Source: an uncultured virus (IMG/VR IMGVR_UViG_3300032309_003726) (lineage: Duplodnaviria; Heunggongvirae; Uroviricota; Caudoviricetes). Taken from it: 64,000 nt of DNA. Shown here piece after piece: positions 1 through 64,000 of this stretch; the stretch's first letter is position 1, and the number at the start of each line of letters is the position of its first letter. Under the pieces are notes generated by a model that saw only the letters and a list, made by a program, of their open reading frames with translations, was not told where the DNA came from and did not search any database. Both the position numbers and the translations under genes were made by a program. The stretch is from IMG/VR virus record IMGVR_UViG_3300032309_003726, one strand, 5' to 3'.

Positions 1-1014
1 AACCAATGGAGAAACAGCACCGAAAGTATAACCGCCCCATTCATTTTTATATCCATTAAAAGCACGAAGAAATCCTATCCAACTACCAAACACTTCATTT
101 TCAAGATGAAGCGAAGATAGAACGCCATAAAGATCAAAAGGACGATTCATCAAGGGGGTGCCAGTGAGTCCAACGGTCTTCTTTGCTATATTAGAGAAAA
201 TCTTGACGGCACGTGATCGCTTTGCTTTGTAGTTTTTGCAAAGATGAACCTCATCACAAACAAGAACAAAATCTTTCTTTTGAATATCATTCAAATCTTG
301 AGGAAGAATATCATAATTTACAATTACAACCTCACGGGCCTCGGGCAAACGAAAACTTTTACGACCATTTAAAACAATCGGAGTTAGATCCGGTCGCCAC
401 TTGTTGGTTTCATCACGCCAATTAAACTTTAAACTAGCGGGACAAACAACAAGAGTGCCAACGTCTTTAGGCAATGAAGCCAAAGTTTGCACAGTTTTAC
501 CTGTACCCATTTCATCGCCAAGCAGACAGCGATATTTGTTTGCCAAAAACGCTGCGCCGGTAACTTGATACGGGAACAAGCCAGCGGTATCAAAATTAAT
601 TTCTACTTTTTCTTCAGCTTCTTCTTGAACATCACTGGCAATTTCAAGAAGTTCATCAGCAATTTTAAGCCCTAACTGGCGACCAACTTGAATCACACGA
701 TTAATGTGTTCGGGTTCAATAGAGACTCGCCAAAACTTACCCTCTTTTTGCCATGAGGAATAATAAAGACTTTTAACAAGCGATACAGCGTCTGGGTGAT
801 AAGGAAAATAAATATGGCCTTCCTTGGTAATCTCAGCACGCTCTGTTTCGATCTTTACTGGAACGTGAGCCTCGCAATAAGTTGCCCAACCAGTCCTGTG
901 TTCACACGCATATCCTTGGTTGGCTTCTACCGCAACATCACAAACAGCACACTTTTTGGTAAAACGATTTCGAATTGTTCGAAAAACCGGGTTGTCGATT
1001 ATAGTGGTGGTCAT
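1..1014 (-). CDS. SNF2/SWI2-family helicase (HARP/SMARCAL1-like), 3' end runs off the window
   Basis: Not in ORF track; manual translation from ATG 1014 (SD AAGGA): MTTTIIDNPVF...CAVC...YCEAH...LFPYQ...LLGDEMGTGKT (Walker A)...VVCPASLKFNW...VCDEVH (Walker B)...LTGTP. Confidence 0.9.
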   Translation of the reverse strand, partial: MTTTIIDNPVFRTIRNRFTKKCAVCDVAVEANQGYACEHRTGWATYCEAHVPVKIETERAEITKEGHIYFPYHPDAVSLVKSLYYSSWQKEGKFWRVSIEPEHINRVIQVGRQLGLKIADELLEIASDVQEEAEEKVEINFDTAGLFPYQVTGAAFLANKYRCLLGDEMGTGKTVQTLASLPKDVGTLVVCPASLKFNWRDETNKWRPDLTPIVLNGRKSFRLPEAREVVIVNYDILPQDLNDIQKKDFVLVCDEVHLCKNYKAKRSRAVKIFSNIAKKTVGLTGTPLMNRPFDLYGVLSSLHLENEVFGSWIGFLRAFNGYKNEWGGYTFGAVSPLV

Positions 1015-1035
1015 TTTGGTTCCTTTCCACCATCC

Positions 1036-1047
1036 CTAGTTAGTATC
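1036..1047 (-). promoter_or_regulatory. Conserved intergenic box GATACTAACTAG (copy 1)
   Basis: Directly after the TAA of the upstream gene, 22 nt before helicase ATG; five related copies in 1-17.3 kb. Confidence 0.6.
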
Positions 1048-1482
1048 TTACGAGTAAACAACTTCCCCGTACACACAACATTGCCCAAAAACATCAGCGG
1101 TGGTTGCATCGTCATTTTTGTAAATAAAATTTTCCCAATGTTCTCGGTATTTCGTAGCCATAACTTGTAAGCCACGACGGATGGATTCACAATCTAAAAC
1201 AATGTCTTTTTCTTGCCCCTTGTCGCTATTTGGATCATCTACACAAAGAGTTAACGAACAACCTTCCGTCACAGGTATTAGTTGCGACCAATGGTAATAA
1301 TCTTTCATATCTTGCATTTTCCCACCTTGTCTAAAATCAGTGAGATTTAATTCATTAGCAAACTGTTTGGATTTGATTTCCCTTAACCAAGGCGAATAAT
1401 TGTTTTCAAACAAACCTGTGAGCAAATCTTGGATGTCTTTTTTAAGAACATCATGCTGCATTGTTATCGTAGCGAAAATCAT
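1048..1482 (-). CDS. Hypothetical phage-type protein
   Basis: ORF track 1048..1536; ATG 1482 preferred (SD GAAAGGA); ends DATTADVFGQCCVYGEVVYS. Confidence 0.7.
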   Translation of the reverse strand: MIFATITMQHDVLKKDIQDLLTGLFENNYSPWLREIKSKQFANELNLTDFRQGGKMQDMKDYYHWSQLIPVTEGCSLTLCVDDPNSDKGQEKDIVLDCESIRRGLQVMATKYREHWENFIYKNDDATTADVFGQCCVYGEVVYS

Positions 1483-1502
1483 ATGAAATCCTTTCAAGAA
1501 AA

Positions 1503-1534
1503 GCAAAAAGGCGAGGAAAACCACGCCTTTTTGC
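1503..1534 (-). terminator. Intrinsic-terminator-like hairpin
   Basis: GCAAAAAGGCG-N10-CGCCTTTTTGC followed by TTTTCTT on the minus strand. Confidence 0.55.
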
Positions 1535-1540
1535 AAAAAT

Positions 1541-1552
1541 CTAGTTAGTATT
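1541..1552 (-). promoter_or_regulatory. Conserved intergenic box AATACTAACTAG (copy 2)
   Basis: Intergenic, same strand and orientation as the other copies. Confidence 0.6.
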
Positions 1553-1557
1553 AAAAG

Positions 1558-1788
1558 TTATCGACTGCGGGTTTTCCTCAAAAGTTTCTTTTGCTTTCTG
1601 AGGTTGATGAGTGTGTGCCACAATTCTCGATGTCCGTTTTCAATTCCAAAAACTTGATGAAATTGAAAAACAATATTATCAAATTCTGGAGTGTAAGGAA
1701 GTTTGTCAATTCCTAGAGACTGTTCGTTATACAACCTCATTAGGAAGGAAATTTCCTTACTTGTTAATTTAGATACTGTTTTTCTCAT
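1558..1788 (-). CDS. Small basic hypothetical protein
   Basis: 76 aa; DKLPYTPEFD and LINLRK segments; basic C-terminus. Confidence 0.65.
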   Translation of the reverse strand: MRKTVSKLTSKEISFLMRLYNEQSLGIDKLPYTPEFDNIVFQFHQVFGIENGHRELWHTLINLRKQKKLLRKTRSR

Positions 1789-1792
1789 TTGA

Positions 1793-2779
1793 TCAATCCC
1801 TCATTAATTTTTTGATAAGTTTTTCTTTCAAATCAGATTTCATGCCAGTTGACATGATTTGAGCAATTTCATCTAGAACATTATTTGAATCAGTCGCTAC
1901 GGGATGTCTATTTGTTGCTCTCATTTCGTTGCTGATTTGTTCGGCAAGATTTTTTGTAAGTAAAATACCAGATAGTTGAGCAGCAGCATCAGCAACTGAT
2001 TCAGTAGATGGTTCTATTTTAGTTGAAGTTGATGTTTCTTTGGAATATTTGTTTATGAAACTTTCCTTCAACTCATAAAACCATTTAGATTTTTGCTTGG
2101 TTTCCACACCGTTTTTCATTCTGCGTCCCGATATTTGCTTCTGAACGCAATTGCTGTATTGCAAAGCGTGTAAAATACGGTGTCTCGCAGCCGTCAAGTC
2201 CAAGCCGTACAAAGTTCTCCAATTTTCAATAATGAATTCAACTCTAAAAACAGGGTTGCTAATGTACAACTCCGAATTATTTCTAAAGTGAAAATCTAAA
2301 GAACCTTTCATTCGAATATATTTCCCTTGCACATTTTGCTCAAGAGAAATCTTATCATTGAACATACGCTGTTTTTGTTCAGATGTTTGACTCAGATAAA
2401 CAATTTCTGTGTCTTTTCTACTATCCATAGTAACTTCCTTTATAAAATCACCCTTCTTTAAGTGATACCTAACAGATTGCTCGGCGCAGTTATATCTCTC
2501 AGCAATTTTCTTGATGCTCATTCCTTGAGTTCTTAATCTACACAACTCTGCTGTGGATAGATTTTTAACCGCTGTTTTGTTTCTTGCCAAGGATTCTTCC
2601 TTCATTGTTCCTTCCCTTGTTTCTTGATGAGACAGTTCTTGTTTAATAAAATCTGAAACAAATTTATCATCTTCGCAATTCAGAAGAAACGTTTTTGTTT
2701 CAATGTCTAAATTGCTGTCCTGAATAATTTGCTTATGCGAATCAATTAGATTTTCTTCCATGATAAAATTCTTCCTCAT
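1793..2779 (-). CDS. Hypothetical protein with HTH
   Basis: GMSIKKIAERYNCAEQSVRYHL resembles a helix-turn-helix. Confidence 0.6.
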   Translation of the reverse strand: MRKNFIMEENLIDSHKQIIQDSNLDIETKTFLLNCEDDKFVSDFIKQELSHQETREGTMKEESLARNKTAVKNLSTAELCRLRTQGMSIKKIAERYNCAEQSVRYHLKKGDFIKEVTMDSRKDTEIVYLSQTSEQKQRMFNDKISLEQNVQGKYIRMKGSLDFHFRNNSELYISNPVFRVEFIIENWRTLYGLDLTAARHRILHALQYSNCVQKQISGRRMKNGVETKQKSKWFYELKESFINKYSKETSTSTKIEPSTESVADAAAQLSGILLTKNLAEQISNEMRATNRHPVATDSNNVLDEIAQIMSTGMKSDLKEKLIKKLMRD

Positions 2780-3051
2780 GCGGAAGGGTGATGGTCAAAA
2801 AATATTCTTTCAAAAGACCTATAATAACTCTTTGATTTAGCCAAAATTTTCTGGAACAACGGGCTTTTGTTTGACAAATCATTAATATCGTTTTTCAAAC
2901 GCACCGCTTGTTTAGATTTTAGACTTATAGTATGAGCTGTGAAATCACCCTCAATTCTGTAAGTTAAAAACAAACGAGGCTTACCGTTTAGTCTCCCCAT
3001 GCTGATAGAGACAATTTCAGCGTCACAAGACACAATTTTGTGTTTATTCAC
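2776..3051 (-). CDS. Hypothetical protein
   Basis: ORF track 2776..3123; GTG 3051 after GAGG avoids overlap with the NYN gene; ATGA-coupled to the next gene. Confidence 0.55.
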   Translation of the reverse strand: MNKHKIVSCDAEIVSISMGRLNGKPRLFLTYRIEGDFTAHTISLKSKQAVRLKNDINDLSNKSPLFQKILAKSKSYYRSFERIFFDHHPSA

Positions 3052-3061
3052 TTGTGTGTCC

Positions 3062-3721
3062 TCAATTCTTTTCAATCTTGCTTCGAAGTTCAGCGATATC
3101 CTTATAGTGCAAACCAGCAGCACTTTTCACAGATCCTGCCACCATGCCTTTAGTGCTAAGAACAAGATACTTTTTTCCACGTTGACGCAGAACCTCAACG
3201 ATTCTGGCGAAATCAGCATCGCCGCTAATTATAACGGCCATGTCATAATTTTCCATTTGAACCAAAATGTCAATCAACATATCCAGATCAACGCTACCAT
3301 CAAATCCATCTTCTTCATCATAAGAATCAATGGGTTTGGCATCAACTCTAAAACCCATGTGATTAAGGGCTCTGATATAATTCAATTGACCATCGTTCTG
3401 GTTGTCTACCGTTGTATAGTAATTGGCATCGGTGACTTCACCATATTGACCTATCCAATTAAGTAACTTTTTGGGATCAATAAACCAACGCAGGGTATCT
3501 TTTTGCATGTAAAAAAAGTTTGATCCATCAAGAAAAACCGCAACTCTATTTCTTTTTGGATCAGTTTCTTGATCACTAACATTGTTTGGATCGGAATAAA
3601 ACTCTTTATTATTCAATTCTTTCACCTTTGAATACAACCCATTCTTTGAAGTTGTTGAAAAACTATTCGTCTTTACAGATCTACCAGAAAAGCTCATTTT
3701 TTGTGAAGAACCAGAAATCAC
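3062..3721 (-). CDS. NYN/LabA (DUF88) PIN-like nuclease
   Basis: VAVFLDGSN, VDLDMLID, IISGDADF acidic catalytic motifs. Confidence 0.85.
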   Translation of the reverse strand: MISGSSQKMSFSGRSVKTNSFSTTSKNGLYSKVKELNNKEFYSDPNNVSDQETDPKRNRVAVFLDGSNFFYMQKDTLRWFIDPKKLLNWIGQYGEVTDANYYTTVDNQNDGQLNYIRALNHMGFRVDAKPIDSYDEEDGFDGSVDLDMLIDILVQMENYDMAVIISGDADFARIVEVLRQRGKKYLVLSTKGMVAGSVKSAAGLHYKDIAELRSKIEKN

Positions 3722-3805
3722 GATTGAAAACCTTTTTTAAAATTTGATATATTCGAATCCGTTTGAACAATCAAAATGAAATAAAAACTAAATCATCCTA
3801 ATCTT

Positions 3806-3833
3806 AGTATACGCTAAAAATCAAGAAAGTCTA
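3806..3833 (-). promoter_or_regulatory. Sigma70-like promoter
   Basis: TAGACT-N16-TATACT upstream of the NYN gene. Confidence 0.45.
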
Positions 3834-3859
3834 TGTAAAAATTTGCAAAATTTGAAGTT

Positions 3860-4039
3860 TTAGTTTATGCGAATCATGGTCTTGCCATCATTCGGACATT
3901 TTTTTGTGCCAATAGAACCGTATTCCTGAATTAACTTGCACTTAGGACAGCGATAGCGATAAGTCTTATTGGCGGCAACAGCAAGAGATCCACACAGGGA
4001 GGCGAAGACTATCGAAGTTAAAAAAATTCTACGTTTCAT
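3860..4039 (-). CDS. Small Cys-containing protein with Tat-like signal peptide
   Basis: MKRRIFL + hydrophobic stretch + AVAA, then CPKC...CPNDG; ATG 4039 after AGGA. Confidence 0.6.
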   Translation of the reverse strand: MKRRIFLTSIVFASLCGSLAVAANKTYRYRCPKCKLIQEYGSIGTKKCPNDGKTMIRIN

Positions 4040-4050
4040 GGTTTTCCTAG

Positions 4051-4560
4051 TCAAATTTTTAGACCCATTTTCTTCATTTCAAGCAATGCTTCGGCATTGC
4101 CTATCGCATCATTCACAGGATTGTGATCGTGAACAGTTTTTCGCAAATGTTTCCAAGATGCTCTTGCATCACCCTTCATCCCGCAAAACAAATCGCCAAT
4201 CCTTCTACCAGAGTAGCCGAAAGGATTTTCTCCAACAAAGTGGTGAAAGTAATAGTTTATCCATTGCCAATCATAACAAGGATTGTCACTAATAAAAACA
4301 GGTTTACCGTCACTATTTTCTTTTATCCAATAACTAAAATTAACCATAACATTGTATGGATCGTCAAACAAAAGATGTTGTTGTCTTGAAAAACCTGATA
4401 TCGTTAAAGTCTCTGGTTGGTACTCGTCTGATATGGGTCTGGTTTTTCCGTAAAAAGTTTTATTTAAACTTTCATCAAAAACTACTGCACCAAAACAAAC
4501 CATGCTATAGTCACAAGGAACAGGTCCATCACTTTCAACATCAACAATTATAAGAGACAT
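4051..4560 (-). CDS. DEDDh 3'-5' exo(ribo)nuclease
   Basis: VDVESDG (ExoI), NPCYDW (ExoII), HNPVNDA (ExoIII). Confidence 0.85.
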   Translation of the reverse strand: MSLIIVDVESDGPVPCDYSMVCFGAVVFDESLNKTFYGKTRPISDEYQPETLTISGFSRQQHLLFDDPYNVMVNFSYWIKENSDGKPVFISDNPCYDWQWINYYFHHFVGENPFGYSGRRIGDLFCGMKGDARASWKHLRKTVHDHNPVNDAIGNAEALLEMKKMGLKI

Positions 4561-4562
4561 TT

Positions 4563-5171
4563 TTAACCTAACTTGTAAATTTCTAATTCATCCAAACAAA
4601 CAAACTGTGTTCCATTTAAAGTTTGATTGATTGTCCTAGAAACATGAAAATGACCAAAGATCCATAACTCGGGTTGATGTGCATTAAGCATTGACTCCAG
4701 GAACATTTCTGTTTTGCTGTGGAATAAATGACTGCCGGGGGGCAACAACTGTGGTACAATTGAAATTGGACACGTGTGTGTTAAAACAATTTTTGGTTTT
4801 GTTTCAACATACAATTTGATTGCCTCATTGAAACTATCGTTACTTAATTCTTCTTCGGGCCACCAACTTCTACCGACTACTCGATATTCTTGATCAATAG
4901 AAAAAGCGCCACGTAAAAAGAAAAAATCCACATTGTTTAAAGAAACATTTCCAAAATCGCCTAAATAATGAGGAGTATCAATGATTTTATTATAATTGTC
5001 ATGATTTCCACCAATAACCTTATGATTATTGGCATCAACATTTTTTAATGTTTCATACTCAAAACCAAAATCACCAATTTGAACGGTGTATGGGTGACGA
5101 TTTTTTTCACGCACGATTTTGTGATATCGTGCGTAATGACCGTGAACGTCACCGATAACTGTAATCGACAT
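4563..5171 (-). CDS. Calcineurin-like metallophosphoesterase
   Basis: GDVHG, GDFG, GGNHD, THT, FGHFH. Confidence 0.9.
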   Translation of the reverse strand: MSITVIGDVHGHYARYHKIVREKNRHPYTVQIGDFGFEYETLKNVDANNHKVIGGNHDNYNKIIDTPHYLGDFGNVSLNNVDFFFLRGAFSIDQEYRVVGRSWWPEEELSNDSFNEAIKLYVETKPKIVLTHTCPISIVPQLLPPGSHLFHSKTEMFLESMLNAHQPELWIFGHFHVSRTINQTLNGTQFVCLDELEIYKLG

Positions 5172-5172
5172 A

Positions 5173-6186
5173 TTATTCTTGTAGGAGGAATTCGTTATTT
5201 ATGGCTTTGAAACTAACTGATCCGCACAAACTTCGAATCACTATTCCTTCACGCTCTTGATACTGTTTTGCATTTTCAAAATGTTCACGGTACTTTCCTT
5301 TTGCTTTTTCAAGCAACTGTTCCATATTATAATTAAATGAATCGCCTTTTTCCAATATTGGAACAAAATTCATTTTGAGTTCTTTTGCAACGCTCAAAGA
5401 ATCTTCAAGTGATAATCTTTTTCGGTTTGATGTGTCAACGATATTGAAAATATAATAATCAATGCTAGACAACCCAAGTTTATTTTGTTGAATCCCTGGG
5501 CCGACGCATTCTCCCTGCAACGCTAAATTGCCACCAATTGATCGCAAGCGTTCTTCTAGTTGATATCGTTCGTTTATAATCCAAAAACTATGAGTCGGCT
5601 TGTGTTTGTAACTATAGTTCCTTCCACAAACATGAAATTCATTGTCGGATGGATCAATAATAAAAGAACAACTTGTTCCATCTAATTTAAGGCTCACATA
5701 ATAAGGATTGCCAACAAGGTTGGAAACCAAAGCAAGGCCCTCATCGGTTTGAACTCTAACCTCATCTGTTTTTGCAATAGGCCAAACAAACTTTTTGGCA
5801 TCACCTTGAATTTGAGCAGGAATTGGCGGCTCATACTTTTCAACATTTAGCAAATCTGTTACGTCTGTGCCGACTTCTAGGTGGTATAGGTCGGGGAATA
5901 AATTCAAGGGCAGCGCAAGACCTTGACTTAACTGCTGACGGAGTTTAACGCTTTTTAATCTAAATTTATTCAAGTCTTTCCGATAACAACTTTTTCTTAA
6001 AAACTCAAACACTTCCAACTCTGGTAGCAAGCTATCAATTTCAAAATAAACACACTTGTCATCATTTTGAAATTCGCCTTTTTTACAAACGCACTCCCAA
6101 CCAAGAACACCAACACAATCAATTGCATCGGCGTTTGGTATGGGTCTAACAAATTTGATAGTTTGTATAGATGCTAACTTTCTCAT
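5173..6186 (-). CDS. ATP-dependent RNA ligase, DRB0094 (Rnl5/Rnl2-like) family with N-terminal OB domain
   Basis: MRKLASIQ start, VYFEIDS, motif I KLDGTS, LQGE, EGIV, FKAINNEFL. Confidence 0.9.
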   Translation of the reverse strand: MRKLASIQTIKFVRPIPNADAIDCVGVLGWECVCKKGEFQNDDKCVYFEIDSLLPELEVFEFLRKSCYRKDLNKFRLKSVKLRQQLSQGLALPLNLFPDLYHLEVGTDVTDLLNVEKYEPPIPAQIQGDAKKFVWPIAKTDEVRVQTDEGLALVSNLVGNPYYVSLKLDGTSCSFIIDPSDNEFHVCGRNYSYKHKPTHSFWIINERYQLEERLRSIGGNLALQGECVGPGIQQNKLGLSSIDYYIFNIVDTSNRKRLSLEDSLSVAKELKMNFVPILEKGDSFNYNMEQLLEKAKGKYREHFENAKQYQEREGIVIRSLCGSVSFKAINNEFLLQE

Positions 6187-6187
6187 A

Positions 6188-6613
6188 TTATTTTTTAATT
6201 GGGCTAGTGCAAAATTTGCACCTTGTGGCATTTATGTGTATCGGACTTAAACAACGATTACATTGTTTCGAATTACAATTTTCATCTTGTTTTTTTATAG
6301 ATCCCAAAATTTTGACATAAATTACATAAAGAACAATAGATGTTAATAAAAAATCTACAAAAGTTCCTAAAAGTTTTCCTAATTCAAAATTTAAACCATT
6401 AACCGGAGAAACAACAATTGTTCTCCAATTTTCTCCGGTTTGAATAGTTAAAAAATTAACCACCGGCATAATTAGAAAACTGCTAATTCCACCAACCACA
6501 TTATTGAAAGAATTGCCTAGAATAAAACCTATAGCCAATTTGAACATATCGTCTTTAAAAGCAAATTGCTTATAACGATTTAGTTCTTCTTTTGGTAAAA
6601 GATTTTTTTCCAT
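6188..6613 (-). CDS. mscL: Large-conductance mechanosensitive channel with C-terminal Zn ribbon
   Basis: FAF...LAIGFILGNSF...LIMP TM1, GKLLGTFVDFLL TM2, CNRC...RCKFCTS tail. Confidence 0.8.
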   Translation of the reverse strand: MEKNLLPKEELNRYKQFAFKDDMFKLAIGFILGNSFNNVVGGISSFLIMPVVNFLTIQTGENWRTIVVSPVNGLNFELGKLLGTFVDFLLTSIVLYVIYVKILGSIKKQDENCNSKQCNRCLSPIHINATRCKFCTSPIKK

Positions 6614-6645
6614 CTTTTTTACTTAATAGACTCATCTTAAATGTC

Positions 6646-6975
6646 TTACTTTATTTCCGCTGAGGATTGTTTCGTCTTCTTCCTGCGGCGGGGCCGTTCC
6701 TCTGAAAATAGAATCTTACATTGAAGATCGTATGCGTAATCGGCGTAATATTGAATTTGGTGATTGGCTATTTCTAGTTCATGGCGGAGCATAAATTCTT
6801 TGAGTGGCATTCCGTTGATGATCTGCCATTCTTCTGGAAGGTTCCACATTAGGCGGTCATACACCCAGACGCTCAATTTAACAAGCCATCGTATGTTGGT
6901 TCGGACGCTTGCGTCGTGGAACCAAGAAATCAAATGATTCCAATTTCTGTTCAAAAAATTTACAAGCCTTATCAT
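6646..6975 (-). CDS. Hypothetical protein
   Basis: 109 aa, SD GGAG, own promoter. Confidence 0.6.
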   Translation of the reverse strand: MIRLVNFLNRNWNHLISWFHDASVRTNIRWLVKLSVWVYDRLMWNLPEEWQIINGMPLKEFMLRHELEIANHQIQYYADYAYDLQCKILFSEERPRRRKKTKQSSAEIK

Positions 6976-6998
6976 TTTTTGGCTCCGGGAGATATTAA

Positions 6999-7027
6999 AT
7001 TCTACTTGTGTTCTTTTGCCTTGTCAA
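6999..7027 (-). promoter_or_regulatory. Sigma70-like promoter
   Basis: TTGACA-N17-TAGAAT. Confidence 0.65.
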
Positions 7028-7148
7028 ACCTTGACTCTGCTAAACAAGAATTGTAAAAAACTCTAAAAGAATCGAATCTATATTTAATTTGCTTTTTATT
7101 GCAACATTAATGACAACACAACAATCTTTTGCTTCTTCTTTTTTTAAG

Positions 7149-8306
7149 TTACTCAGATGTTTTAAACGGCAAATCTGGTCTGACTCTAGTTGGTCTAAAC
7201 CATTTAATTTTTACCTTGTTTTTTCCTTCGCCATAACGAACAGCATGAGGATGCCCACCACGCAAGTGACTAAAACTTAATTGTTTTCCACTACTGTCGT
7301 ATTGTTTGTGCTGTTCAGATTCATTCTCTAATACAAACATCTCTGATGTTCCAATATTATAACCGTTTTTGCCACGCCTTTTTGCACGTTCAACGATAGA
7401 TTGAATCGCTACTGCGTCTCCACGTTGCGAGGCATCTTTGAAACTTTGTTTATCAGCATTTAAAATATCGGGAACCACCAAATCGTCTTCAGGACAATTT
7501 GCTAAAAAACCAGCAGACACAATCACACGAATCAAGTTTGATAAACGATCACCCATAGTGACCATAACAGCCTGTTCACCAGCAGAGGCTTGCTCCACAG
7601 TGGTTTGTATTGCTTCTGAGACACTTTGACCATTTTTGCAATTAATGGTGATCAAGTTGCACAAACTTCTATCAACATCACGATCTTTAACTCTAAAGCC
7701 TTCATCAACGCACATTATCATAAAATCATCAACGTCTTTATAATATCCATCAGATGCCAAGTCTATAACAGCTTGAACATTATCATTTAAGGATGGCATA
7801 TTGATTGATCGAAAAAACTCTGTGGTGGTTTTCTTTATGTTTTCGGCAACATGCTTTGAACGATCATTTTTTATTTTTCCAAACAAAACTGATCTACAAT
7901 AAACAGGAGAATGATGAACCTCATCTGCTGCCACTACATGGTATCCGTCATTGGAGATATAACGGGTAGGAACATCTTCTGCAAATCTAAAAACCACTGC
8001 TTCCAAGCCCGCCGGAACTTCGATTAAATTTGCTGGTATCTTGTCTAAGTTTGTATTACAAAGAGATCTAACCATTTGGGGATGAATATTGTAATACGGC
8101 TTACCAGCATTGATCCAAACATTTTCTCCCATCAAGCGAATCATTCTGCGCCAACGATTTGATTCTTTGTTGAATGGAGTAGAAAGAATATTATCCATCT
8201 CAATATTCTTGATCTGGGCATCAGTTAAATTGCGAATTCTCTTTTTGTCTTGCCGATGAACCCGGCGGAACTCATCTGTCATGGTTTGCCAATGATAATA
8301 TTCCAT
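7149..8306 (-). CDS. Hypothetical phage protein with C-terminal HxRxGH motif
   Basis: 385 aa; SHLRGGHPHAVRYGEG...KWFRPTRV. Confidence 0.7.
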   Translation of the reverse strand: MEYYHWQTMTDEFRRVHRQDKKRIRNLTDAQIKNIEMDNILSTPFNKESNRWRRMIRLMGENVWINAGKPYYNIHPQMVRSLCNTNLDKIPANLIEVPAGLEAVVFRFAEDVPTRYISNDGYHVVAADEVHHSPVYCRSVLFGKIKNDRSKHVAENIKKTTTEFFRSINMPSLNDNVQAVIDLASDGYYKDVDDFMIMCVDEGFRVKDRDVDRSLCNLITINCKNGQSVSEAIQTTVEQASAGEQAVMVTMGDRLSNLIRVIVSAGFLANCPEDDLVVPDILNADKQSFKDASQRGDAVAIQSIVERAKRRGKNGYNIGTSEMFVLENESEQHKQYDSSGKQLSFSHLRGGHPHAVRYGEGKNKVKIKWFRPTRVRPDLPFKTSE

Positions 8307-8365
8307 CTTGTCCTCAAAGATAAACTTTTATTTGTAAACTTTTAAATTATTTTTAACATCAAATA

Positions 8366-9550
8366 TTAAACTTTGCGAATCAACCTTTGATCTTCTTGGA
8401 AAGATCCATCTAAAAGTCTATCGCCACCAGTAAGGAAGGCTTTAACTTTTCTTGGATCCGCAACTTTCAATTCACGAGCAATATCCAAGCACGGAGTTAC
8501 CCACTTTTTATTTCCGCCTTTAAGATCAATTTCTTTTTCTAAAATCTTTCGAAGTGTGCTTTCAGCAGGTCGAGGAAACTGAATTTCATTTACACAGCGA
8601 CTAGACAATGCGCCAGGTTCACCACTACCTGTTCCCATCATGTTGTCAAAAGCACGCTTGTTATTGGCGGTGCAGAAAAACAATATTTGTATTTCACGCA
8701 CTTGTGTTTGACGAAAGTTCACCTTGCGAAGTTCTCCACGATCATCTAAAGCACCCAACCAAATCTTTAGACCATCTTCGGGTGCCTTCTCTGCTTCTTC
8801 AAGAAAAACAAGTCTTGGGTATTGCTTTAACTCATTGAAAAACAACTTCTCGATACCAGCCTTGGTTGTGGTTGTGGCATCCAAGTGCAACACCGAGCCG
8901 GGGCCGAAAAGTTTTTCTACAGCACGAAGGGTGCTAGTCTTTCCACACCCAGGCTCACCATACAAAACAGAGTGATACCTGCTGGCACCGTTTGTATCAA
9001 CCGCACGCTTGATAGCAGAAAGCACAGTTCTGATTTGCGGACCAAGATCATACAAATCACAAAAAGCCGGATGACCAGCCAGTGCTTCGTCTCCCTCCAA
9101 TAATTCATCGGGAAATTTCAGATCCTGCCAATCCAAAACCTTATCCGACACACAAGCGGCGACAGTACTCACACCATCAACCGAACCATTATTTTCTTCA
9201 ACATTTGGTTCAACGTCTGTTTCGTTGTTGTCCGTGATCATCCAAGGGCTATCTTGGAATTTTGAATTTTTACCCGTTTGGGCTAACATGGCTTTAATAT
9301 CCTGCCACTGTTTGAATTCAATTTCTCCACCAATTCCTTTACCGCTAGTTTTTTCAAAAATCACATCACAAGAATATCTCCACCCAGCGGGTGTAGACTC
9401 TGGGCCGTTGACGCTTTCGCACTCGAAAGTCCAACACCTGCCACGGTTGCCATTCATGGCTCTTTGAATTAAAAAATCTACTTGGGCTTGAATCTTTTCT
9501 GGCCGGATACGCTTAGAAATTGTGCGTGACAAATTAACTGGATATTTCAT
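8366..9550 (-). CDS. AAA+ ATPase with uncharacterised N-terminal domain
   Basis: GEPGCGKTS Walker A, VFLEEAEK variant Walker B, CTAN sensor 1, ALSSR Arg finger. Confidence 0.8.
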   Translation of the reverse strand: MKYPVNLSRTISKRIRPEKIQAQVDFLIQRAMNGNRGRCWTFECESVNGPESTPAGWRYSCDVIFEKTSGKGIGGEIEFKQWQDIKAMLAQTGKNSKFQDSPWMITDNNETDVEPNVEENNGSVDGVSTVAACVSDKVLDWQDLKFPDELLEGDEALAGHPAFCDLYDLGPQIRTVLSAIKRAVDTNGASRYHSVLYGEPGCGKTSTLRAVEKLFGPGSVLHLDATTTTKAGIEKLFFNELKQYPRLVFLEEAEKAPEDGLKIWLGALDDRGELRKVNFRQTQVREIQILFFCTANNKRAFDNMMGTGSGEPGALSSRCVNEIQFPRPAESTLRKILEKEIDLKGGNKKWVTPCLDIARELKVADPRKVKAFLTGGDRLLDGSFQEDQRLIRKV

Positions 9551-9579
9551 AAAATTCCTTTTGAGTCGGGTGCATCCTG

Positions 9580-9591
9580 CTAGATAGTATC
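9580..9591 (-). promoter_or_regulatory. Conserved intergenic box GATACTATCTAG (copy 3)
   Basis: 30 nt before ATG 9550. Confidence 0.55.
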
Positions 9592-9599
9592 AAATTATA

Positions 9600-9638
9600 A
9601 TCTTGGGTGCATGACCATAAAGATCACGCACCCAAGAT
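9600..9638. repeat. 17-bp inverted repeat / RNA hairpin
   Basis: Minus strand ATCTTGGGTGCGTGATC-TTTAT-GGTCATGCACCCAAGAT, fully paired with two G-U pairs. Confidence 0.8.
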
Positions 9639-9662
9639 ATTCTACAACAAAGATTTTTGAAA

Positions 9663-10226
9663 TCAAGCAGCGTCAGGAAGCAACTTGCGAACCCTCACGG
9701 CCTTTTTCAAAATAGATGACAAACGATCTATCTCTACATTTAAAGACTTGATTTTAGCCTTAATAGCATCAGAACCACCAGACTCTAAAAGAAGTTTCAT
9801 TATTTCCAAAGCTTCTTTGCTTTTTAAAGTTTGGTGTTTCTTTTTCACAACTACACTTGACAAGTTCATGCTATTCACAGTTCGGTACCAATTGTGTTTT
9901 GTAACATCAAAAACATTTCTTTCGTTACAAAAAGCACGATGAACAGCATCTTCTTTCATTATTGAATCTAACTCCAAGTTTGATAAGCCTGCCGCTTTTA
10001 CAAACTTCTTATAGTATTCAACAACTTCTTCTTCCTTTTTGGGTAAAGAACCTTTTCTCTTCTCTTCAAATGACTTGTAATTCTCAGATTTGTCCTCTGG
10101 TTCTTTTGCTAATTTAAATCCCATTTTAAGCAAAATAGGACGAGCATCAGCATAGGTGATGTTGAAGTTGTGTTCCTGACAAATCTTTCGAATGGCTTGA
10201 GTGAATTCACTTGCCTTACGAGACAT
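9663..10226 (-). CDS. Basic hypothetical protein
   Basis: 187 aa, SD AGGAG, ends LLPDAA. Confidence 0.7.
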   Translation of the reverse strand: MSRKASEFTQAIRKICQEHNFNITYADARPILLKMGFKLAKEPEDKSENYKSFEEKRKGSLPKKEEEVVEYYKKFVKAAGLSNLELDSIMKEDAVHRAFCNERNVFDVTKHNWYRTVNSMNLSSVVVKKKHQTLKSKEALEIMKLLLESGGSDAIKAKIKSLNVEIDRLSSILKKAVRVRKLLPDAA

Positions 10227-10247
10227 TGCTATTTCTCCTTTTCAGAG

Positions 10248-10457
10248 TTACCATCTTTGGTTTTGATTAAGTTTCTTGAACTTTTTTGGAGCCACACCAT
10301 TAATCTTTGCTATCGCAATTTCCTCCCTGTCAATCGGAATATTTTCTGGAGCGTCGATTCCGATTCTTGCTCTGTCGCCGTTGACGCACACCAAAGTAAT
10401 GGTCACGCTGTTGCCAATCCGTATCTGTTCGCCTTCTTTTCTGGTCAAAACAAGCAT
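10248..10457 (-). CDS. csrA: Carbon storage regulator CsrA/RsmA
   Basis: MLVLTRKEGEQIRIG...RIGIDAP..IPIDREEI. Confidence 0.95.
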   Translation of the reverse strand: MLVLTRKEGEQIRIGNSVTITLVCVNGDRARIGIDAPENIPIDREEIAIAKINGVAPKKFKKLNQNQRW

Positions 10458-10670
10458 TGGTTCCTCGATTCCGTTCTTAAAAAGTAAAAAACCAGGGCAA
10501 CCTCGCCCTCAAATCAATACTTGCACAGAAAAACCAAAAGTCAAGAAAATTTTTAAAGAAACCGTCAATATCGAATACCGAAAATTTTTTTTATCGTTAA
10601 CAACACGCTTTAAGTGGCTTAAAATCAAGCATTTACGTAAAAAAAATCTAAAATTTTGACCCAAAAAATT

Positions 10671-11822
10671 TTAAGAATCTTGAAAAACGGATTGTTTCGA
10701 CTTCAATTTTTTTAGAATCAGATCTGAGTGGGCCAAAAATTCTTCTCTTAAATTTTTTTCCGTTTGGTTTTGACCGTACTTCTTTCGAACATCAAATAGA
10801 ACAGATTTAAAATCTTCTTGTTGAATTGATAGTGCAAATTCTTTTTGAGATTCTATGTTCTTATTTTCTTGCCAAATTTTTAAAGCTTGTTCGTAAAAAC
10901 TATCTACTTGATTTTTGATTGAAAAATATTGATCTTTTACTTCTTCAAAATAAGTAAACAACTCGTCTGCTTCATTTTTTAGAACAAATGGAAGCAGGTA
11001 TTTGGGATGAAATAAATTATCTCCTTCACCTTTAATCTTGTGCAAAGAGAGATAACTTGGATTCTTAATCTTCCATCTGTTTTTGTTTTTGTCGCAAATA
11101 ACAAAACCTTCAAAAGTTTTATCCTCTACTGATTTTTCTTCTAAAAATTTTTGAATTTGTTGAATGCTTCTAAATTGAAAAATATCAAGATTTTGAAAAA
11201 TGCTAATTCTAGAAACATCTATATTTTCTAATGATATTTCTTTATGTTCTTCAAAAGCGGTTAGTAGATAGACTTGTGGCTTTTTGTAATATCTTACAAC
11301 CTTATTCCAAGGACTAACAAACTCACAAATGTAAGTTAATTTGGGATCTAATATGGAGTTTAAATCTTTTAAATCATTTATTCCCAAACCTTTGCAAACA
11401 GCTTGTCTCCAAGTAAAAGATTGATTCTGCATCAAATCTGTTGCAAAAGAACCTTTTGTGTTTATGTGCCATTCATTATTGAAAAAATAAATGATTACTA
11501 AAGATCCATCTTCTTTGGATTGAACAACGAAATCATCAAAATCGAAGAAATCCATTTCTTCAGGAACTTCTCCCCAATTAAAAAATCTAGGAAAAGAACG
11601 AGCGACTAAAGACCAGTCACTACTATTTAAAACAAGACCTCTGCACTCCCTAACAACAGGATGTTTTTTAGGAGAATTAATTTGGTCGTAGTTTAAAATA
11701 ACCAAAGGAAGGTCTGGATGAAAATTAGTTTTTATGCAAAACTCATTACTTAGATCATCACAAGTCTTGCCTGATAGCAGATACTTTTGTGTGCATAAGA
11801 TGTCATCTTTTTGGTTGAACAT
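10671..11822 (-). CDS. T4 Rnl1 (RnlA)-family RNA ligase
   Basis: ECRGLVL, RSFPRFFNW, motif I KEDGS, ICEFVSP, EGFV, RWKIKNPSYL. Confidence 0.9.
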   Translation of the reverse strand: MFNQKDDILCTQKYLLSGKTCDDLSNEFCIKTNFHPDLPLVILNYDQINSPKKHPVVRECRGLVLNSSDWSLVARSFPRFFNWGEVPEEMDFFDFDDFVVQSKEDGSLVIIYFFNNEWHINTKGSFATDLMQNQSFTWRQAVCKGLGINDLKDLNSILDPKLTYICEFVSPWNKVVRYYKKPQVYLLTAFEEHKEISLENIDVSRISIFQNLDIFQFRSIQQIQKFLEEKSVEDKTFEGFVICDKNKNRWKIKNPSYLSLHKIKGEGDNLFHPKYLLPFVLKNEADELFTYFEEVKDQYFSIKNQVDSFYEQALKIWQENKNIESQKEFALSIQQEDFKSVLFDVRKKYGQNQTEKNLREEFLAHSDLILKKLKSKQSVFQDS

Positions 11823-12492
11823 TTGTGTAATTAAAATCTATATTCTTTGGCTTACAAGATTTGCACTTGAATCTTCTAGTGGCAACTTGTTGTTTGGCGA
11901 GGCCGCAGTTCCAGCACGGCTCAAAAGAGTTTACCTCCACTGCTCCGCACCTAGGACAATCGCCTTGATTTTGAGACGATTCATATGTGTAATAATTTTG
12001 CTGGGGCTGGACAAAATTATTGACACCACAAGAACCATCGACCACGCAACGGTTGCCTCTATTCCTGACATTATCATAAAATTTCTGTTGCATCACTCTT
12101 TGAGCCCTATCTAATCTTTTGTTATCAAAACCCAATAAAGTCATAATTGCACGTGCCACACCTTCGTTAGCAATCAAGAATACCCTAAACGCAAAAGCGA
12201 AAACTGATGTAGCAAAAACTGTTTCCCATGCATTGAAAAAATATTGCCCCGTCAAAGTTTTTGAAAGCGGCATTAATGGCAATAATATCAAGTATGTAAC
12301 AACCCACCAAAAACCAAAAGTGGGCAACAAACGAAAAATTTCATTACGCCGAATATACCAATCTCTCAAAAAACTCAGAGACAGCATCACAACGGCAAAA
12401 TTAGTAGCAAACTCGGGGCTTGACATCTTAACCTTAACCATCGAAACAGCAAATACCACAATGCAGACTTTTGTGACTAATTCAAGAAACAT
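11803..12492 (-). CDS. Membrane protein with C-terminal Zn ribbon
   Basis: About 4 hydrophobic segments then CPRC..CWNC..CKSC; ATG 12492 avoids overlap. Confidence 0.65.
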   Translation of the reverse strand: MFLELVTKVCIVVFAVSMVKVKMSSPEFATNFAVVMLSLSFLRDWYIRRNEIFRLLPTFGFWWVVTYLILLPLMPLSKTLTGQYFFNAWETVFATSVFAFAFRVFLIANEGVARAIMTLLGFDNKRLDRAQRVMQQKFYDNVRNRGNRCVVDGSCGVNNFVQPQQNYYTYESSQNQGDCPRCGAVEVNSFEPCWNCGLAKQQVATRRFKCKSCKPKNIDFNYTNVQPKR

Positions 12493-12493
12493 T

Positions 12494-12901
12494 TTAGTAA
12501 CTTTCCATTTCGGAGTATTCGATTCTACACGTGCCAAGAGAACCAGCCACTGGACCATTTCCATGTTTTGGCGAATCAATTAACAATTTTGTTACTTTAA
12601 AAAGCCACATCTTTAAGTCACGTAAGGGAATCTCCTGATCGGAGAACACCTCTATGTAAATAGGTGCTTTGTATCTTTTAACAACCTTGCTATCATGCTG
12701 GGTAACCAACAGCCGATTCATGTCAACGAGTGCTTTGTTTGAATCAGCATACATCAATGCGTTTTTATCATCTTTTTGCTTCGTCCAACCATCTCCCGTC
12801 CAATAACGAAGATATTGATCGGCTATGTAAAAACGAGGATACTCTGGTGTCCCCTGTGAAATCATCGACAAAACAATCGGCTGTTTTTCTGGTGTGTTCA
12901 T
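12494..12901 (-). CDS. Hypothetical protein
   Basis: 135 aa, SD GGAG, YWTGDGW motif. Confidence 0.7.
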   Translation of the reverse strand: MNTPEKQPIVLSMISQGTPEYPRFYIADQYLRYWTGDGWTKQKDDKNALMYADSNKALVDMNRLLVTQHDSKVVKRYKAPIYIEVFSDQEIPLRDLKMWLFKVTKLLIDSPKHGNGPVAGSLGTCRIEYSEMESY

Positions 12902-12918
12902 TTTTATTCTCCGACGTA

Positions 12919-12930
12919 CTAGTTGGTATT
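12919..12930 (-). promoter_or_regulatory. Conserved intergenic box AATACCAACTAG (copy 4)
   Basis: Overlaps upstream stop, 18 nt before ATG 12901. Confidence 0.55.
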
Positions 12931-13555
12931 AACTAAGACCTAAACTTCTTTCTGAACCTAAACTTTTTTCCACGTACTCTCTGACAATCTTGTATTCTGG
13001 ACTAAACATATTAAAAGATTGATGAATTAAATAAATTACTCCGGAGATTGTTAGAAATTGTTGCTTGTTTTTAAACGACAATCGAACCTTGCTAATCCAT
13101 TCGTCTATCTTCTCGGGATCTGTGCTATCGAGTTTGTGGGGGCAACTTCCTGCTGGTGCAATTACTGTTGATTTACAACCAACCATTAAAGAAGCAAACT
13201 CAGGGCTTAGTGTAAGTTTTTCTTGAGATTGTAAGTTTGCTGCTTGTAGTGCTGATTTAATTGATTGAGATAACGCATCTTTTTTGGAAATTTTTGCTTG
13301 CTTAAAATCAAAGCCACAAACACACTTTGGAACTATTGCGCCGACAAACTTTCGACAATCGGGACATTCTTTTTTACCCCTTCCTCCAGTCGAGAAGGTG
13401 GAAATTTCAGCCTTAAAATTTGTTTTTGCTACAAATTCGGCTCCGCAAGCACAAATTTTTGTTACTGCGGCAACGTATTTGTAGCACTTCGAACATTGTT
13501 TCTTTCCTTTTCCACCTTCGTAATATGTCTTAACTTCGCTTTTTAAAGATTCCAT
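12929..13555 (-). CDS. Protein with two tandem Zn-ribbon repeats
   Basis: GGKGKKQCSKC..VAA...CACG and GGRGKKECPDC..VGA...CVCG. Confidence 0.7.
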   Translation of the reverse strand: MESLKSEVKTYYEGGKGKKQCSKCYKYVAAVTKICACGAEFVAKTNFKAEISTFSTGGRGKKECPDCRKFVGAIVPKCVCGFDFKQAKISKKDALSQSIKSALQAANLQSQEKLTLSPEFASLMVGCKSTVIAPAGSCPHKLDSTDPEKIDEWISKVRLSFKNKQQFLTISGVIYLIHQSFNMFSPEYKIVREYVEKSLGSERSLGLS

Positions 13556-13630
13556 GTGATAACTCCATTTTTTGGGGTTTGAGTGAAGTTATCATTCTAG
13601 TAGAATTAAAAATCTTTAACAACATTATTT

Positions 13631-14833
13631 TCAACGCCGAGATTCAAAAAACTCTGCGGTGACTTTTGAACCCTTGTGTTCTATGTTCATTTTATCAAGT
13701 AGTGATATTCCGGCATTGGTAATGCAGAGACCCTTGCCAGAAACACTGATTACAAAAGGACCACCTGCTGAATATTGCATTAGTGCTGGCAGTTCGTACT
13801 TTTTAATTTGAGCCAACCTGCAACGAGCAATATCCGCAAGGCGATTTTCGGCAATTGGTCGCTGCCCAAGAGCAGACAGGATAACCATTTGCTTCTTGGT
13901 TAAACCAAATTTGTTCATCCCAATATCGTTTGCCACAACATCACAACATTCACGCCAAGAACAACTTGGCATATACATTTTATGTTGAACCACCTTTGTC
14001 CCGAAGCCGTGAATTGCCAAGCGAGGAACCTTCTGATATTTTGCAATCAAAGCGCAAACATCATCTGGAGGAGCACAAGGCAACTCGCCAGTTTTAACTT
14101 TGTTGGTTAAACCATTCTTTACAATTTGAACCAACTCATCACCCTCGGCAGGATGCCATTCAATAGCGGTGCTGAGACGACTTTCAAAAGCATCGAAAAG
14201 ATCGCCCCGTTCTGTAGTGGCTGCGATCCAACAAACTTCCCAGCAATCAACACGAAAAGTTGAACCATTTTTGCCAGGAGTTTTCACAACCATCATTGCA
14301 TCGTTCGGCTCCATGGCATTTAACAAAGATCCCTTTGTCATAGAATCTTTTAGTTCGTGTGCTTCATCAAAAAACACAATGCACGGAGGCAAATAAAAGT
14401 CTCGATCCTTGTGGTGTTCTTGAACCAAAGGAGTGCCAAACTTTTCCATGGCCTCAGAGATTTGCTGAAACAACATGAAATTGTTCTCTAAAGAACTGCT
14501 TTGCACAAAGACAAAAGGAATTCCAATCGTCTCAGCAAACTTTTTCACAACAAAAGTTTTACCTTGACCTGGGGGGCTATAGATTCCAAAATTACAACCC
14601 CTACAGGTGTGGTTGTGGTAGCAATATGAAGAAAAAGCAAACCTTCGCAAAATTCGCATGTTGCCTTCATTGGCTGGACTAACAACTATATCATTCAGCG
14701 GACACTTGGAGTTATTTTGAGCAAGCATTGTCCGAATCTGTTCGGCGTTTGGCTTGGGGGGCTGGATGCCTCTTTGTGCCAAACTCTGGTCTTCCGTCCA
14801 GTCGAAAAAAGCTTTTTGTTGTTGCGTCTTCAT
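13631..14833 (-). CDS. ruvB: Divergent RuvB-like AAA+ ATPase
   Basis: SPPGQGKT, VFFDEAH, LLNAME, IAATTERG..FESR, VPRLA and a C-terminal winged-helix-like region parallel RuvB motifs; ATG 14833 after AGGAG. Confidence 0.7.
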   Translation of the reverse strand: MKTQQQKAFFDWTEDQSLAQRGIQPPKPNAEQIRTMLAQNNSKCPLNDIVVSPANEGNMRILRRFAFSSYCYHNHTCRGCNFGIYSPPGQGKTFVVKKFAETIGIPFVFVQSSSLENNFMLFQQISEAMEKFGTPLVQEHHKDRDFYLPPCIVFFDEAHELKDSMTKGSLLNAMEPNDAMMVVKTPGKNGSTFRVDCWEVCWIAATTERGDLFDAFESRLSTAIEWHPAEGDELVQIVKNGLTNKVKTGELPCAPPDDVCALIAKYQKVPRLAIHGFGTKVVQHKMYMPSCSWRECCDVVANDIGMNKFGLTKKQMVILSALGQRPIAENRLADIARCRLAQIKKYELPALMQYSAGGPFVISVSGKGLCITNAGISLLDKMNIEHKGSKVTAEFFESRR

Positions 14834-14852
14834 TTTTGCTCCTTGTGTTTCT

Positions 14853-14864
14853 TTAGTTGGTATC
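14853..14864 (-). promoter_or_regulatory. Conserved intergenic box GATACCAACTAA (copy 5)
   Basis: Between sigma-factor stop and ruvB-like SD. Confidence 0.55.
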
Positions 14865-14867
14865 AAA

Positions 14868-15725
14868 CTAAGCAGCCACTCGTTGCTTGGTGCGATATGT
14901 TTTGCGAATTTTTTCACAAGCACGAATGAAAATCTGGGAAAGCCTTTGTTTTGTGTACAACTTTCCCGTGTTTGGATTCACAACGGTTTCCGCCATTCTG
15001 GCTATGTGACCACGATTGCCATTAATACAATTATCCACCAAATTTCTTTCAAGATCGCTAAGTTGAGTTTCTTCTATGGCCCGCCACATCAAAAGTCTTT
15101 CATCGCCATCTTGAAAAGACCTTGATTCACCCAATAGTGAGGATTGAACTTTTTGAATCGTTCCGAAAACAGATTCGTCTGTTGAAGATAATTTTGAAAC
15201 AGCCTTTTCAACAGTGATTCCTTGATTTTGAAGATCAAACACCTGTTGCTTGATCTCATGAATGTGATGTTCTACAACATCTTGTCTTTCTTGAGACCTA
15301 TTGTAGTTGATGATGTTGTTCTTGATTACCCAAAAGCAATATGTAGAAAACTTGCTTTTTCCGTTATATAAATACATTGCATCATAAATAGCACAACAGG
15401 CTTCTTGGAGATAATCGCTATAAGAAACCCCTCTTCTTTTGCTTCGATAACTTGGAGTTAAACCCATTTTCTTGACCATCTTGATATAGCCCGAGATGAT
15501 TCTTTGTTCGTTGGCAATCATCCAGTCCATCAGTTCCTTGGCTTCGGCCTCAAGGTCGATTAAACCTTTTTTATAATCATTTCTAAGTTTTTTAACATTT
15601 GGGAATCCATACTTTTCTTTTGCCACAGACTCGAAGCAAAAGAAAGCTTCTTTCATTTTATTTTCAATTTCGGTTTTTTCTTCTTTGGATAACTTTGTGG
15701 GCGCATAATACTCAAAAGTATTCAT
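14868..15725 (-). CDS. Sigma-70 family RNA polymerase sigma factor
   Basis: Region 2 DYLQEACCAIYDA...KFSTYCFWVIKNNI; region 4 LSDLERNLV...TKQRLSQIFIRACEKIRK. Confidence 0.8.
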   Translation of the reverse strand: MNTFEYYAPTKLSKEEKTEIENKMKEAFFCFESVAKEKYGFPNVKKLRNDYKKGLIDLEAEAKELMDWMIANEQRIISGYIKMVKKMGLTPSYRSKRRGVSYSDYLQEACCAIYDAMYLYNGKSKFSTYCFWVIKNNIINYNRSQERQDVVEHHIHEIKQQVFDLQNQGITVEKAVSKLSSTDESVFGTIQKVQSSLLGESRSFQDGDERLLMWRAIEETQLSDLERNLVDNCINGNRGHIARMAETVVNPNTGKLYTKQRLSQIFIRACEKIRKTYRTKQRVAA

Positions 15726-15751
15726 GTTTTCTTTCTTTGAAAGATGAAAAA

Positions 15752-17257
15752 CTATTTAATAAACTTTAAGAACCAATCAAAATCTCTCAAAACCTCTGCC
15801 TTAAGTCTGGCACCTAGTTTTGTGCAAGCCTTATAATAATCTTCCGATAGATGGTTGGATTCAAACTCATGGGCAAGTTCATGTAAAATTAAATCATCAA
15901 CGTTCTCATTGACCCCTGAAGAAAACCATTTTTTGCCAAGAGCGTGAATGTTGTAATCAAAATAACTGGTTGATAACAAGTGACCTCTGGCAAAACATGC
16001 ACTCCAAGGCTTATAAGCATACCGTGAACAGTTAACGAATCTCACATCTACATTTTTACCCAACAATCTTTTTGCAACCTCTGTAGTGTATTCGTGAATC
16101 AAACACATGTCATCGGTCCAGTCATTTTCTTCGATGACTTCTACCGGAGTGGCATTTGGATCATCACTATACGCACCCTTGCCAGCCAAAGGAAAAGCAT
16201 CACTACTAGAAACCAAAGTTCCTGCCGAGTAAAGATTCTTTCTTTGACCAGAACTCAGTCCCCTAGGTGGTATCAAGGTATAACCATGAGCCACGGCTTC
16301 TGCATTTGCTTCTTGGTTAGTCGGGTCAAAAGCAACCGATTTCTCGCCATATCTCTTCACACGAAAAGTTTCTACGGCGTCTGGTAAACAATTTTTATCA
16401 TCCGCCGCTTCGTTGACCCAAGAAGATGTAACGTCATTTTCTTCAATCTTTTCATGCATATTGTTGAAAACAACGACACGCAAATTTCTTAGGTAAGAAG
16501 GAGTGACATTATCCCTGTCAACATTCAACGGAACTTTTTGCAAAACATTATAGTGCCACTTGTCTCCGGTTTCTACAACCGGGATTCCCATTTCGTACAA
16601 GTACGGTTCCTCTCCCGGCAACGCTTCGTAAATTTGAACCTCTGTCTGGCGTATTGATTTTCTAAGAATGCCATCTTCGCCAGCAATTTCTGTGGGTAGT
16701 TTTTCAACAAATTTAGTGAGTGGGTCACGAGATTGAATTATTTCTCCGTTAACCGTCAAGGTCAATCCCGGCCTAACAATAATTTTTCTCATGTAATCAA
16801 TAAATTGATCATAACGCTCTTGATTACACTCAATTAAAGCCCAAAATTCGGTTCCGACTTCTCTCTTCCTGCGGGTATATTCTTTTCTACCTTCTTGATT
16901 AAATTCTACAAGACCTTTGGTTGTGTGAATTTTGGCTTCTTTGCAAAAAGCAAGAACCATTTTCTCGCCAACATTAAATCTTCCAGCCTTAGTAGGATCA
17001 CTCTTTTTCAAGGAAGGAGCAAAAACAGTCCAGGCATGGGCCAAATCAGGAAATCCATTAGGATCATTATCTTCAACGCTTAACTCAGCCAATGGACGAC
17101 CGGCAAGTTTATTCAGAGTGATGACGCAAGAGGTTGCGTTGGTGTCCATCACATTTTGATAGAGTTCTCCTCCTACAATGCCGAATCCACGACGTTCAAC
17201 TAACCGTTCCGCAATTTGACGCAATCCATCCTTATGAGCACTAAACCATTCAGACAT
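15752..17257 (-). CDS. GHKL (Hsp90/MORC-like) ATPase fused to HExxH zinc metallopeptidase
   Basis: ELYQNVMD, VEDND, GRFNVGEK, GTEF; C-terminal LHELAHEFESNH. Confidence 0.75.
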   Translation of the reverse strand: MSEWFSAHKDGLRQIAERLVERRGFGIVGGELYQNVMDTNATSCVITLNKLAGRPLAELSVEDNDPNGFPDLAHAWTVFAPSLKKSDPTKAGRFNVGEKMVLAFCKEAKIHTTKGLVEFNQEGRKEYTRRKREVGTEFWALIECNQERYDQFIDYMRKIIVRPGLTLTVNGEIIQSRDPLTKFVEKLPTEIAGEDGILRKSIRQTEVQIYEALPGEEPYLYEMGIPVVETGDKWHYNVLQKVPLNVDRDNVTPSYLRNLRVVVFNNMHEKIEENDVTSSWVNEAADDKNCLPDAVETFRVKRYGEKSVAFDPTNQEANAEAVAHGYTLIPPRGLSSGQRKNLYSAGTLVSSSDAFPLAGKGAYSDDPNATPVEVIEENDWTDDMCLIHEYTTEVAKRLLGKNVDVRFVNCSRYAYKPWSACFARGHLLSTSYFDYNIHALGKKWFSSGVNENVDDLILHELAHEFESNHLSEDYYKACTKLGARLKAEVLRDFDWFLKFIK

Positions 17258-17287
17258 TTTCGGTTTCTCCGGTTGGGGTACGCCGCT

Positions 17288-17299
17288 CTAGTTAGTATC
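17288..17299 (-). promoter_or_regulatory. Conserved intergenic box GATACTAACTAG (copy 6)
   Basis: Identical to copy 1; 31 nt before ATG 17257. Confidence 0.6.
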
Positions 17300-17580
17300 A
17301 AAAATTATAGGCGGGCTGGGCGGTGTGTATTTTTGGGCCACCAATACATTATACGCACTATGTCAAGTGAATTTTTGTACAGTGAGAATTTTGTGGTTTT
17401 TTTGTGTTTTCTTTTTAAGGGTTACTTTTTTCCCTTGAGACTCAAGATAACCCACGACAGATAGAATAATTTTAGAAACAACTATCTTATTGCAGTCGCT
17501 TAAATCAATAATGTTTGATTTGTTTTTCAAAAATACCTTTTTTTATTAGAATTATTTATTTATAGTTAATAATTTTTTTT

Positions 17581-18294
17581 ATGCAACCCTTAGCAAGATG
17601 GACAATTGGAAAAACAAGCAGAGACGGGTATGAATGTTTGATAGAATCAATCAATTCATTCTTGAAGTATTACCAAGCCGATGTGTTTATTTGCTATAAT
17701 TGCGAATTAGGCCAACTTCCACAACAGGTAAAAAAATTTAATTTAGTAGAACAACAAAAAAATATCAATGGAATGCCAGAAGCAACGGGTGTTGCTTGGA
17801 AACTATATCCACCAAGATTAGATATAAAAAGACACGAAATATCAATAGACAATGACATAATTCTGACTGAGCGAGTAAAACAAATAGATGATTTTCTTGA
17901 AAAAGATAATTTCACTTTATTGTTAGAGGATTTAGGAAGAACTTATGGAAGATTTGAAAATCATGTTCCTCCAAAATTTTGTATAAATAGTGGGATTTAT
18001 GGGATGCCTCCAAATTTCGACTTCGAAAAATACATAAAATTTTATGTTGGGGAAAAATGGGAAAAAAATGCGTTATATGAGCATGACAAAAATGAAACTT
18101 TTGACGAACAAGGATTAGTTGCTCTTGCACTTTTGGATAATAAGAATTATATTATAATACCTAAAGAATCAATAACAAATTGCGAATATACATTGTGTGA
18201 AGGAAAAGGTTATCATTTCATAGGCTTAAACAGAACAAAAAATCACGAAGCTTTTAACATTTTTAAAAATAAAAAGAGAAAAATTCATTTATGA
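17581..18294 (+). CDS. GT-A-fold glycosyltransferase-like protein (paralogue of 47743..48543)
   Basis: HEISIDNDIIL (DxD), INSGIYG, DEQGL. Confidence 0.6.
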   Translation: MQPLARWTIGKTSRDGYECLIESINSFLKYYQADVFICYNCELGQLPQQVKKFNLVEQQKNINGMPEATGVAWKLYPPRLDIKRHEISIDNDIILTERVKQIDDFLEKDNFTLLLEDLGRTYGRFENHVPPKFCINSGIYGMPPNFDFEKYIKFYVGEKWEKNALYEHDKNETFDEQGLVALALLDNKNYIIIPKESITNCEYTLCEGKGYHFIGLNRTKNHEAFNIFKNKKRKIHL

Positions 18295-18995
18295 AAGAAC
18301 GTGTGTCTATAATCTTAGGTAAAAAAAATGTAATGTTGGTTGCACCCCACGGTGCAGACGACACCAATACAGATATTATTGCGGAACAGGCCGCAAAGGA
18401 ACTAAATTGTTATGCCGTTATAAACAGAGGTTTTGAGAGATCGGAGTTGGTTGATGTCAACAACGATAAAGCAAACTGCAATAGAATTGATCATTGCAAA
18501 CAAGACGTAGTTTACGAAGAGTTTCTCAAGCCAATAATTAAATTAAAAAATAAAATTGTCCACAAATGGCACAAAATAAGTGAATTAAATATTTTCTACA
18601 TTCATGGATGTGGTGACATAGTTCACAAAAGAGCCGGTGAAGAAGTTGCTATGGTGGTGGGCTACGGATTAGGGATAAAAAAAGATAGTCTGACTTGTCA
18701 ATTGTGGAGAAAAAATTTATTTTGTGATTGTTTTGAAAATGTTGTTAAAAAAAGTGTATTTGAAGGAAAGGGCGGTGGTAGATATGCCGGTAGAGATACA
18801 AACAACTTGAATCAATATTTTAGAAAACATAGTAATGACGCCATGGTTCAATCAATGCAACTAGAAATACCTTATAAATTTAGAAAGAATAAGGAAGAAG
18901 CATCAAACATGGGTACTGTGCTGGCTTTTGTGCTATCAAATTACTTAAAATACAACCACTATAATGATCAAAAATCAAGATTTAAGTTTTTATGA
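18291..18995 (+). CDS. Zn-carboxypeptidase-fold amidohydrolase (poly-gamma-glutamate hydrolase / N-formylglutamate amidohydrolase-like)
   Basis: VAPHG, YIHGC, MQLEI. Confidence 0.5.
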   Translation: MKERVSIILGKKNVMLVAPHGADDTNTDIIAEQAAKELNCYAVINRGFERSELVDVNNDKANCNRIDHCKQDVVYEEFLKPIIKLKNKIVHKWHKISELNIFYIHGCGDIVHKRAGEEVAMVVGYGLGIKKDSLTCQLWRKNLFCDCFENVVKKSVFEGKGGGRYAGRDTNNLNQYFRKHSNDAMVQSMQLEIPYKFRKNKEEASNMGTVLAFVLSNYLKYNHYNDQKSRFKFL

Positions 18996-18998
18996 AAA

Positions 18999-19661
18999 TT
19001 AATTTTTTGGAACCATGTTTTCTCTTGTTTTATTTAATAAATCACGAAGTTCTTTTTTAGAAAGCTTGTCATCATTTTTATAAATTTTTCTTAATTCCTT
19101 AACTTTTTCATAACTTAAATCATAATCAGCTTTTAAATTATTACAAATTGCACAACATGTTTGAAAATTAGATAAATCATTAGTTCCACCTTTAGATTTG
19201 GCAACTATATGATCTTTCGTCATCAAAACTAGTCTGCCGTTTTCCTCGGCATAAAAGTTAAAGTGAGGACACATATCGCCTGGGTTGATGTCTAGTATCA
19301 TATGTGTGCCTTGTAGGCCACAAGAAACACAACTTTTATTAGATTTAAAAACATGATAACGACTAGAATTCATTCGAACAAAATAACTTTTTTCTCCAAC
19401 AATAAATTCTTTTTTTTCATCTTCTTGTGTGACTAAAGAAAAGATTTCTTCCGGGTCGTATTTTTGTACATGAATTAACTTTTTACGATCTTTCATCTTA
19501 ACAAGATCTACTTGTATAGAAAAATCTTCAAAATCCTGACCATGAGGGTCAGTATCTATAATCTCATCTATTTGAGATTTAACTTTTTTCAAACACTCCT
19601 GGTAAGAATCGAGGGAATCAAACTTCCATGAGATTGTTATAACTGGTTTCCAACAAGACAT
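18999..19661 (-). CDS. HNH endonuclease
   Basis: CVSCG...TKDHIVAKSKGGTNDLSNFQTCCAICNNLK. Confidence 0.85.
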   Translation of the reverse strand: MSCWKPVITISWKFDSLDSYQECLKKVKSQIDEIIDTDPHGQDFEDFSIQVDLVKMKDRKKLIHVQKYDPEEIFSLVTQEDEKKEFIVGEKSYFVRMNSSRYHVFKSNKSCVSCGLQGTHMILDINPGDMCPHFNFYAEENGRLVLMTKDHIVAKSKGGTNDLSNFQTCCAICNNLKADYDLSYEKVKELRKIYKNDDKLSKKELRDLLNKTRENMVPKN

Positions 19662-19672
19662 CTGTTAACCGC

Positions 19673-19701
19673 CAAATACTAAACAATATATTTAGTATTT
19701 G
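19673..19701. repeat. Perfect 11-bp inverted repeat, possible operator
   Basis: CAAATACTAAA-N7-TTTAGTATTTG between MTase and HNH genes. Confidence 0.6.
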
Positions 19702-19706
19702 AAAAA

Positions 19707-20669
19707 TTAAAACAAACACTTGTCAATAATATTTTTTATTGAAAATCGACCTCTACCATATTTTTTTTGTAATTCTAAATGAATATTGCTTTTTTTAAAG
19801 CCTTCCTCTAACATCGAAAGATAATCTTTTTTTATAGAATTAATTTCTTCTTTTGATATTTTTTTTCCTTGATTCAAAGGTTTTAAATTTTCAACCTTTT
19901 TTAATTTCTTCAAATCACAGCCGTATTCAACCCCTTGTAATTTGGGCATATTGTATTCATAAGAGTTTTTATTAATCTCATATCCGGTAACTCTTCTACC
20001 GAGTTTTGTTGCAACAAAGGCAGTGGTAAAATTGCCCATAAAAAAATCACAAACTAAATCATTTTCGTTTGACGAATATAATATTAATTTTTTGATAACC
20101 TCCTCGGGCAACTTGTTTTGATTTTTTTTCTCTCCAAAAGCATATTCACGATTTACAATAAAAACATCCTCTAGATCTTGATATAATAAAGATCCATTCT
20201 TGTCATCTTTTTCTTGAGAACCAAATCTACAAAAGGTATTAAATTTAACTTGAGATTTTTTAGACTTCTTATAATAAAGAACATGATAATGAGATGTCAC
20301 AAATTTTTTCTTTGTGTAAACCCCAAAATTATATCTCCATACTAAATGATTTATTTCAAACAAGTCTAGTTTGTGGGCAGCATTGAGGAGGTGCCTAAGA
20401 TTTGTGTGTCCCATGAAAACATACATGGAACCATTAGGTTTCAAAACACGAACGGCTTCTGCTAGCCAATCGTGTGTCCACTTTTCATAATCATCAGGGG
20501 CTTCTTTGTATCCTTCGATTATATTGTTTTCATCTCGTTTATAATGTTTATCAAACGTAGACTCGCCCAAACCAAAGGGGGGATCAAAAATTCCCAAATC
20601 AACTGATTCGTTTGCGATTCTCTTGTCAACATCTATACAATCGCCTTGAAATATATTTACATTTTTCAT
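19707..20669 (-). CDS. N6-adenine/N4-cytosine DNA methyltransferase, beta class
   Basis: IFDPPF (motif IV) before VCDFFMGNFTT (motif I). Confidence 0.9.
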   Translation of the reverse strand: MKNVNIFQGDCIDVDKRIANESVDLGIFDPPFGLGESTFDKHYKRDENNIIEGYKEAPDDYEKWTHDWLAEAVRVLKPNGSMYVFMGHTNLRHLLNAAHKLDLFEINHLVWRYNFGVYTKKKFVTSHYHVLYYKKSKKSQVKFNTFCRFGSQEKDDKNGSLLYQDLEDVFIVNREYAFGEKKNQNKLPEEVIKKLILYSSNENDLVCDFFMGNFTTAFVATKLGRRVTGYEINKNSYEYNMPKLQGVEYGCDLKKLKKVENLKPLNQGKKISKEEINSIKKDYLSMLEEGFKKSNIHLELQKKYGRGRFSIKNIIDKCLF

Positions 20670-21166
20670 TTAGTCTTGTTTTTATCCAAAGCCCCCGCAC
20701 TGTCTGATAAGAACTTTTGAAAATGATCCCAAACTCCAAGATCTTTTATAAAATATTCAGCTAATTCGAGTTTTTTTTCTAAGTTCGATTTTTCTAAATT
20801 CTTTTTGATAATCGCCTTTGCTGATTCTTTTGTGTTTAGTTGATTTACAGCATCGCTATTTTCACCCATGTCAAAAAGTTGACCACTTGTAAGTTTGCTG
20901 CGAACCATTAGCAATTTGGCTTTAAGAAATATTGACTTTTCTTGCCTCATAGCCCTTCCAGCTAAAATATCTTTTTCTCTTGAACGAAAAACTTCTTTTA
21001 TTTGATTCATAACATCAAAAGCCTCTGAGTCTTCCGGTGGCATGGGTGCATTTTTTATCATTTGCAACACATGAAAATCATGGTTGCCCATCATTTCCCA
21101 GTCGCCCATAGCTTCTATTAAAGTTTCAATATCGTAAATGTTAAATTTAGATGTCAAAGCGTCCAT
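20666..21166 (-). CDS. Hypothetical protein
   Basis: 166 aa, ATGA-coupled to the MTase. Confidence 0.65.
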   Translation of the reverse strand: MDALTSKFNIYDIETLIEAMGDWEMMGNHDFHVLQMIKNAPMPPEDSEAFDVMNQIKEVFRSREKDILAGRAMRQEKSIFLKAKLLMVRSKLTSGQLFDMGENSDAVNQLNTKESAKAIIKKNLEKSNLEKKLELAEYFIKDLGVWDHFQKFLSDSAGALDKNKTK

Positions 21167-21184
21167 AATTTTTATTTTTCCTTT

Positions 21185-22936
21185 TTAAAAAGATCCAAAG
21201 CAACGGTCAATTTGCATGTTTTGATGTTGAATTCCTAAACTTTCAGCAAAGTCTTGCAAGTCATAGGAGTGATTTAATCCTCTTTGTTGACGATAAACTT
21301 TTTTAACCGCCAAGCGAAAGTCTTCTAAATCCACACCAGTGGTTGTGTTGTTTTCAATATCTCTATGCAACGCATTCATTTTAGCGATTTCTAAAATATT
21401 CGACAACATGGCTCCATTAACACAATTTCCAAGTGTAAAATCGTGTTCATTGTTAACTCTATACAAGGTGTGATTTTTAGAAAAAACGTCGGCTGTTGTT
21501 ATGCTTAAGATAACCTCTTTTTCTTCTTCTTTAGAAAAAGGAACTCCACCAGAATGAATCTTCAATATATCAATTGATGTAATTTCATTTGGCCTATCAA
21601 CTTTAATATGACGGCTGATTCTTCCTGGCCGAGTAATAGCAGGATCCAAAACATCAGCACGATTAGTCATCAGAATTACGATTGGATTCTCTTTTGTTTG
21701 AACGCTATCAATGCCGTCCATTTCTCCTAAAAACATTGGCACTATGGTATCGGCTATATCGCTACTTCTGCGTGTGCCACGTTGGGGCATGATCGCATCA
21801 GCTTCATCAATTGCAAGAATGGCCTTGTAGCCATGTTCACGATAATGCTTTCTACCACGTTCAAACAATTCACGAATTTCTCTTTCGGTATTGCCAACCC
21901 ACTTATCTAAAATTTCTGGAGATTTCACATAAATGTATGCCGAGTCTATTGCTTGTTTTCCATGAGTCTTTGCAATCGAATGAGCACACACTCTTGCAAG
22001 AAGAGTTTTCCCACATCCCGGTGGACCATATAACAAAACTCCACGCAAACCCTCTATGTTATAATGATTAAAAAGATGTGGATACAAAAAAGGAAACTCT
22101 AAAGCACTTTTTAATTCTTGTTTAGCAACATCTAATCCACCAACATCATCCCAACTCACATTCAAATCTTGGGAAATTTTATATTTTGAATGATTTTCTT
22201 TTTCAAGTTTTTTTGTAACAGAAAAAAGATTGTAGTCTGTTAGGACTCTATCGCCTTCTTCTAAGGTAAAATTTTTAGGATTGAAAATTAAAAATTTATC
22301 GCCCTTATATAAGACTTCTATATTTTGATCCAGAACGGCGGATACGATACAAATTGGGCCAGCGGGCAGATCCTCTGCCTTGTCAACTATGGCTTTATTA
22401 TCTGGTTTTACTTTTACTGAGTCGCCTACGCAAAGATCTAAAAATGGCAAACCTTGTATTTCCCATGGCTTGCCATCAATTTGCACAACAGCGTATGTGC
22501 CATCGGCTTTTTGTGTTAAACGAATTTGTGCGGATTGCTCTTGCTTTGAGCCTATAAAAAATCTTTCCTCTGTGTCGTCTACTAGCCTAACAAGAACGCC
22601 ACCGTTTTCATCAACAACACTATCGTAACTCGACGCAAGAACTATCTTGCCGCCTTTTTGAAAATGAGGGCTGTTTTCGTCAACGACAATAATTTCATCA
22701 TTGTTTTTGAAACAAGCAGGATCAACTATCTTGTGAACTTTGAGCAAATAACCATAAACCAAAGGTTCAGAAGATAATTTGGATATTATGTTGTGTTGGC
22801 GAACCAAATCTGATTTGCATTGTTCAATAATTTTTTTTAGTTCAGAAATTTCTTCGTTATGCTGCACGAGCATTCTACTTGTTTTTCTTTGAACTTCTCT
22901 TTCAATGTGTGATTGAATATCTTGTTGGTTTTCCAT
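21185..22936 (-). CDS. arc: Proteasome-associated ATPase ARC/Mpa homologue
   Basis: N-terminal coiled coil, beta-rich interdomain, GPPGCGKT, KSPEILDKWVGNTERxIR, IDEAD..RG..SSD..TIVP, LDPAITRPGR, GAMLSNI. Confidence 0.8.
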   Translation of the reverse strand: MENQQDIQSHIEREVQRKTSRMLVQHNEEISELKKIIEQCKSDLVRQHNIISKLSSEPLVYGYLLKVHKIVDPACFKNNDEIIVVDENSPHFQKGGKIVLASSYDSVVDENGGVLVRLVDDTEERFFIGSKQEQSAQIRLTQKADGTYAVVQIDGKPWEIQGLPFLDLCVGDSVKVKPDNKAIVDKAEDLPAGPICIVSAVLDQNIEVLYKGDKFLIFNPKNFTLEEGDRVLTDYNLFSVTKKLEKENHSKYKISQDLNVSWDDVGGLDVAKQELKSALEFPFLYPHLFNHYNIEGLRGVLLYGPPGCGKTLLARVCAHSIAKTHGKQAIDSAYIYVKSPEILDKWVGNTEREIRELFERGRKHYREHGYKAILAIDEADAIMPQRGTRRSSDIADTIVPMFLGEMDGIDSVQTKENPIVILMTNRADVLDPAITRPGRISRHIKVDRPNEITSIDILKIHSGGVPFSKEEEKEVILSITTADVFSKNHTLYRVNNEHDFTLGNCVNGAMLSNILEIAKMNALHRDIENNTTTGVDLEDFRLAVKKVYRQQRGLNHSYDLQDFAESLGIQHQNMQIDRCFGSF

Positions 22937-22945
22937 AAAATCTCC

Positions 22946-23004
22946 AAAAAAAAGCCCGATGATGTGAGGCTGGAGTCAAACCAGATCGTACACACCACCG
23001 GGCC
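22946..23004 (-). ncRNA. Candidate structured leader RNA / attenuator with T-loop-like arm
   Basis: 13-bp outer stem GCCCGGTGGTGTG/CACATCATCGGGC enclosing CTGG-TTTGACT-CCAG, then T8 and the GGAGA SD of the ARC gene. Confidence 0.45.
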
Positions 23005-23061
23005 ATAAATATATCAAAATATAATATAATCAGCAAATCTGATTTTGATTTGAGTTTTTTG

Positions 23062-23391
23062 TTAGATTACGGAGAACCAAATTTTTTTTGGAGGTTTGGT
23101 GAAATATTTCAATAAAGCTGGGCAGAACCAGCATTTTAGATTTTCTTCTTTCCAAGAATAAAGATTTCCATTTCTCAATGGTTTTTGAAAATCGAGACAA
23201 GAACGACCAAAACGAAAATCTGCAAAATGCACTTCAATATTTTGCATTAGATTGCTTTTTTGACAAGCACGAATTATCACCTCGGGAACCCCATCGGTAA
23301 GGGCCTCTTTGATTAATCCATTTTGTAGATCATCAAAAAACCACAATTTGTTGAGTGTGTAGGGCTTAAAAGAAAAACAAAATTTTTGCAC
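23062..23391 (-). CDS. Hypothetical protein (DUF6717-like)
   Basis: WFFDD...GL..EAL..G...WFCPALLKYF..PP; GTG start after GGAGGGAG. Confidence 0.6.
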   Translation of the reverse strand: MQKFCFSFKPYTLNKLWFFDDLQNGLIKEALTDGVPEVIIRACQKSNLMQNIEVHFADFRFGRSCLDFQKPLRNGNLYSWKEENLKCWFCPALLKYFTKPPKKIWFSVI

Positions 23392-23410
23392 GGCTCCCTC
23401 CGTTGCAAAT

Positions 23411-23446
23411 ATTTTTTGGGGGGCAGTTTTTGCCCCCCAAAAAAAT
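23411..23446. terminator. Bidirectional intrinsic terminator
   Basis: TTTTTTGGGGGGCA-GTTTT-TGCCCCCCAAAAAA. Confidence 0.75.
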
Positions 23447-23695
23447 TTAGGCTAAATATTTTTTATAGATCCAACAAAACAATACACCTCCAACTATTCC
23501 CATAACAAAGCCTGATGGCGAAATTGGACTACCACCCGCACCAATTAAATAGTTGATTAAGCCACCAACATAGCTGCCAGATATTCCGATACCAATTGTT
23601 GGAAGAAAACCTTGTGCTTCATTCCCAGGGTGGAACGCTTTTGCGATTAAGCCCACTAATAAGCCATAAAACAACCAACCAATTATATAAAACAT
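23447..23695 (-). CDS. GlsB/YeaQ/YmgE (transglycosylase-associated) membrane protein
   Basis: IIGWLFYGLLVGLIAKAFHPG...TIGIGISGSYVGG...GIVGG. Confidence 0.85.
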   Translation of the reverse strand: MFYIIGWLFYGLLVGLIAKAFHPGNEAQGFLPTIGIGISGSYVGGLINYLIGAGGSPISPSGFVMGIVGGVLFCWIYKKYLA

Positions 23696-23738
23696 AAATC
23701 CTCCTTTAGTTATGTTCTATTTTATTTAGGATTGTTAA

Positions 23739-24818
23739 TTAAATAGTTAATTGGACCAACTGCTCAACAGGAGGAGGAACCAGATCAAAACATTTAGGAT
23801 ATTCTAATTCTAAACCTAATTTTTTTGCCAGACTCATCGCCTTCTCAGACTCTTGTTTAAAAAGATCAACGTTTTTTTTATTGAGCAACAAATCTCCTAA
23901 TTTTACAATGCCTAATTGGTCTGAAGTAGGGATCATTGTTAGTTTTTCAACATTTAACTTGTGTGCTGTTTCCACCATTTTAGACATTTCGTGAACGTTC
24001 AACATGTTTATATTGTTGTAAATAGAAATTCTGTGTTGTTTTTTGCCACCAAATTTTTCTCTCATTTTAATCCATCTTTTTAAATTCTCTATTACTTGGT
24101 CATACAAATCAAGTCTTCTAATTTTTTTAAAAGTAATTGGATCGGCAGCGTCTAGCGACCAAGAAATATTGGATTTGGTGGTTGAATTAAAAAACTTTAA
24201 TGATGTTTTCTCATTCAAACAAGTTCCATTAGTATTTGTTGTAAATTCTATTTCATTTTTATATTTTTTAAAATCTAATTTTTCAAAAATTCTAAAAACT
24301 GCATCCTTCCAAAAAGGTTCTGCTATACCCAAAACACTTAAAAATCTTAAATAGGGCATTAATGATTTTGCTTTTTCACATAAAAAATCTGTCACATCTG
24401 GTTGGTCTGGTTTGTGAAAGTTTCTTGCACACATAATACAAGCTGGGTTATCCTCATCAGGTGTTTCTCCGCCGATATTGCAATGCTTATCCGGCAAACA
24501 TATTTCTAAAAATATTGGAAAACGAGAATTTTTATAAGATTCAAAATAAAAAGGTTTTTTTAACTTAGTGATAAATGGACAAACATTCCAAGAAGAACAA
24601 ACTGGGTGTAATTTTCCATTTTTTGTAAATTCTCTTACTTCTTTTGCAATAAAACTATTCCAAATATCTAAAACATCTGTTTTTTCATCTAATTTTCCCA
24701 GTTGGGTATGTTGATGGCAGCACATAGAAACTTCACCCCAACTAGTTAATATCACTTTTGTGAAAGGATTAGAGCAAAAAGCAAAATTAGTAGATTGATT
24801 GTCTGGGTTTTTTAACAT
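23739..24818 (-). CDS. SPASM/Twitch-first radical SAM enzyme (paralogue 1)
   Basis: FCSNPF..GEVSMCC..IWNS N-terminal SPASM; HCNIGGETPDEDNPACIMC; GIAEPF; TNTNG; SLDAA; ATG 24818 preferred. Confidence 0.8.
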   Translation of the reverse strand: MLKNPDNQSTNFAFCSNPFTKVILTSWGEVSMCCHQHTQLGKLDEKTDVLDIWNSFIAKEVREFTKNGKLHPVCSSWNVCPFITKLKKPFYFESYKNSRFPIFLEICLPDKHCNIGGETPDEDNPACIMCARNFHKPDQPDVTDFLCEKAKSLMPYLRFLSVLGIAEPFWKDAVFRIFEKLDFKKYKNEIEFTTNTNGTCLNEKTSLKFFNSTTKSNISWSLDAADPITFKKIRRLDLYDQVIENLKRWIKMREKFGGKKQHRISIYNNINMLNVHEMSKMVETAHKLNVEKLTMIPTSDQLGIVKLGDLLLNKKNVDLFKQESEKAMSLAKKLGLELEYPKCFDLVPPPVEQLVQLTI

Positions 24819-24872
24819 AAAATAATTTAGTGTATTATGTATTAATAAAATGTATATTAAATTATTAGGTGA

Positions 24873-26417
24873 ATGATGAGATATTATGGACTTTATGGTG
24901 GATTTCACGATTCCGGAATAGCAGTGTTGGATGAAAGTGGAAACTTAGAATTTTATGCCCACGCTGAGCGTTATGGAAGAAGACTTAAAACCGAAAATAA
25001 TCTTAGCGATATATTAGATTTCATACCTCCACCTAGTAAAGAAGATATTGTTTGCGTTCCTCCTTTGGGTCAAAACAATGAACTAATAGAAGGACAACAT
25101 CCAGTTGTTGCGATGAAATCAAAATTCAATGACTGGATGAAAAAACAAATAAGATATGAAGCAAATTATTGCGTAAGTCATCATTTGTGCCATATTTTAT
25201 CTTCTTGGTTTTTTAGAAAAAATGATGAAACTAGATTTGCTTTAGCTTTTGACGGAGCGGGACCAAATGCAGATGGCACAACTTTAGGAAGTTGTTTTTG
25301 TGGAATGATTGGCGAGGATGGTTTTTCTTTAAAGATTGTAGATCCGCCTATACCGAGTAGTTGTAGTTTGGGATCCATGTTAGGGTTTAATAGCGCAGGA
25401 AAGGCCATGGGTTTAGCAGGATTTCTTGAAAACAAAAATGAAAAATTCTCTGATGAAGATGTTGTTAGATTGGTTGAGTCTTTCACAAAACCTTACATGC
25501 CTCCCCCTGCTTGGTTATGGACTCCGGGTTCTTTAGAGTTTATTCCGAGTTTTCCTTGGTTTCCAAACCCCTCCGAAGAGGATCTTAAATTTATAGCGAA
25601 ATTTTATAATTTTTGGATAAATCGCATATGGAACTCAATAGAATTAAACTTACAAAATTTTATACCCAACAAAGAATTGGGCATAGTAGTTGGTGGCGGA
25701 ACATGTTTGGCACTTGAATTAAATACAAATATATCAAATTACACAAAAGACTTTGTTTTTGGGCCAGCTATAAACGATAGTGGATTAGTTTTAGGTGCGG
25801 CATGCTATGGTTATTTTCTAGATAAAGGAAAATGGCCAGCAGCTTTAAATACTCCATCAATCATGTATCTTCAAGAACCTTTACCGAAAACTGGAGTTCA
25901 AGAACCAAAAGAAGTAGCAAAATTAATTGCGCAAGATAAAGTTGTGGGCTTGCTTCGTGGAAAAGCGGAGTGTGGACCTAGAGCTTTGGGCTTCAGATCC
26001 ATTTTGGCAAACGCTAGTAAATACCAAAATTTAAAACGTGTTTCACAAGATCTAAAAGGAAGAGAATACTATCGACCACTTGCTCCAATGGTCACGGAAG
26101 AAAGTTTTAATCGATACTTTACTGGCCCAAAAGGAGAATACATGCAATTCAAGTGCGATTGCACTCTCGCAGCGCAAACCGAGTGTCCTGCTATAGTACA
26201 CAAGGACAACAGCAGCAGACCTCAGGTTGTGTGCAAGGATAGGGATCCTTGGTTGCATGAATTACTTGTCGAATATGGAAAAATGACCGGGAGCGAGTGC
26301 TTGATAAATACAAGTTTAAATGGTCCGGGAAAACCTATATGTAACACTTACAACGATGCTCTTTTGGATTTTGAGGACAAGGACATAGAACTAATTTCAA
26401 TTCCTTTAGATGATTAA
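24873..26417 (+). CDS. O-carbamoyltransferase (CmcH/NodU family)
   Basis: HDSGIA, HHLCH, DGAG, GKAMGLA, ECGPRALGFRSILA, REYYRPLAP, LINTSLN. Confidence 0.9.
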   Translation: MMRYYGLYGGFHDSGIAVLDESGNLEFYAHAERYGRRLKTENNLSDILDFIPPPSKEDIVCVPPLGQNNELIEGQHPVVAMKSKFNDWMKKQIRYEANYCVSHHLCHILSSWFFRKNDETRFALAFDGAGPNADGTTLGSCFCGMIGEDGFSLKIVDPPIPSSCSLGSMLGFNSAGKAMGLAGFLENKNEKFSDEDVVRLVESFTKPYMPPPAWLWTPGSLEFIPSFPWFPNPSEEDLKFIAKFYNFWINRIWNSIELNLQNFIPNKELGIVVGGGTCLALELNTNISNYTKDFVFGPAINDSGLVLGAACYGYFLDKGKWPAALNTPSIMYLQEPLPKTGVQEPKEVAKLIAQDKVVGLLRGKAECGPRALGFRSILANASKYQNLKRVSQDLKGREYYRPLAPMVTEESFNRYFTGPKGEYMQFKCDCTLAAQTECPAIVHKDNSSRPQVVCKDRDPWLHELLVEYGKMTGSECLINTSLNGPGKPICNTYNDALLDFEDKDIELISIPLDD

Positions 26418-27352
26418 TTAAGTAGACAATTAAATCGCTTGTTTGTCATTCTCATTATAGACGACATACAATAAGAAGGTAAGGGCATTTCGTGTCTAAA
26501 TATTTTTTTAATCAAATTTTTATTTAGAGATTTATTGATCAAATCATTTAATTCTTTTATCAACAAACACAAAACTCCTCTTTTGCCAACATTAAAACAA
26601 TGAACAGCGTGTATAAATTTTATTTTTTTAAATATTAACTCAAAATTATCAAATCTACCATAGTTTGCAAGAAAAATATGTTCTTGCGAAAATATAAAAC
26701 TTTCATCAAAATCTAATTTTTTTATGTTATTTATCTTTTTTTGTTTAAACAAATAGTGCATACAAATTTCATCATGTAAACTCTTAGAAGAATAATGTGG
26801 TATCACTTTGTGAAGTTCTTCATAAAAGTTTTCATTTTTCAAAGCTTCAACTATTGTATCGTTCCAAATTTCAAGCACTTTTTGATTTTGTTCTAATTTA
26901 TGATTAAAGTAAAAAAATCCGGTGTTAGCAGGTAAACAACAAAATTTACTATCGAGATAAGATTCACAAGATAAAGGTAAAAAGGGTCTGACAAAAAAAA
27001 TATCGGAGTCTACAAAAATTATATTATCCTCTGTTAAAAATTTAATATTTTTAGAAATATCTGATACTTTAGAACAGATTTTCCAGTATCTTGGGGACGA
27101 AGTGTCAACACTTGTTTTAGTTTTTACAACTTGAAAATTTAACGCTTGTTGAAATTCATCCCAATCTTTTTTTGGTCTTTCAAAATCACTAACATCTAAA
27201 ATCGTAATAGGAATTTTTTTATGAAAAGACCTAATTGTAGCAATAGATAAGACCACAGGATTTATTAGATCTTCATGTGGTTTAATATTAATATTATCAT
27301 TCCACCAATGATAAATAACATGTTTATTGTTTTCATTACAAATATTTAACAT
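26414..27352 (-). CDS. GT-A glycosyltransferase-like protein
   Basis: IFVDSDI, NTGFFYF, HDE. Confidence 0.6.
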   Translation of the reverse strand: MLNICNENNKHVIYHWWNDNINIKPHEDLINPVVLSIATIRSFHKKIPITILDVSDFERPKKDWDEFQQALNFQVVKTKTSVDTSSPRYWKICSKVSDISKNIKFLTEDNIIFVDSDIFFVRPFLPLSCESYLDSKFCCLPANTGFFYFNHKLEQNQKVLEIWNDTIVEALKNENFYEELHKVIPHYSSKSLHDEICMHYLFKQKKINNIKKLDFDESFIFSQEHIFLANYGRFDNFELIFKKIKFIHAVHCFNVGKRGVLCLLIKELNDLINKSLNKNLIKKIFRHEMPLPSYCMSSIMRMTNKRFNCLLN

Positions 27353-27374
27353 AAATTTATTTAGAATTATTAAA

Positions 27375-28475
27375 ATGCTTAAAAATCAAGGTCAAAACCC
27401 CAACTTTAAAAATAAAAAACACATAATTTATAGTTTTTGTGAAATGCCGTTTAGACACGTAAAAATAAACGTCACGGGTGATGTGACAATGTGTTGTTAT
27501 CAAGAAAAATTTCTAGGTAATGTTTTCAAAGACAATATCATAGAAATATGGAATAATAGTATTTCAAAAGAAATAAGAAAAAAAACTTTAAACGGAGAGT
27601 TGCATAGTAATTGTCAAGAATGGGGAGGGTGTCCTTATATAAACAAAAACTTAAAAGAAAATAATCAAAAAGTATTTTTTTTAGAAGATTGTCCAGTGTC
27701 TTTGGAGATAGATTTGCCACCAACACATTGCAACATAGGTGGAGAAAATCCAAATGATAAAAATCAAGCTTGCATAATGTGTCCCAGAAATTTTGATGTT
27801 TTTCGAAAAAGCGAAAATTTCAAATTAAATAATACAAAAAAAATTATAGACTCAATAAAGTGTATTGTTCCAAATCTAATTTTATTCTCCGTTTTGGGTG
27901 TGGCTGAGCCTTTCTACAAGGACTTAATTTTTGAAATTTTTGAAGAAATAGAATTTAAAAAATATCAAAATAATATTAATTTTTGGACTTACAGCAATGG
28001 TTCTATTTTTAACGAATTTTTACAAAAAAAATATCTAGAAATAGTAAAAAAATCATTTATTTATTTTTCAATAGACGCTGCCACAAAAGAAACTTATAAA
28101 AGTATCAGGAGAAGAGATTTTTTTGAAATAATTCAAAAAAATCTAAATTTATACAACAAAATAAAAGGAGAAAACCATCGAAGTATAATGTATAACAACA
28201 TAAATACTTTAAACGTGAAAGAAATGGAAGATATGGTAGTCTTTGCCAAAGATAATAATTTTAATGAAATTCAATTCAATCCCACTCACGACTGCGGATC
28301 ATTAACATCAGAAAAAACGATACAAGAGATAATGGTTACTAAAGATAACGTATCTGTTTTTTTAGAGAACTCTCAAAAAGCAAAAGAAAAAGCAAAAGAA
28401 ATAAATATGCCCATTAAAATGGTGAGGGAATTTGAACAAGTAGCAGGGAACGACTTGATACAATTAACTATATAG
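27375..28475 (+). CDS. SPASM/Twitch-first radical SAM enzyme (paralogue 2)
   Basis: FCEMPF..GDVTMCC..IWNN; HCNIGGENPNDKNQACIMC; GVAEPF; SIDAAT; ATG 27375 preferred. Confidence 0.8.
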   Translation: MLKNQGQNPNFKNKKHIIYSFCEMPFRHVKINVTGDVTMCCYQEKFLGNVFKDNIIEIWNNSISKEIRKKTLNGELHSNCQEWGGCPYINKNLKENNQKVFFLEDCPVSLEIDLPPTHCNIGGENPNDKNQACIMCPRNFDVFRKSENFKLNNTKKIIDSIKCIVPNLILFSVLGVAEPFYKDLIFEIFEEIEFKKYQNNINFWTYSNGSIFNEFLQKKYLEIVKKSFIYFSIDAATKETYKSIRRRDFFEIIQKNLNLYNKIKGENHRSIMYNNINTLNVKEMEDMVVFAKDNNFNEIQFNPTHDCGSLTSEKTIQEIMVTKDNVSVFLENSQKAKEKAKEINMPIKMVREFEQVAGNDLIQLTI

Positions 28476-29529
28476 TCAACTGTATCAGCCGTTCGGTATA
28501 GCCCAAATCTAAAGGACGCAAAAAGTTAACCGGCTGTCCTAGTTTATTGCACTCTTCAATAATATCTTGTTGAGCTTTTGCAAACAAACCACAATTTTTT
28601 TCATTAACTAAAATTTTGTGATTAAATCCATTTGTTGGATTAAATTCAACATGTTCCGCCCTTGCCTTGTGTGCAATTCGACACATCTCAACAACCTCAT
28701 GCACATTCATTATGTTAATATTATTGTGAATTCTTAGAAATTGTTTTTCACGCACACGCTCTTGGTCAAAAGCGTACATGTTTTCCAAAACTTTATCAAA
28801 ACAATCAAATATTCTTATAGCCTTAAAAGTTTCTGGCGTAGCGGCGTCTATTGAAAAATTAGTGATAGAATTTGGGGCACGTCTAAGATACTGCTCACGT
28901 ACATTTTGTTTTAATAAGGTTCCATTTGTAGTAATACTTAAAGTAATTTGTTCTGCGTGGTTATCATATTCTAAAATATCCATAATTTCAAACAACAAAA
29001 AGCCATCTTGTCTTGTTTGATAAAAAGGTTCCGCTATTCCTTGAACGTGTATTTGATAAAGGTTGGGAACGATGTGTTTAATTTTTTCAAGAACTTCAAA
29101 AAGATGATTTTTCTCTGGGCGAAAAACTGGACTTGATCGCTCACACATAACGCAGGCTGGAGAGTGTTCCGGGTGAGGTTTTAATCCGCCAACATTACAG
29201 TGAGTATTTGGAAGATCTATTTCTAAGAAATTAGGATACTCATTGTAAATAAAGTTCTGAATGGGGTATGGTTTTTTAAGCGGCAAATAAGGACAACCTG
29301 GACATTGGCACTTTTTATGCAAATTGCCTTTGAGTGTTTCGTGTCTTATTTCTTCAGCAATTTCTCCAAACCAAACCTCATCAAATGTATTATTCAAAAC
29401 ATTGCCGATGTAAGCATCCTCCTCTGCTTTAAGAGGATCTGGTCTCATAAAGCAACAAAAAGAAGCGTTGCCTTCGGATGTTATTCTTAGTCTATTAAAC
29501 GGAAAAGCACAAAAAGCATCGCCCCACAT
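28468..29529 (-). CDS. SPASM/Twitch-first radical SAM enzyme (paralogue 3)
   Basis: FCAFPF..GNASFCC..VWFG; HCNVGGLKPHPEHSPACVMC; GIAEPF; TTNG; SIDAAT. Confidence 0.8.
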   Translation of the reverse strand: MWGDAFCAFPFNRLRITSEGNASFCCFMRPDPLKAEEDAYIGNVLNNTFDEVWFGEIAEEIRHETLKGNLHKKCQCPGCPYLPLKKPYPIQNFIYNEYPNFLEIDLPNTHCNVGGLKPHPEHSPACVMCERSSPVFRPEKNHLFEVLEKIKHIVPNLYQIHVQGIAEPFYQTRQDGFLLFEIMDILEYDNHAEQITLSITTNGTLLKQNVREQYLRRAPNSITNFSIDAATPETFKAIRIFDCFDKVLENMYAFDQERVREKQFLRIHNNINIMNVHEVVEMCRIAHKARAEHVEFNPTNGFNHKILVNEKNCGLFAKAQQDIIEECNKLGQPVNFLRPLDLGYTERLIQLTI

Positions 29530-29562
29530 AAAAAACCTTTCTGCATTAATTAATAATATGTA

Positions 29563-29919
29563 TTATTTCCACAAGCCATCTTCAATTTTAATTGCATTGT
29601 CTAGATTGGAATTAAATATGTAAGTATAGGCTTTGCTGCCATCTTGTAAAATTATTTCCTCACGACGAAAAAGACCTGTGTTTACGCATTCGTAACGGTC
29701 CAAATCATTAAAAGCCCGCTCTGGAATTTTATACAATTCCCCCTTAACGCCGCCTTTTGTTGTTGAGTCAAAAACCATACCAGGAAAGTTTCCAACATCA
29801 TACAAGTGGTAGTCTTCATTTGTAATCACTTCGCCCAAAAAAGCCGCTGGGGCATTTTTTAACATTCTGTGGGCACTGAATCCTTTTTTTAAAGTGCCAT
29901 AACAAAAAAAATCAGCCAT
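29563..29919 (-). CDS. Gamma-glutamylcyclotransferase (AIG2-like)
   Basis: FCYGTLKKG, FPGM, VKGELY, LDRYE; ATG 29919 after AGGAG. Confidence 0.9.
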   Translation of the reverse strand: MADFFCYGTLKKGFSAHRMLKNAPAAFLGEVITNEDYHLYDVGNFPGMVFDSTTKGGVKGELYKIPERAFNDLDRYECVNTGLFRREEIILQDGSKAYTYIFNSNLDNAIKIEDGLWK

Positions 29920-29980
29920 TGATTTGCTCCTAAAGAGAGTTAACAATCTTAAATAAAATAGTAAATTATTTGAGGTAAAA

Positions 29981-30676
29981 ATGCAAGGAAGCAAAAAAGA
30001 TTCGTATTGTATAATAACCTATTGTGGTAAAAACTACAAAAAATGTCTAGATCTAACTTTACAAACTTGGAAATCGGACAAGATTCTGGTGTTCTCTGAC
30101 ACAAAAGAATTTGGAACACAATTATTTCAAAACGAAACAAGTGATTTTAATGAAAGTTGCCGAAGGAAAATCTTCACAATAAAATATTGCTTGACGAATA
30201 ATATTCACGAAAATATTGTTTACTTAGACTCCGACATTTTGATGACTGATTTTATTGGAGAAATTTTTAGTAACAATTTTGATATTTGCGTTACAAGAAT
30301 GGTACACAGGTCGGATACAGGGGGAGAGAAAGATATAAATGCCGGGGTGTCTTTTTGGAGACCCAACCAAAAAACAATACAATTTTGTGAACAATGGTTG
30401 GAATTAGAAAAACAATTTCAAAAAACAGAGCGGTTTCCAGAGCAGCACGCTTTTTCGCATCTTTGTTACAAACAATATGACTCACTGTGTGAAGTTCGAG
30501 TAACAAATATCTCCGAAAGAATTTATAATTTTGAACACGACGAAGAAAATAAATTTTTTGAATGGCTAACAGTCTATAAGCCAAAAATAATTCATCTAAA
30601 AGCAAGAAGATGGGAGAAAAAAGAAATAATGAAAAAATTAGAAAAAATGTTAAATTTAAACTTTGAGATACCTTAA
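29981..30676 (+). CDS. Nucleotide-diphospho-sugar transferase (GT-A)
   Basis: VYLDSD, INAGVSFW, PEQ, YN, IIHLK. Confidence 0.7.
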   Translation: MQGSKKDSYCIITYCGKNYKKCLDLTLQTWKSDKILVFSDTKEFGTQLFQNETSDFNESCRRKIFTIKYCLTNNIHENIVYLDSDILMTDFIGEIFSNNFDICVTRMVHRSDTGGEKDINAGVSFWRPNQKTIQFCEQWLELEKQFQKTERFPEQHAFSHLCYKQYDSLCEVRVTNISERIYNFEHDEENKFFEWLTVYKPKIIHLKARRWEKKEIMKKLEKMLNLNFEIP

Positions 30677-31396
30677 AAGTTTATCACAATCGCTTAAAGA
30701 TTTATATTTTTTTTGTTCTGGGGTCATGTTTTCGATGCTTATTACTAATAATTTTTTATCAATATCTTTTTCTTCAATTAAATATTGCCTTAAAATAAAG
30801 AGACAGAAATTATTTTTTGGAAAACCAACGGTAACTTGTCTTTCTACCTTTATATTTACCTCGGGGTTGTGTTCATCGAATTTTTTGTGAATCGAATCTG
30901 GGTGGAAATTGTATTTTTTTTCATACACAACGCTCCAAACAAATCGCTCAAAAATTCCACCATTCACCATAGCGTAAACCAACTTATCACTATTTTTTAA
31001 GTTCATCGGTACCGGTTGGTGAATTTCATTAAAACTTTTTCCTACCTTGTCTTCTGGATACCAATGACTAGGAAAACAAACATGAACACTACTCAGGTGG
31101 TCTTTTTCACCATCAATTCTATGAATTAAAAAATCTTCGTCTGTCTCTTTTATCAAATCAATATATTTGGTGTTTTTGAATTTTATTGGATAATTATCCA
31201 ATAAAAACTTTTCACAAATATCATTAAATTCTTGTGGGTGGTTGTATTCAAAAAAACATTTTTGATTTTTTAAAGCACACGCTTTCTCCTGTTGAATAGC
31301 GGGGGAATCTGCTCTATTTTTTTCAAACACATCATCCAAATTTATTTTTTTTAAATCTGGAAGGGTGGTATACCCTTTTTTGTAAACATGAAACAT
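30656..31396 (-). CDS. Heme-dependent oxidative N-demethylase alpha-subunit-like (DUF3445)
   Basis: EDFLI, VCFPSHW, KVGKSFNEIHQPVP, ERFVW, KVERQ. Confidence 0.75.
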   Translation of the reverse strand: MFHVYKKGYTTLPDLKKINLDDVFEKNRADSPAIQQEKACALKNQKCFFEYNHPQEFNDICEKFLLDNYPIKFKNTKYIDLIKETDEDFLIHRIDGEKDHLSSVHVCFPSHWYPEDKVGKSFNEIHQPVPMNLKNSDKLVYAMVNGGIFERFVWSVVYEKKYNFHPDSIHKKFDEHNPEVNIKVERQVTVGFPKNNFCLFILRQYLIEEKDIDKKLLVISIENMTPEQKKYKSLSDCDKLLRYLKV

Positions 31397-31409
31397 AGCA
31401 ACTTTGCAA

Positions 31410-32726
31410 CTAAGCGGCTTCGTTTTTGCTCATCAACTCAGGCTTCTTTTTATTCAAAACAACATCAACATCGACCAGATAGGACTTTCCAGAACAGTCG
31501 TCTGAAAGATCAAAGTAAAGGTCTGTCATGAACTCGCCAAGAACACTTCTTAAAGCACGTGCTCCAATTTCTTTTTCAATAGCGATCTCCGCAATTTTTG
31601 TGACGGCTTCATCGGTGAATTGGAGATCAACGCCCTTGTAAGACATCTTCTTCCGCTCCTGTTTCAGCAGGGCGTTTTTGGGTTCTTTTAAAACACGAAC
31701 CAAATCACCTACAGAGAGTTCTTCCAAAGAACTAATCACAGGAAGCCTGCCGATTAACTCTGGTATCATGCCAAATTCAATAAAATCATCTTGGCGAACT
31801 TGCTTCATCACATCGTTGTATTCTTTTCTTTCGTCAACAACCTGATTTTCAACATTAAAACCAATAGCAGTTTTTCTTAAGCGACGACGAATAATGTCTT
31901 CTAAACCAACAAAAGCGCCACCAACAATAAACAAGATGTGCGTTGTGTCAATTTGAATGTAATTCTGCTCTGGGTGTTTACGGCCTCCTTGAGGCGGAAC
32001 GTTACAAACTGTTCCTTCTATCATTTTAAGAAGACTTTGTTGAACGCCTTGTCCACTAACATCTCTTGTGATAGAAACATTTCCGCCAGTGGATCGAATT
32101 TTATCAATTTCATCAATGTAAATAATGCCTCTTTGTGCTTCCTCAACGTTGTAGTCTGCTGCGACTAAAAGTTTTAAAAGCAAATTCTCAACATCTTCTC
32201 CAACATAACCAGCCTCAGTAAGCGTTGTAGCGTCACCGATTGCAAAAGGAACATTAAGTTTTTCAGCTAAACTTTTTGCCAATAAAGTTTTGCCGCTGCC
32301 CGTTGGTCCAACAAGAAGAATGTTGTTTTTTTCAATCTCAACATCCTTAAGATCGGGGTCTTCTATAGAACACTCACCTGAGTTTTTTAAGGATTTTAAT
32401 TCGTAACTATCTATCAATCTTTGATAGTGATTACTGACTTCTACCGATAGTTTCTTTTTGGCAACATCTTGGCCAATTACATATCGATTAAGGTGCTGGT
32501 ATAGTTTAACAGGACTTGGAACATTTAATTTCTTCAAGTCCTCTGATCGCATACTTGAAATTTTTTCAGCGAGTGCTTCCTCGCAACTTTTAATACAACT
32601 ATAACAAATGTAAACAGGGTGTTCGTCACCAAGACCATTTCCTTGAACCAAAGGACCGGTCATTTTTTTAGTTTGTCCGCAAAAACAGCACGCACTCATT
32701 TTATTTTCCTTGAAAGTTTCGCTCAT
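31410..32726 (-). CDS. clpX: ATP-dependent Clp protease ATP-binding subunit ClpX
   Basis: CCFCG..ICYSC Zn finger, VIGQ, GPTGSGKT, TEAGYVGEDVE, IYIDEIDK, RKHP, IGF loop, GARALR. Confidence 0.95.
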   Translation of the reverse strand: MSETFKENKMSACCFCGQTKKMTGPLVQGNGLGDEHPVYICYSCIKSCEEALAEKISSMRSEDLKKLNVPSPVKLYQHLNRYVIGQDVAKKKLSVEVSNHYQRLIDSYELKSLKNSGECSIEDPDLKDVEIEKNNILLVGPTGSGKTLLAKSLAEKLNVPFAIGDATTLTEAGYVGEDVENLLLKLLVAADYNVEEAQRGIIYIDEIDKIRSTGGNVSITRDVSGQGVQQSLLKMIEGTVCNVPPQGGRKHPEQNYIQIDTTHILFIVGGAFVGLEDIIRRRLRKTAIGFNVENQVVDERKEYNDVMKQVRQDDFIEFGMIPELIGRLPVISSLEELSVGDLVRVLKEPKNALLKQERKKMSYKGVDLQFTDEAVTKIAEIAIEKEIGARALRSVLGEFMTDLYFDLSDDCSGKSYLVDVDVVLNKKKPELMSKNEAA

Positions 32727-32783
32727 TGGATACCTTTATTTTACGGAAAAAAAGAGCGACGTAAAGGTTGGCCGAAACAATAA

Positions 32784-33806
32784 TTATTTTTGATCCAAAA
32801 GAACTCGATTTTTAGACAAATATTCTTTCCAACGATTTTTAAAGTAGGAATGATTGTGATCAAAAGTTGCTTGCAGATCCAACTCGCCTTCTTTTTCAAC
32901 TTGTTTTACAGTTTTGTTTTGATAGTGGTGAACAAGTGGAGCGTAAAGTGAATAAATCTTTTTCCCACCTTCTTTCAGTCTCAAAGAAAAATCAGAGTCT
33001 TCGCAATAAGCGAATTTGAGATGTTCATCGAACAAACCAAATTGATCGTAGGTCTCACGTGGTATGCAAAAGCACCAACCTGGGATATAGTCAACACGTT
33101 CTCCATTCGCCCCGCCAAATCCACGACCATCAGCATTAAGGTGTCCTCCCCAATAACCAACTTGAGCATATTCCGGGTTGTTTTTTAAAAATGCTATCAT
33201 GGTGTTGTCCCAATTTTCAAAAACTTTGGTATCCGAGTTTAGCAGAACGACGTAGGGACTTTCTCCGAGAGCGATCATCTCATTATTTGGAACCACAAAT
33301 CCAACATTTTTCTCTCGTCTTATGGTTGTTAATTTATAATGTTTATCTTTGTTTGGATCATATTTTAACAATAAATTTTGTATATAGTCTTGCGTCTCTT
33401 TGCCAGATGCATTATCCCAAATAAACAAATGATAGTTTTTTGTATATTTTTGTATAGAATCAACACAATCTTTGATATAGTCAAGTTGATCACGAACAAC
33501 AATTAATATGTCTTTCCAATCGTCTGTGGTCTCGTCTCCCAATTTTAATTCTTTTTTTACTTGTTCAAAATGATCCTCGAAATTTTTATAAGTACCATTT
33601 AATTTTTGATCATTCCTATAGCGGTGCCACATCTCAGCGTTGCACTCTTCGCTACAAACGTGAACTTGAAAAAGAACATCTATCCATTTGGTAAAAGAAG
33701 AACACCAACGACACTGTCCTAGTTTTGGGCTTTTGGTCACATAAGAGTATTCAAATTCAAATCTCTCGTTTGATAAAGCCGTGGGGTACTTTTGTTCGAA
33801 TTTCAT
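32784..33806 (-). CDS. GT2 glycosyltransferase with N-terminal Zn finger
   Basis: CRWC...VCSEEC; WDNAS, NVGF, LLNSD, GLFDE, EDSD. Confidence 0.8.
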   Translation of the reverse strand: MKFEQKYPTALSNERFEFEYSYVTKSPKLGQCRWCSSFTKWIDVLFQVHVCSEECNAEMWHRYRNDQKLNGTYKNFEDHFEQVKKELKLGDETTDDWKDILIVVRDQLDYIKDCVDSIQKYTKNYHLFIWDNASGKETQDYIQNLLLKYDPNKDKHYKLTTIRREKNVGFVVPNNEMIALGESPYVVLLNSDTKVFENWDNTMIAFLKNNPEYAQVGYWGGHLNADGRGFGGANGERVDYIPGWCFCIPRETYDQFGLFDEHLKFAYCEDSDFSLRLKEGGKKIYSLYAPLVHHYQNKTVKQVEKEGELDLQATFDHNHSYFKNRWKEYLSKNRVLLDQK

Positions 33807-34621
33807 ATGGTGTAAGTAAAAGCAACTTCTCCTAAACTTTTAATTTTAACAATATCGTTCATTTGTATCAAATCAAAAGTTTCCTCAATCAAATTTTGCT
33901 TTTTTAATAGATCTTCTTTTGTATAAACTTTTTTACCCCATCTAATATCCAAAGTTAATTTATGGTGATCTAAATCATAGGTGTTAACACCGTGATAAAC
34001 ATAAACATACTCATTGCCATCCAAGACTGGGGCTATAGACCCTTTTAACATCAACTTCTCAAGAACATTCAAATCTTCCTCGCAACAACTTTGAGCCCCA
34101 CGCTCAGGATAAAAATTTTCCCACATGTGAAAAAGAGACTTATAAAACATCACCGAGCCACACAAGAATCTGTGGGAGTATTCTGATTCATTGAGCCAAT
34201 CGCACCAATATACTTCTTTTGAATTAGCGAAATACTTTAAAAAATTTGAATACAAAGAAGCAACATTTCTATTATCGCTCTTTAAGCACTTATATTGATT
34301 GGTCAATCTGTTGGGGTGGTACAGATCGTCATCGTCCCATTGACAAATTATTTCGCCGGTGGCCAATTCAATAGATGTGTTTCTCATGGCCCCTAATGTC
34401 AACATAGTTGGAGCAGCAAGAAAAAGAATATCGTCTCTTGATAAATCTTTTATATATTTTTCTATTTTTTTATTAGTATCATCATTGCTTTGACTCAATA
34501 TAATTAAATTTTTATTTTGATAATTTTGATTTACATAACAAAAAATTGATTTTTTTAATAATTCAAAACGATCTTTGGTCACACAAACACAAGAAATTAG
34601 TGGTAATTTTCCCGAAATCAT
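33803..34621 (-). CDS. GT2 glycosyltransferase
   Basis: PLISCVCVT, QNY, LGAMRN, QWDDDD, EED. Confidence 0.85.
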   Translation of the reverse strand: MISGKLPLISCVCVTKDRFELLKKSIFCYVNQNYQNKNLIILSQSNDDTNKKIEKYIKDLSRDDILFLAAPTMLTLGAMRNTSIELATGEIICQWDDDDLYHPNRLTNQYKCLKSDNRNVASLYSNFLKYFANSKEVYWCDWLNESEYSHRFLCGSVMFYKSLFHMWENFYPERGAQSCCEEDLNVLEKLMLKGSIAPVLDGNEYVYVYHGVNTYDLDHHKLTLDIRWGKKVYTKEDLLKKQNLIEETFDLIQMNDIVKIKSLGEVAFTYTI

Positions 34622-34623
34622 TT

Positions 34624-35448
34624 TTAAACCTCATGAGTGAATGCCAAGCCCTCTCGGCCCATAACTTTTATTGTTCCTTCAAGTTCCAAATAATTTATTG
34701 TGTCGCATATTCTTTGCCTGTTTTTATTGATGTAACTCACAGGCAAAGATCTATTTTTTGATATTTTTAAATGATGTTCTTCATCCCAAACATTATTCCC
34801 GTGAAATGTGTACATTTGCATATATCCATAGTTGGACATTAAAACAACTTGATCATTATCAATATCATTCTCGCAGAGAGTTGTGGTTAAAACAGAGTCT
34901 TCACCAGCAGAGCAGTAACTCCCAGCAGACGGGTATTTATTATGAAAATGTCTCCGATAAGCCATAATAGTTCCTGGTATTAAACTACATTTTTTAATAC
35001 CATTAGAACAATATTGTGCCCAATCTTCCCAAAATAAATAACCTGAGTTGAAATAATAATGAAGTTGATCAGATAAGAAGCACACACGTGCCTTTGGATG
35101 TCTGGACAAGTAACTGTACTGAACTGCTAATCTTTCTGGAGCATTAAAATCATCATCGTCCCATTGAACAAAAACATCTCCATAACAAAGAGACATAGAA
35201 ATGTTTCTTAAGGCACCCAAGGAATACCATCCATTTAAAAAAACAAAATGAACATCATCCCTCCCTGAGAGATAATCTTTAATTTTTTTTTGATAATCTC
35301 TTGGAGCTTCAGTTACTATAACTAATTCACGGTTTGGGTAAGTTTGATCAACATAACATTGCACACTTTTTTTAAAATAATCAAAACGATTATTGGCTGT
35401 GACCATCAAGCAACTAATTTTTGGAAGTGATTCTTGAGCATTAATCAT
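34624..35448 (-). CDS. GT2 glycosyltransferase (tandem paralogue of 33803)
   Basis: PKISCLMVT, QTYP, LGALRN, QWDDDD, GED. Confidence 0.85.
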   Translation of the reverse strand: MINAQESLPKISCLMVTANNRFDYFKKSVQCYVDQTYPNRELVIVTEAPRDYQKKIKDYLSGRDDVHFVFLNGWYSLGALRNISMSLCYGDVFVQWDDDDFNAPERLAVQYSYLSRHPKARVCFLSDQLHYYFNSGYLFWEDWAQYCSNGIKKCSLIPGTIMAYRRHFHNKYPSAGSYCSAGEDSVLTTTLCENDIDNDQVVLMSNYGYMQMYTFHGNNVWDEEHHLKISKNRSLPVSYINKNRQRICDTINYLELEGTIKVMGREGLAFTHEV

Positions 35449-35478
35449 AAACTATTTTAGTAACTAAGGTACAAAAAG

Positions 35479-35507
35479 AAAAAAGCCCAACACAAGGTTG
35501 GGCTTTT
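35479..35507 (-). terminator. Intrinsic terminator
   Basis: AAAAGCCCAAC-N5-GTTGGGCTTTTTT downstream of the 35538 gene. Confidence 0.75.
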
Positions 35508-35537
35508 CCCTTAAATAATTGTGTTTTCGAACAATTA

Positions 35538-36134
35538 TCAAGCGTCGTATCCGGCACCTTCAACAAGGTGGTAGCGACGATCTTCTTCGTTACGCTCAAC
35601 CTTCTTGGCGTTGCGTAAAGCGAACAGAGCGTTGTGGATTTGAGGCCCGATTTCGCTCTCAGTGCTCCACTTGCCTTCGTTCTCGATGATCTCCTTGATC
35701 TCGCTAACCTTTAGACCCTTGCCGTTCTCGGGATAGCCCGAAATCACCTTCTTGATGCTAGCCGCAGGACGGCCAAGCAAATCAAAAGTATACCGCTTCA
35801 GGCTGATCTTGCTTTCCCCGTTGGCGGCAGCACGCACACGGGTTTTGGTCTTGGCACCAATCTTGCGAGACTTTCTACGACCATTCTTGACCACAGTAGC
35901 CTTGGCCTTTGCCGGGCGACCTTTTCGCCGCTTTGCAGGAGCCATGGTGGCAAAATTAATACCTTCTCCAACATTATCGCAAGTTTCCGATGCAACCTCG
36001 GCCAACTTCCTCAAGGCAACCTGAGCTTCCTTGAGAGAACGCTGATACTCTTGAAACTTTTCACGAGCCTCTTGCTGAATCTGCTCAATTTGCTGAAACC
36101 GAACACCAAAACCACCCTTAGTCATCGTCTTCAT
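35538..36134 (-). CDS. Basic putative DNA-binding / nucleoid-associated protein
   Basis: N-terminal coiled coil, KRRKGRPAK AT-hook-like linker, C-terminal winged-helix-like segment. Confidence 0.6.
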   Translation of the reverse strand: MKTMTKGGFGVRFQQIEQIQQEAREKFQEYQRSLKEAQVALRKLAEVASETCDNVGEGINFATMAPAKRRKGRPAKAKATVVKNGRRKSRKIGAKTKTRVRAAANGESKISLKRYTFDLLGRPAASIKKVISGYPENGKGLKVSEIKEIIENEGKWSTESEIGPQIHNALFALRNAKKVERNEEDRRYHLVEGAGYDA

Positions 36135-36218
36135 TGATCAACCTTTAACAAAGTAGCCAAATTTTTTTAAATGCCTGGAAAAACTGGCCACATTTGTTTT
36201 TTCCGGCATCACACTAAC

Positions 36219-36246
36219 AGTATACGTTCGAAAAACACAACGACAA
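36219..36246 (-). promoter_or_regulatory. Sigma70-like promoter
   Basis: TTGTCG-N16-TATACT. Confidence 0.5.
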
Positions 36247-36321
36247 GACCTGCATTAAAAAAATTTAAATTTTATTGGATAACTACTCTATTATTAGGAC
36301 ACTAGAGAAGGGAGGCCCAAA

Positions 36322-36528
36322 TTGCTAGTCCTATCCAGAAAAAGGGATGAAAAAATCCTTTTAAAATTGAACGAAAAAGAACAAGTCGAACTGACAGTGG
36401 TTAGAATTGATTCAAACAAAGTCAGGTTGGGCATTCAAGCCTCAGACTCTGTTACCATTCTAAGAAGTGAGTTAGTTGACAAAAACACCTCAAATCTTAA
36501 CACTCTGAGTGATTTGACAACGAATTAA
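36322..36528 (+). CDS. csrA: Second CsrA/RsmA paralogue
   Basis: TTG start after GGAGG; MLVLSRK...KVRLGIQA...ILRSEL. Confidence 0.85.
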   Translation: MLVLSRKRDEKILLKLNEKEQVELTVVRIDSNKVRLGIQASDSVTILRSELVDKNTSNLNTLSDLTTN

Positions 36529-37589
36529 GTGCGAAGAAGTTCGCTTATGGAGCCGGTGCCGTTATGAATTCTTTTGACGGCATCGGCTACCATTTTTGAA
36601 GTATCTACAATATACAATTTGTTTTTGTTCTCATCTGTTAGCCTAAAAGGCTCTACAGTATCGGTAATAACTACTTTTGCATCTATTTCTCTCAATACAT
36701 CATTAGCTTTGCCGCAAAATAATCCGTGGGTGGCACAGATTGACCAAATTTTGCCACCATTCTCCTGAACTGCTTTTGATGCTTTGCCCATAGTTGAACC
36801 TGTAGATATCATGTCATCGAAAGCTATGACATCTGCTCCCTTGACATCTCCAACTATTCTTCCACCTTTTACTTGTCCTTTTATTCTCAATTTATCAAAA
36901 ATAACAATCTCAATATCATCTAACATAACATTTCTATCACGTAATTTTTTAAGAAGTGAATTTCTAAATCTTTCGCACCTGCCCAAAGCACCGCTGTCGG
37001 GACTAAGAACTTTGATATTTTTTGTTTTATTTTCTTTTATTAGTTCAGAGGCACACCAGTCAGCAATTAAATTTTTTGCTTCTAAATTATCTATTGGAAC
37101 ATTAAAAGCATTTTGTTCGGCCGCTATATTGTGACACTCAAAGAGTAGAACTCGACTTATGCCAACTGATTCCAAAATTCTAGCGATGTATTTTGTTGCA
37201 ATTGGCGCTCTACTCTCTGTTTTTCTATCTTGTCTTGCCCAGCCTAAATGCGGAATTATTGGAATAACTTCATGAGAAGACGCATCTTTTAAACTACCAC
37301 AAAATATACACAACTTCATCATTTTGTCACTAATCGACTCAGAGTCATCGCTATAAAGAGATTGAATGACAAAAACATCGTGTCCACGAACATTCCCTAC
37401 AGGGCTGTCGCTGTACTCTATTCCACTTTTTACATAAGGCTCACCATCGTCATAATATTTTTCTGTGATGGGGGTGAGATCTAAACCCAAATTGCTTGCA
37501 ACTTTTTTTGCGTAATTCCTTGTTGCATTTAAACCAAATATTTTTATTGGTCGGACATATCTTGGGGAATTTTCTTGTTGTTCGGTCAT
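36525..37589 (-). CDS. prs: Ribose-phosphate pyrophosphokinase
   Basis: DGE, VRGHDVFVIQS, WARQDRK, LSPDSG, GDVKG, DDMISTGST, ATHGLF, TDTV; ORF track start 37628, ATG 37589 preferred. Confidence 0.95.
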   Translation of the reverse strand: MTEQQENSPRYVRPIKIFGLNATRNYAKKVASNLGLDLTPITEKYYDDGEPYVKSGIEYSDSPVGNVRGHDVFVIQSLYSDDSESISDKMMKLCIFCGSLKDASSHEVIPIIPHLGWARQDRKTESRAPIATKYIARILESVGISRVLLFECHNIAAEQNAFNVPIDNLEAKNLIADWCASELIKENKTKNIKVLSPDSGALGRCERFRNSLLKKLRDRNVMLDDIEIVIFDKLRIKGQVKGGRIVGDVKGADVIAFDDMISTGSTMGKASKAVQENGGKIWSICATHGLFCGKANDVLREIDAKVVITDTVEPFRLTDENKNKLYIVDTSKMVADAVKRIHNGTGSISELLRT

Positions 37590-37634
37590 TTTGTCTAACG
37601 AGAGTTGAGAGACAAAATCATAACACAAAAAAAA

Positions 37635-37922
37635 TTATTGCTCAACCATGCTTTCGAGAATTTTTAAAAATTCTTGAAAGTCATAACATTGATCATTTAC
37701 TAAATTGATCACAAGATTGGCATCATCCTCTGAAATTTTGCATCGATTTGCAAGATCTATTGGATTGGTGATATTTTTTCTCTTCACAACCCAACTAGCA
37801 GAGAGAAGGGAGTTAAATCTGGAACTATCAAACACTCTTTTGCAATTGACGCAAGAACATATTCCATTTGTTAATGGCTTAGATAAGTGATAGCCGCAAT
37901 AAGGACACATAATTAGCATCAT
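37635..37922 (-). CDS. Small Zn-ribbon protein
   Basis: CPYCG...CVNC; ATG 37922 lies downstream of the terminator. Confidence 0.6.
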   Translation of the reverse strand: MMLIMCPYCGYHLSKPLTNGICSCVNCKRVFDSSRFNSLLSASWVVKRKNITNPIDLANRCKISEDDANLVINLVNDQCYDFQEFLKILESMVEQ

Positions 37923-37938
37923 AATATATATTAAAATT

Positions 37939-37976
37939 AAAAAAAAAACGGCTCCGATGTTTTCATCGGAGCCGTT
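37939..37976 (-). terminator. Intrinsic terminator after ParB-like gene
   Basis: AACGGCTCCGATG-AAAA-CATCGGAGCCGTT + T-run. Confidence 0.85.
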
Positions 37977-37999
37977 CGTGTTATTAATTTGAGAGATGA

Positions 38000-39469
38000 T
38001 CACTCATCATCAATTTGCTCATCTTCATCATCATCGTAACTCTTCAAGTGATTTTCAAAATCATCATCTTCGCTAATGGTTTCATCTTCTTCAATGGCGT
38101 CTTCATCAAAAGATACTTCTTCCTTGTTTTTCTTTTTACGCTTAGGCAATTCCCAAACACCAATCTCGCACATGTATTCACGAATTGGGTGAACAGGATC
38201 AGAGATACCAGCAATAATTGCCTTTGCTGTTGACAAAACAATAGCGGCATACTCTGCTGGGACCGCTTCTCCAGTTATCTCACAAACGCCTTCGCCCTCA
38301 AGAAATTCTTGAATCCCATCAACAAAGATGGTCTCAATATCATTTTTATCTAACGATTTGATCTTCTTGGGCTGCAAACCTTTCGCTTTGGCACCAGACT
38401 TAACGTGACCTTGCTTGATATTGCCCTTATCACGCTTCACACGCTCAAGACGACCAGCGGCCTTTGTTGCCTTCGAAGCAAAACCAGCGGCCTTCTTGCG
38501 AAGTTTTCGGGCAGTCTTTTCGTCACCATCATCATCGGCCTTGATCGCATCCGATATCGCTATCTCCTCTTCATCCTCAAAACGTTCCTTCTCTTCTGTG
38601 AGTTCAGAAATTTTTTCTTGAGTCTCTTGGGTTTCTGCCTCAAGTGTTGCTTCAAATAATTCTTCCCTATCATCGGGAGAATAACTCAAGAAATTTACAG
38701 CAACGTGGCGAGTCATTTCGCCTTTGATAAGTTTTTCAAATGCCTTATTTGGCAATTGAGATCTAAAATTGCCTGTTTGGCAAACCCAAGTTATGTTTGA
38801 GCCAAGCAATTCAGCGATTTCTTCTTGCTTCAAACCGGATCTTGAAAGCCGCTCAACTAAAGCAACCTCTTCGGCAATGGTCAAAGGCTCTGATTGGTCA
38901 TTCTCCGTAAAAGCGAGTCTTAAAGCTCTTTGATCAGAGCAGTCAGTTACAATTTTACAGGGAACATTCTCGTACAGTTCACTGCCAGATACTGTGGCGA
39001 AAACATCTTCGATAGGACAATTTTTTCTTTCCTGGGAACCAACGCAATCATCATTAAAATCGACGATGATTTCGTCACTCAATTCCTTAATAACAGTCCC
39101 AAAGCGACCTTTGTAGAGAACAACGTCTCCTTTATCGTAAGAATCACGACGAGGATTATCTTCATCAAAGCACGGCAAATCATTTTCTACGATACTTTGG
39201 CAAGAACGAATCCTTCGTTCGCCAGCAATCAATTGGTAAGAATCTTCATTTAATCTTACAATTGGAGGTTGTTGAATACCGTCTGTGCGGATCGAATATT
39301 GAAGTTGCATCATTCGATCCGGAGTAAAAGAACTCGGACCACGTGGATTGAAAAACAATTTTTCATTTTCCTCGCCTTCCGCTGGTCTTTCCACAATATC
39401 TATTTCCGATAGCGGAATAAGGCTGAACTTGTTTGAGGCTGAGTCGTTACGATTAATTTTCGATTGCAT
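38000..39469 (-). CDS. ParB/Spo0J-family CTPase-HTH protein with internal insertion and acidic tail
   Basis: NPR, SIRTDGIQQPPIVR, YQLIAGERRIRS, AFTEN, GLKQEEIAELLG HTH, D/E-rich C-terminus. Confidence 0.85.
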   Translation of the reverse strand: MQSKINRNDSASNKFSLIPLSEIDIVERPAEGEENEKLFFNPRGPSSFTPDRMMQLQYSIRTDGIQQPPIVRLNEDSYQLIAGERRIRSCQSIVENDLPCFDEDNPRRDSYDKGDVVLYKGRFGTVIKELSDEIIVDFNDDCVGSQERKNCPIEDVFATVSGSELYENVPCKIVTDCSDQRALRLAFTENDQSEPLTIAEEVALVERLSRSGLKQEEIAELLGSNITWVCQTGNFRSQLPNKAFEKLIKGEMTRHVAVNFLSYSPDDREELFEATLEAETQETQEKISELTEEKERFEDEEEIAISDAIKADDDGDEKTARKLRKKAAGFASKATKAAGRLERVKRDKGNIKQGHVKSGAKAKGLQPKKIKSLDKNDIETIFVDGIQEFLEGEGVCEITGEAVPAEYAAIVLSTAKAIIAGISDPVHPIREYMCEIGVWELPKRKKKNKEEVSFDEDAIEEDETISEDDDFENHLKSYDDDEDEQIDDE

Positions 39470-39613
39470 GGCAGCATCCTTTCAAAAAGCCCAGAAACAC
39501 CAACTCCTGTTGGTAAAATTTCTTGGGATCCAAGTCGAAAAACCAGCGTATGGCTGAGGATATTCAAGCCATCCAGTTGGCTTTTTCGGACCAAAAAATC
39601 CGAACTGGCGAAC

Positions 39614-39641
39614 ATTCTACGTATAAGATGCAAGTTGTCAA
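39614..39641 (-). promoter_or_regulatory. Sigma70-like promoter with ~140-nt structured leader
   Basis: TTGACA-N16-TAGAAT. Confidence 0.6.
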
Positions 39642-39644
39642 CCT

Positions 39645-39678
39645 AAAAAAAAAGAGACGCACAAAAAGTGCGTCTCTT
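39645..39678 (-). terminator. Intrinsic terminator
   Basis: AAGAGACGCAC-TTTTT-GTGCGTCTCTT + T-run. Confidence 0.85.
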
Positions 39679-39704
39679 AACCATCTTAACAAAATTTTGA
39701 TGAT

Positions 39705-39944
39705 TTAGAAGAGTCTTTGGCGACAAACTACAGCAGCAGCCACCCAAGCTTCTGACAAAGAACTGCATTGAAAATTAATTTTTGGGCAGTTTACTCTAAA
39801 TCTGCGCCATGTGGCACAGGTGTAGATTTCATCACCATTAGCATCGGTGCCTTTTTTGCAAAAGTGTTTGCGAAGAACACTGCCATCGGTGTAAGATCCA
39901 ACACATTTATTTCCAGTAATAGCTGGAACTAAAATAGCAGCCAT
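39705..39944 (-). CDS. Small Cys-rich protein
   Basis: 79 aa, six Cys, SD AGGAGG, own terminator. Confidence 0.7.
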   Translation of the reverse strand: MAAILVPAITGNKCVGSYTDGSVLRKHFCKKGTDANGDEIYTCATWRRFRVNCPKINFQCSSLSEAWVAAAVVCRQRLF

Positions 39945-40020
39945 TTTATACCTCCTGTTTAGAATACCGGTTTCGCAAATATCTATGATTAATTATTTGC
40001 ATTTCAAAATCAAAACAAAT

Positions 40021-40830
40021 CTAAGATTTGAGTAATTTCATGTCTTCTATGCACCGTTTTCTATTCTCTTCTTCCATAATTTTTCTTGCTGTTGGGTGCG
40101 ACTTCCAAATATGATGAACTGTCGCTTGTCCTTCGTGGTAAACATAAGCACTTTTACAGACTGCTTGTTTGAAACTATATTTTTTTAATCTTGCTGCAAA
40201 CTCTTCATCTTCATAATAACCAAAAGGATATTCCTTAATAAAACCATCAATTCTAGAAAACAACTCTCTGTGACACATAAAGCAAAACAAACTTAAAAAA
40301 CTATCGTCTTTAAGAATCACATCGTTTTCCTCTCGAACGAATCTTTCACCTTTTTGAGATGAATCACCGCCAACGGGGTTATTGGTCACAGCCGAAACGA
40401 CACGAACTCCTTCCGACTTTAATTTTAGCAAACTTTCACCCATGTTTTTTAACCAACCAGCGTCTTCTATAACGCAGTCAGAATTTAAAAAACAAACATA
40501 TGGACTTTCGCCAGATTCAAAACCGACCTTACAAGCACCAGCAAAACCTTTTTGCTCTTCAGTTCTTATTGCCTTTACAACATTTCTTTGTCGCAACCTT
40601 TGTGAATTTTTTTGAGAATTTAAATCTATGTTTCTTATAAATTCTGGGTTAGGAGAACAGTCGTCTACTAGAATAAGTTGATAATAATTACTTCTAGTTA
40701 ACCTAAAAAGGCTGTCAATCAGTTTCATTACTTTGTCATATTGGCCGTAAAATGGCACTATGATATCAACTTGAGAGTTGAATAAGCTCACATCGTTCAT
40801 CGGTCGTGCAACATGATTGGATTTTGCCAT
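40021..40830 (-). CDS. GT2 glycosyltransferase
   Basis: VDIIVP, LVDDCS, GFAGAC, FLNSD, YYEDEE, VYHEG. Confidence 0.85.
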   Translation of the reverse strand: MAKSNHVARPMNDVSLFNSQVDIIVPFYGQYDKVMKLIDSLFRLTRSNYYQLILVDDCSPNPEFIRNIDLNSQKNSQRLRQRNVVKAIRTEEQKGFAGACKVGFESGESPYVCFLNSDCVIEDAGWLKNMGESLLKLKSEGVRVVSAVTNNPVGGDSSQKGERFVREENDVILKDDSFLSLFCFMCHRELFSRIDGFIKEYPFGYYEDEEFAARLKKYSFKQAVCKSAYVYHEGQATVHHIWKSHPTARKIMEEENRKRCIEDMKLLKS

Positions 40831-41365
40831 CCAAATACTCCTTAATTTGGGGGAATTTTAATTCTGCGGGGTTGTTTAAATGAATATAAAAAGCATTTTC
40901 TTTTTTAGCATAATTTTCTAATATATTTTTATTATAGTAATCGCCTACTCCAACTAATAGAAACTTGCATTCTATTTTTTCTTTTTTATTAATATTAAAA
41001 GCTTTTTCTAGAGGAAATTCATCCGAAAGCCTGTCTGTAATAAATAACAGATACTTTTGAAAATCCTCGTCTTCGGACATTAAAATATATAAAGTTTGCC
41101 TAAAGGCCATCGAAAGATCAAACGAATACCCGTCTGTGTTGTAATTTCCTAAAGCACAAACTTGCTCTCCATGTTTAAAATAAGCATCTATTAAATCAGG
41201 GTTGTAGAGGTACATGCTATCTTCGCCATCAATTAAACATTTCCGAACAATATCAATCATGTTTTTTTTGATGACATCAACAATTCGCCTTCCTTTTTTT
41301 TCAAGCCTTGCCGATAAATCAAAAACAATTCCTAAACTTTTTGCTTCAAATTGAGTTTTTTGCAT
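40766..41365 (-). CDS. Degenerate vWA-like domain protein
   Basis: GIVFDLS, LLFITD, LLVGVG; ATG 41365 after GAGG. Confidence 0.45.
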   Translation of the reverse strand: MQKTQFEAKSLGIVFDLSARLEKKGRRIVDVIKKNMIDIVRKCLIDGEDSMYLYNPDLIDAYFKHGEQVCALGNYNTDGYSFDLSMAFRQTLYILMSEDEDFQKYLLFITDRLSDEFPLEKAFNINKKEKIECKFLLVGVGDYYNKNILENYAKKENAFYIHLNNPAELKFPQIKEYLDGKIQSCCTTDERCELIQLSS

Positions 41366-42164
41366 TTTTCCTCTTTTCACGGTGATGAACACGAATCGGA
41401 TGATCGAAAGATTTTAATGGATGTATTATGCTAGCTTCGGGAAAATTTTCTTTTACGGGGTCGATTTCCGGCATCCAACGAACAGGAAAAAATTTATGAG
41501 AGCCATGCCAGTTGCCTGTTTGTTCGTAGTGTGCAAAAACACCTATGTTGCCTCCGAGGTGTCTGCAAATTGTTGGGTATAAATGTTCACTTAGATCGTA
41601 ACCTCTATAAAAAGGAAAAAATCCTCCGGTAAATCCGTTAGTTAAATTTAAAAAACGATTAAAAAAATCAATTTCTTTTAATTTGTTTATGAAGTTTTTA
41701 TGAAAAAATAAACAGCACCCAAGCAAATAATAAATACTCTTAAAAGGTTTATCAAACATAGCTTGTACCAAAGGCATTTTTTCATAGTCCACACGACCGT
41801 CATTGCCCAGCATCCATACTCCTTTTTCCTCTGCCATTTTTAAATTGTGCTTAAATCTTTCTGAGGCAAAAAGGACATCATACTCTGTGTAGCAATACCA
41901 GTCCGACTCAGGATAGACATCTGAGATTGTTTGCAATGATAATGCAACATTTCTATACGGTGCCTTGTGAGTGTTGTGGTAAAAGCCCTCGACTTTAGCA
42001 GCATCCATTGGCTCTTTTTTCATTTTAGGCCAACAAGCGCCATCGACTAAGACAACTATATTTTTAGTTGCAAAAGTTTGTATAGAGTCTATCGTGTCCC
42101 TTACCACATCTGGTTTATTGTGGGCATTTAAAACAACTGCTAAATTTATCACTAAATAATCCAA
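41346..42164 (-). CDS. GT-A glycosyltransferase-like protein
   Basis: VVLVDG, YTEYDV, IIHPLK; true start may be GTG 42152. Confidence 0.55.
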   Translation of the reverse strand: MDYLVINLAVVLNAHNKPDVVRDTIDSIQTFATKNIVVLVDGACWPKMKKEPMDAAKVEGFYHNTHKAPYRNVALSLQTISDVYPESDWYCYTEYDVLFASERFKHNLKMAEEKGVWMLGNDGRVDYEKMPLVQAMFDKPFKSIYYLLGCCLFFHKNFINKLKEIDFFNRFLNLTNGFTGGFFPFYRGYDLSEHLYPTICRHLGGNIGVFAHYEQTGNWHGSHKFFPVRWMPEIDPVKENFPEASIIHPLKSFDHPIRVHHREKRKNAKNSI

Positions 42165-42219
42165 TTTTTAAAATTAATCACTATAATAATAGAAACAAAT
42201 TAAAAAATTTGAGGTAAAC

Positions 42220-43185
42220 ATGCCAAATATGCAAAAGGTTAATATGACAATAGATCTAATAATGAAAGGATTATTAGATCTAAAACAAGCCATTTTAGAA
42301 GATGGCGACTCTCCAGCCGAAACCACAAATCAATCTTACCAAGCCAAAAATGTTTCATCTCAAAAAAGCCCAGAAGTTCCCTCTGAATATGCTGGCGAAA
42401 ATTTAGAAAGTTTTGAAGCACTTAAAAAAGCACTCGACAGTGAGAAATGGCCTGAAGCTGTGAACCCCAATCTAATTTGTGATCCAGATAATGAGAATGA
42501 TAAGTTAGAGCGTGGTCGTGGAATAGTTGAACTTATGATCGAACCAGACCTGAAGGGTTTAAAAGTTTTAGATTTAGGTTGTGGAGAAGGTCATGTTGCA
42601 CATGTCGCCGCAGAATACGAGCCTCTAATATCAGTTGGCTACGATATTGAGGAGAATAGCAAATGGGAATCCTTAAAAAGAGAAGGCTTGCTTTTTACAA
42701 CCAACTTTAATGAAGTTTTGTCACAAGGACCATTCAATGTGATTGTTATATTTGATGTTTTAGACCATTTAAAAAATGAAAACCCAATAGATTTTTTAAA
42801 GAAAGCAAAAGATGCTTTAGCACCAGACGGACAAATTTATATGAGATGTCATCCCTTCACATCAAAACACGGAACTCACTTATATCATCATTTAAATAAA
42901 TCTTATATTCATCTTGTGTTTACTCCAGATGAACTCAATAAATTAGTTCCAGAAAGAAAATACGAAGAAGAAAGCATAGGGGTAACCACACCTTTAGCAA
43001 CCTATGATAAATTTATTGAAAATGCAGGTTTGACAAAAGTTCACAGGCGAGAAATAACATCAAAAGTTGATCCTTTCTTTAAAATACCAAAAATAGCAGA
43101 AAGAATAATGACAACTGTTAAAACCAAGCAGTTTCCAGAATTTCAACTTGGAATGGATTTTATTGATTATGTTCTAAAAAAGTAA
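42220..43185 (+). CDS. Class I SAM methyltransferase, His-motif family (paralogue 1)
   Basis: WPEAV, VLDLGCGEG, FDVLDH, RCHPFTSKHGTHLY. Confidence 0.85.
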   Translation: MPNMQKVNMTIDLIMKGLLDLKQAILEDGDSPAETTNQSYQAKNVSSQKSPEVPSEYAGENLESFEALKKALDSEKWPEAVNPNLICDPDNENDKLERGRGIVELMIEPDLKGLKVLDLGCGEGHVAHVAAEYEPLISVGYDIEENSKWESLKREGLLFTTNFNEVLSQGPFNVIVIFDVLDHLKNENPIDFLKKAKDALAPDGQIYMRCHPFTSKHGTHLYHHLNKSYIHLVFTPDELNKLVPERKYEEESIGVTTPLATYDKFIENAGLTKVHRREITSKVDPFFKIPKIAERIMTTVKTKQFPEFQLGMDFIDYVLKK

Positions 43186-43630
43186 GATAATCTTTTTTAG
43201 ATATTTCAGAGAAGGTGCCGTTATTTAAAAAGAATTTGACTTTTGGGAAAAAAGAAATATCAATTTCATGATACCATTTTTTATACATGTTTTTGTGTTC
43301 TAATTGATTCAAAACCGGCACTCTGTATTGCGAAATAATTTTTTCATAAGGTGCCCAGAGCAAGTACACAACGCAGTCTTTTGGAAAAAATTCTCCTCTC
43401 TTGTCGGCCAAATTCCAGCCATCTATAACAAACTTATTTGCATCGCAAGTTTTTTGAATATACTTAAAGTTTTCTGTGCTTGACAAGCCAAATGTTTCAA
43501 TTAAATGCCACTGGAACAAGGCGTCAAAACAATAGTAGGTGTGGCTTTTCATTGTGTTGGCAAAAGTAGTTTTGCCAACACAACTCATGCCCCAAATTAC
43601 TATCCGATTATCCGAAGGTTCAAAGTGCAA
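43160..43630 (-). CDS. Small P-loop (NMP-kinase-like) kinase
   Basis: IVIWGMSCVGKTTFA, FVIDG. Confidence 0.65.
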   Translation of the reverse strand: MHFEPSDNRIVIWGMSCVGKTTFANTMKSHTYYCFDALFQWHLIETFGLSSTENFKYIQKTCDANKFVIDGWNLADKRGEFFPKDCVVYLLWAPYEKIISQYRVPVLNQLEHKNMYKKWYHEIDISFFPKVKFFLNNGTFSEISKKDYLTFLEHNQ

Positions 43631-43651
43631 AGTAATTTACTCCTTTAAGGC

Positions 43652-44353
43652 ATGATAGGAATTGTCACAGTTAATTATAATTCTTACGATTTTTTATGGC
43701 TATTGATGGAGTCGCTAGATCGCTACTCTACATTAGAGTACAAATTAATTGTTATAGACAACAGCGATCCTCAAAGTCGTTTAAAATTTGATTATCCAAA
43801 TACTTATCAATTTGTTTTACCGGAAAACGTAGGACACGGTAAGGGGCTTAATCTTGGGGTGGCAAAAGCCGATGAGATTTGCAAAAGGTATCCCTACATG
43901 ATGTTTTTAGATGTAGATTGTCACATCCTAAACTATGGCTGGGAAAAACTCTTTATTGAACAAATGAAAAAGTTTGATCTTTTTGGCGGCAAAGGAGTTC
44001 CGTCAAAGCCAATAAGACCGGCGTGTATGTTTATGAAAAGAGAACTTTCAAAATACGATTGGGAACCATCAGAGGGCTTTAAAGGAAACAGGGTGACTCC
44101 GGGTGGTTATGACGTTGGAATAAAAGCATATTATAAAATAATGGCAGATGGTCTTAATATTGGATTTTTACAATCATCGGAAAATCGATACGGCACATTA
44201 AATGGAGAAGAATGGAATATTGAAGGAACGCCAGTCGTTTATCATCATTGGCACGGTAGTCACTTAGAAGCAAGACAAGAAGATTTTCCTAATGTGAATC
44301 TTTTAGAAGATAAAGCTAAACTTTTTCAAAAGATACCTTGGCGTTTGCCTTAA
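43652..44353 (+). CDS. GT2 glycosyltransferase
   Basis: IVTVNYN, VIDNS, NVGHGKGLN, FLDVD. Confidence 0.8.
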   Translation: MIGIVTVNYNSYDFLWLLMESLDRYSTLEYKLIVIDNSDPQSRLKFDYPNTYQFVLPENVGHGKGLNLGVAKADEICKRYPYMMFLDVDCHILNYGWEKLFIEQMKKFDLFGGKGVPSKPIRPACMFMKRELSKYDWEPSEGFKGNRVTPGGYDVGIKAYYKIMADGLNIGFLQSSENRYGTLNGEEWNIEGTPVVYHHWHGSHLEARQEDFPNVNLLEDKAKLFQKIPWRLP

Positions 44354-45188
44354 TCTCTTTAACTTTCTTATTGACGTAAGAGGATGGCTTTTTAATTTCA
44401 CACCTAACGGCAAAACTCTCAGCCAAGGTTATGGGCAACTTCCATTTAATGCAATAATAAATAAAGTTATCTAAACTCAATTTCCAAATCTGTTTGTCTG
44501 TTAGGCTGGTATTTTGATTATCTAATTTTTCATGAGGAAAATGAAGTTCTGGTGTGCCTAAATCTAAAAAGCTACAACCAAAACAAGCGGCTTGCATATG
44601 GAAGTCACTATCAGCAAATGCACCGTGTCCACAATACCACTGGTCAACACCACCAAGTTTCAAATAAGTATCTCTAGTAAACGCCGTGCTTCCCGACATA
44701 ACGTTTTTTCCAGGACCATGGAAAGGTTGTTCGTGGCGTGTTTCGTATTGTAAAAAAGAAGAAATATCGGGATTTTTTACAAACATTTGTTGTAGATCGT
44801 CTTCTAGAAGAGATTTTTTACATTCCCCCACAGGAATTTTATTTTTCATCATAAAATGTTTAGAGGTAAATGCAAAAACATTATCGACTACATATTCTTC
44901 AATCAATTTCAAAAAAGACTTCGAAAGAAGACGGTCAGAGTCTAGATAGAATATTTTTTCATATTTAGCAGAGTACACACCAGCGTCCCACATTCTACCC
45001 CAACAAAAATCATCATTTATCCTAGGAACCTGTATGCACTCCCAATCATTTGGAATTTGATCAATTTTTCCATCAACAATTAATGTTTTTTGGCACTTTG
45101 AGTATAAAGGCATTTGCTCCAAGCAAGAAATGGTATATTCTAATGCTTGGGATCTGTCGGTGGAATACATTATAAAAATGCTTATCAA
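44316..45188 (-). CDS. GT2/GT7C-like glycosyltransferase
   Basis: YLDSDR, LGGVDQWYCGHG..ADSD, LHFPH. Confidence 0.75.
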   Translation of the reverse strand: MISIFIMYSTDRSQALEYTISCLEQMPLYSKCQKTLIVDGKIDQIPNDWECIQVPRINDDFCWGRMWDAGVYSAKYEKIFYLDSDRLLSKSFLKLIEEYVVDNVFAFTSKHFMMKNKIPVGECKKSLLEDDLQQMFVKNPDISSFLQYETRHEQPFHGPGKNVMSGSTAFTRDTYLKLGGVDQWYCGHGAFADSDFHMQAACFGCSFLDLGTPELHFPHEKLDNQNTSLTDKQIWKLSLDNFIYYCIKWKLPITLAESFAVRCEIKKPSSYVNKKVKEIKANAKVSFEKV

Positions 45189-45226
45189 TTTTGCCCCTAA
45201 TTCGATGAAGTCTGTCTATATATCAT

Positions 45227-45883
45227 ATGAGAAAATTTCGTGAATTTTTTTATTTAAATGAAGTGTACTACAGTGGTCATTTTCAGTTTCCCGACATGGG
45301 TGACAAATATGATCCGACAAAAGCTCCAGTGGGTGGCTTTAAATCGCTAGGTCAATTACAGCAATTTCAAAGAGAAACAAACCCTGAAAAAAAACAACTA
45401 GAGCAAAATAAAGATCTTCTAGATAAATTAGCAGCACTGGCTGAAAATGCTTATGCAACCTGGGAAATAAGAAAAAAAACCAAGAGTGATGGACGAGAAG
45501 AAAATGCAGAAAATTATATGAGAGACATAGACTTCGATCCCGAAACAGGAATTTTGTACCAAATGCCGGAAAAGGATGTGATAGGCAGGTACCCTTCGAT
45601 AAAATCGAATCAACTTGGAATTGCCATTAATATGAATATAATGAAAAGATATCAATCCCCAAATCCAAAAGGAGGGGGGACATTGACTTTCTATAGTTTG
45701 GATACCAAAAAATTAAAACAAATGATGGAAGAAACAAGAAGAAAATCAATAGATTTAGAAAGAAAATTTGAAAAACAAAATCAACTAACTGGCGGTGTAG
45801 AAAACACCGTTAAAAATGTTGTTAACACCGCACTGTCTGGGTCAAATGTGCCCAATTTTGGGTCAATGCCTTATCAATCCTAA
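45227..45883 (+). CDS. Hypothetical protein, possible virion internal head protein
   Basis: N-terminus MRKFREFFYLNE resembles the T4 capsid-targeting sequence. Confidence 0.55.
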   Translation: MRKFREFFYLNEVYYSGHFQFPDMGDKYDPTKAPVGGFKSLGQLQQFQRETNPEKKQLEQNKDLLDKLAALAENAYATWEIRKKTKSDGREENAENYMRDIDFDPETGILYQMPEKDVIGRYPSIKSNQLGIAINMNIMKRYQSPNPKGGGTLTFYSLDTKKLKQMMEETRRKSIDLERKFEKQNQLTGGVENTVKNVVNTALSGSNVPNFGSMPYQS

Positions 45884-46713
45884 AACAACATGCTGCCCGA
45901 TTTGGATGTCGATAGTGGTGCCATATACCAATCCAAAAAAGCATGAATTGCCCATTTTGTTTTTATATTATATTTTTTTGATTTTAAAGTTTTAGATTTA
46001 TTTTCAACAGGCGACAATATGCCATCCATCATGCCTGCGATACAATGTAAATAATCTTTGTTGCCCGTTTTTGTCCATTTTTTCATAAAAAAATCATAAT
46101 GTGCTTTGGCGTGACTTCTTAGATCATTTCCTCCCATAAAAACCCCACTATCCCACTCAAAATTATAATTTCTATAAGTTTGATAAACATCTCTAAATTT
46201 ATGATAACAAAAATGTTTGCCAGCCACAATATGTTTTCCAATAGTTCTTTGATTGAGATAATCGTGAATACAAGAATAACCCAAACCAGTCAACCTTTGA
46301 TAATGTTCAACATCGGGTGTGGTGCTTTGTTTAAAAAGATTTTGTTTCATTACTTTGGTTCTCAAAATCTTTAATGCTAATATCCTTTTCTCTGTGAGTG
46401 TGTCGTGCAGGGGGAAAAGAATCGAATGCCACTTTGGATCATGTTCATTTTTGTTTATTGCATTTTTAATTCTTGGATAAGCATCTCTATCAAGTACAAT
46501 ATCGGCGTCCAAAGGGATAAAAAAGTCTGTTTTGACTTTCTTTATCATTTGATTTAAAGCTTTTATTTGAGGAAAAACATTTCTAACTTCACAAAATTCG
46601 ACCTCATGAAGATGAGGCTTTATAGCCTCTACACATTTTTTTTCCGCAAGTTCGCCACAGGTCATTAAAACAAAGGTTAAATTTTTTTTCATGATTTTTT
46701 GGGAACTAAACAA
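45880..46713 (-). CDS. GT2-like glycosyltransferase
   Basis: KALNQM, TDFFIPLDAD, PDVE. Confidence 0.65.
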   Translation of the reverse strand: MFSSQKIMKKNLTFVLMTCGELAEKKCVEAIKPHLHEVEFCEVRNVFPQIKALNQMIKKVKTDFFIPLDADIVLDRDAYPRIKNAINKNEHDPKWHSILFPLHDTLTEKRILALKILRTKVMKQNLFKQSTTPDVEHYQRLTGLGYSCIHDYLNQRTIGKHIVAGKHFCYHKFRDVYQTYRNYNFEWDSGVFMGGNDLRSHAKAHYDFFMKKWTKTGNKDYLHCIAGMMDGILSPVENKSKTLKSKKYNIKTKWAIHAFLDWYMAPLSTSKSGSMLF

Positions 46714-47729
46714 AAATCAACAAACTGTATCTCCATCAGTCTCAAGAAGTTATCGATGTCTTTCATTGGAATTTGTTGCTCATTTGCCAATAATTCTTTA
46801 AAAGCCGGAACGTGGAAGAAGCCATTCACTGGCTCTTTTACTTCTCTTTCTTTCTTGATATCAAAATTGTTAAACCACCAGTGGTATGCATCAACAGGAC
46901 TTTTTTCCATGCGTGTAAAATTTGGGTCTTGTTGAATTAATTCCTTTAATTCGTCATATGACATAAAAAGATGAACATGTGCCTTATTTAAACCTTGTTT
47001 GTACAAATGAGTTGCGTGTTTACTCGTCCAAGGGTGGCACCTAACATAAACAACCCCACTAGGTTTAATTAAATTTTGAACCTGACTCATTAAAAAAACG
47101 GGATCCTCGCAGTGATCTAGAACGTCATACAAGAATATCACATCAAAATAATTAGGCTTTAGGTCGTTAAAGTTTGTCGTAAACTTAACATCTTTTAAAT
47201 TAGACCAAGAATCATATTGTTTGATATCATATCCAATCGATTCAATCGCACCACGTTTCAATATTTGCTGGGCTATCCACCCTTCGCCACAACCAAAGTC
47301 TAGAAAATTCAACCCGGTCACGTGTCTGTCTAAAAGCATATCCAAAACAGCATTTGCCCGATTCACTTGATCTTCAAAAGAGGCATCCTTGGCAACTAAG
47401 AATTGAGGCACAGCCTCTGGCCAACAATCAATAGCCATCAAATCACCAATGTGTTTCTTGCGTGCCAACTTTGCCGCTTCACTAACAGGTTTTGGCTCTT
47501 GTTGAACTTGAACTGGTTGCTCAACTTGATTTGTTGGTTGCTGAAAAATAGGTTTATTGGCCACAACCTGGGCGACGGCTTGTGCTGCTGCTGTTGCAAC
47601 AACCTCTTGTATATTTTGCGGCATGAGTGACTCAAGCAAACCACCATCGTCGTTATCCAACATGCCCTCTATCAACGAAACAGCACGCTTAATCACGTTT
47701 AAATATCTACGAACTTCTACTTCATTCAT
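46689..47729 (-). CDS. Class I SAM methyltransferase, His-motif family (paralogue 2)
   Basis: WPEAV, FLDFGCGEG, YDVLDH, RCHPWTSKHATHLY. Confidence 0.85.
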   Translation of the reverse strand: MNEVEVRRYLNVIKRAVSLIEGMLDNDDGGLLESLMPQNIQEVVATAAAQAVAQVVANKPIFQQPTNQVEQPVQVQQEPKPVSEAAKLARKKHIGDLMAIDCWPEAVPQFLVAKDASFEDQVNRANAVLDMLLDRHVTGLNFLDFGCGEGWIAQQILKRGAIESIGYDIKQYDSWSNLKDVKFTTNFNDLKPNYFDVIFLYDVLDHCEDPVFLMSQVQNLIKPSGVVYVRCHPWTSKHATHLYKQGLNKAHVHLFMSYDELKELIQQDPNFTRMEKSPVDAYHWWFNNFDIKKEREVKEPVNGFFHVPAFKELLANEQQIPMKDIDNFLRLMEIQFVDFCLVPKKS

Positions 47730-47742
47730 TTTTTTGATCCTA

Positions 47743-48543
47743 CTAGATTATAGTGTGATTTCCAATAACTTCTTGATACATTTTCCAAGCAAAATGGTTA
47801 GGTATTCGATTTGCTTGAGTAAAGTGTATTCCTTCTTCGTGGCCTGTGATGATGGCTTTAAAATCACGATTTAAAACTTCGACCATTTGTTCTTTTTTGA
47901 TACGAATATTGGGCTGTTGGTCTAATGTGAACATTAGCAATCCTTGTTCGTCGGCCTGTGTTAAATTCATGTATTTTGAGTATTTTGTCCAAACTTTAAA
48001 CAACTCGGCTCCATAATCGTATCCTGGCGGAAAACCCATAAACCCAGAATTCAAAAAAGTTGTTGCGTCTCCAAACAGACAGTCGTATCTTCCATAAAAT
48101 CGAATAGGCTCCTCTAAAACCAAACATTTTTTTGTTTGGTTCAAAAAATCATCAATTTGATGAAATTTTTTAAGTAAAATTATATCATTGTCCATAACAA
48201 TTTCGTGTGTTTCCATTCGCAATCTCGAAGGGCAAACCTTCCACATGGTTCCCCCGCAGCGATTGCCATTCCACTCAAAACTACCGTCTTTGCGACGAGG
48301 ATTCTGGCAATTATCGTCAACCGGACAAGTTGACCAATTTTGAGCTATTAGTTGAATAGGCTTATCACCTATTGCTTTTTGCAAGAAAGCAAGATCGTCT
48401 CTATAAAGATTATTATAACATATCACCCAATCAAAATTGTGTATACCTAAACTTTTTGTTGTTCGATTAATGGATTCAGCAAGAATATCCAAGCCTTGCT
48501 GCAAACAACTGCCGCAAGTCCAGCGGAATAACGGTTTGGCCAT
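47743..48543 (-). CDS. GT-A glycosyltransferase-like protein (paralogue of 17581)
   Basis: KPLFRWT, HEIVMDNDIIL, LNSGFMG, DEQGL. Confidence 0.6.
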   Translation of the reverse strand: MAKPLFRWTCGSCLQQGLDILAESINRTTKSLGIHNFDWVICYNNLYRDDLAFLQKAIGDKPIQLIAQNWSTCPVDDNCQNPRRKDGSFEWNGNRCGGTMWKVCPSRLRMETHEIVMDNDIILLKKFHQIDDFLNQTKKCLVLEEPIRFYGRYDCLFGDATTFLNSGFMGFPPGYDYGAELFKVWTKYSKYMNLTQADEQGLLMFTLDQQPNIRIKKEQMVEVLNRDFKAIITGHEEGIHFTQANRIPNHFAWKMYQEVIGNHTII

Positions 48544-48590
48544 CTTTTTACTCCTTTATTATAATATAGTTTTTTTTTGGAATAATTGTT

Positions 48591-49607
48591 ATGTTAGATA
48601 TGAAAAGAATCGACGGAATTGCCTATGAAATAGATGCCCATCTAAGAAAACTAGAAAGTTTCATGGGAGTTCTCAAAGAAGTAAAAGAATCAATAAATGC
48701 ACTTCGAGAAAGTCAAGAGAAACAACTTTTATTTGAAAATGCTAAAATTCGAAGAGATATGGCGGAACTTTCAAATAACCTAAAAAAATACGGATTACCA
48801 CAAGCAAGTGAATACGAAAAATCACTTGAAGAAATAAGAAAACTTTTAGAATCCGAGGAGTGGCCGTGTGCTGTGGAGCCGCATCTTCTTTGTGTCACAA
48901 ACGAAGATAAGCAAAAAAGAGCCGACAGCATAATGGATTTGCTAATTGGCGAAAGAATGAAAAATAAAAGATTTTTAGATTTCGGGTGCGGGGAAGGCCA
49001 CACAATTCCAGCAGCTTTAACTCGTGAATGTTCTTTAGCCATAGGATATGATGTTGATGCAAGTAAATATCAATTTGATCAAAATCACTTCGCAGGCAAC
49101 TTTGATTTGGTAAAATGCAATGCTCCATTTGATATTATTTTAATGCACGATGTGTTGGATCATATTTCTTTAGTTGACCCAATAGAGGCTTTAAGACAAG
49201 CCTCTGGGCTGCTTTCCGGTGAGGGCCGAATTTATATCAGGAACCATCCTTGGTCGAGCAGGCATGGATCACATCTATACACCAGCAAGAACAAAGCATT
49301 TATACATTTAATTTTAGACGATATTGAATTGATGCGATGTTTGGGGCTACAAAGTGAACCCAATATAAAGGTTGTTAATCCGCTTGAAACATATAGACAT
49401 TGGTTTAAAGAATCTGGTCTTTTTGTAAAAAATGAATTTGTTAGTAAAACTAGCGTAGAAGATTTCTTTGTGAATTATCAATCTATTTTAGATAGATTGT
49501 GTCGTGTTTGGCAAAATGTAGATGTGCTACAAAGTTATATGGAAATTGATTTTGTAGATTATGTTTTGGAAGTGCCATCTGATAGTGCAAACAAGCAAAT
49601 ATATTAA
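48591..49607 (+). CDS. Class I SAM methyltransferase, His-motif family (paralogue 3)
   Basis: Coiled-coil N-terminus, WPCAV, FLDFGCGEG, HDVLDH, RNHPWSSRHGSHLY. Confidence 0.85.
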   Translation: MLDMKRIDGIAYEIDAHLRKLESFMGVLKEVKESINALRESQEKQLLFENAKIRRDMAELSNNLKKYGLPQASEYEKSLEEIRKLLESEEWPCAVEPHLLCVTNEDKQKRADSIMDLLIGERMKNKRFLDFGCGEGHTIPAALTRECSLAIGYDVDASKYQFDQNHFAGNFDLVKCNAPFDIILMHDVLDHISLVDPIEALRQASGLLSGEGRIYIRNHPWSSRHGSHLYTSKNKAFIHLILDDIELMRCLGLQSEPNIKVVNPLETYRHWFKESGLFVKNEFVSKTSVEDFFVNYQSILDRLCRVWQNVDVLQSYMEIDFVDYVLEVPSDSANKQIY

Positions 49608-50365
49608 ACCATAAATGGAGAAACCATTTTGTATCCGTATCGTCTGCCCATTTTTATAAATTCGTTTTTTATTTCCTTGCTTTGTATCAAATGAACATCA
49701 AAATTATCTTTTGACCATTTTTTGTGAGTGTTTATGGTGTTGTCGGAGAAGTGTTCTTTTTTTTCTAAGTTTAAAAAATTAAACAAAACGCCAACTGGAT
49801 CTTCTACTTTGTAGAATAAATCGATATTATTTTTTTCTATCATATTGTTCCAAAGAACATAAAACAAACAAGCACGATCATATTGGGGCATTTTTGTTTG
49901 CAACTCTGGTGCTTTTTCATAAATAAATTTTTCAAATTTATCTTTAGGCTCATCAGATTTGAAATATTCAATATGATTGCAAAAAGAATGAATTACTTTA
50001 ATTGGATCTCTAACTAAATGAATTTTCTTACAATTTTCTAAACAACCTTCCTGAAGAAAAGGAGCAGCCAAATAACTAGAATCAGCCTGTATTTTTTCTA
50101 TTTCTGTGATCCAATCTGGAAGGGGCTCCCACTTACCACCTTTCAAAATATTTTTTGAACAGTAACTCAGACAAGGTGTGGATAAACCAGATAATCTGTA
50201 CTTTGCCAAATCCAAACCCTCTGGCCCAAAAATTGATTCGTGACCACAGGGCGTCCCCACACTCGTTAAAAAACGAGCCAAAAAAACAGTTCCGCAGCGG
50301 CCAGTGCCCGTGACTAGGTATTTTAAATTCAATATTACACCATAGTTTCTCTGGATATTTTCCAC
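49604..50365 (-). CDS. PAPS-dependent sulfotransferase-like protein
   Basis: VTGTGRCGT (5'-PSB), HE, IHLVRDP...S (3'-PB). Confidence 0.7.
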   Translation of the reverse strand: MENIQRNYGVILNLKYLVTGTGRCGTVFLARFLTSVGTPCGHESIFGPEGLDLAKYRLSGLSTPCLSYCSKNILKGGKWEPLPDWITEIEKIQADSSYLAAPFLQEGCLENCKKIHLVRDPIKVIHSFCNHIEYFKSDEPKDKFEKFIYEKAPELQTKMPQYDRACLFYVLWNNMIEKNNIDLFYKVEDPVGVLFNFLNLEKKEHFSDNTINTHKKWSKDNFDVHLIQSKEIKNEFIKMGRRYGYKMVSPFMV

Positions 50366-50463
50366 ATATCATCAATAGAATGTAATTTTTTTAATTTATT
50401 CCATAAAATTAAAGAGACTTGACTCTTGTTTTTTATTTTTTAATTATAGATACTTTTACAAAA

Positions 50464-51321
50464 ATGATAAAAATTCCAAAAAATGATGCTCATTTTTTCT
50501 TAAAAATAGAAGAACACATGGAAGAAAATGTTTTTGCATTGATGAAATCAATAGAATTTTTTAGCGACCTTGATAATTATTATTTTACAATAATGTTACC
50601 AAAAAATCAAAAAATAAAAAACAAGCACATTATAAAAAACTCAGACATTGTATACTATGAAAACAAGGACAATTTAAGGCCAAAATGGAGTGGAGCAATA
50701 AGATATTTTCTAGAGTCTAAATCACCCGTCTGTGTGATGTTAGATGCAGATGTTTTGGTGCTAAATTCATTAAAAGAAATAATTACACAAGTTAAATCTG
50801 AGGTTGGGGTTTACGGAGTTTTAGCACACGAAAGTCCTTTTAAAGAAGAGAAAATGAGTTGGGATGTTGTTTTAAAACAATTTAATTTAAAACTTGAATT
50901 AAAATCATTCAAAAAACAAATAAAGAACAACGATTGTTGCCCGCCGTGCTATTTTAATAATGGCTTTATAGTATTAAACAAAAAATTAATGCATAAATTG
51001 GCACCTTATATAAAAAAATATGTTTATTCTTTAAATAATTTAAAAAATAAATTCAAAGCTCAGATATGTTTTTGCTTATCTGTATTGGAGGCGGGTCTGC
51101 CATTTAAAAATTTAAATTATGAATATAATTTTTCAAGCAGTATGGTAGATAACTTTATAAAAAAAAATAATATAGATACAAAAAAAATAAAAATTTTTCA
51201 TTATTATAATGAAAAAAATATTAAAAATTTATACAAAAAATACTATAATTGTGAAAATTACAATATTAAGTATTGTTTAGACAAAATATATAATTATAAT
51301 AAAATAAAATACTTCTTATAA
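50464..51321 (+). CDS. GT8-like glycosyltransferase
   Basis: MLDADV, YFNNGF, YN, IFHY; ATG 50464 preferred over TTG 50419. Confidence 0.7.
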   Translation: MIKIPKNDAHFFLKIEEHMEENVFALMKSIEFFSDLDNYYFTIMLPKNQKIKNKHIIKNSDIVYYENKDNLRPKWSGAIRYFLESKSPVCVMLDADVLVLNSLKEIITQVKSEVGVYGVLAHESPFKEEKMSWDVVLKQFNLKLELKSFKKQIKNNDCCPPCYFNNGFIVLNKKLMHKLAPYIKKYVYSLNNLKNKFKAQICFCLSVLEAGLPFKNLNYEYNFSSSMVDNFIKKNNIDTKKIKIFHYYNEKNIKNLYKKYYNCENYNIKYCLDKIYNYNKIKYFL

Positions 51322-51324
51322 TAG

Positions 51325-51984
51325 ATGATAACTCTTTACCAACAAATATTTAAATGCACGCCAGAGGTAGAGAGCTACAACCTGTATTGTTTAAACAAGA
51401 ATTTAAAAAATAAATTTATAAACAAAATAGTGTTATTTTTTGAAAAAAAATGTGATATTCCTTTGTTTGATAAGGAAAAAATTGAATTTGTAGAAGTTAA
51501 CAAAAGAATTTCTTATAAAGATTGGATTGATTTTTCAAAAAAAAACAAAGGTGTAAAAATTTTAGCTAACTCAGATGTTTATCTCGATGAGACTGTTGGT
51601 TGTTTGCTCAAAATTGAATGGAAAAACACTTTGGTAATTTTATCAAGAAAAGATTTAACAAAAAAAGGCGAAATAATTGAGAGTGAAGTGTTCCACAACT
51701 CTGGAAAAAAAATTAACCCCAAATGCTCGCAGGACGCTTGGGCTTATAAAGATAATCTTCGGGAATTTTATTGTGATTTTAAATTAGGATACTGGCATTG
51801 CGAAAGTAGATTTAGAACTGCGGCTATAGAGAATAATATCAATGTTAAAAATCTAACCAATTATATTAATGTTATACATGTTGATTGGAGAAATCAGGAA
51901 CAGAAGGAAAAAGATCACTCTTATTCTTATTCTAATTCAAAAATTAAAAACTTACCTTTACATAGTGAAAAAATTTTTTTATAA
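51325..51984 (+). CDS. GT-A glycosyltransferase-like protein
   Basis: ILANSDVY, SQDAW, LG..CE. Confidence 0.55.
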   Translation: MITLYQQIFKCTPEVESYNLYCLNKNLKNKFINKIVLFFEKKCDIPLFDKEKIEFVEVNKRISYKDWIDFSKKNKGVKILANSDVYLDETVGCLLKIEWKNTLVILSRKDLTKKGEIIESEVFHNSGKKINPKCSQDAWAYKDNLREFYCDFKLGYWHCESRFRTAAIENNINVKNLTNYINVIHVDWRNQEQKEKDHSYSYSNSKIKNLPLHSEKIFL

Positions 51985-51990
51985 ATTAGT

Positions 51991-53535
51991 ATGTCAATAT
52001 TTTTATCTTTTTATCTAGGACATGATGCCAGTGTTGCAGTTTCAGTGGACGGCAACATAAAATATAGAAAATTCGAGAGAATTCATGGGATTAAACATCA
52101 AAAAGGAAATTTTAATTTTGTTTCTAAAGCATTAGATGACTGGAAAATAAAATTAAAAGACATTAAATGTATAGCATACTCAGACGGAGATAGATCAGGA
52201 CTTGGTAAGTGTTCAAAAAAAGAATTATTTTGCAAAGGACAACTTAAAAAATTAGGCTTAGATATAAAAAGTTTTAATATTGACCATCACTTTGCTCACA
52301 TTTTGAGTTCTTGGCCAGTGATACCAACAGTAAATACAGATTATGGGGTGTGCATAGATGGAAAAGGCGATAATGAAAAATCAACAACAGTCATAAAAAA
52401 TTTAACAACAAATCCAGAAGTTGTTTATGAAGAATTTGGTTCCTCTGTGGGTTTGGAATTCAGGGCGATTGCTGGTCTTATGGGATTTAGCGCTTCGGCA
52501 AAAGAAACAAGAGAAACAGGTGCCGTGGGAATTGATTTTGCAGGTAAAATAATGGGGTTGCAAGCGTACTCGGAGGATCAAATAAAAGAATTTGGTTTAC
52601 CTAAACTTCTTGAACTAGACGTAAATTCAAATCGTATAAACGAATATGTAAAAAATTATAAATACATGTCACCAGAGATGTTCAGGTGTCGAGAAATGAT
52701 CAAAAAAGGATTTTATAAAACTTATTCGGAGTGGCATAATTTTTGGCTAAATTATATTTTAAAAAATACATTTGCTTCTTTGGATAAAAAGTCTATTATA
52801 AGTTATTCCGGTGGCTGTGTTCAAAATACTGTATTCAATTACAGAATTAAAAAAGAATTTCCCAATTTATTTCCTATACCACATTGTTATGATGGAGGAA
52901 TACCTCTGGGTTGCTTAGAGTTTTTAAGGTTATACTTTGGAGAAAACCCGTTTGATTGCATTGGTTTTCCTTATTGGCAAGATGATAATATTACACAAAG
53001 GCCAACAGATAAGACCATAAAATTAATGGCAAAAATGTTGAATGAAAATAAAATTATAGGTTGGATTCAAGGGTCTGGAGAATTAGGACCAAGATCACTT
53101 GGGAACAGATCTATCCTTATGTCTCCAATAAACAAATCAAACAAAGATGAAATAAATAAAAAAGTTAAAATGAGAGAGCCGTGGAGACCATTTGCGGGAT
53201 CTGTGTTGCAAGAGAACTCAAGTTCTTACTTTGATATGAATCAAAGCAAATATATGCTGTATGCTTGTAAAGTTTTAGATGAAAAAAAAATACCAGCCAT
53301 AACACACGTAGACAGAACCTGTAGGATTCAAACAGTAGAAGAACCAGACAACCCTTGTTTTTATCAATTAATTAAAGAATACAAAAATTTGAGTGGGGTT
53401 CCTGTTTTGTTAAATACTTCGTTTAATGTCATGGGCAAACCAATAGTTTCTTTAAAAAAACAGTGCATGGAGATAGACGGAGTAGACGCAATTGTTTTCG
53501 GAAATGAGATAATTAAAACAAATATTAAGATATAA
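51991..53535 (+). CDS. O-carbamoyltransferase (CmcH/NodU family), second copy
   Basis: GHDASVA, HHFAH, DGKGD, GKIMGL, SGGC..N, ELGPRSLGNRSIL, REPWRPFA, HVD.TCRIQTV, LLNTSFN. Confidence 0.9.
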   Translation: MSIFLSFYLGHDASVAVSVDGNIKYRKFERIHGIKHQKGNFNFVSKALDDWKIKLKDIKCIAYSDGDRSGLGKCSKKELFCKGQLKKLGLDIKSFNIDHHFAHILSSWPVIPTVNTDYGVCIDGKGDNEKSTTVIKNLTTNPEVVYEEFGSSVGLEFRAIAGLMGFSASAKETRETGAVGIDFAGKIMGLQAYSEDQIKEFGLPKLLELDVNSNRINEYVKNYKYMSPEMFRCREMIKKGFYKTYSEWHNFWLNYILKNTFASLDKKSIISYSGGCVQNTVFNYRIKKEFPNLFPIPHCYDGGIPLGCLEFLRLYFGENPFDCIGFPYWQDDNITQRPTDKTIKLMAKMLNENKIIGWIQGSGELGPRSLGNRSILMSPINKSNKDEINKKVKMREPWRPFAGSVLQENSSSYFDMNQSKYMLYACKVLDEKKIPAITHVDRTCRIQTVEEPDNPCFYQLIKEYKNLSGVPVLLNTSFNVMGKPIVSLKKQCMEIDGVDAIVFGNEIIKTNIKI

Positions 53536-53538
53536 ACC

Positions 53539-54273
53539 ATGATATACTTTTGCTACAGAGATACAATAGATTGGAAAAAAAAAGAATTGAATATAGATTT
53601 TTTTGCCGACAGAAAACAAATAAAAAAGACTCCTGTTGAACAAATTAAAAAATATAAAGAAATCATAAACAAATGGAGTATGGTGAACAAAATTGATTAT
53701 TATGAATTTAGAAATATTTTAAAAACAATTTCCAAGAGAACATTTCATGATGCTCAAATCGAAGAAATTTCAATTAAAGACATATTAAAGCTAGATAAAA
53801 AAGATTGGTTAATTCCTTTTGATGACGATGATTGGTTTTGTAAAAATTTTAAAAAAAATATTGAAGAAAATAGCGATTGTGATTTTTTATGTGGAGATGT
53901 CGCAAGATATTTTATACACGAAGGAAAATTTGAATTAAATGAAGGAAAAGAAGAGAAGTGTAAAATATTACAAAGTTGCCAATATGCTTTAAAGATTGAA
54001 AAAATTAAAAAAATGAATAATGATTCTTTAAATAATATAATAAAAAGACACTACACAGTTCGCTATGAAATAAAAATAAACAATATGAATTACAAATATA
54101 TAGATAAAATTATCTCCTCAAGAATAATGCACAACGGGCAATTCAGTGTGCTTCACAATTCAAATTATTTAGAGGAAAATGATTTTATATTTAGAGATCC
54201 GCCCATTTATGCTAAGTGGTGTAAAACTTACATCAATATATTAAACAATTATACAAGCAAATTTTTAATCTAA
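53539..54273 (+). CDS. Glycosyltransferase-like protein
   Basis: IPFDDDDWF acidic DxD motif; gene context. Confidence 0.45.
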   Translation: MIYFCYRDTIDWKKKELNIDFFADRKQIKKTPVEQIKKYKEIINKWSMVNKIDYYEFRNILKTISKRTFHDAQIEEISIKDILKLDKKDWLIPFDDDDWFCKNFKKNIEENSDCDFLCGDVARYFIHEGKFELNEGKEEKCKILQSCQYALKIEKIKKMNNDSLNNIIKRHYTVRYEIKINNMNYKYIDKIISSRIMHNGQFSVLHNSNYLEENDFIFRDPPIYAKWCKTYINILNNYTSKFLI

Positions 54274-54315
54274 TATATAATCAATCGATACTAGTTTTTG
54301 CATCATCTTTATTTT

Positions 54316-55230
54316 TTAAATAATCATAAAATTTTTATAATTATATTCAAAAAAATTTTTAATATTTAAAAAATAATCATTCCAAATTTTTTTTAAATTA
54401 TTTGAAACATCTGGTAAATTTTTTTTATCTAAAAAATTTTTAATTTTTAAATTTAAATTATCCTCATTAAAATTTTCGTTTAATTGAATTATAATATCGG
54501 ACCAATCTATAATATTACTTAGTGGTAATTTTGTATCATTTGAAATTAATATGGGAATTCTTCCTGCGGAAATAGCTTCAAAAAACCTGATGGAGTTTAG
54601 GCCCTGACCTCTTGGGCATAGTACAAATTTACTATTTTCTATTAAATCGATATAAGAATCAATCCATTCTTCCGTATGATTTTGAGGTTGTATAGATGGG
54701 CTTGAAACAATTTTGGTATTAAAGTTTAATCTTAGATTTTTAAGTCGTTCTCTGCATTGGTGTGTTTTAAAGTTGCCCTGGAAAGATACGTCTATTTTGG
54801 CTTCATTTATATTTTTTGAAAATATAAGCTTTTCACAAATTGAAGAAATATAGTGCAAAGACTTACAAGGGTTATTTTTATGACAAGATTGCATAAAAAA
54901 ATTCTCTTGATTACCAAAATCAGGTGTCAAGAAACTATCTCCTACCCAAAAAAAAATATGATTGTTCCCATATTCTTCAAAATAATCTAATTTTTTTGAC
55001 AAATATATAAAGCATTCATTTATTTGCTCAGTAGAGGATTCTTTTTTTGCTTTTATTACTATTGGTACAAAAAAATATGATTTTTTTTGTTTATCATTAT
55101 TTGAAAAATTTTTTACTTGTGTTAAAAATTTATTACAATAGTGACTATAGTGTTTATGCAAAGTAACATTTTTTGTTGAAAAATCTATTTTTTTAATCAA
55201 TGTATCTGCGTTGTAACAATAAAAATTCAT
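54316..55230 (-). CDS. Exostosin-like (GT47) glycosyltransferase
   Basis: SFQG, SKFVLCPRGQGLNSIRFFEAISAGRIPILIS...LPL...IDW. Confidence 0.85.
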   Translation of the reverse strand: MNFYCYNADTLIKKIDFSTKNVTLHKHYSHYCNKFLTQVKNFSNNDKQKKSYFFVPIVIKAKKESSTEQINECFIYLSKKLDYFEEYGNNHIFFWVGDSFLTPDFGNQENFFMQSCHKNNPCKSLHYISSICEKLIFSKNINEAKIDVSFQGNFKTHQCRERLKNLRLNFNTKIVSSPSIQPQNHTEEWIDSYIDLIENSKFVLCPRGQGLNSIRFFEAISAGRIPILISNDTKLPLSNIIDWSDIIIQLNENFNEDNLNLKIKNFLDKKNLPDVSNNLKKIWNDYFLNIKNFFEYNYKNFMII

Positions 55231-55248
55231 ATGTTTATAACTTATTGT

Positions 55249-56043
55249 TTATAAAATCTGTTTTCTTAAAAAAGATTTCATTTGTTTTTGATTGGGAAAA
55301 TCCGGAAATAATATTTCTGCTTTGAAAGTGTCAACCCTATGATGCGGCAACTTTCTTTGTATAAATGTTTCCTCTTCTAAATCATTATATCTGAAATGAG
55401 TTGTAATTCTTATTTCGTTTTTTGTTTTATTTAAACCAGATCTGTGTATTGTAAAAAAGTTAAATGCCAACAAATCTCCTAGTTTCATTTTAATGGGCGT
55501 AAATTTTTCATTTAATAGTTTATCTTCACCCAAAACAGGTACATTTTGTATTTCGTGATTTAAACAACCTCTCCTATGACTTTTTTTAGCAATTTCCAAA
55601 TATCCTAAATCTTCATTTAAATCCACAAGAGGAATCCAGCACGTAAGGCCATTTAGGCTACCTTGAACAGATGGCCAGTCTTGGTGTGCCGGAACTTTCC
55701 AATTTATTTCTGTTTTTGCTGTTTTGTGTGAACTAAAAGACAGCAAAGGCTTGGTGTTTATAGAAGGAAATTTAAGACCCAAATGTTTGAGAAAATTTGT
55801 AACTTTTTTACTTGTTGACATTCGGTATAAAGATATCAAATTTTGACATGCTTTTGCACACCCATGAAATCCTTCAAAATCTGCTTGAAATAATTTTATT
55901 ATGGCATCATCACTGCTTTTACCGCAATAATTTTTAAAAATTTTTTCTATATCTTTTTTTACAATTTTTATTTCTTTTTCATTAAAAAAATTTTTAACTA
56001 AAATAAAACCTTCTTCAATATATTTTTCTTTTAAATTTTTCAT
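55249..56043 (-). CDS. PhyH-family Fe(II)/2-oxoglutarate dioxygenase
   Basis: PAHQDW, TCWIPL, GDLL, IHRSGLN...R. Confidence 0.85.
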   Translation of the reverse strand: MKNLKEKYIEEGFILVKNFFNEKEIKIVKKDIEKIFKNYCGKSSDDAIIKLFQADFEGFHGCAKACQNLISLYRMSTSKKVTNFLKHLGLKFPSINTKPLLSFSSHKTAKTEINWKVPAHQDWPSVQGSLNGLTCWIPLVDLNEDLGYLEIAKKSHRRGCLNHEIQNVPVLGEDKLLNEKFTPIKMKLGDLLAFNFFTIHRSGLNKTKNEIRITTHFRYNDLEEETFIQRKLPHHRVDTFKAEILFPDFPNQKQMKSFLRKQIL

Positions 56044-56719
56044 AATTTTCTTTTTCTATAAAACAAATGCTCGGGTAAAAATGCAGGGCGTAGATATCAT
56101 AGTCACAATCTATTTTTGATAATTTGTTTTCTAGCACTGATTTTTGTTTGTCAACTGCCCTTGCGTTGATTCCAAAATTATCTTCTGTGTAATTCCCAAA
56201 CATATTTATTTTATCAATACTATTTTTCAAGTACTCCATTGGAGATATTGTGTGGTTTTGAGAACAACTTTTACAATAAGATGTATGTAAATCTTCTATA
56301 ACATAAATTCCACCTTGTTTCAACAAGGGAAATAAGATTTTAAAAGAGATTACAACATCTTCCCAAAAATGACTACCATCATCTATTATAACCTCAAATG
56401 GACCGTATTTTTTTTCTAAATCAGTGAGAAAAGATTTGTCTTTTTGATCTCCAATTTCTATTTTTATCCTATCATCTTCATATCGCTTGCAATAATCTTT
56501 AATGTCTATCCCCAATATATTTGCGTTTGGGAAATAGTCTCGCCATGCAACTAGCGACCGCCCTTGCATTACACCTATTTCAAGTAGATTCAATTTTTTA
56601 TCTCGATATTTTAAAAAGTGCAAATCATATTTTTCACAATAATTGTGTCTCATGCATTTATCGCCACCTTTGGACCCACTGGTGAGATATTTGCTTGAAA
56701 TTTGAGATAAATTTTGCAT
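56015..56719 (-). CDS. Sugar O-methyltransferase (MycE/TylE-like class I)
   Basis: LLEIGV..G.SL..W.DYFP, GIDI, GDQ, IIDDGSH, GGIYVIEDL. Confidence 0.85.
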   Translation of the reverse strand: MQNLSQISSKYLTSGSKGGDKCMRHNYCEKYDLHFLKYRDKKLNLLEIGVMQGRSLVAWRDYFPNANILGIDIKDYCKRYEDDRIKIEIGDQKDKSFLTDLEKKYGPFEVIIDDGSHFWEDVVISFKILFPLLKQGGIYVIEDLHTSYCKSCSQNHTISPMEYLKNSIDKINMFGNYTEDNFGINARAVDKQKSVLENKLSKIDCDYDIYALHFYPSICFIEKENYEKFKRKIY

Positions 56720-56728
56720 ATATTATAT

Positions 56729-57670
56729 ATGAGAAAAGCCTATTTATATGCAACCGGGGGACTTGCGGATATACTCAGGGAGCTTTATAGAACCTACCGT
56801 TACTGCAAAAAAAATAATTTTAATTTAATATATTTTGAAACCGAATACTATAAGTCTTCTAATTTTTTTGATATTTTTAAATTTAATTTTGATATTCCAT
56901 TCGCTTATGGTGAAAAAAAATTAAATGTTGAGAACTTACAATATTTTCAAAATCAATATATAAATGGAAATAATTATTGTTTTTTTTGTGATAGCTGTAG
57001 GAGCAACAGGCGTGTTTGTATAAAACAATACTTAAACAAAAAAATAATTCCCGAAGATGTTTTTAATTGTTGTTATGAAACAAACTTTGGGTCTTTCCTT
57101 GCATTAAAAAATTTAGAATTAAAAGAAAAATTTAAAATTAAATTAAAAAATTATATAAAAAAAAATAAACTCGATCAAGATTACATGTCCGTACACATAA
57201 GAGGAACCGACAGATCTAATGACTATAGAAAATACGGATTTAGTAATATAAACGAATACATTGAAAAAGTTTCAATACAAATAAATCAATCAAAAATTCC
57301 AGTGTATGTTTCTACGGATGATGCTTATATTTTAGAGTTACTAATAAAAAAAACAAATAAAGATTTCTTGTTCAATGAAGAAATAATTTTTCAATTAAAC
57401 AAGAAAAATCTTCACTCCGAGGGAGATAAAAATCCTAAAATTTTAGAAAATGCGGTGATTGATTTATTTGTTTTGGCAAGAGGATTAGATATAATTCCCT
57501 CTGTTGGGGGTTTTTCTAGATTAGCTTTTCAACTATGGGGCGATCAACCAACAGGGGATTCGTTAAATAAAAAAATAGGAAAAAAAATATTATTAGTAGA
57601 AGATTTTGTTGATGCAAATTTTAAAGAAATATCAAAAAATTTTTATTATCAAAAAATTTTGTTTCTTTAA
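56729..57670 (+). CDS. Fucosyltransferase-like (NodZ/GT23/GT11-type)
   Basis: GGLAD, SVHIRGTD, VYVSTD, AVIDLFVLA, GGFSR. Confidence 0.7.
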   Translation: MRKAYLYATGGLADILRELYRTYRYCKKNNFNLIYFETEYYKSSNFFDIFKFNFDIPFAYGEKKLNVENLQYFQNQYINGNNYCFFCDSCRSNRRVCIKQYLNKKIIPEDVFNCCYETNFGSFLALKNLELKEKFKIKLKNYIKKNKLDQDYMSVHIRGTDRSNDYRKYGFSNINEYIEKVSIQINQSKIPVYVSTDDAYILELLIKKTNKDFLFNEEIIFQLNKKNLHSEGDKNPKILENAVIDLFVLARGLDIIPSVGGFSRLAFQLWGDQPTGDSLNKKIGKKILLVEDFVDANFKEISKNFYYQKILFL

Positions 57671-58278
57671 AATTTATAATCAAATTTTTTGATATCCTCA
57701 AAATACCATTTTTCTACAATTTCTTGAGTTCTAGTTGTGTAATATTTTTTGTAATTTTTGTGAAAAGTTTTATTTAAATGTGGTAAATTTTTATCAAATA
57801 ATTTTTTAAAATCTATTTCTAAATTTTCAAACCTACCTATAAAATCAAAAAAATTTTCACCTACCCAGTTTGTTTGAGGCGATAACCAGAAACCGTTTAA
57901 ATTTTCTAATCCTTGTTCTTTATTTTCGTGTTTAATAATCCAATCTTCAAAAGTAGTAACCTTTGACAAATAAACTGTTTCGTAACTACCCAATGGCTGG
58001 TGTTTTAAAGTTTTTAAGTTTTTTAAATAAAAAAAAGTAGAAACAAGTCTATCCCAAGGATTTCTAACAAAACAAAATTTAATTTTTTTTTCCCAATTTT
58101 TTATTTTTGTTTTTATTATGTCAACCTTTTCGCCAAATAAAAAATTTCCCGATTTCGTGTGCCAATGACAATTACATCCATGAATATCCAGGGATCTTTC
58201 TATACTAGTGCCACCGGTTTTTGGTATGTGTAAAAAAATAAAATCACCGAAACAATGTTTTTCATCTAAAAAAAGCAT
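57667..58278 (-). CDS. Sulfotransferase family 2
   Basis: FLHIPKTGGTSI, FVRNPWDRLVS, IGRFENL..DF. Confidence 0.9.
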   Translation of the reverse strand: MLFLDEKHCFGDFIFLHIPKTGGTSIERSLDIHGCNCHWHTKSGNFLFGEKVDIIKTKIKNWEKKIKFCFVRNPWDRLVSTFFYLKNLKTLKHQPLGSYETVYLSKVTTFEDWIIKHENKEQGLENLNGFWLSPQTNWVGENFFDFIGRFENLEIDFKKLFDKNLPHLNKTFHKNYKKYYTTRTQEIVEKWYFEDIKKFDYKF

Positions 58279-58310
58279 AAATTTATATTTTAAATTTCTA
58301 TTATAATTTT

Positions 58311-59183
58311 ATGAATTATAAAAAAATAGGTTTAGTTTATAGAGGGCAAGCACGCTACCCAACTATTGATATAAATAAAAAAGAAATTATTCTTTATTTC
58401 TCTAAAATAAAGAATAATAAATCGAGAATATACAAGATTGAGTTGTGTAAAAAAAATCCAAAAATTATTAAAAAAAACATCTCTGGGCCATTATTTGAAT
58501 TGGGAAGTAATGGTTTTGATCATGACGGTCACGCCGCAAGATGCATCGTTGAATCCAGCGATAAAAAACTAATGTATCTAATAGGTTGGAATAAAAAAAT
58601 TTCTCCACCCTATCATTTATCAATAGGCGTTGCTGAGTATCAAAATAAAAAGTGGATTAAAAAAGAAGCACCCGTTATGGACAGGAACATTGATGAACCT
58701 TATTTTTGTACTAGCCCTTGTGTTGTTTATGATTTTAAAAAACACATATACAAAATGTGGTATTGTTCTTGCACCGGATGGATTAAAAATGATCCGATAT
58801 ACCTAATCAGATATGCTGAATCTCAAGATGGATTTTATTGGAAAAGATTTTCAGATCCTTGTATAAACTACTCAAAAGAAATGGGTGCCATCGGCTGGCC
58901 TATGGTTTGGCAACAAAAAAATAAATATAAAATGATTTTTTCTTATAGAAACTCCAAAGATTATAAAAAAAACCCAAACAAAAGTTATCGTTTAGGATAT
59001 GCTGAGTCTACCTGCGGTAAAAAATGGAATATTATGAACGAATCTTTAAAAGGTTTAGAAAAATCGCAAAATGGTTGGGACTCGAAGATGGTCTGCTACA
59101 CTGCTATGTGTGGGAAATATTTATTTTATAATGGAAACGGATTCGGGAAAACGGGCATAGGTTTAGCCGAGGCTGAGGGTTGA
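58311..59183 (+). CDS. Five-bladed beta-propeller glycoside-hydrolase-like protein (GH32/43/130 clan)
   Basis: Repeated blade motifs IGVAE, YKMWY, IRYAESQDGFYW, LGYAES, LFYNGNGFGKTGIG. Confidence 0.7.
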   Translation: MNYKKIGLVYRGQARYPTIDINKKEIILYFSKIKNNKSRIYKIELCKKNPKIIKKNISGPLFELGSNGFDHDGHAARCIVESSDKKLMYLIGWNKKISPPYHLSIGVAEYQNKKWIKKEAPVMDRNIDEPYFCTSPCVVYDFKKHIYKMWYCSCTGWIKNDPIYLIRYAESQDGFYWKRFSDPCINYSKEMGAIGWPMVWQQKNKYKMIFSYRNSKDYKKNPNKSYRLGYAESTCGKKWNIMNESLKGLEKSQNGWDSKMVCYTAMCGKYLFYNGNGFGKTGIGLAEAEG

Positions 59184-59774
59184 TTATTTCTTAGGTCTAA
59201 ATCTCAAAGACAGGTCGGGGTAATCAGGCTTCTTTATGTTTTCATCTTTTAAAAATGTTGACAAAATTAAACCTCTTGCTCCTTGCTCTGGCGTCATATA
59301 CATATTCCAACCAATAACTTCAAAAATATCTTGTTGCATCAATGATACTTCCTCCCTGCCTTCATACCTAGCAAGTTTAAACCAATTTCTCGCAATTTCA
59401 TCATCGGTGAATATCATGCCGCCTTTGCCTATATTCAAAATTTTATTTGGACTAAAAGACACACATTGAAAAGTTCCCGATTCATACATTCCTCTTGATA
59501 GTTTGCAAGCGCTATCGTAAATCGGATATGGTTTTAATTGATAACTTCCAATCCATTTAATGTCTTCAAAGAAAACTGAGCCTCCTGCATGAATAATAGA
59601 ACAGGGGACCGAGATATACGTTCTAGATGGAATGGTAACTTGTTGAACTTTTAAGTAATAACAACATAAAAACAAAGCATTGGTGCAGCTATCCACCGCA
59701 ACAGCATATTTACTGCCGACGTATTCTGCCATGGCTTCTTCAAAATCACGAACCACTTTATAAGCTATCGACAT
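59184..59774 (-). CDS. Short DegT/DnrJ/EryC1/StrS PLP-dependent aminotransferase
   Basis: FEEAMAEYVG.KYAVAVDSCTNAL, IYDSA, SFSPNKIL (catalytic Lys), GKGGMI, GWNMYM. Confidence 0.8.
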   Translation of the reverse strand: MSIAYKVVRDFEEAMAEYVGSKYAVAVDSCTNALFLCCYYLKVQQVTIPSRTYISVPCSIIHAGGSVFFEDIKWIGSYQLKPYPIYDSACKLSRGMYESGTFQCVSFSPNKILNIGKGGMIFTDDEIARNWFKLARYEGREEVSLMQQDIFEVIGWNMYMTPEQGARGLILSTFLKDENIKKPDYPDLSLRFRPKK

Positions 59775-59782
59775 AAGGATCC

Positions 59783-60583
59783 CTAACAGGAAAAAAAATT
59801 TATATTCGAAAATTTATTTATTATTTTATTTTTATCAATTAAATAATTTTTAGATAAATTAAGTTTTTCTAGATTTAGTTGATAAAAAGAATCTGGTAAA
59901 CAACTAATACAATTAGAGTAAAGGGTAATTTCTTTTAAACTTTTACAAAAACCAATATTATTTGGTAATTCTCTTAACTTGTTTTTTGCGAGCCGCAAAC
60001 CGACCAAATTTTGCAAATTACAAAAATTTTCAGGTAGGTATTCTATATCATTTACAACCAAAGACAACCACTTTAAGTTTTTAAAATCACAAATCCAGTC
60101 TGGTAGTCTTGTGATTTTAGTTACACCAAATGAAAAAAATTCCAAATTTTTTAAATGAGTTATGTCTGGTATGTCTAAAAAATTGTTTAGGTAAAGATTT
60201 AAAAACTTTATAGTTTTAGGAATTTGTAAATAAGAAAAATTGTTTTTGTGTAATTTCAAAGTCTCTAAAGGTAAGTGTTCTAAATTTGGCAAATGTTCAA
60301 AAAAATTTGAACCCAAATTTAAATACTTTAAATTTTTTAAATCCAACACCCATTCTGGGAAAACACTTAAATTATTGCAGCTTAAATCTAGAAACTCAAT
60401 TTGTTTACTTTTAAAAACAGGGAGGTGACTTAATCTGCATTTTCTTAAGTTAACCGTTTTTAAACAATCCAGATCAGCAAACTTTGTAACTATTTCGTGT
60501 TTGTTTGGGAGATGGCGTATGTCGTTTTCAAAAGGATTATCTGCATTAAAGAAGCTTAAATCTGAGTTCTTTAACCACTCCAT
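59783..60583 (-). CDS. Leucine-rich repeat protein
   Basis: Multiple LxxLxLxxNxLxxLP repeats; ATG 60583 after AGGAGG. Confidence 0.9.
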   Translation of the reverse strand: MEWLKNSDLSFFNADNPFENDIRHLPNKHEIVTKFADLDCLKTVNLRKCRLSHLPVFKSKQIEFLDLSCNNLSVFPEWVLDLKNLKYLNLGSNFFEHLPNLEHLPLETLKLHKNNFSYLQIPKTIKFLNLYLNNFLDIPDITHLKNLEFFSFGVTKITRLPDWICDFKNLKWLSLVVNDIEYLPENFCNLQNLVGLRLAKNKLRELPNNIGFCKSLKEITLYSNCISCLPDSFYQLNLEKLNLSKNYLIDKNKIINKFSNINFFSC

Positions 60584-61272
60584 GTCAATCCTCCTTTTTT
60601 CAACCAACGATCACCTATAAAAGCATTTCTTCCATGAAGAATTAACTCATCATTAAAAAAGACAGCATCACCTTTTTTAAGATTGATATTAGTTAAAACA
60701 CCCATTTGTACTATTCTTTGCTCTAGATAAATGTGAAACTCCTCCGTTAAATCGCTTTTGGCTGCTCTAAAATAATTCCAATTACATTTATTTCCATTTA
60801 TAATTTTACTTGTTTTAAAATCATTTCCTTTTGAAAAAAGTATATCGGTTGCTTTTAATTTTTCAAGCAGGTCCGGCTTTTCTATTTTTAAACATTTTTT
60901 TAAAAGATCTAAATCCAAACAAGTGGTGGATCCTCCCACTTTAGCAGGCTTTAGACAAAAGAAAAAAGTAACATTAGGAGCAAGTGATTCATAAGAACCA
61001 TCTGTGTGTAAAGGCTGGCGTGTGTTAGAATGAGAAAAAGTATGTGATAGATTGGCATCGTATTTAATATCGGTCCAAAATTCTCCCGTTTTGTTTCCTG
61101 TTTTTATATCCTCCTTCATAGGAACTAATTTCCCAATTTCGGAGGCTTGTTCGGCCCAAAACCTGTCGTGGGTTGGCGAATTTCGAACAATGACAACTTT
61201 ATAATCATGCAAAAATTTTTTTATTTTTTTGCCTATTTTATTATTGCAATTCACTTCGATAATTAATTTCAT
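60571..61272 (-). CDS. TauD/TfdA-family Fe(II)/2OG dioxygenase
   Basis: PLHTDGSY, GGST, GDAVFFND..ILHGRNAF. Confidence 0.85.
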   Translation of the reverse strand: MKLIIEVNCNNKIGKKIKKFLHDYKVVIVRNSPTHDRFWAEQASEIGKLVPMKEDIKTGNKTGEFWTDIKYDANLSHTFSHSNTRQPLHTDGSYESLAPNVTFFFCLKPAKVGGSTTCLDLDLLKKCLKIEKPDLLEKLKATDILFSKGNDFKTSKIINGNKCNWNYFRAAKSDLTEEFHIYLEQRIVQMGVLTNINLKKGDAVFFNDELILHGRNAFIGDRWLKKGGLTWSG

Positions 61273-61673
61273 AGAAAATCCTTTTTAATTTGATCGATCC
61301 AATCAATCAATCTTTCTTCATCGATTGCTGGCATGGAATCGACTGACAAAGAGGAGACTTCTTCCCAGCCTAATCTTTTTAAAATAAAATCAACTATTTT
61401 TCTACTACCAAAAAATTCATATTCAAAACCAAAATAATTTCCTATTTCGCAAATGTAATACTTTTTATTTAAAGTAATCAAATTATTTAAAAAATTCTCA
61501 AAGCACTCCGGTAACTCTTCATCGCCTCTATTGGAAACAACAAAAAAAAATTCATCATATTGATGTATTTTTGGATCATCTTCGATAAATTTAATGGGAA
61601 TATTTAAATTTGTTGAAATTATTTTTGCAACAAATAAAGAATTCAACCCCCTACTGGATATAATTGTCACCAT
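61269..61673 (-). CDS. Flavodoxin-like protein
   Basis: IISSRGLNS..VA, VVSNRGDEELP, EIGNYFG..FFGS; ATG 61673. Confidence 0.65.
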   Translation of the reverse strand: MVTIISSRGLNSLFVAKIISTNLNIPIKFIEDDPKIHQYDEFFFVVSNRGDEELPECFENFLNNLITLNKKYYICEIGNYFGFEYEFFGSRKIVDFILKRLGWEEVSSLSVDSMPAIDEERLIDWIDQIKKDFL

Positions 61674-62289
61674 ACTCTTTGGCTGGAACTCCCATATACT
61701 TTTTGTAGGGTTTTGTGTTTTTTGTAACCATAGAAGACATAGCAACAAATGTTCCTTCTTCTAAAACAATGTGATCTTTGATTGAAGAATTGACGCCTAT
61801 CCAACAAAAAGATTTAATATGGCAATGGCCGCACACAACAACGTGCGAGGATAAAAAATTATTATCCTCAATTACAGAGTGGTGTCCTATGTGATTCCCA
61901 GACCACATAATAATGTTGTTGCCAACCTTAACAAAAGGCTGAATTGTATTGTCTTCCATAATGAAACAATTTTCGCCTACGGGAGAAAATACAGAGGATT
62001 TGCTACTAACATATGAGATCAATTCATATCCCTTTTGTTTAATTTCATTGCTTTTTTTTGACCTAAGTTGATTGTCATATATTGAAGCAAAAAATTTAAA
62101 TTCATTATTTGAAAATTGTTTATCTACTTCCTCAAAAGGAACAACAGGCAGACCTTCGAAATTAGTTTCTTTTAAAAAATCACCATCAACACAAAAAGCC
62201 ACCGGCTCGTAATGGGAATCATTTTTTAAATAAAAACTGGCCAGTGCGGATGTATCCTCTGTGCCGAATATTAGGACTTGTTGAGCCAT
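61651..62289 (-). CDS. Sugar O/N-acetyltransferase (NeuD/PglD, hexapeptide repeat)
   Basis: LbH repeats, IGHHS, GVPAK. Confidence 0.9.
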   Translation of the reverse strand: MAQQVLIFGTEDTSALASFYLKNDSHYEPVAFCVDGDFLKETNFEGLPVVPFEEVDKQFSNNEFKFFASIYDNQLRSKKSNEIKQKGYELISYVSSKSSVFSPVGENCFIMEDNTIQPFVKVGNNIIMWSGNHIGHHSVIEDNNFLSSHVVVCGHCHIKSFCWIGVNSSIKDHIVLEEGTFVAMSSMVTKNTKPYKKYMGVPAKEYGDNYIQ

Positions 62290-62909
62290 AATTTGGTTTC
62301 TTCTTCTTGTGTTAATATCAAATCTATTATAGAAAGTTTATTGCTAAATTTAGTAGGCTCTAAAAATTCTAAAAACACTCCTTCTTTTTCAAAATCTTCT
62401 CTATTGTAAAGATCGATTCCGCCACAAGCATTAACATAATGATTACAATTGAAATACTTGCAAATCTCAATTAATTTTTTAAAACCTGACTCTTTTGATA
62501 TATTTTCTGAATGTTTAAAGATGGTGTTCAATCCCAAGTAGCGAGATGTCCAAATTGTTGAATCACAAAGAATGTCTTTTAATTTTTCGTGGCCCGAAAG
62601 AGATAAAAAATAATTTAAAAATATTTTATTCTTAATTCCATAAGTGCAAATTATCTTCTTGTGTATATGAGCATTCCAATCTGAGCAGGCGGTGGTTATT
62701 TCGCTAATATTAGTTTTTTGTTTGTGGCTCTTTACCGGTATGACTATATTTTCGTTTTCTTTATGCGAAGACCTTATTCTATTTCTGTTGATCCATCCTC
62801 TTTTTGTAAATTGAACATCATTTAAAAAAACAAAAATATCGACATGTTTGATTAATTCAAAATAACCTATATAGGGGAAAAAATAAGGTTGCATTATTGC
62901 AATTTTCAT
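62271..62909 (-). CDS. WbqC-family protein
   Basis: IAIMQPYFFPYIGYF, DDVQ-like NDVQF, WINRNRI, YVNACGG..LY, LSIID. Confidence 0.9.
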   Translation of the reverse strand: MKIAIMQPYFFPYIGYFELIKHVDIFVFLNDVQFTKRGWINRNRIRSSHKENENIVIPVKSHKQKTNISEITTACSDWNAHIHKKIICTYGIKNKIFLNYFLSLSGHEKLKDILCDSTIWTSRYLGLNTIFKHSENISKESGFKKLIEICKYFNCNHYVNACGGIDLYNREDFEKEGVFLEFLEPTKFSNKLSIIDLILTQEEETKLWLNKS

Positions 62910-62913
62910 TTTA

Positions 62914-63267
62914 TTAGAATCCTTCCTGTGGCCAAATCAATTTTTTTTTGCCAAATTTAAGTTCATCTAAAAAATCTAAAAAATCTAAAAAATTACTTTT
63001 TTTAATAAAAAAACATTTATTTTGAGAAATCAAAAAATCTTCTGCGGAATTCAAACCGATCCATAACAAAACAGGGTCCGTGTCTGTGCAATAGAAACTA
63101 AAAACTTTATTTTTTGATACTGTACTCAATAATTGATCTTTATTAATTGAAATAAATTTTTTATTCCAAGTTTTCTGCCAATCACGCATCTTGCTTTCTA
63201 TTAAATAAATAATTTCAAAACCAAATATAGTGTTTTGTTTTCTTATTATATCTTGTAAATTTAACAT
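62914..63267 (-). CDS. Hypothetical protein
   Basis: 117 aa ORF heading the WbqC operon. Confidence 0.5.
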   Translation of the reverse strand: MLNLQDIIRKQNTIFGFEIIYLIESKMRDWQKTWNKKFISINKDQLLSTVSKNKVFSFYCTDTDPVLLWIGLNSAEDFLISQNKCFFIKKSNFLDFLDFLDELKFGKKKLIWPQEGF

Positions 63268-63302
63268 AAAATTTTATTTATTTTAAAGTACATATTTATA
63301 AT

Positions 63303-64000
63303 ATGAACATTTCTTTTATAATCCCATTCCACACAGCAAGATTTGATAATCTTTTGCAAACACTGAGATTTTTAACAAAAAATCACAATGAAACCATTAA
63401 AGGTTCTGAGTTGGTGACTGTGTGTCAAGACTCAATAGAGTTTTTAGCAAACAATCAAACAAAAGAACTATCCGATCTGTCGAATGAATTTAAAGTCAAT
63501 AAACATTTCAACATGGAAGAAAGTGAGATGATTCTTGCCAAAATGATAAACGTAGGGGTGAGAAATTGTTCTTTAAACAAAGTTATAGTTCTAGAAAGTG
63601 ATAGAATTCTTCCAAAAGATTATTTTAAAAATGTAGAAAATGAAATAAAACCAAAAACTTGTATCACTTGTAAGTGTATGAAAAAACTAACCAAAAATGC
63701 GAACGATGAAGAAATAACAAATGAATCTTTTGAATATAAAGATGAGTATAGAAGTGAAGAAAACCATATTGGATTAAGAAACATGTGGTCGGGCAACACG
63801 GCCTTTTGGCGTGATGATTTTTTTGAAGCCGACATGATGGATGAGGGTTATGTGGGGTATGGCTGGGCGGATAGCGACATGACCAACAAAATGAAAGAAA
63901 TAGGAGTAAAGTCAATTTTTCAAGATGAAATCGAATTGCACCTATGGCACCCATCGCAAACATACGGCAAAACAAATCAAAAACGCTTATTTATAAATAA
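63303..64000 (+). CDS. GT2/GT7C-like glycosyltransferase, partial (paralogue of 44316)
   Basis: Not in ORF track; manual translation MNISFIIPFH...VLESDRIL...NMWSGNTAF...GYGWADSD...LHLWH, open to the window end. Confidence 0.8.
   Translation, partial: MNISFIIPFHTARFDNLLQTLRFLTKNHNETIKGSELVTVCQDSIEFLANNQTKELSDLSNEFKVNKHFNMEESEMILAKMINVGVRNCSLNKVIVLESDRILPKDYFKNVENEIKPKTCITCKCMKKLTKNANDEEITNESFEYKDEYRSEENHIGLRNMWSGNTAFWRDDFFEADMMDEGYVGYGWADSDMTNKMKEIGVKSIFQDEIELHLWHPSQTYGKTNQKRLFIN

Follow-up and report, generated by a model that had tools for sequence, protein, structure and literature searches.

Why would a single phage carry three radical SAM enzymes whose auxiliary domain precedes the catalytic core, and on what might they act? 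The question is raised by a stretch of 64,000 nucleotides from an uncultured caudoviricete (IMG/VR IMGVR_UViG_3300032309_003726), hereafter the window. Its source is a huge contractile-tailed phage, with a nearest relative of 458,813 bp (G001), and it holds three intact radical SAM paralogues, called here A, B and C:

23739..24818, minus strand: paralogue A, 359 aa from ATG, clade A
27375..28475, plus strand: paralogue B, 366 aa from ATG, clade B
28468..29529, minus strand: paralogue C, 353 aa, clade C

The full open reading frames of A (23739-24908, minus strand) and B (27327-28475, plus strand) would give 389 aa from a GTG at 24908 and 382 aa from a TTG at 27327, respectively. Homologues favour the inner ATG starts: P0001, 95% identical to B, also has 366 aa, and the A orthologue in G001 (locus L002, 4329-5408) likewise has 359 aa. 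The 3' ends of B and C overlap by 8 nt. Pairwise identity is 40% for A-B and 36% for both A-C and B-C, and all three proteins retain every conserved cysteine and motif. A preliminary description had assigned to them an N-terminal twitch/SPASM domain, a Cx13, Cx13 or Cx14 spacer followed by Cx2C, the motifs G(I/V)AEPF and NNINxxNVxE, and an L(V/I)QLTI end; each feature was found in all three.

The inverted domain order is confirmed by Pfam, which places SPASM (PF13186; E 1.8e-6, 1.7e-10 and 7.2e-10 in A, B and C) before Radical_SAM (PF04055) in every case, with core scores of 36.4 bits for B, 31.1 for C and 24.8 for A, the last below the cut-off of 29.5 bits. The N-terminal domains are as follows:

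24576..24779, minus strand: twitch (half-SPASM) domain of A, PF13186; Cys 15, 33, 34, 74, 80
27435..27635, plus strand: twitch domain of B, PF13186; Cys 22, 40, 41, 80, 86
29290..29514, minus strand: twitch domain of C, PF13186; Cys 7, 25, 26, 74, 79, plus C76

The five conserved cysteines of A lie in the pattern FCxxPF-x-G-x4-CC ... LHxxC-x5-CP, and C40, C41, C80 and C86 of B are invariant across 49 sequences. Positions 6-87 of the family profile match the twitch domain of BtrN (163-245, E 1.2e-4), the sole radical SAM enzyme among the solved chains matched at E<0.01. Judged by this profile match, the family's N-terminal domain and the twitch domain at the C-terminus of BtrN are homologous, and the former is expected to bind a single auxiliary [4Fe-4S] cluster through four of its five conserved cysteines. 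A review presents SPASM/twitch domains as C-terminal extensions (PMC9012708).

The loops predicted to carry the SAM-cleaving cluster are these:

24423..24485, minus strand: cluster loop of A, HCNIGGETPDEDNPACIMCAR; Cx13Cx2C; Cys 113, 127, 130
27726..27788, plus strand: cluster loop of B, HCNIGGENPNDKNQACIMCPR; Cx13Cx2C; Cys 119, 133, 136
29137..29202, minus strand: cluster loop of C, HCNVGGLKPHPEHSPACVMCER; Cx14Cx2C; Cys 111, 126, 129

The motifs themselves read HCNIGGETPDEDNPACIMC in A (Cx13), HCNIGGENPNDKNQACIMC in B (Cx13) and HCNVGGLKPHPEHSPACVMC in C (Cx14); the GGEP position is occupied by GIAEPF in A and C and by GVAEPF in B, and the third motif is NNINMLNVHE, NNINTLNVKE and NNINIMNVHE, respectively. 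Both Cx12-14Cx2C and G[IVN][AS]EPF are present in 51/51 sequences (three from the window and 48 homologues at E<=1.6e-50). The first cysteine is conserved in all 127 near-full-length members of our sequence survey, 3-14 residues ahead of CxxC. Its spacer measures 11-14 residues in 119 of the 127 (76 Cx13, 36 Cx12, 6 Cx14, 1 Cx11); the eight short-loop members (6 Cx5, 2 Cx3) are scattered on the tree, where they require 7 changes. Because the first cysteine is universal, its spacing largely constant and the short loops scattered, the long spacer is, as read from the alignment, a canonical CxxxCxxC loop bearing a conserved insert of 9-11 residues. The HCN of the family aligns with that of canonical members such as P0093 (HCNTTCIMC), the insert sequence IGGxxPxxxNPA is specific to the family of A, B and C, and insert positions G4 and P8 do not vary among the 76 Cx13 members. 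In the AF2 model of B, the blocks spanning the loop have pLDDT 92-95. The motif had been taken as the mark of an undescribed subfamily; it is real and conserved, but amounts to a canonical loop with an insert, for which QueE offers a precedent.

Both predicted structures, of B (pLDDT 92.2, pTM 0.89) and of C (pLDDT 94.7, pTM 0.91), have the radical SAM fold as modelled. Residues ~106-355 superpose on the solved cores of Mmp10, NifB, viperin, BlsE and SkfB (VIA Z 16-17), and the best Foldseek match is DesII (E 6e-9). The twitch domain would be followed by a partial TIM-barrel core, with the SAM-cleaving cluster presumably held by the HCN cysteine and the CxxC pair. Taken together, A, B and C are probably active radical SAM enzymes of one almost wholly phage-borne family.

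This family comprises ~262 clusters at 50% identity, borne almost only by uncultured phages; a scan with a single peptide pattern found cellular homologues only at three Bdellovibrionales/Bdellovibrionia MAG loci, and two of the three proteins have long N-terminal extensions without a Pfam match. On the tree, A, B and C belong to different deep clades, and all three clades include orthologues from the huge-phage contigs L003 and L014 (the closest to A being L014:7839-9071 and L003:7279-8394); by this phylogeny the paralogues are anciently duplicated. Two to four paralogues occur in 15/55 locus groups. A more distant relative, P0180, shows Cx5Cx2C and the canonical domain order, fused to GT4/GT1 domains. 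No member is found in PHROGs or in 50,697 GenBank phage records, and full-text searches for radical SAM enzymes with an N-terminal twitch or N-terminal SPASM domain turned up no paper. A, B and C score below every NCBIfam cut-off, and the family has no characterised or solved member. The earlier reading as an undescribed subfamily stands for an uncharacterised group but has to be tempered, since the twitch-first order itself is already curated (NF033640).

The genes around the paralogues bear on the substrate:

24873..26417, plus strand: NodU/CmcH-type carbamoyltransferase, Carbam_trans_C E 5e-48, divergent from A
26414..27352, minus strand: GT-A-like protein of 312 aa, probable glycosyltransferase by structural likeness, divergent from B
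29563..29919, minus strand: GGACT/allophanate-hydrolase-C-like protein, PF06094 E 2.9e-20, PF21986 E 8.1e-10, downstream of C
29981..30676, plus strand: nucleotide-diphospho-sugar transferase (GT-A), PF03407 E 3.3e-11
31410-32726: ClpX, 1.9 kb from C

The flanking carbamoyltransferase announced in the preliminary description is secure, with a further match to phrog_1601 'Nol-like carbamoyltransferase' (E 4.5e-64) and one to the NCBIfam NodU model (E 4.5e-36) that stays below cut-off. The flanking glycosyltransferase is less so: the product of 26414..27352 has no Pfam or PHROG match, and its likeness to GT8/Nucleotid_trans comes only from the structure that the Atlas itself predicts for it (TM 0.61-0.67); an orthologue sits in the same place in L001 (7040-7978). 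Elsewhere the window has at least six GT2 genes (Pfam), four methyltransferases, a second carbamoyltransferase, a sulfotransferase, DegT, WbqC, a hexapeptide transferase and GT47. We also took a census of 45 dereplicated locus groups with at least two neighbour ORFs each, many of them from related phages, so that common neighbours partly reflect synteny and not function. NodU-type carbamoyltransferases, sulfotransferase-like genes, DUF6734 and 2OG-Fe(II) oxygenases each occur in 8/45 groups, GT25 in 6 and GT2 in 5.

This context favours sugar or glycan tailoring, without settling it; such a role is the likeliest for A, B and C, at about even odds. Several observations weigh against a sugar substrate. 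No nucleotide-sugar enzyme directly adjoins A, B or C, and fold searches do not discriminate substrate type, the sugar-acting DesII, BlsE and viperin not being separated from the peptide-modifying SuiB, CteB, SkfB and anSME. The two Bdellovibrionales/Bdellovibrionia loci whose flanks are informative (L021, L022) are surrounded by housekeeping genes or genes of no related function. Other such observations, concerning T4-like phages, C39 peptidases and an OTCase-like cassette, are given below with the substrates to which they point.

Protein or peptide maturation, unlikely in our estimate, would have the enzymes modify a phage structural protein, such as a fibre, or a small precursor peptide, with the carbamoyl- and sulfotransferases decorating the same polypeptide. 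Most SPASM/twitch relatives are indeed protein or peptide maturases, the four peptide-modifying enzymes just named are among the fold neighbours, and sub-threshold NCBIfam matches are mostly to peptide or metalloenzyme maturases. In marine T4-like phages a single copy, with a 2OG-Fe(II) oxygenase beside it, has tail-fibre genes (Peptidase_S74, Laminin_G_3) on one side and sheath genes on the other, a setting that fits protein modification as well as it does glycan work; C39 peptidases are found nearby in 4/45 groups, and in L003 small ORFs of 90-108 aa lie between the peptidase and the cassette. Yet no RiPP recognition element or precursor was found, none of the 887 neighbour ORFs contains 6 or more collagen-like GXY repeats in a row, and by their coordinates in the window the intergenic gaps around the genes all stay below 99 nt. 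Moreover, the sole significant sequence match to a solved radical SAM enzyme, BtrN, acts on a carbohydrate-like substrate, and NodU-type carbamoyltransferases and GT-A proteins are typical of sugar tailoring.

Somewhat less probable still is a role in carbamoyl or ureido chemistry, the substrate being a small metabolite, a nucleotide or a base in DNA and not a glycan: a carbamoylated nucleoside-like compound, for instance, or DNA hypermodification, some phage pathways of which use radical SAM enzymes. Carbamoyl-phosphate-dependent enzymes lie within about 6 kb in 11/45 groups (8 NodU-type, 3 OTCase-like), and the three OTCase-like genes are accompanied by ADI/DDAH-like and AIRS-like genes, a cassette indicative of small-molecule chemistry on amino acids or ureido compounds and not of a glycan. 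GGACT/allophanate-hydrolase-C-like genes recur in 5/45 groups, the HD_4 phosphohydrolase is the commonest neighbour (13/45), and BlsE and viperin, nucleoside or nucleotide enzymes, rank high in the fold searches. Against this, HD_4 and ClpX may be plain synteny of one phage lineage, a window scan of ORFs of at least 100 aa, some of them excepted, revealed no hydroxymethylase, base kinase or DpdA-like gene, and the window's set of glycosyltransferase and sugar-modification genes is very large.

If sugar or glycan tailoring is the correct reading, the scaffold would be built by the phage's many glycosyltransferases, and the paralogues may differ in the position or residue of it from which each abstracts a hydrogen atom. 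The auxiliary cluster could then accept or donate the second electron, in a BtrN-type oxidation or a related epimerisation or deoxygenation, while the neighbouring carbamoyl-, sulfo- and glycosyltransferases would add groups to the same scaffold.

There remains the shared C-terminal tail:

23742..23759, minus strand: tail of A, LVQLTI
28455..28472, plus strand: tail of B, LIQLTI, pLDDT <50
28471..28488, minus strand: tail of C, LIQLTI, last three residues with mean pLDDT 63

The earlier claim of a common LxQLTI tail survives in that all three proteins have it and that, of the 129 ORFs in the window that reach 50 aa, only these three do; it is patchy among homologues, however, with 36/127 (strict) or 48/127 (loose) near-full-length members and at least 21 changes on the tree, and is therefore not essential to catalysis. 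Tail-less members (79-91/127) include the T4-like clade, the Bdellovibrionales forms and the fused forms. The pattern L(V/I)Q(L/I)x(I/L/F), in the models of B and C the region of lowest confidence, is most likely a poorly ordered, family-specific linear motif, which would probably dock the enzymes to a common partner or close over the active site.

A tail-mediated hetero-oligomer, or a single docking partner common to the paralogues, is compatible with any substrate, although we think it improbable as a specific proposal. The tails are near-identical in proteins only 36-40% identical overall, and among the 1070 ORFs of G001 the pattern is confined to the three orthologues and two ORFs of 55-57 aa. 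The low model confidence of the tail and the multiplicity of paralogues in 15/55 locus groups are in keeping with docking, and tails are slightly more alike within than between genomes (4.33 vs 3.78 of 6 positions; permutation p 0.04; 6 genomes, 15 tails), a weak effect. Conversely, the tail-bearing genes of L063, L072 and L085 have no other family member for at least 3.3 kb to either side, which speaks against a role between paralogues only; tail-less members are common, the neighbourhood census shows no partner gene whose occurrence follows that of the tail, and gene conversion at the overlapping B/C 3' ends could also keep tails alike.

We consider it very unlikely that the tail is a degradation tag by which the phage's own ClpXP removes the enzymes at a set time of infection. 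ClpX does read short non-polar C-terminal tags, its gene is close to C and is found no more than about 6 kb from relatives in 9/45 groups, and G001 also encodes ClpP. The tail nevertheless has no close likeness to LAA or MuA-type tags, the proximity of ClpX may be lineage synteny, and the examined flanks of the tail-bearing L063, L072 and L085 contain no ClpX.

How do these enzymes compare with known systems? NF033640 (N_Twi_rSAM) has the same inverted order and is the best NCBIfam match of A, B and C, colinear over model positions 3-67 and about 160-310. With 70.1, 77.7 and 79.6 bits, respectively, they fall short of its cut-off of 170 and so are not members by NCBI's rule, and the model also gives sub-threshold matches in 14/14 control genomes. 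A true member, P0057 (292.6 bits), has a canonical CNFKCRIC and no LVQL tail; we know of no characterised member of NF033640. BtrN (PDB 4M7T/4M7S), the twitch radical SAM dehydrogenase of butirosin biosynthesis, differs in its C-terminal twitch domain, its canonical cluster motif and a core that is not specifically alike, and it is not among the matches listed in fold searches. The review describes for it a single auxiliary cluster, bound by four cysteines, and a carbohydrate-like substrate that it oxidises by two electrons (PMC9012708).

QueE (7-carboxy-7-deazaguanine synthase) lacks a twitch domain; no QueE model in NCBIfam matches A, B or C, and the B. subtilis enzyme (5tgs) ranks 32 in the VIA list (Z 11.6). 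That Cx14Cx2C is known from some QueE enzymes, as the preliminary description stated, agrees with a published account of QueE with a CX14CX2C motif, in which the loop separating the first two cluster cysteines is extended and the site is otherwise canonical (PMC4389238). DesII (8HZV, TM 0.50), BlsE (7VOB, Z 16.1), viperin (5VSL, Z 16.4) and AprD4 (6FD2, Z 11.0) share the core fold, and the setting of A, B and C among sugar-tailoring genes resembles theirs, but at 8-18% identity and without N-terminal twitch or insert; peptide maturases (SuiB, SkfB, CteB, anSME) score about equally. Canonical PF04055 plus PF13186 enzymes have the same two domains, in permuted order, and distant homologues with the domains in their usual arrangement (P0049-P0056) have in common CNxxCxMCPRN and a twitch domain that starts with CxxPW...G...PCC; on top of the canonical SPASM/twitch plan, A, B and C carry the loop insert and the C-terminal tail.

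The three radical SAM paralogues of the window, A, B and C, are intact genes:

23739-24818, minus strand: radical SAM A, 359 aa, intact; homologues favour an inner ATG
27375-28475, plus strand: radical SAM B, 366 aa, intact; homologues favour an inner ATG
28468-29529, minus strand: radical SAM C, intact

The ORF calls for A and B extend to longer GTG and TTG starts, respectively. Pairwise identity among the three proteins is 36-40% (A and B, 40% over their full length). The sequence features claimed in a preliminary description are all recovered: an N-terminal SPASM-type domain (PF13186 at 28.6, 41.4 and 39.4 bits in the three proteins, for a cut-off of 21.5); the motif HCN(I/V)GG...AC(I/V)MC, with first-to-second Cys spacings of 13 (A), 13 (B) and 14 (C); G(I/V)AEPF and NNINxxNVxE in each protein; and the C-termini LVQLTI, LIQLTI and LIQLTI. 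The SPASM/twitch signature sought was that of a Cys-rich auxiliary-cluster domain, Cx9-15Gx4C followed by further Cys, and in B it reads C22-x12-G-x4-C40C41 ... C80-x5-C86. Behind this domain, the expected radical SAM core passes the Pfam gathering score of PF04055 (29.5 bits) in B (36.4) and C (31.1), while A falls below it at 24.8 bits. Radical SAM enzymes hold their SAM-cleaving [4Fe-4S] cluster on three cysteines, canonically CxxxCxxC, located early in the core. All three are kept in A, B and C, at a predicted cluster site of non-canonical spacing (Cx13Cx2C, Cx13Cx2C and Cx14Cx2C).

B and C are convergent and their 3' ends share 8 nt (28468-28475). This overlap, CTATATAG, is a perfect palindrome, so that T-I-stop is encoded on both strands, and it is possible because the two tails are identical. 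The same 8-nt overlap is found at 9088-9095 in L001, a locus from a close relative; in G001, the nearest virus record (locus L002), the B and C orthologues lie ~1 kb apart and are separated by a 64-aa fragment matching the family C-terminus. A scan of 23000-31500 returned promoter (37 vs 35.6) and terminator (6 vs 4.7) counts no different from those of shuffled sequences. The cassette further comprises the carbamoyltransferase (24873-26417), a GT-like gene (26414-27352) and a GGACT-like gene (29563-29919). A small partner peptide of the carbamoyltransferase was considered, but the intergenic gaps on its two sides, 54 nt and none, leave no space for one.

A, B and C belong to a family that is real, old, uncharacterised and largely phage-borne. 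A word-indexed search gave 48 homologues at E<=1.6e-50 and nine distant ones. When 1.84 billion representatives were searched exhaustively with a profile, 262 clusters passed E<=1e-30. Loci were recovered from IMG/VR (15) and from a metagenome collection (70). A tblastn search of 50,697 GenBank phage records with B or a T4-like-clade protein gave no match, and PHROGs has no family for these proteins. When one genome per species was screened with a single peptide pattern (185,579 species), only three cellular loci appeared, all in Bdellovibrionales/Bdellovibrionia MAGs; two of the three proteins carry long N-terminal extensions without a Pfam match, and the two loci with informative flanks (L021 and L022) are surrounded by housekeeping or unrelated genes.

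Several homologues are fusions. The fused forms of Bdellovibrionales type (P0077, P0081, P0083, P0090, P0091, P0096, P0112 and P0095) have N-terminal extensions in which no Pfam family was found. Four other proteins (P0064, P0067, P0076 and P0103) are fused to a 'GWAWDP...GDGxHGF' repeat domain that has no Pfam match at E<=1, matches only unnamed Atlas clusters (nearest named, Big_7 at 0.82) and retrieved only itself in a word-based homologue search. A sulfotransferase-radical SAM fusion was considered for P0127 but finds no support (Sulfotransfer_1, E 0.32; BLASTP against the sulfotransferase-like neighbour of locus L014, E 0.13). Three metagenomic proteins (P0143, P0144 and P0152), each one chain of 1431-1927 aa, string together three or four radical SAM + SPASM modules in tandem, and one of them has a B12-binding domain as well; they look like the fused counterpart of multi-paralogue cassettes.

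The unusual cluster spacing is a property of the family. All 51 sequences first examined combine Cx12-14Cx2C with G[IVN][AS]EPF. Among 127 near-full-length, dereplicated members, the first spacing is Cx13 in 76, Cx12 in 36, Cx14 in six, Cx11 in one, Cx5 in six and Cx3 in two; these counts cover every member, so the first Cys is kept in 127/127. In alignments, HCN coincides with that of canonical members (P0093, HCNTTCIMC, for example), and the extra residues fall between the N of HCN and the second Cys. The eight short loops, P0093 and P0097 among them, require seven changes on a FastTree tree, so the long loop is ancestral in the family and was trimmed several times. The insert has the consensus H-C-N-I-G-G-x-x-P-x-x-x-N-P-A-C-I-M-C-x-R, with G4 and P8 invariant in all 76 Cx13 members. 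Given the HCN register, the ancestral long loop and the conserved insert, the motif is, as judged from sequence, a canonical loop with a conserved 9-11-residue insert and no different cluster site.

The paralogues are themselves old. In a tree of the 127 members, A, B and C fall in three separate deep clades, and the huge-phage contigs L003 and L014 have orthologues of each. L001 contains B, C and members of two further clades, with no A in the 17 kb covered. The cassette is reshuffled among relatives. Two to four paralogues occur in 15 of 55 dereplicated locus groups.

The C-terminal tail is less uniform than the three proteins suggested. Its strict form (L[VIMA][QN][ILV]x[ILFVYC] <=6 residues from the end) is present in 36/127 members and a loose form (an LVQ(L/I)-type core within the final 12 residues) in 48/127, so that conservation holds for part of the family and fails in the remainder, including the marine T4-like clade (C-terminus ...PFHNGYLK) and the fused Bdellovibrionales-type forms. 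Both sides of the tree have it, and >=21 changes are required, which suggests an old motif that has frequently diverged or been lost. The tail is family-specific: 3/129 window ORFs carry it, namely A, B and C, and, among the 1070 ORFs of G001, only the three orthologues and two ORFs of 55-57 aa. The tail may contact a partner, a second copy or the enzyme's own active site. It would suit a shared docking partner or a hetero-oligomer, whatever the substrate, and we consider this reading unlikely. In three loci (L063, L072 and L085), a tail-bearing member is the sole family gene within >=3.3 kb on either side, so the tail cannot serve paralogue joining alone. Tails are slightly more alike within genomes (4.33/6) than between them (3.78/6), a weak signal from six genomes (p 0.04) that is also explicable by gene conversion. 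A ClpXP degron, equally compatible with any substrate, would likewise use a short terminal motif; it is very improbable. In the structural models, the tail is the lowest-confidence part (pLDDT <50 in B; mean 63 for the last three residues of C).

The source is a very large contractile-tailed phage. G001, a virus contig of 458,813 bp with an estimated completeness of 91%, shares 24% of sampled window 31-mers, runs colinear with the window in reverse orientation, and encodes a tail sheath and ClpP (115555-116061). Phage-type genes of the window comprise two T4-type RNA ligases, a sigma-70 region-2 protein, ParB, HNH, a DNA methylase and ClpX, the last with a zinc finger and located 1.9 kb from C (31410-32726). 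The sugar-modification set is unusually large: at least six GT2 genes with Pfam hits, four methyltransferases, two NodU-type carbamoyltransferases and a sulfotransferase, together with DegT, WbqC, a hexapeptide transferase, TauD and PhyH dioxygenases and GT47. An island at 32784-63267 includes:

32784-35448, 40021-40830, 43652-44353 and 45880-46692: GT2 genes
51991-53535: second carbamoyltransferase
54316-55230: GT47
57667-58278: sulfotransferase
59184-59774: short DegT-like ORF

The island also holds the four methyltransferases (class I), PhyH, TauD, an LRR protein, the hexapeptide transferase and WbqC. The ClpX/GT2 block is bordered by a PRPP synthetase (36525-37589) and by a gene resembling the alpha subunit of haem-dependent oxidative N-demethylase (30656-31396; PF11927, E 4.6e-21). 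Other parts of the window carry an RNA-repair-like set (3062-6231 and 10671-11822) of NYN nuclease, Rv2179c-like 3'-5' exoribonuclease, metallophosphoesterase, an RNA ligase with PHA02142 OB domain and a T4 Rnl1-type RNA ligase; an MscL-type mechanosensitive channel homologue (6188-6613; PF01741, E 8.3e-17); and a 583-aa AAA+ ATPase (21185-22936) whose top PADLOC models, TRIP13 (E 1e-18) and IetA (E 7e-18), may reflect generic AAA+ similarity.

To describe neighbourhoods across the family, ORFs were called in 89 loci, with flanks of +/-6 kb, and 887 of them clustered by BLASTP. Dereplication at 85% radical SAM identity left 55 groups, 45 of them with >=2 neighbour ORFs, and representatives of recurrent neighbour clusters were annotated with Pfam.

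Recurrent neighbours of the family (groups out of 45)
HD_4: 13/45
Unnamed 256-aa protein of the T4-like cassette: 10/45
ClpX: 9/45
Unnamed 178-aa protein: 9/45
NodU-type carbamoyltransferase: 8/45
Sulfotransferase-like: 8/45
DUF6734: 8/45
2OG-Fe(II) oxygenase: 8/45
Transgly_assoc: 7/45
GT25: 6/45
GGACT/AH_C: 5/45
GT2: 5/45
C39 peptidase: 4/45

Three settings emerge, in a signal that is partly synteny because many loci come from related phages. The first, which includes this window, consists of huge-phage multi-paralogue cassettes with carbamoyl- and sulfo-transferases near ClpX. The second, in marine T4-like phages, has a single copy, arranged GT25 - DUF6734 - unknown(s) - radical SAM - 2OG oxygenase, between tail-fibre and sheath genes. 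Collagen-type protein glycosylation by this cassette (GT25 plus 2OG oxygenase) was considered and rejected, as no (GXY)x6 run exists in the 887 neighbour ORFs. The third, in phage contigs, reads AIRS-like - OTCase-like - (sulfotransferase) - unknown - radical SAM - ADI/DDAH-like, which suggests carbamoyl phosphate supply or use; the phage-like contigs L052, L072 and L088/L090/L076 show it around a single family member. A carbamoyl-phosphate enzyme lies nearby in 11/45 groups. The shared theme is group transfer onto hydroxyl or amino groups, carbamoyl chemistry foremost. The carbamoyl component would also suit carbamoyl-centred chemistry on small molecules, nucleotides or DNA bases, an alternative we regard as quite unlikely for A, B and C.

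The AF2 models obtained for B and C have high confidence (pLDDT 92.2 and 94.7), the loop insert included (block pLDDT 87-96). Residues ~106-355 are predicted to form a partial (beta/alpha)6 TIM barrel that superposes on many radical SAM cores. Among solved enzymes, VIA gave high scores to Mmp10 (Z 16.9), NifB (16.8), viperin (16.4), BlsE (16.1) and SkfB (16.0), and the best Foldseek match was DesII (E 6e-9). No subfamily is prominent in these fold searches, and peptide-acting and sugar-acting enzymes score alike. Protein or peptide maturation is a rival reading that we hold to be unlikely. Sugar or glycan tailoring by A, B and C has, in our estimate, about an even chance of being correct. Every paralogue would act on a sugar residue by activating one of its C-H bonds, the twitch cluster would serve as electron relay, as proposed for BtrN, the twitch radical SAM dehydrogenase of butirosin biosynthesis, and the same pathway would carbamoylate, sulfate and extend the glycan.

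A more elaborate proposal, which we advance as speculative and rather improbable, is that the twitch-first, long-loop family forms a phage-specific toolkit in which several paralogues of ancient divergence dock on a shared partner via the L(V/I)Q(L/I)x(I/L/F) tail and work as an assembly line, using radicals to modify C-H bonds of a glycan, carbamoylated and sulfated, that belongs to the virion or the infected cell. A host reductant or a scaffold might act as the partner; a search of G001 for a phage-encoded reductant found neither Flavodoxin_1 nor Fer2. The IGGxxP insert beside the cluster might take part too. For radical SAM enzymes we know of no description of either this chemistry or this kind of arrangement.

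Auxiliary-cluster radical SAM enzymes catalyse reactions that rank among the most difficult of natural-product and glycan chemistry. The present branch, uncharacterised throughout (about 262 clusters at 50% identity, almost all from uncultured phages), combines three textbook departures: its helper domain comes first, its cluster loop has a conserved insert and its tail is family-specific. It forms cassettes of two to four old paralogues beside carbamoyl-, sulfo- and glycosyl-transferases. Identifying the substrate would tell what very large phages make with their many sugar genes, and whether the insert serves to tune reduction or the access of substrate; new biocatalysts might also result. 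The branch is a worthwhile enzymology target rather than a surprise in principle.

How far it departs from known systems can be stated for each feature. The review PMC9012708 defines SPASM and twitch domains as C-terminal extensions, the twitch being a truncated form with one auxiliary cluster. In A, B and C the domain instead lies at residues ~6-105, ahead of the core. BtrN is the sole solved radical SAM enzyme matched by the family profile (E 1.2e-4), and its C-terminal twitch domain (residues 163-245) aligns to family positions 6-87. The CNxxCxMCPRN motif and the start of the twitch recur together in distant homologues of usual order, so the domain order is a true permutation. We found no open-access literature on radical SAM enzymes with an N-terminal twitch or N-terminal SPASM domain; searches combining huge phage, radical SAM and glycosyltransferase found only Borg work, and those combining phage carbamoyltransferase, radical SAM and sulfotransferase found nothing related. 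Known anti-phage defence, prokaryotic viperin included, was rejected, as PADLOC gave nothing specific: its models do not match A or B, and C matches pVip at 18.4 bits (E 2.8e-4) within the generic core only.

The proposal of an undescribed subfamily stands in part. The top NCBIfam match of A, B and C is NF033640 (N_Twi_rSAM), a curated family with the same architecture, an N-terminal twitch followed by the radical SAM core, so the order itself is already catalogued. The matches are colinear (model positions 3-67 and about 160-310), yet A, B and C score 70.1, 77.7 and 79.6 bits, under the curated whole-protein cut-off of 170, and the model also yields sub-threshold matches in 14/14 control genomes. 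Nine other members or relatives score 60.7-112.1 bits; one of them, P0185 (94 bits), has its best match in another family. P0057, a true member at 292.6 bits, has the canonical motif, unlike A, B and C. On these profile scores, the uncharacterised family is a sister of NF033640, outside its membership. With QueE of the extended-loop type (CX14CX2C; PMC4389238), the only common point is the idea of such a loop: no QueE model in NCBIfam matched at E<=0.01, and B. subtilis QueE reaches a VIA Z of 11.6, under 31 other radical SAM entries. All three oddities therefore vary themes already known, the twitch-first order being curated in a sister family, the long loop being of QueE type and the tail being a short linear motif, and the family is a variant of known architectures, with no new enzyme class.
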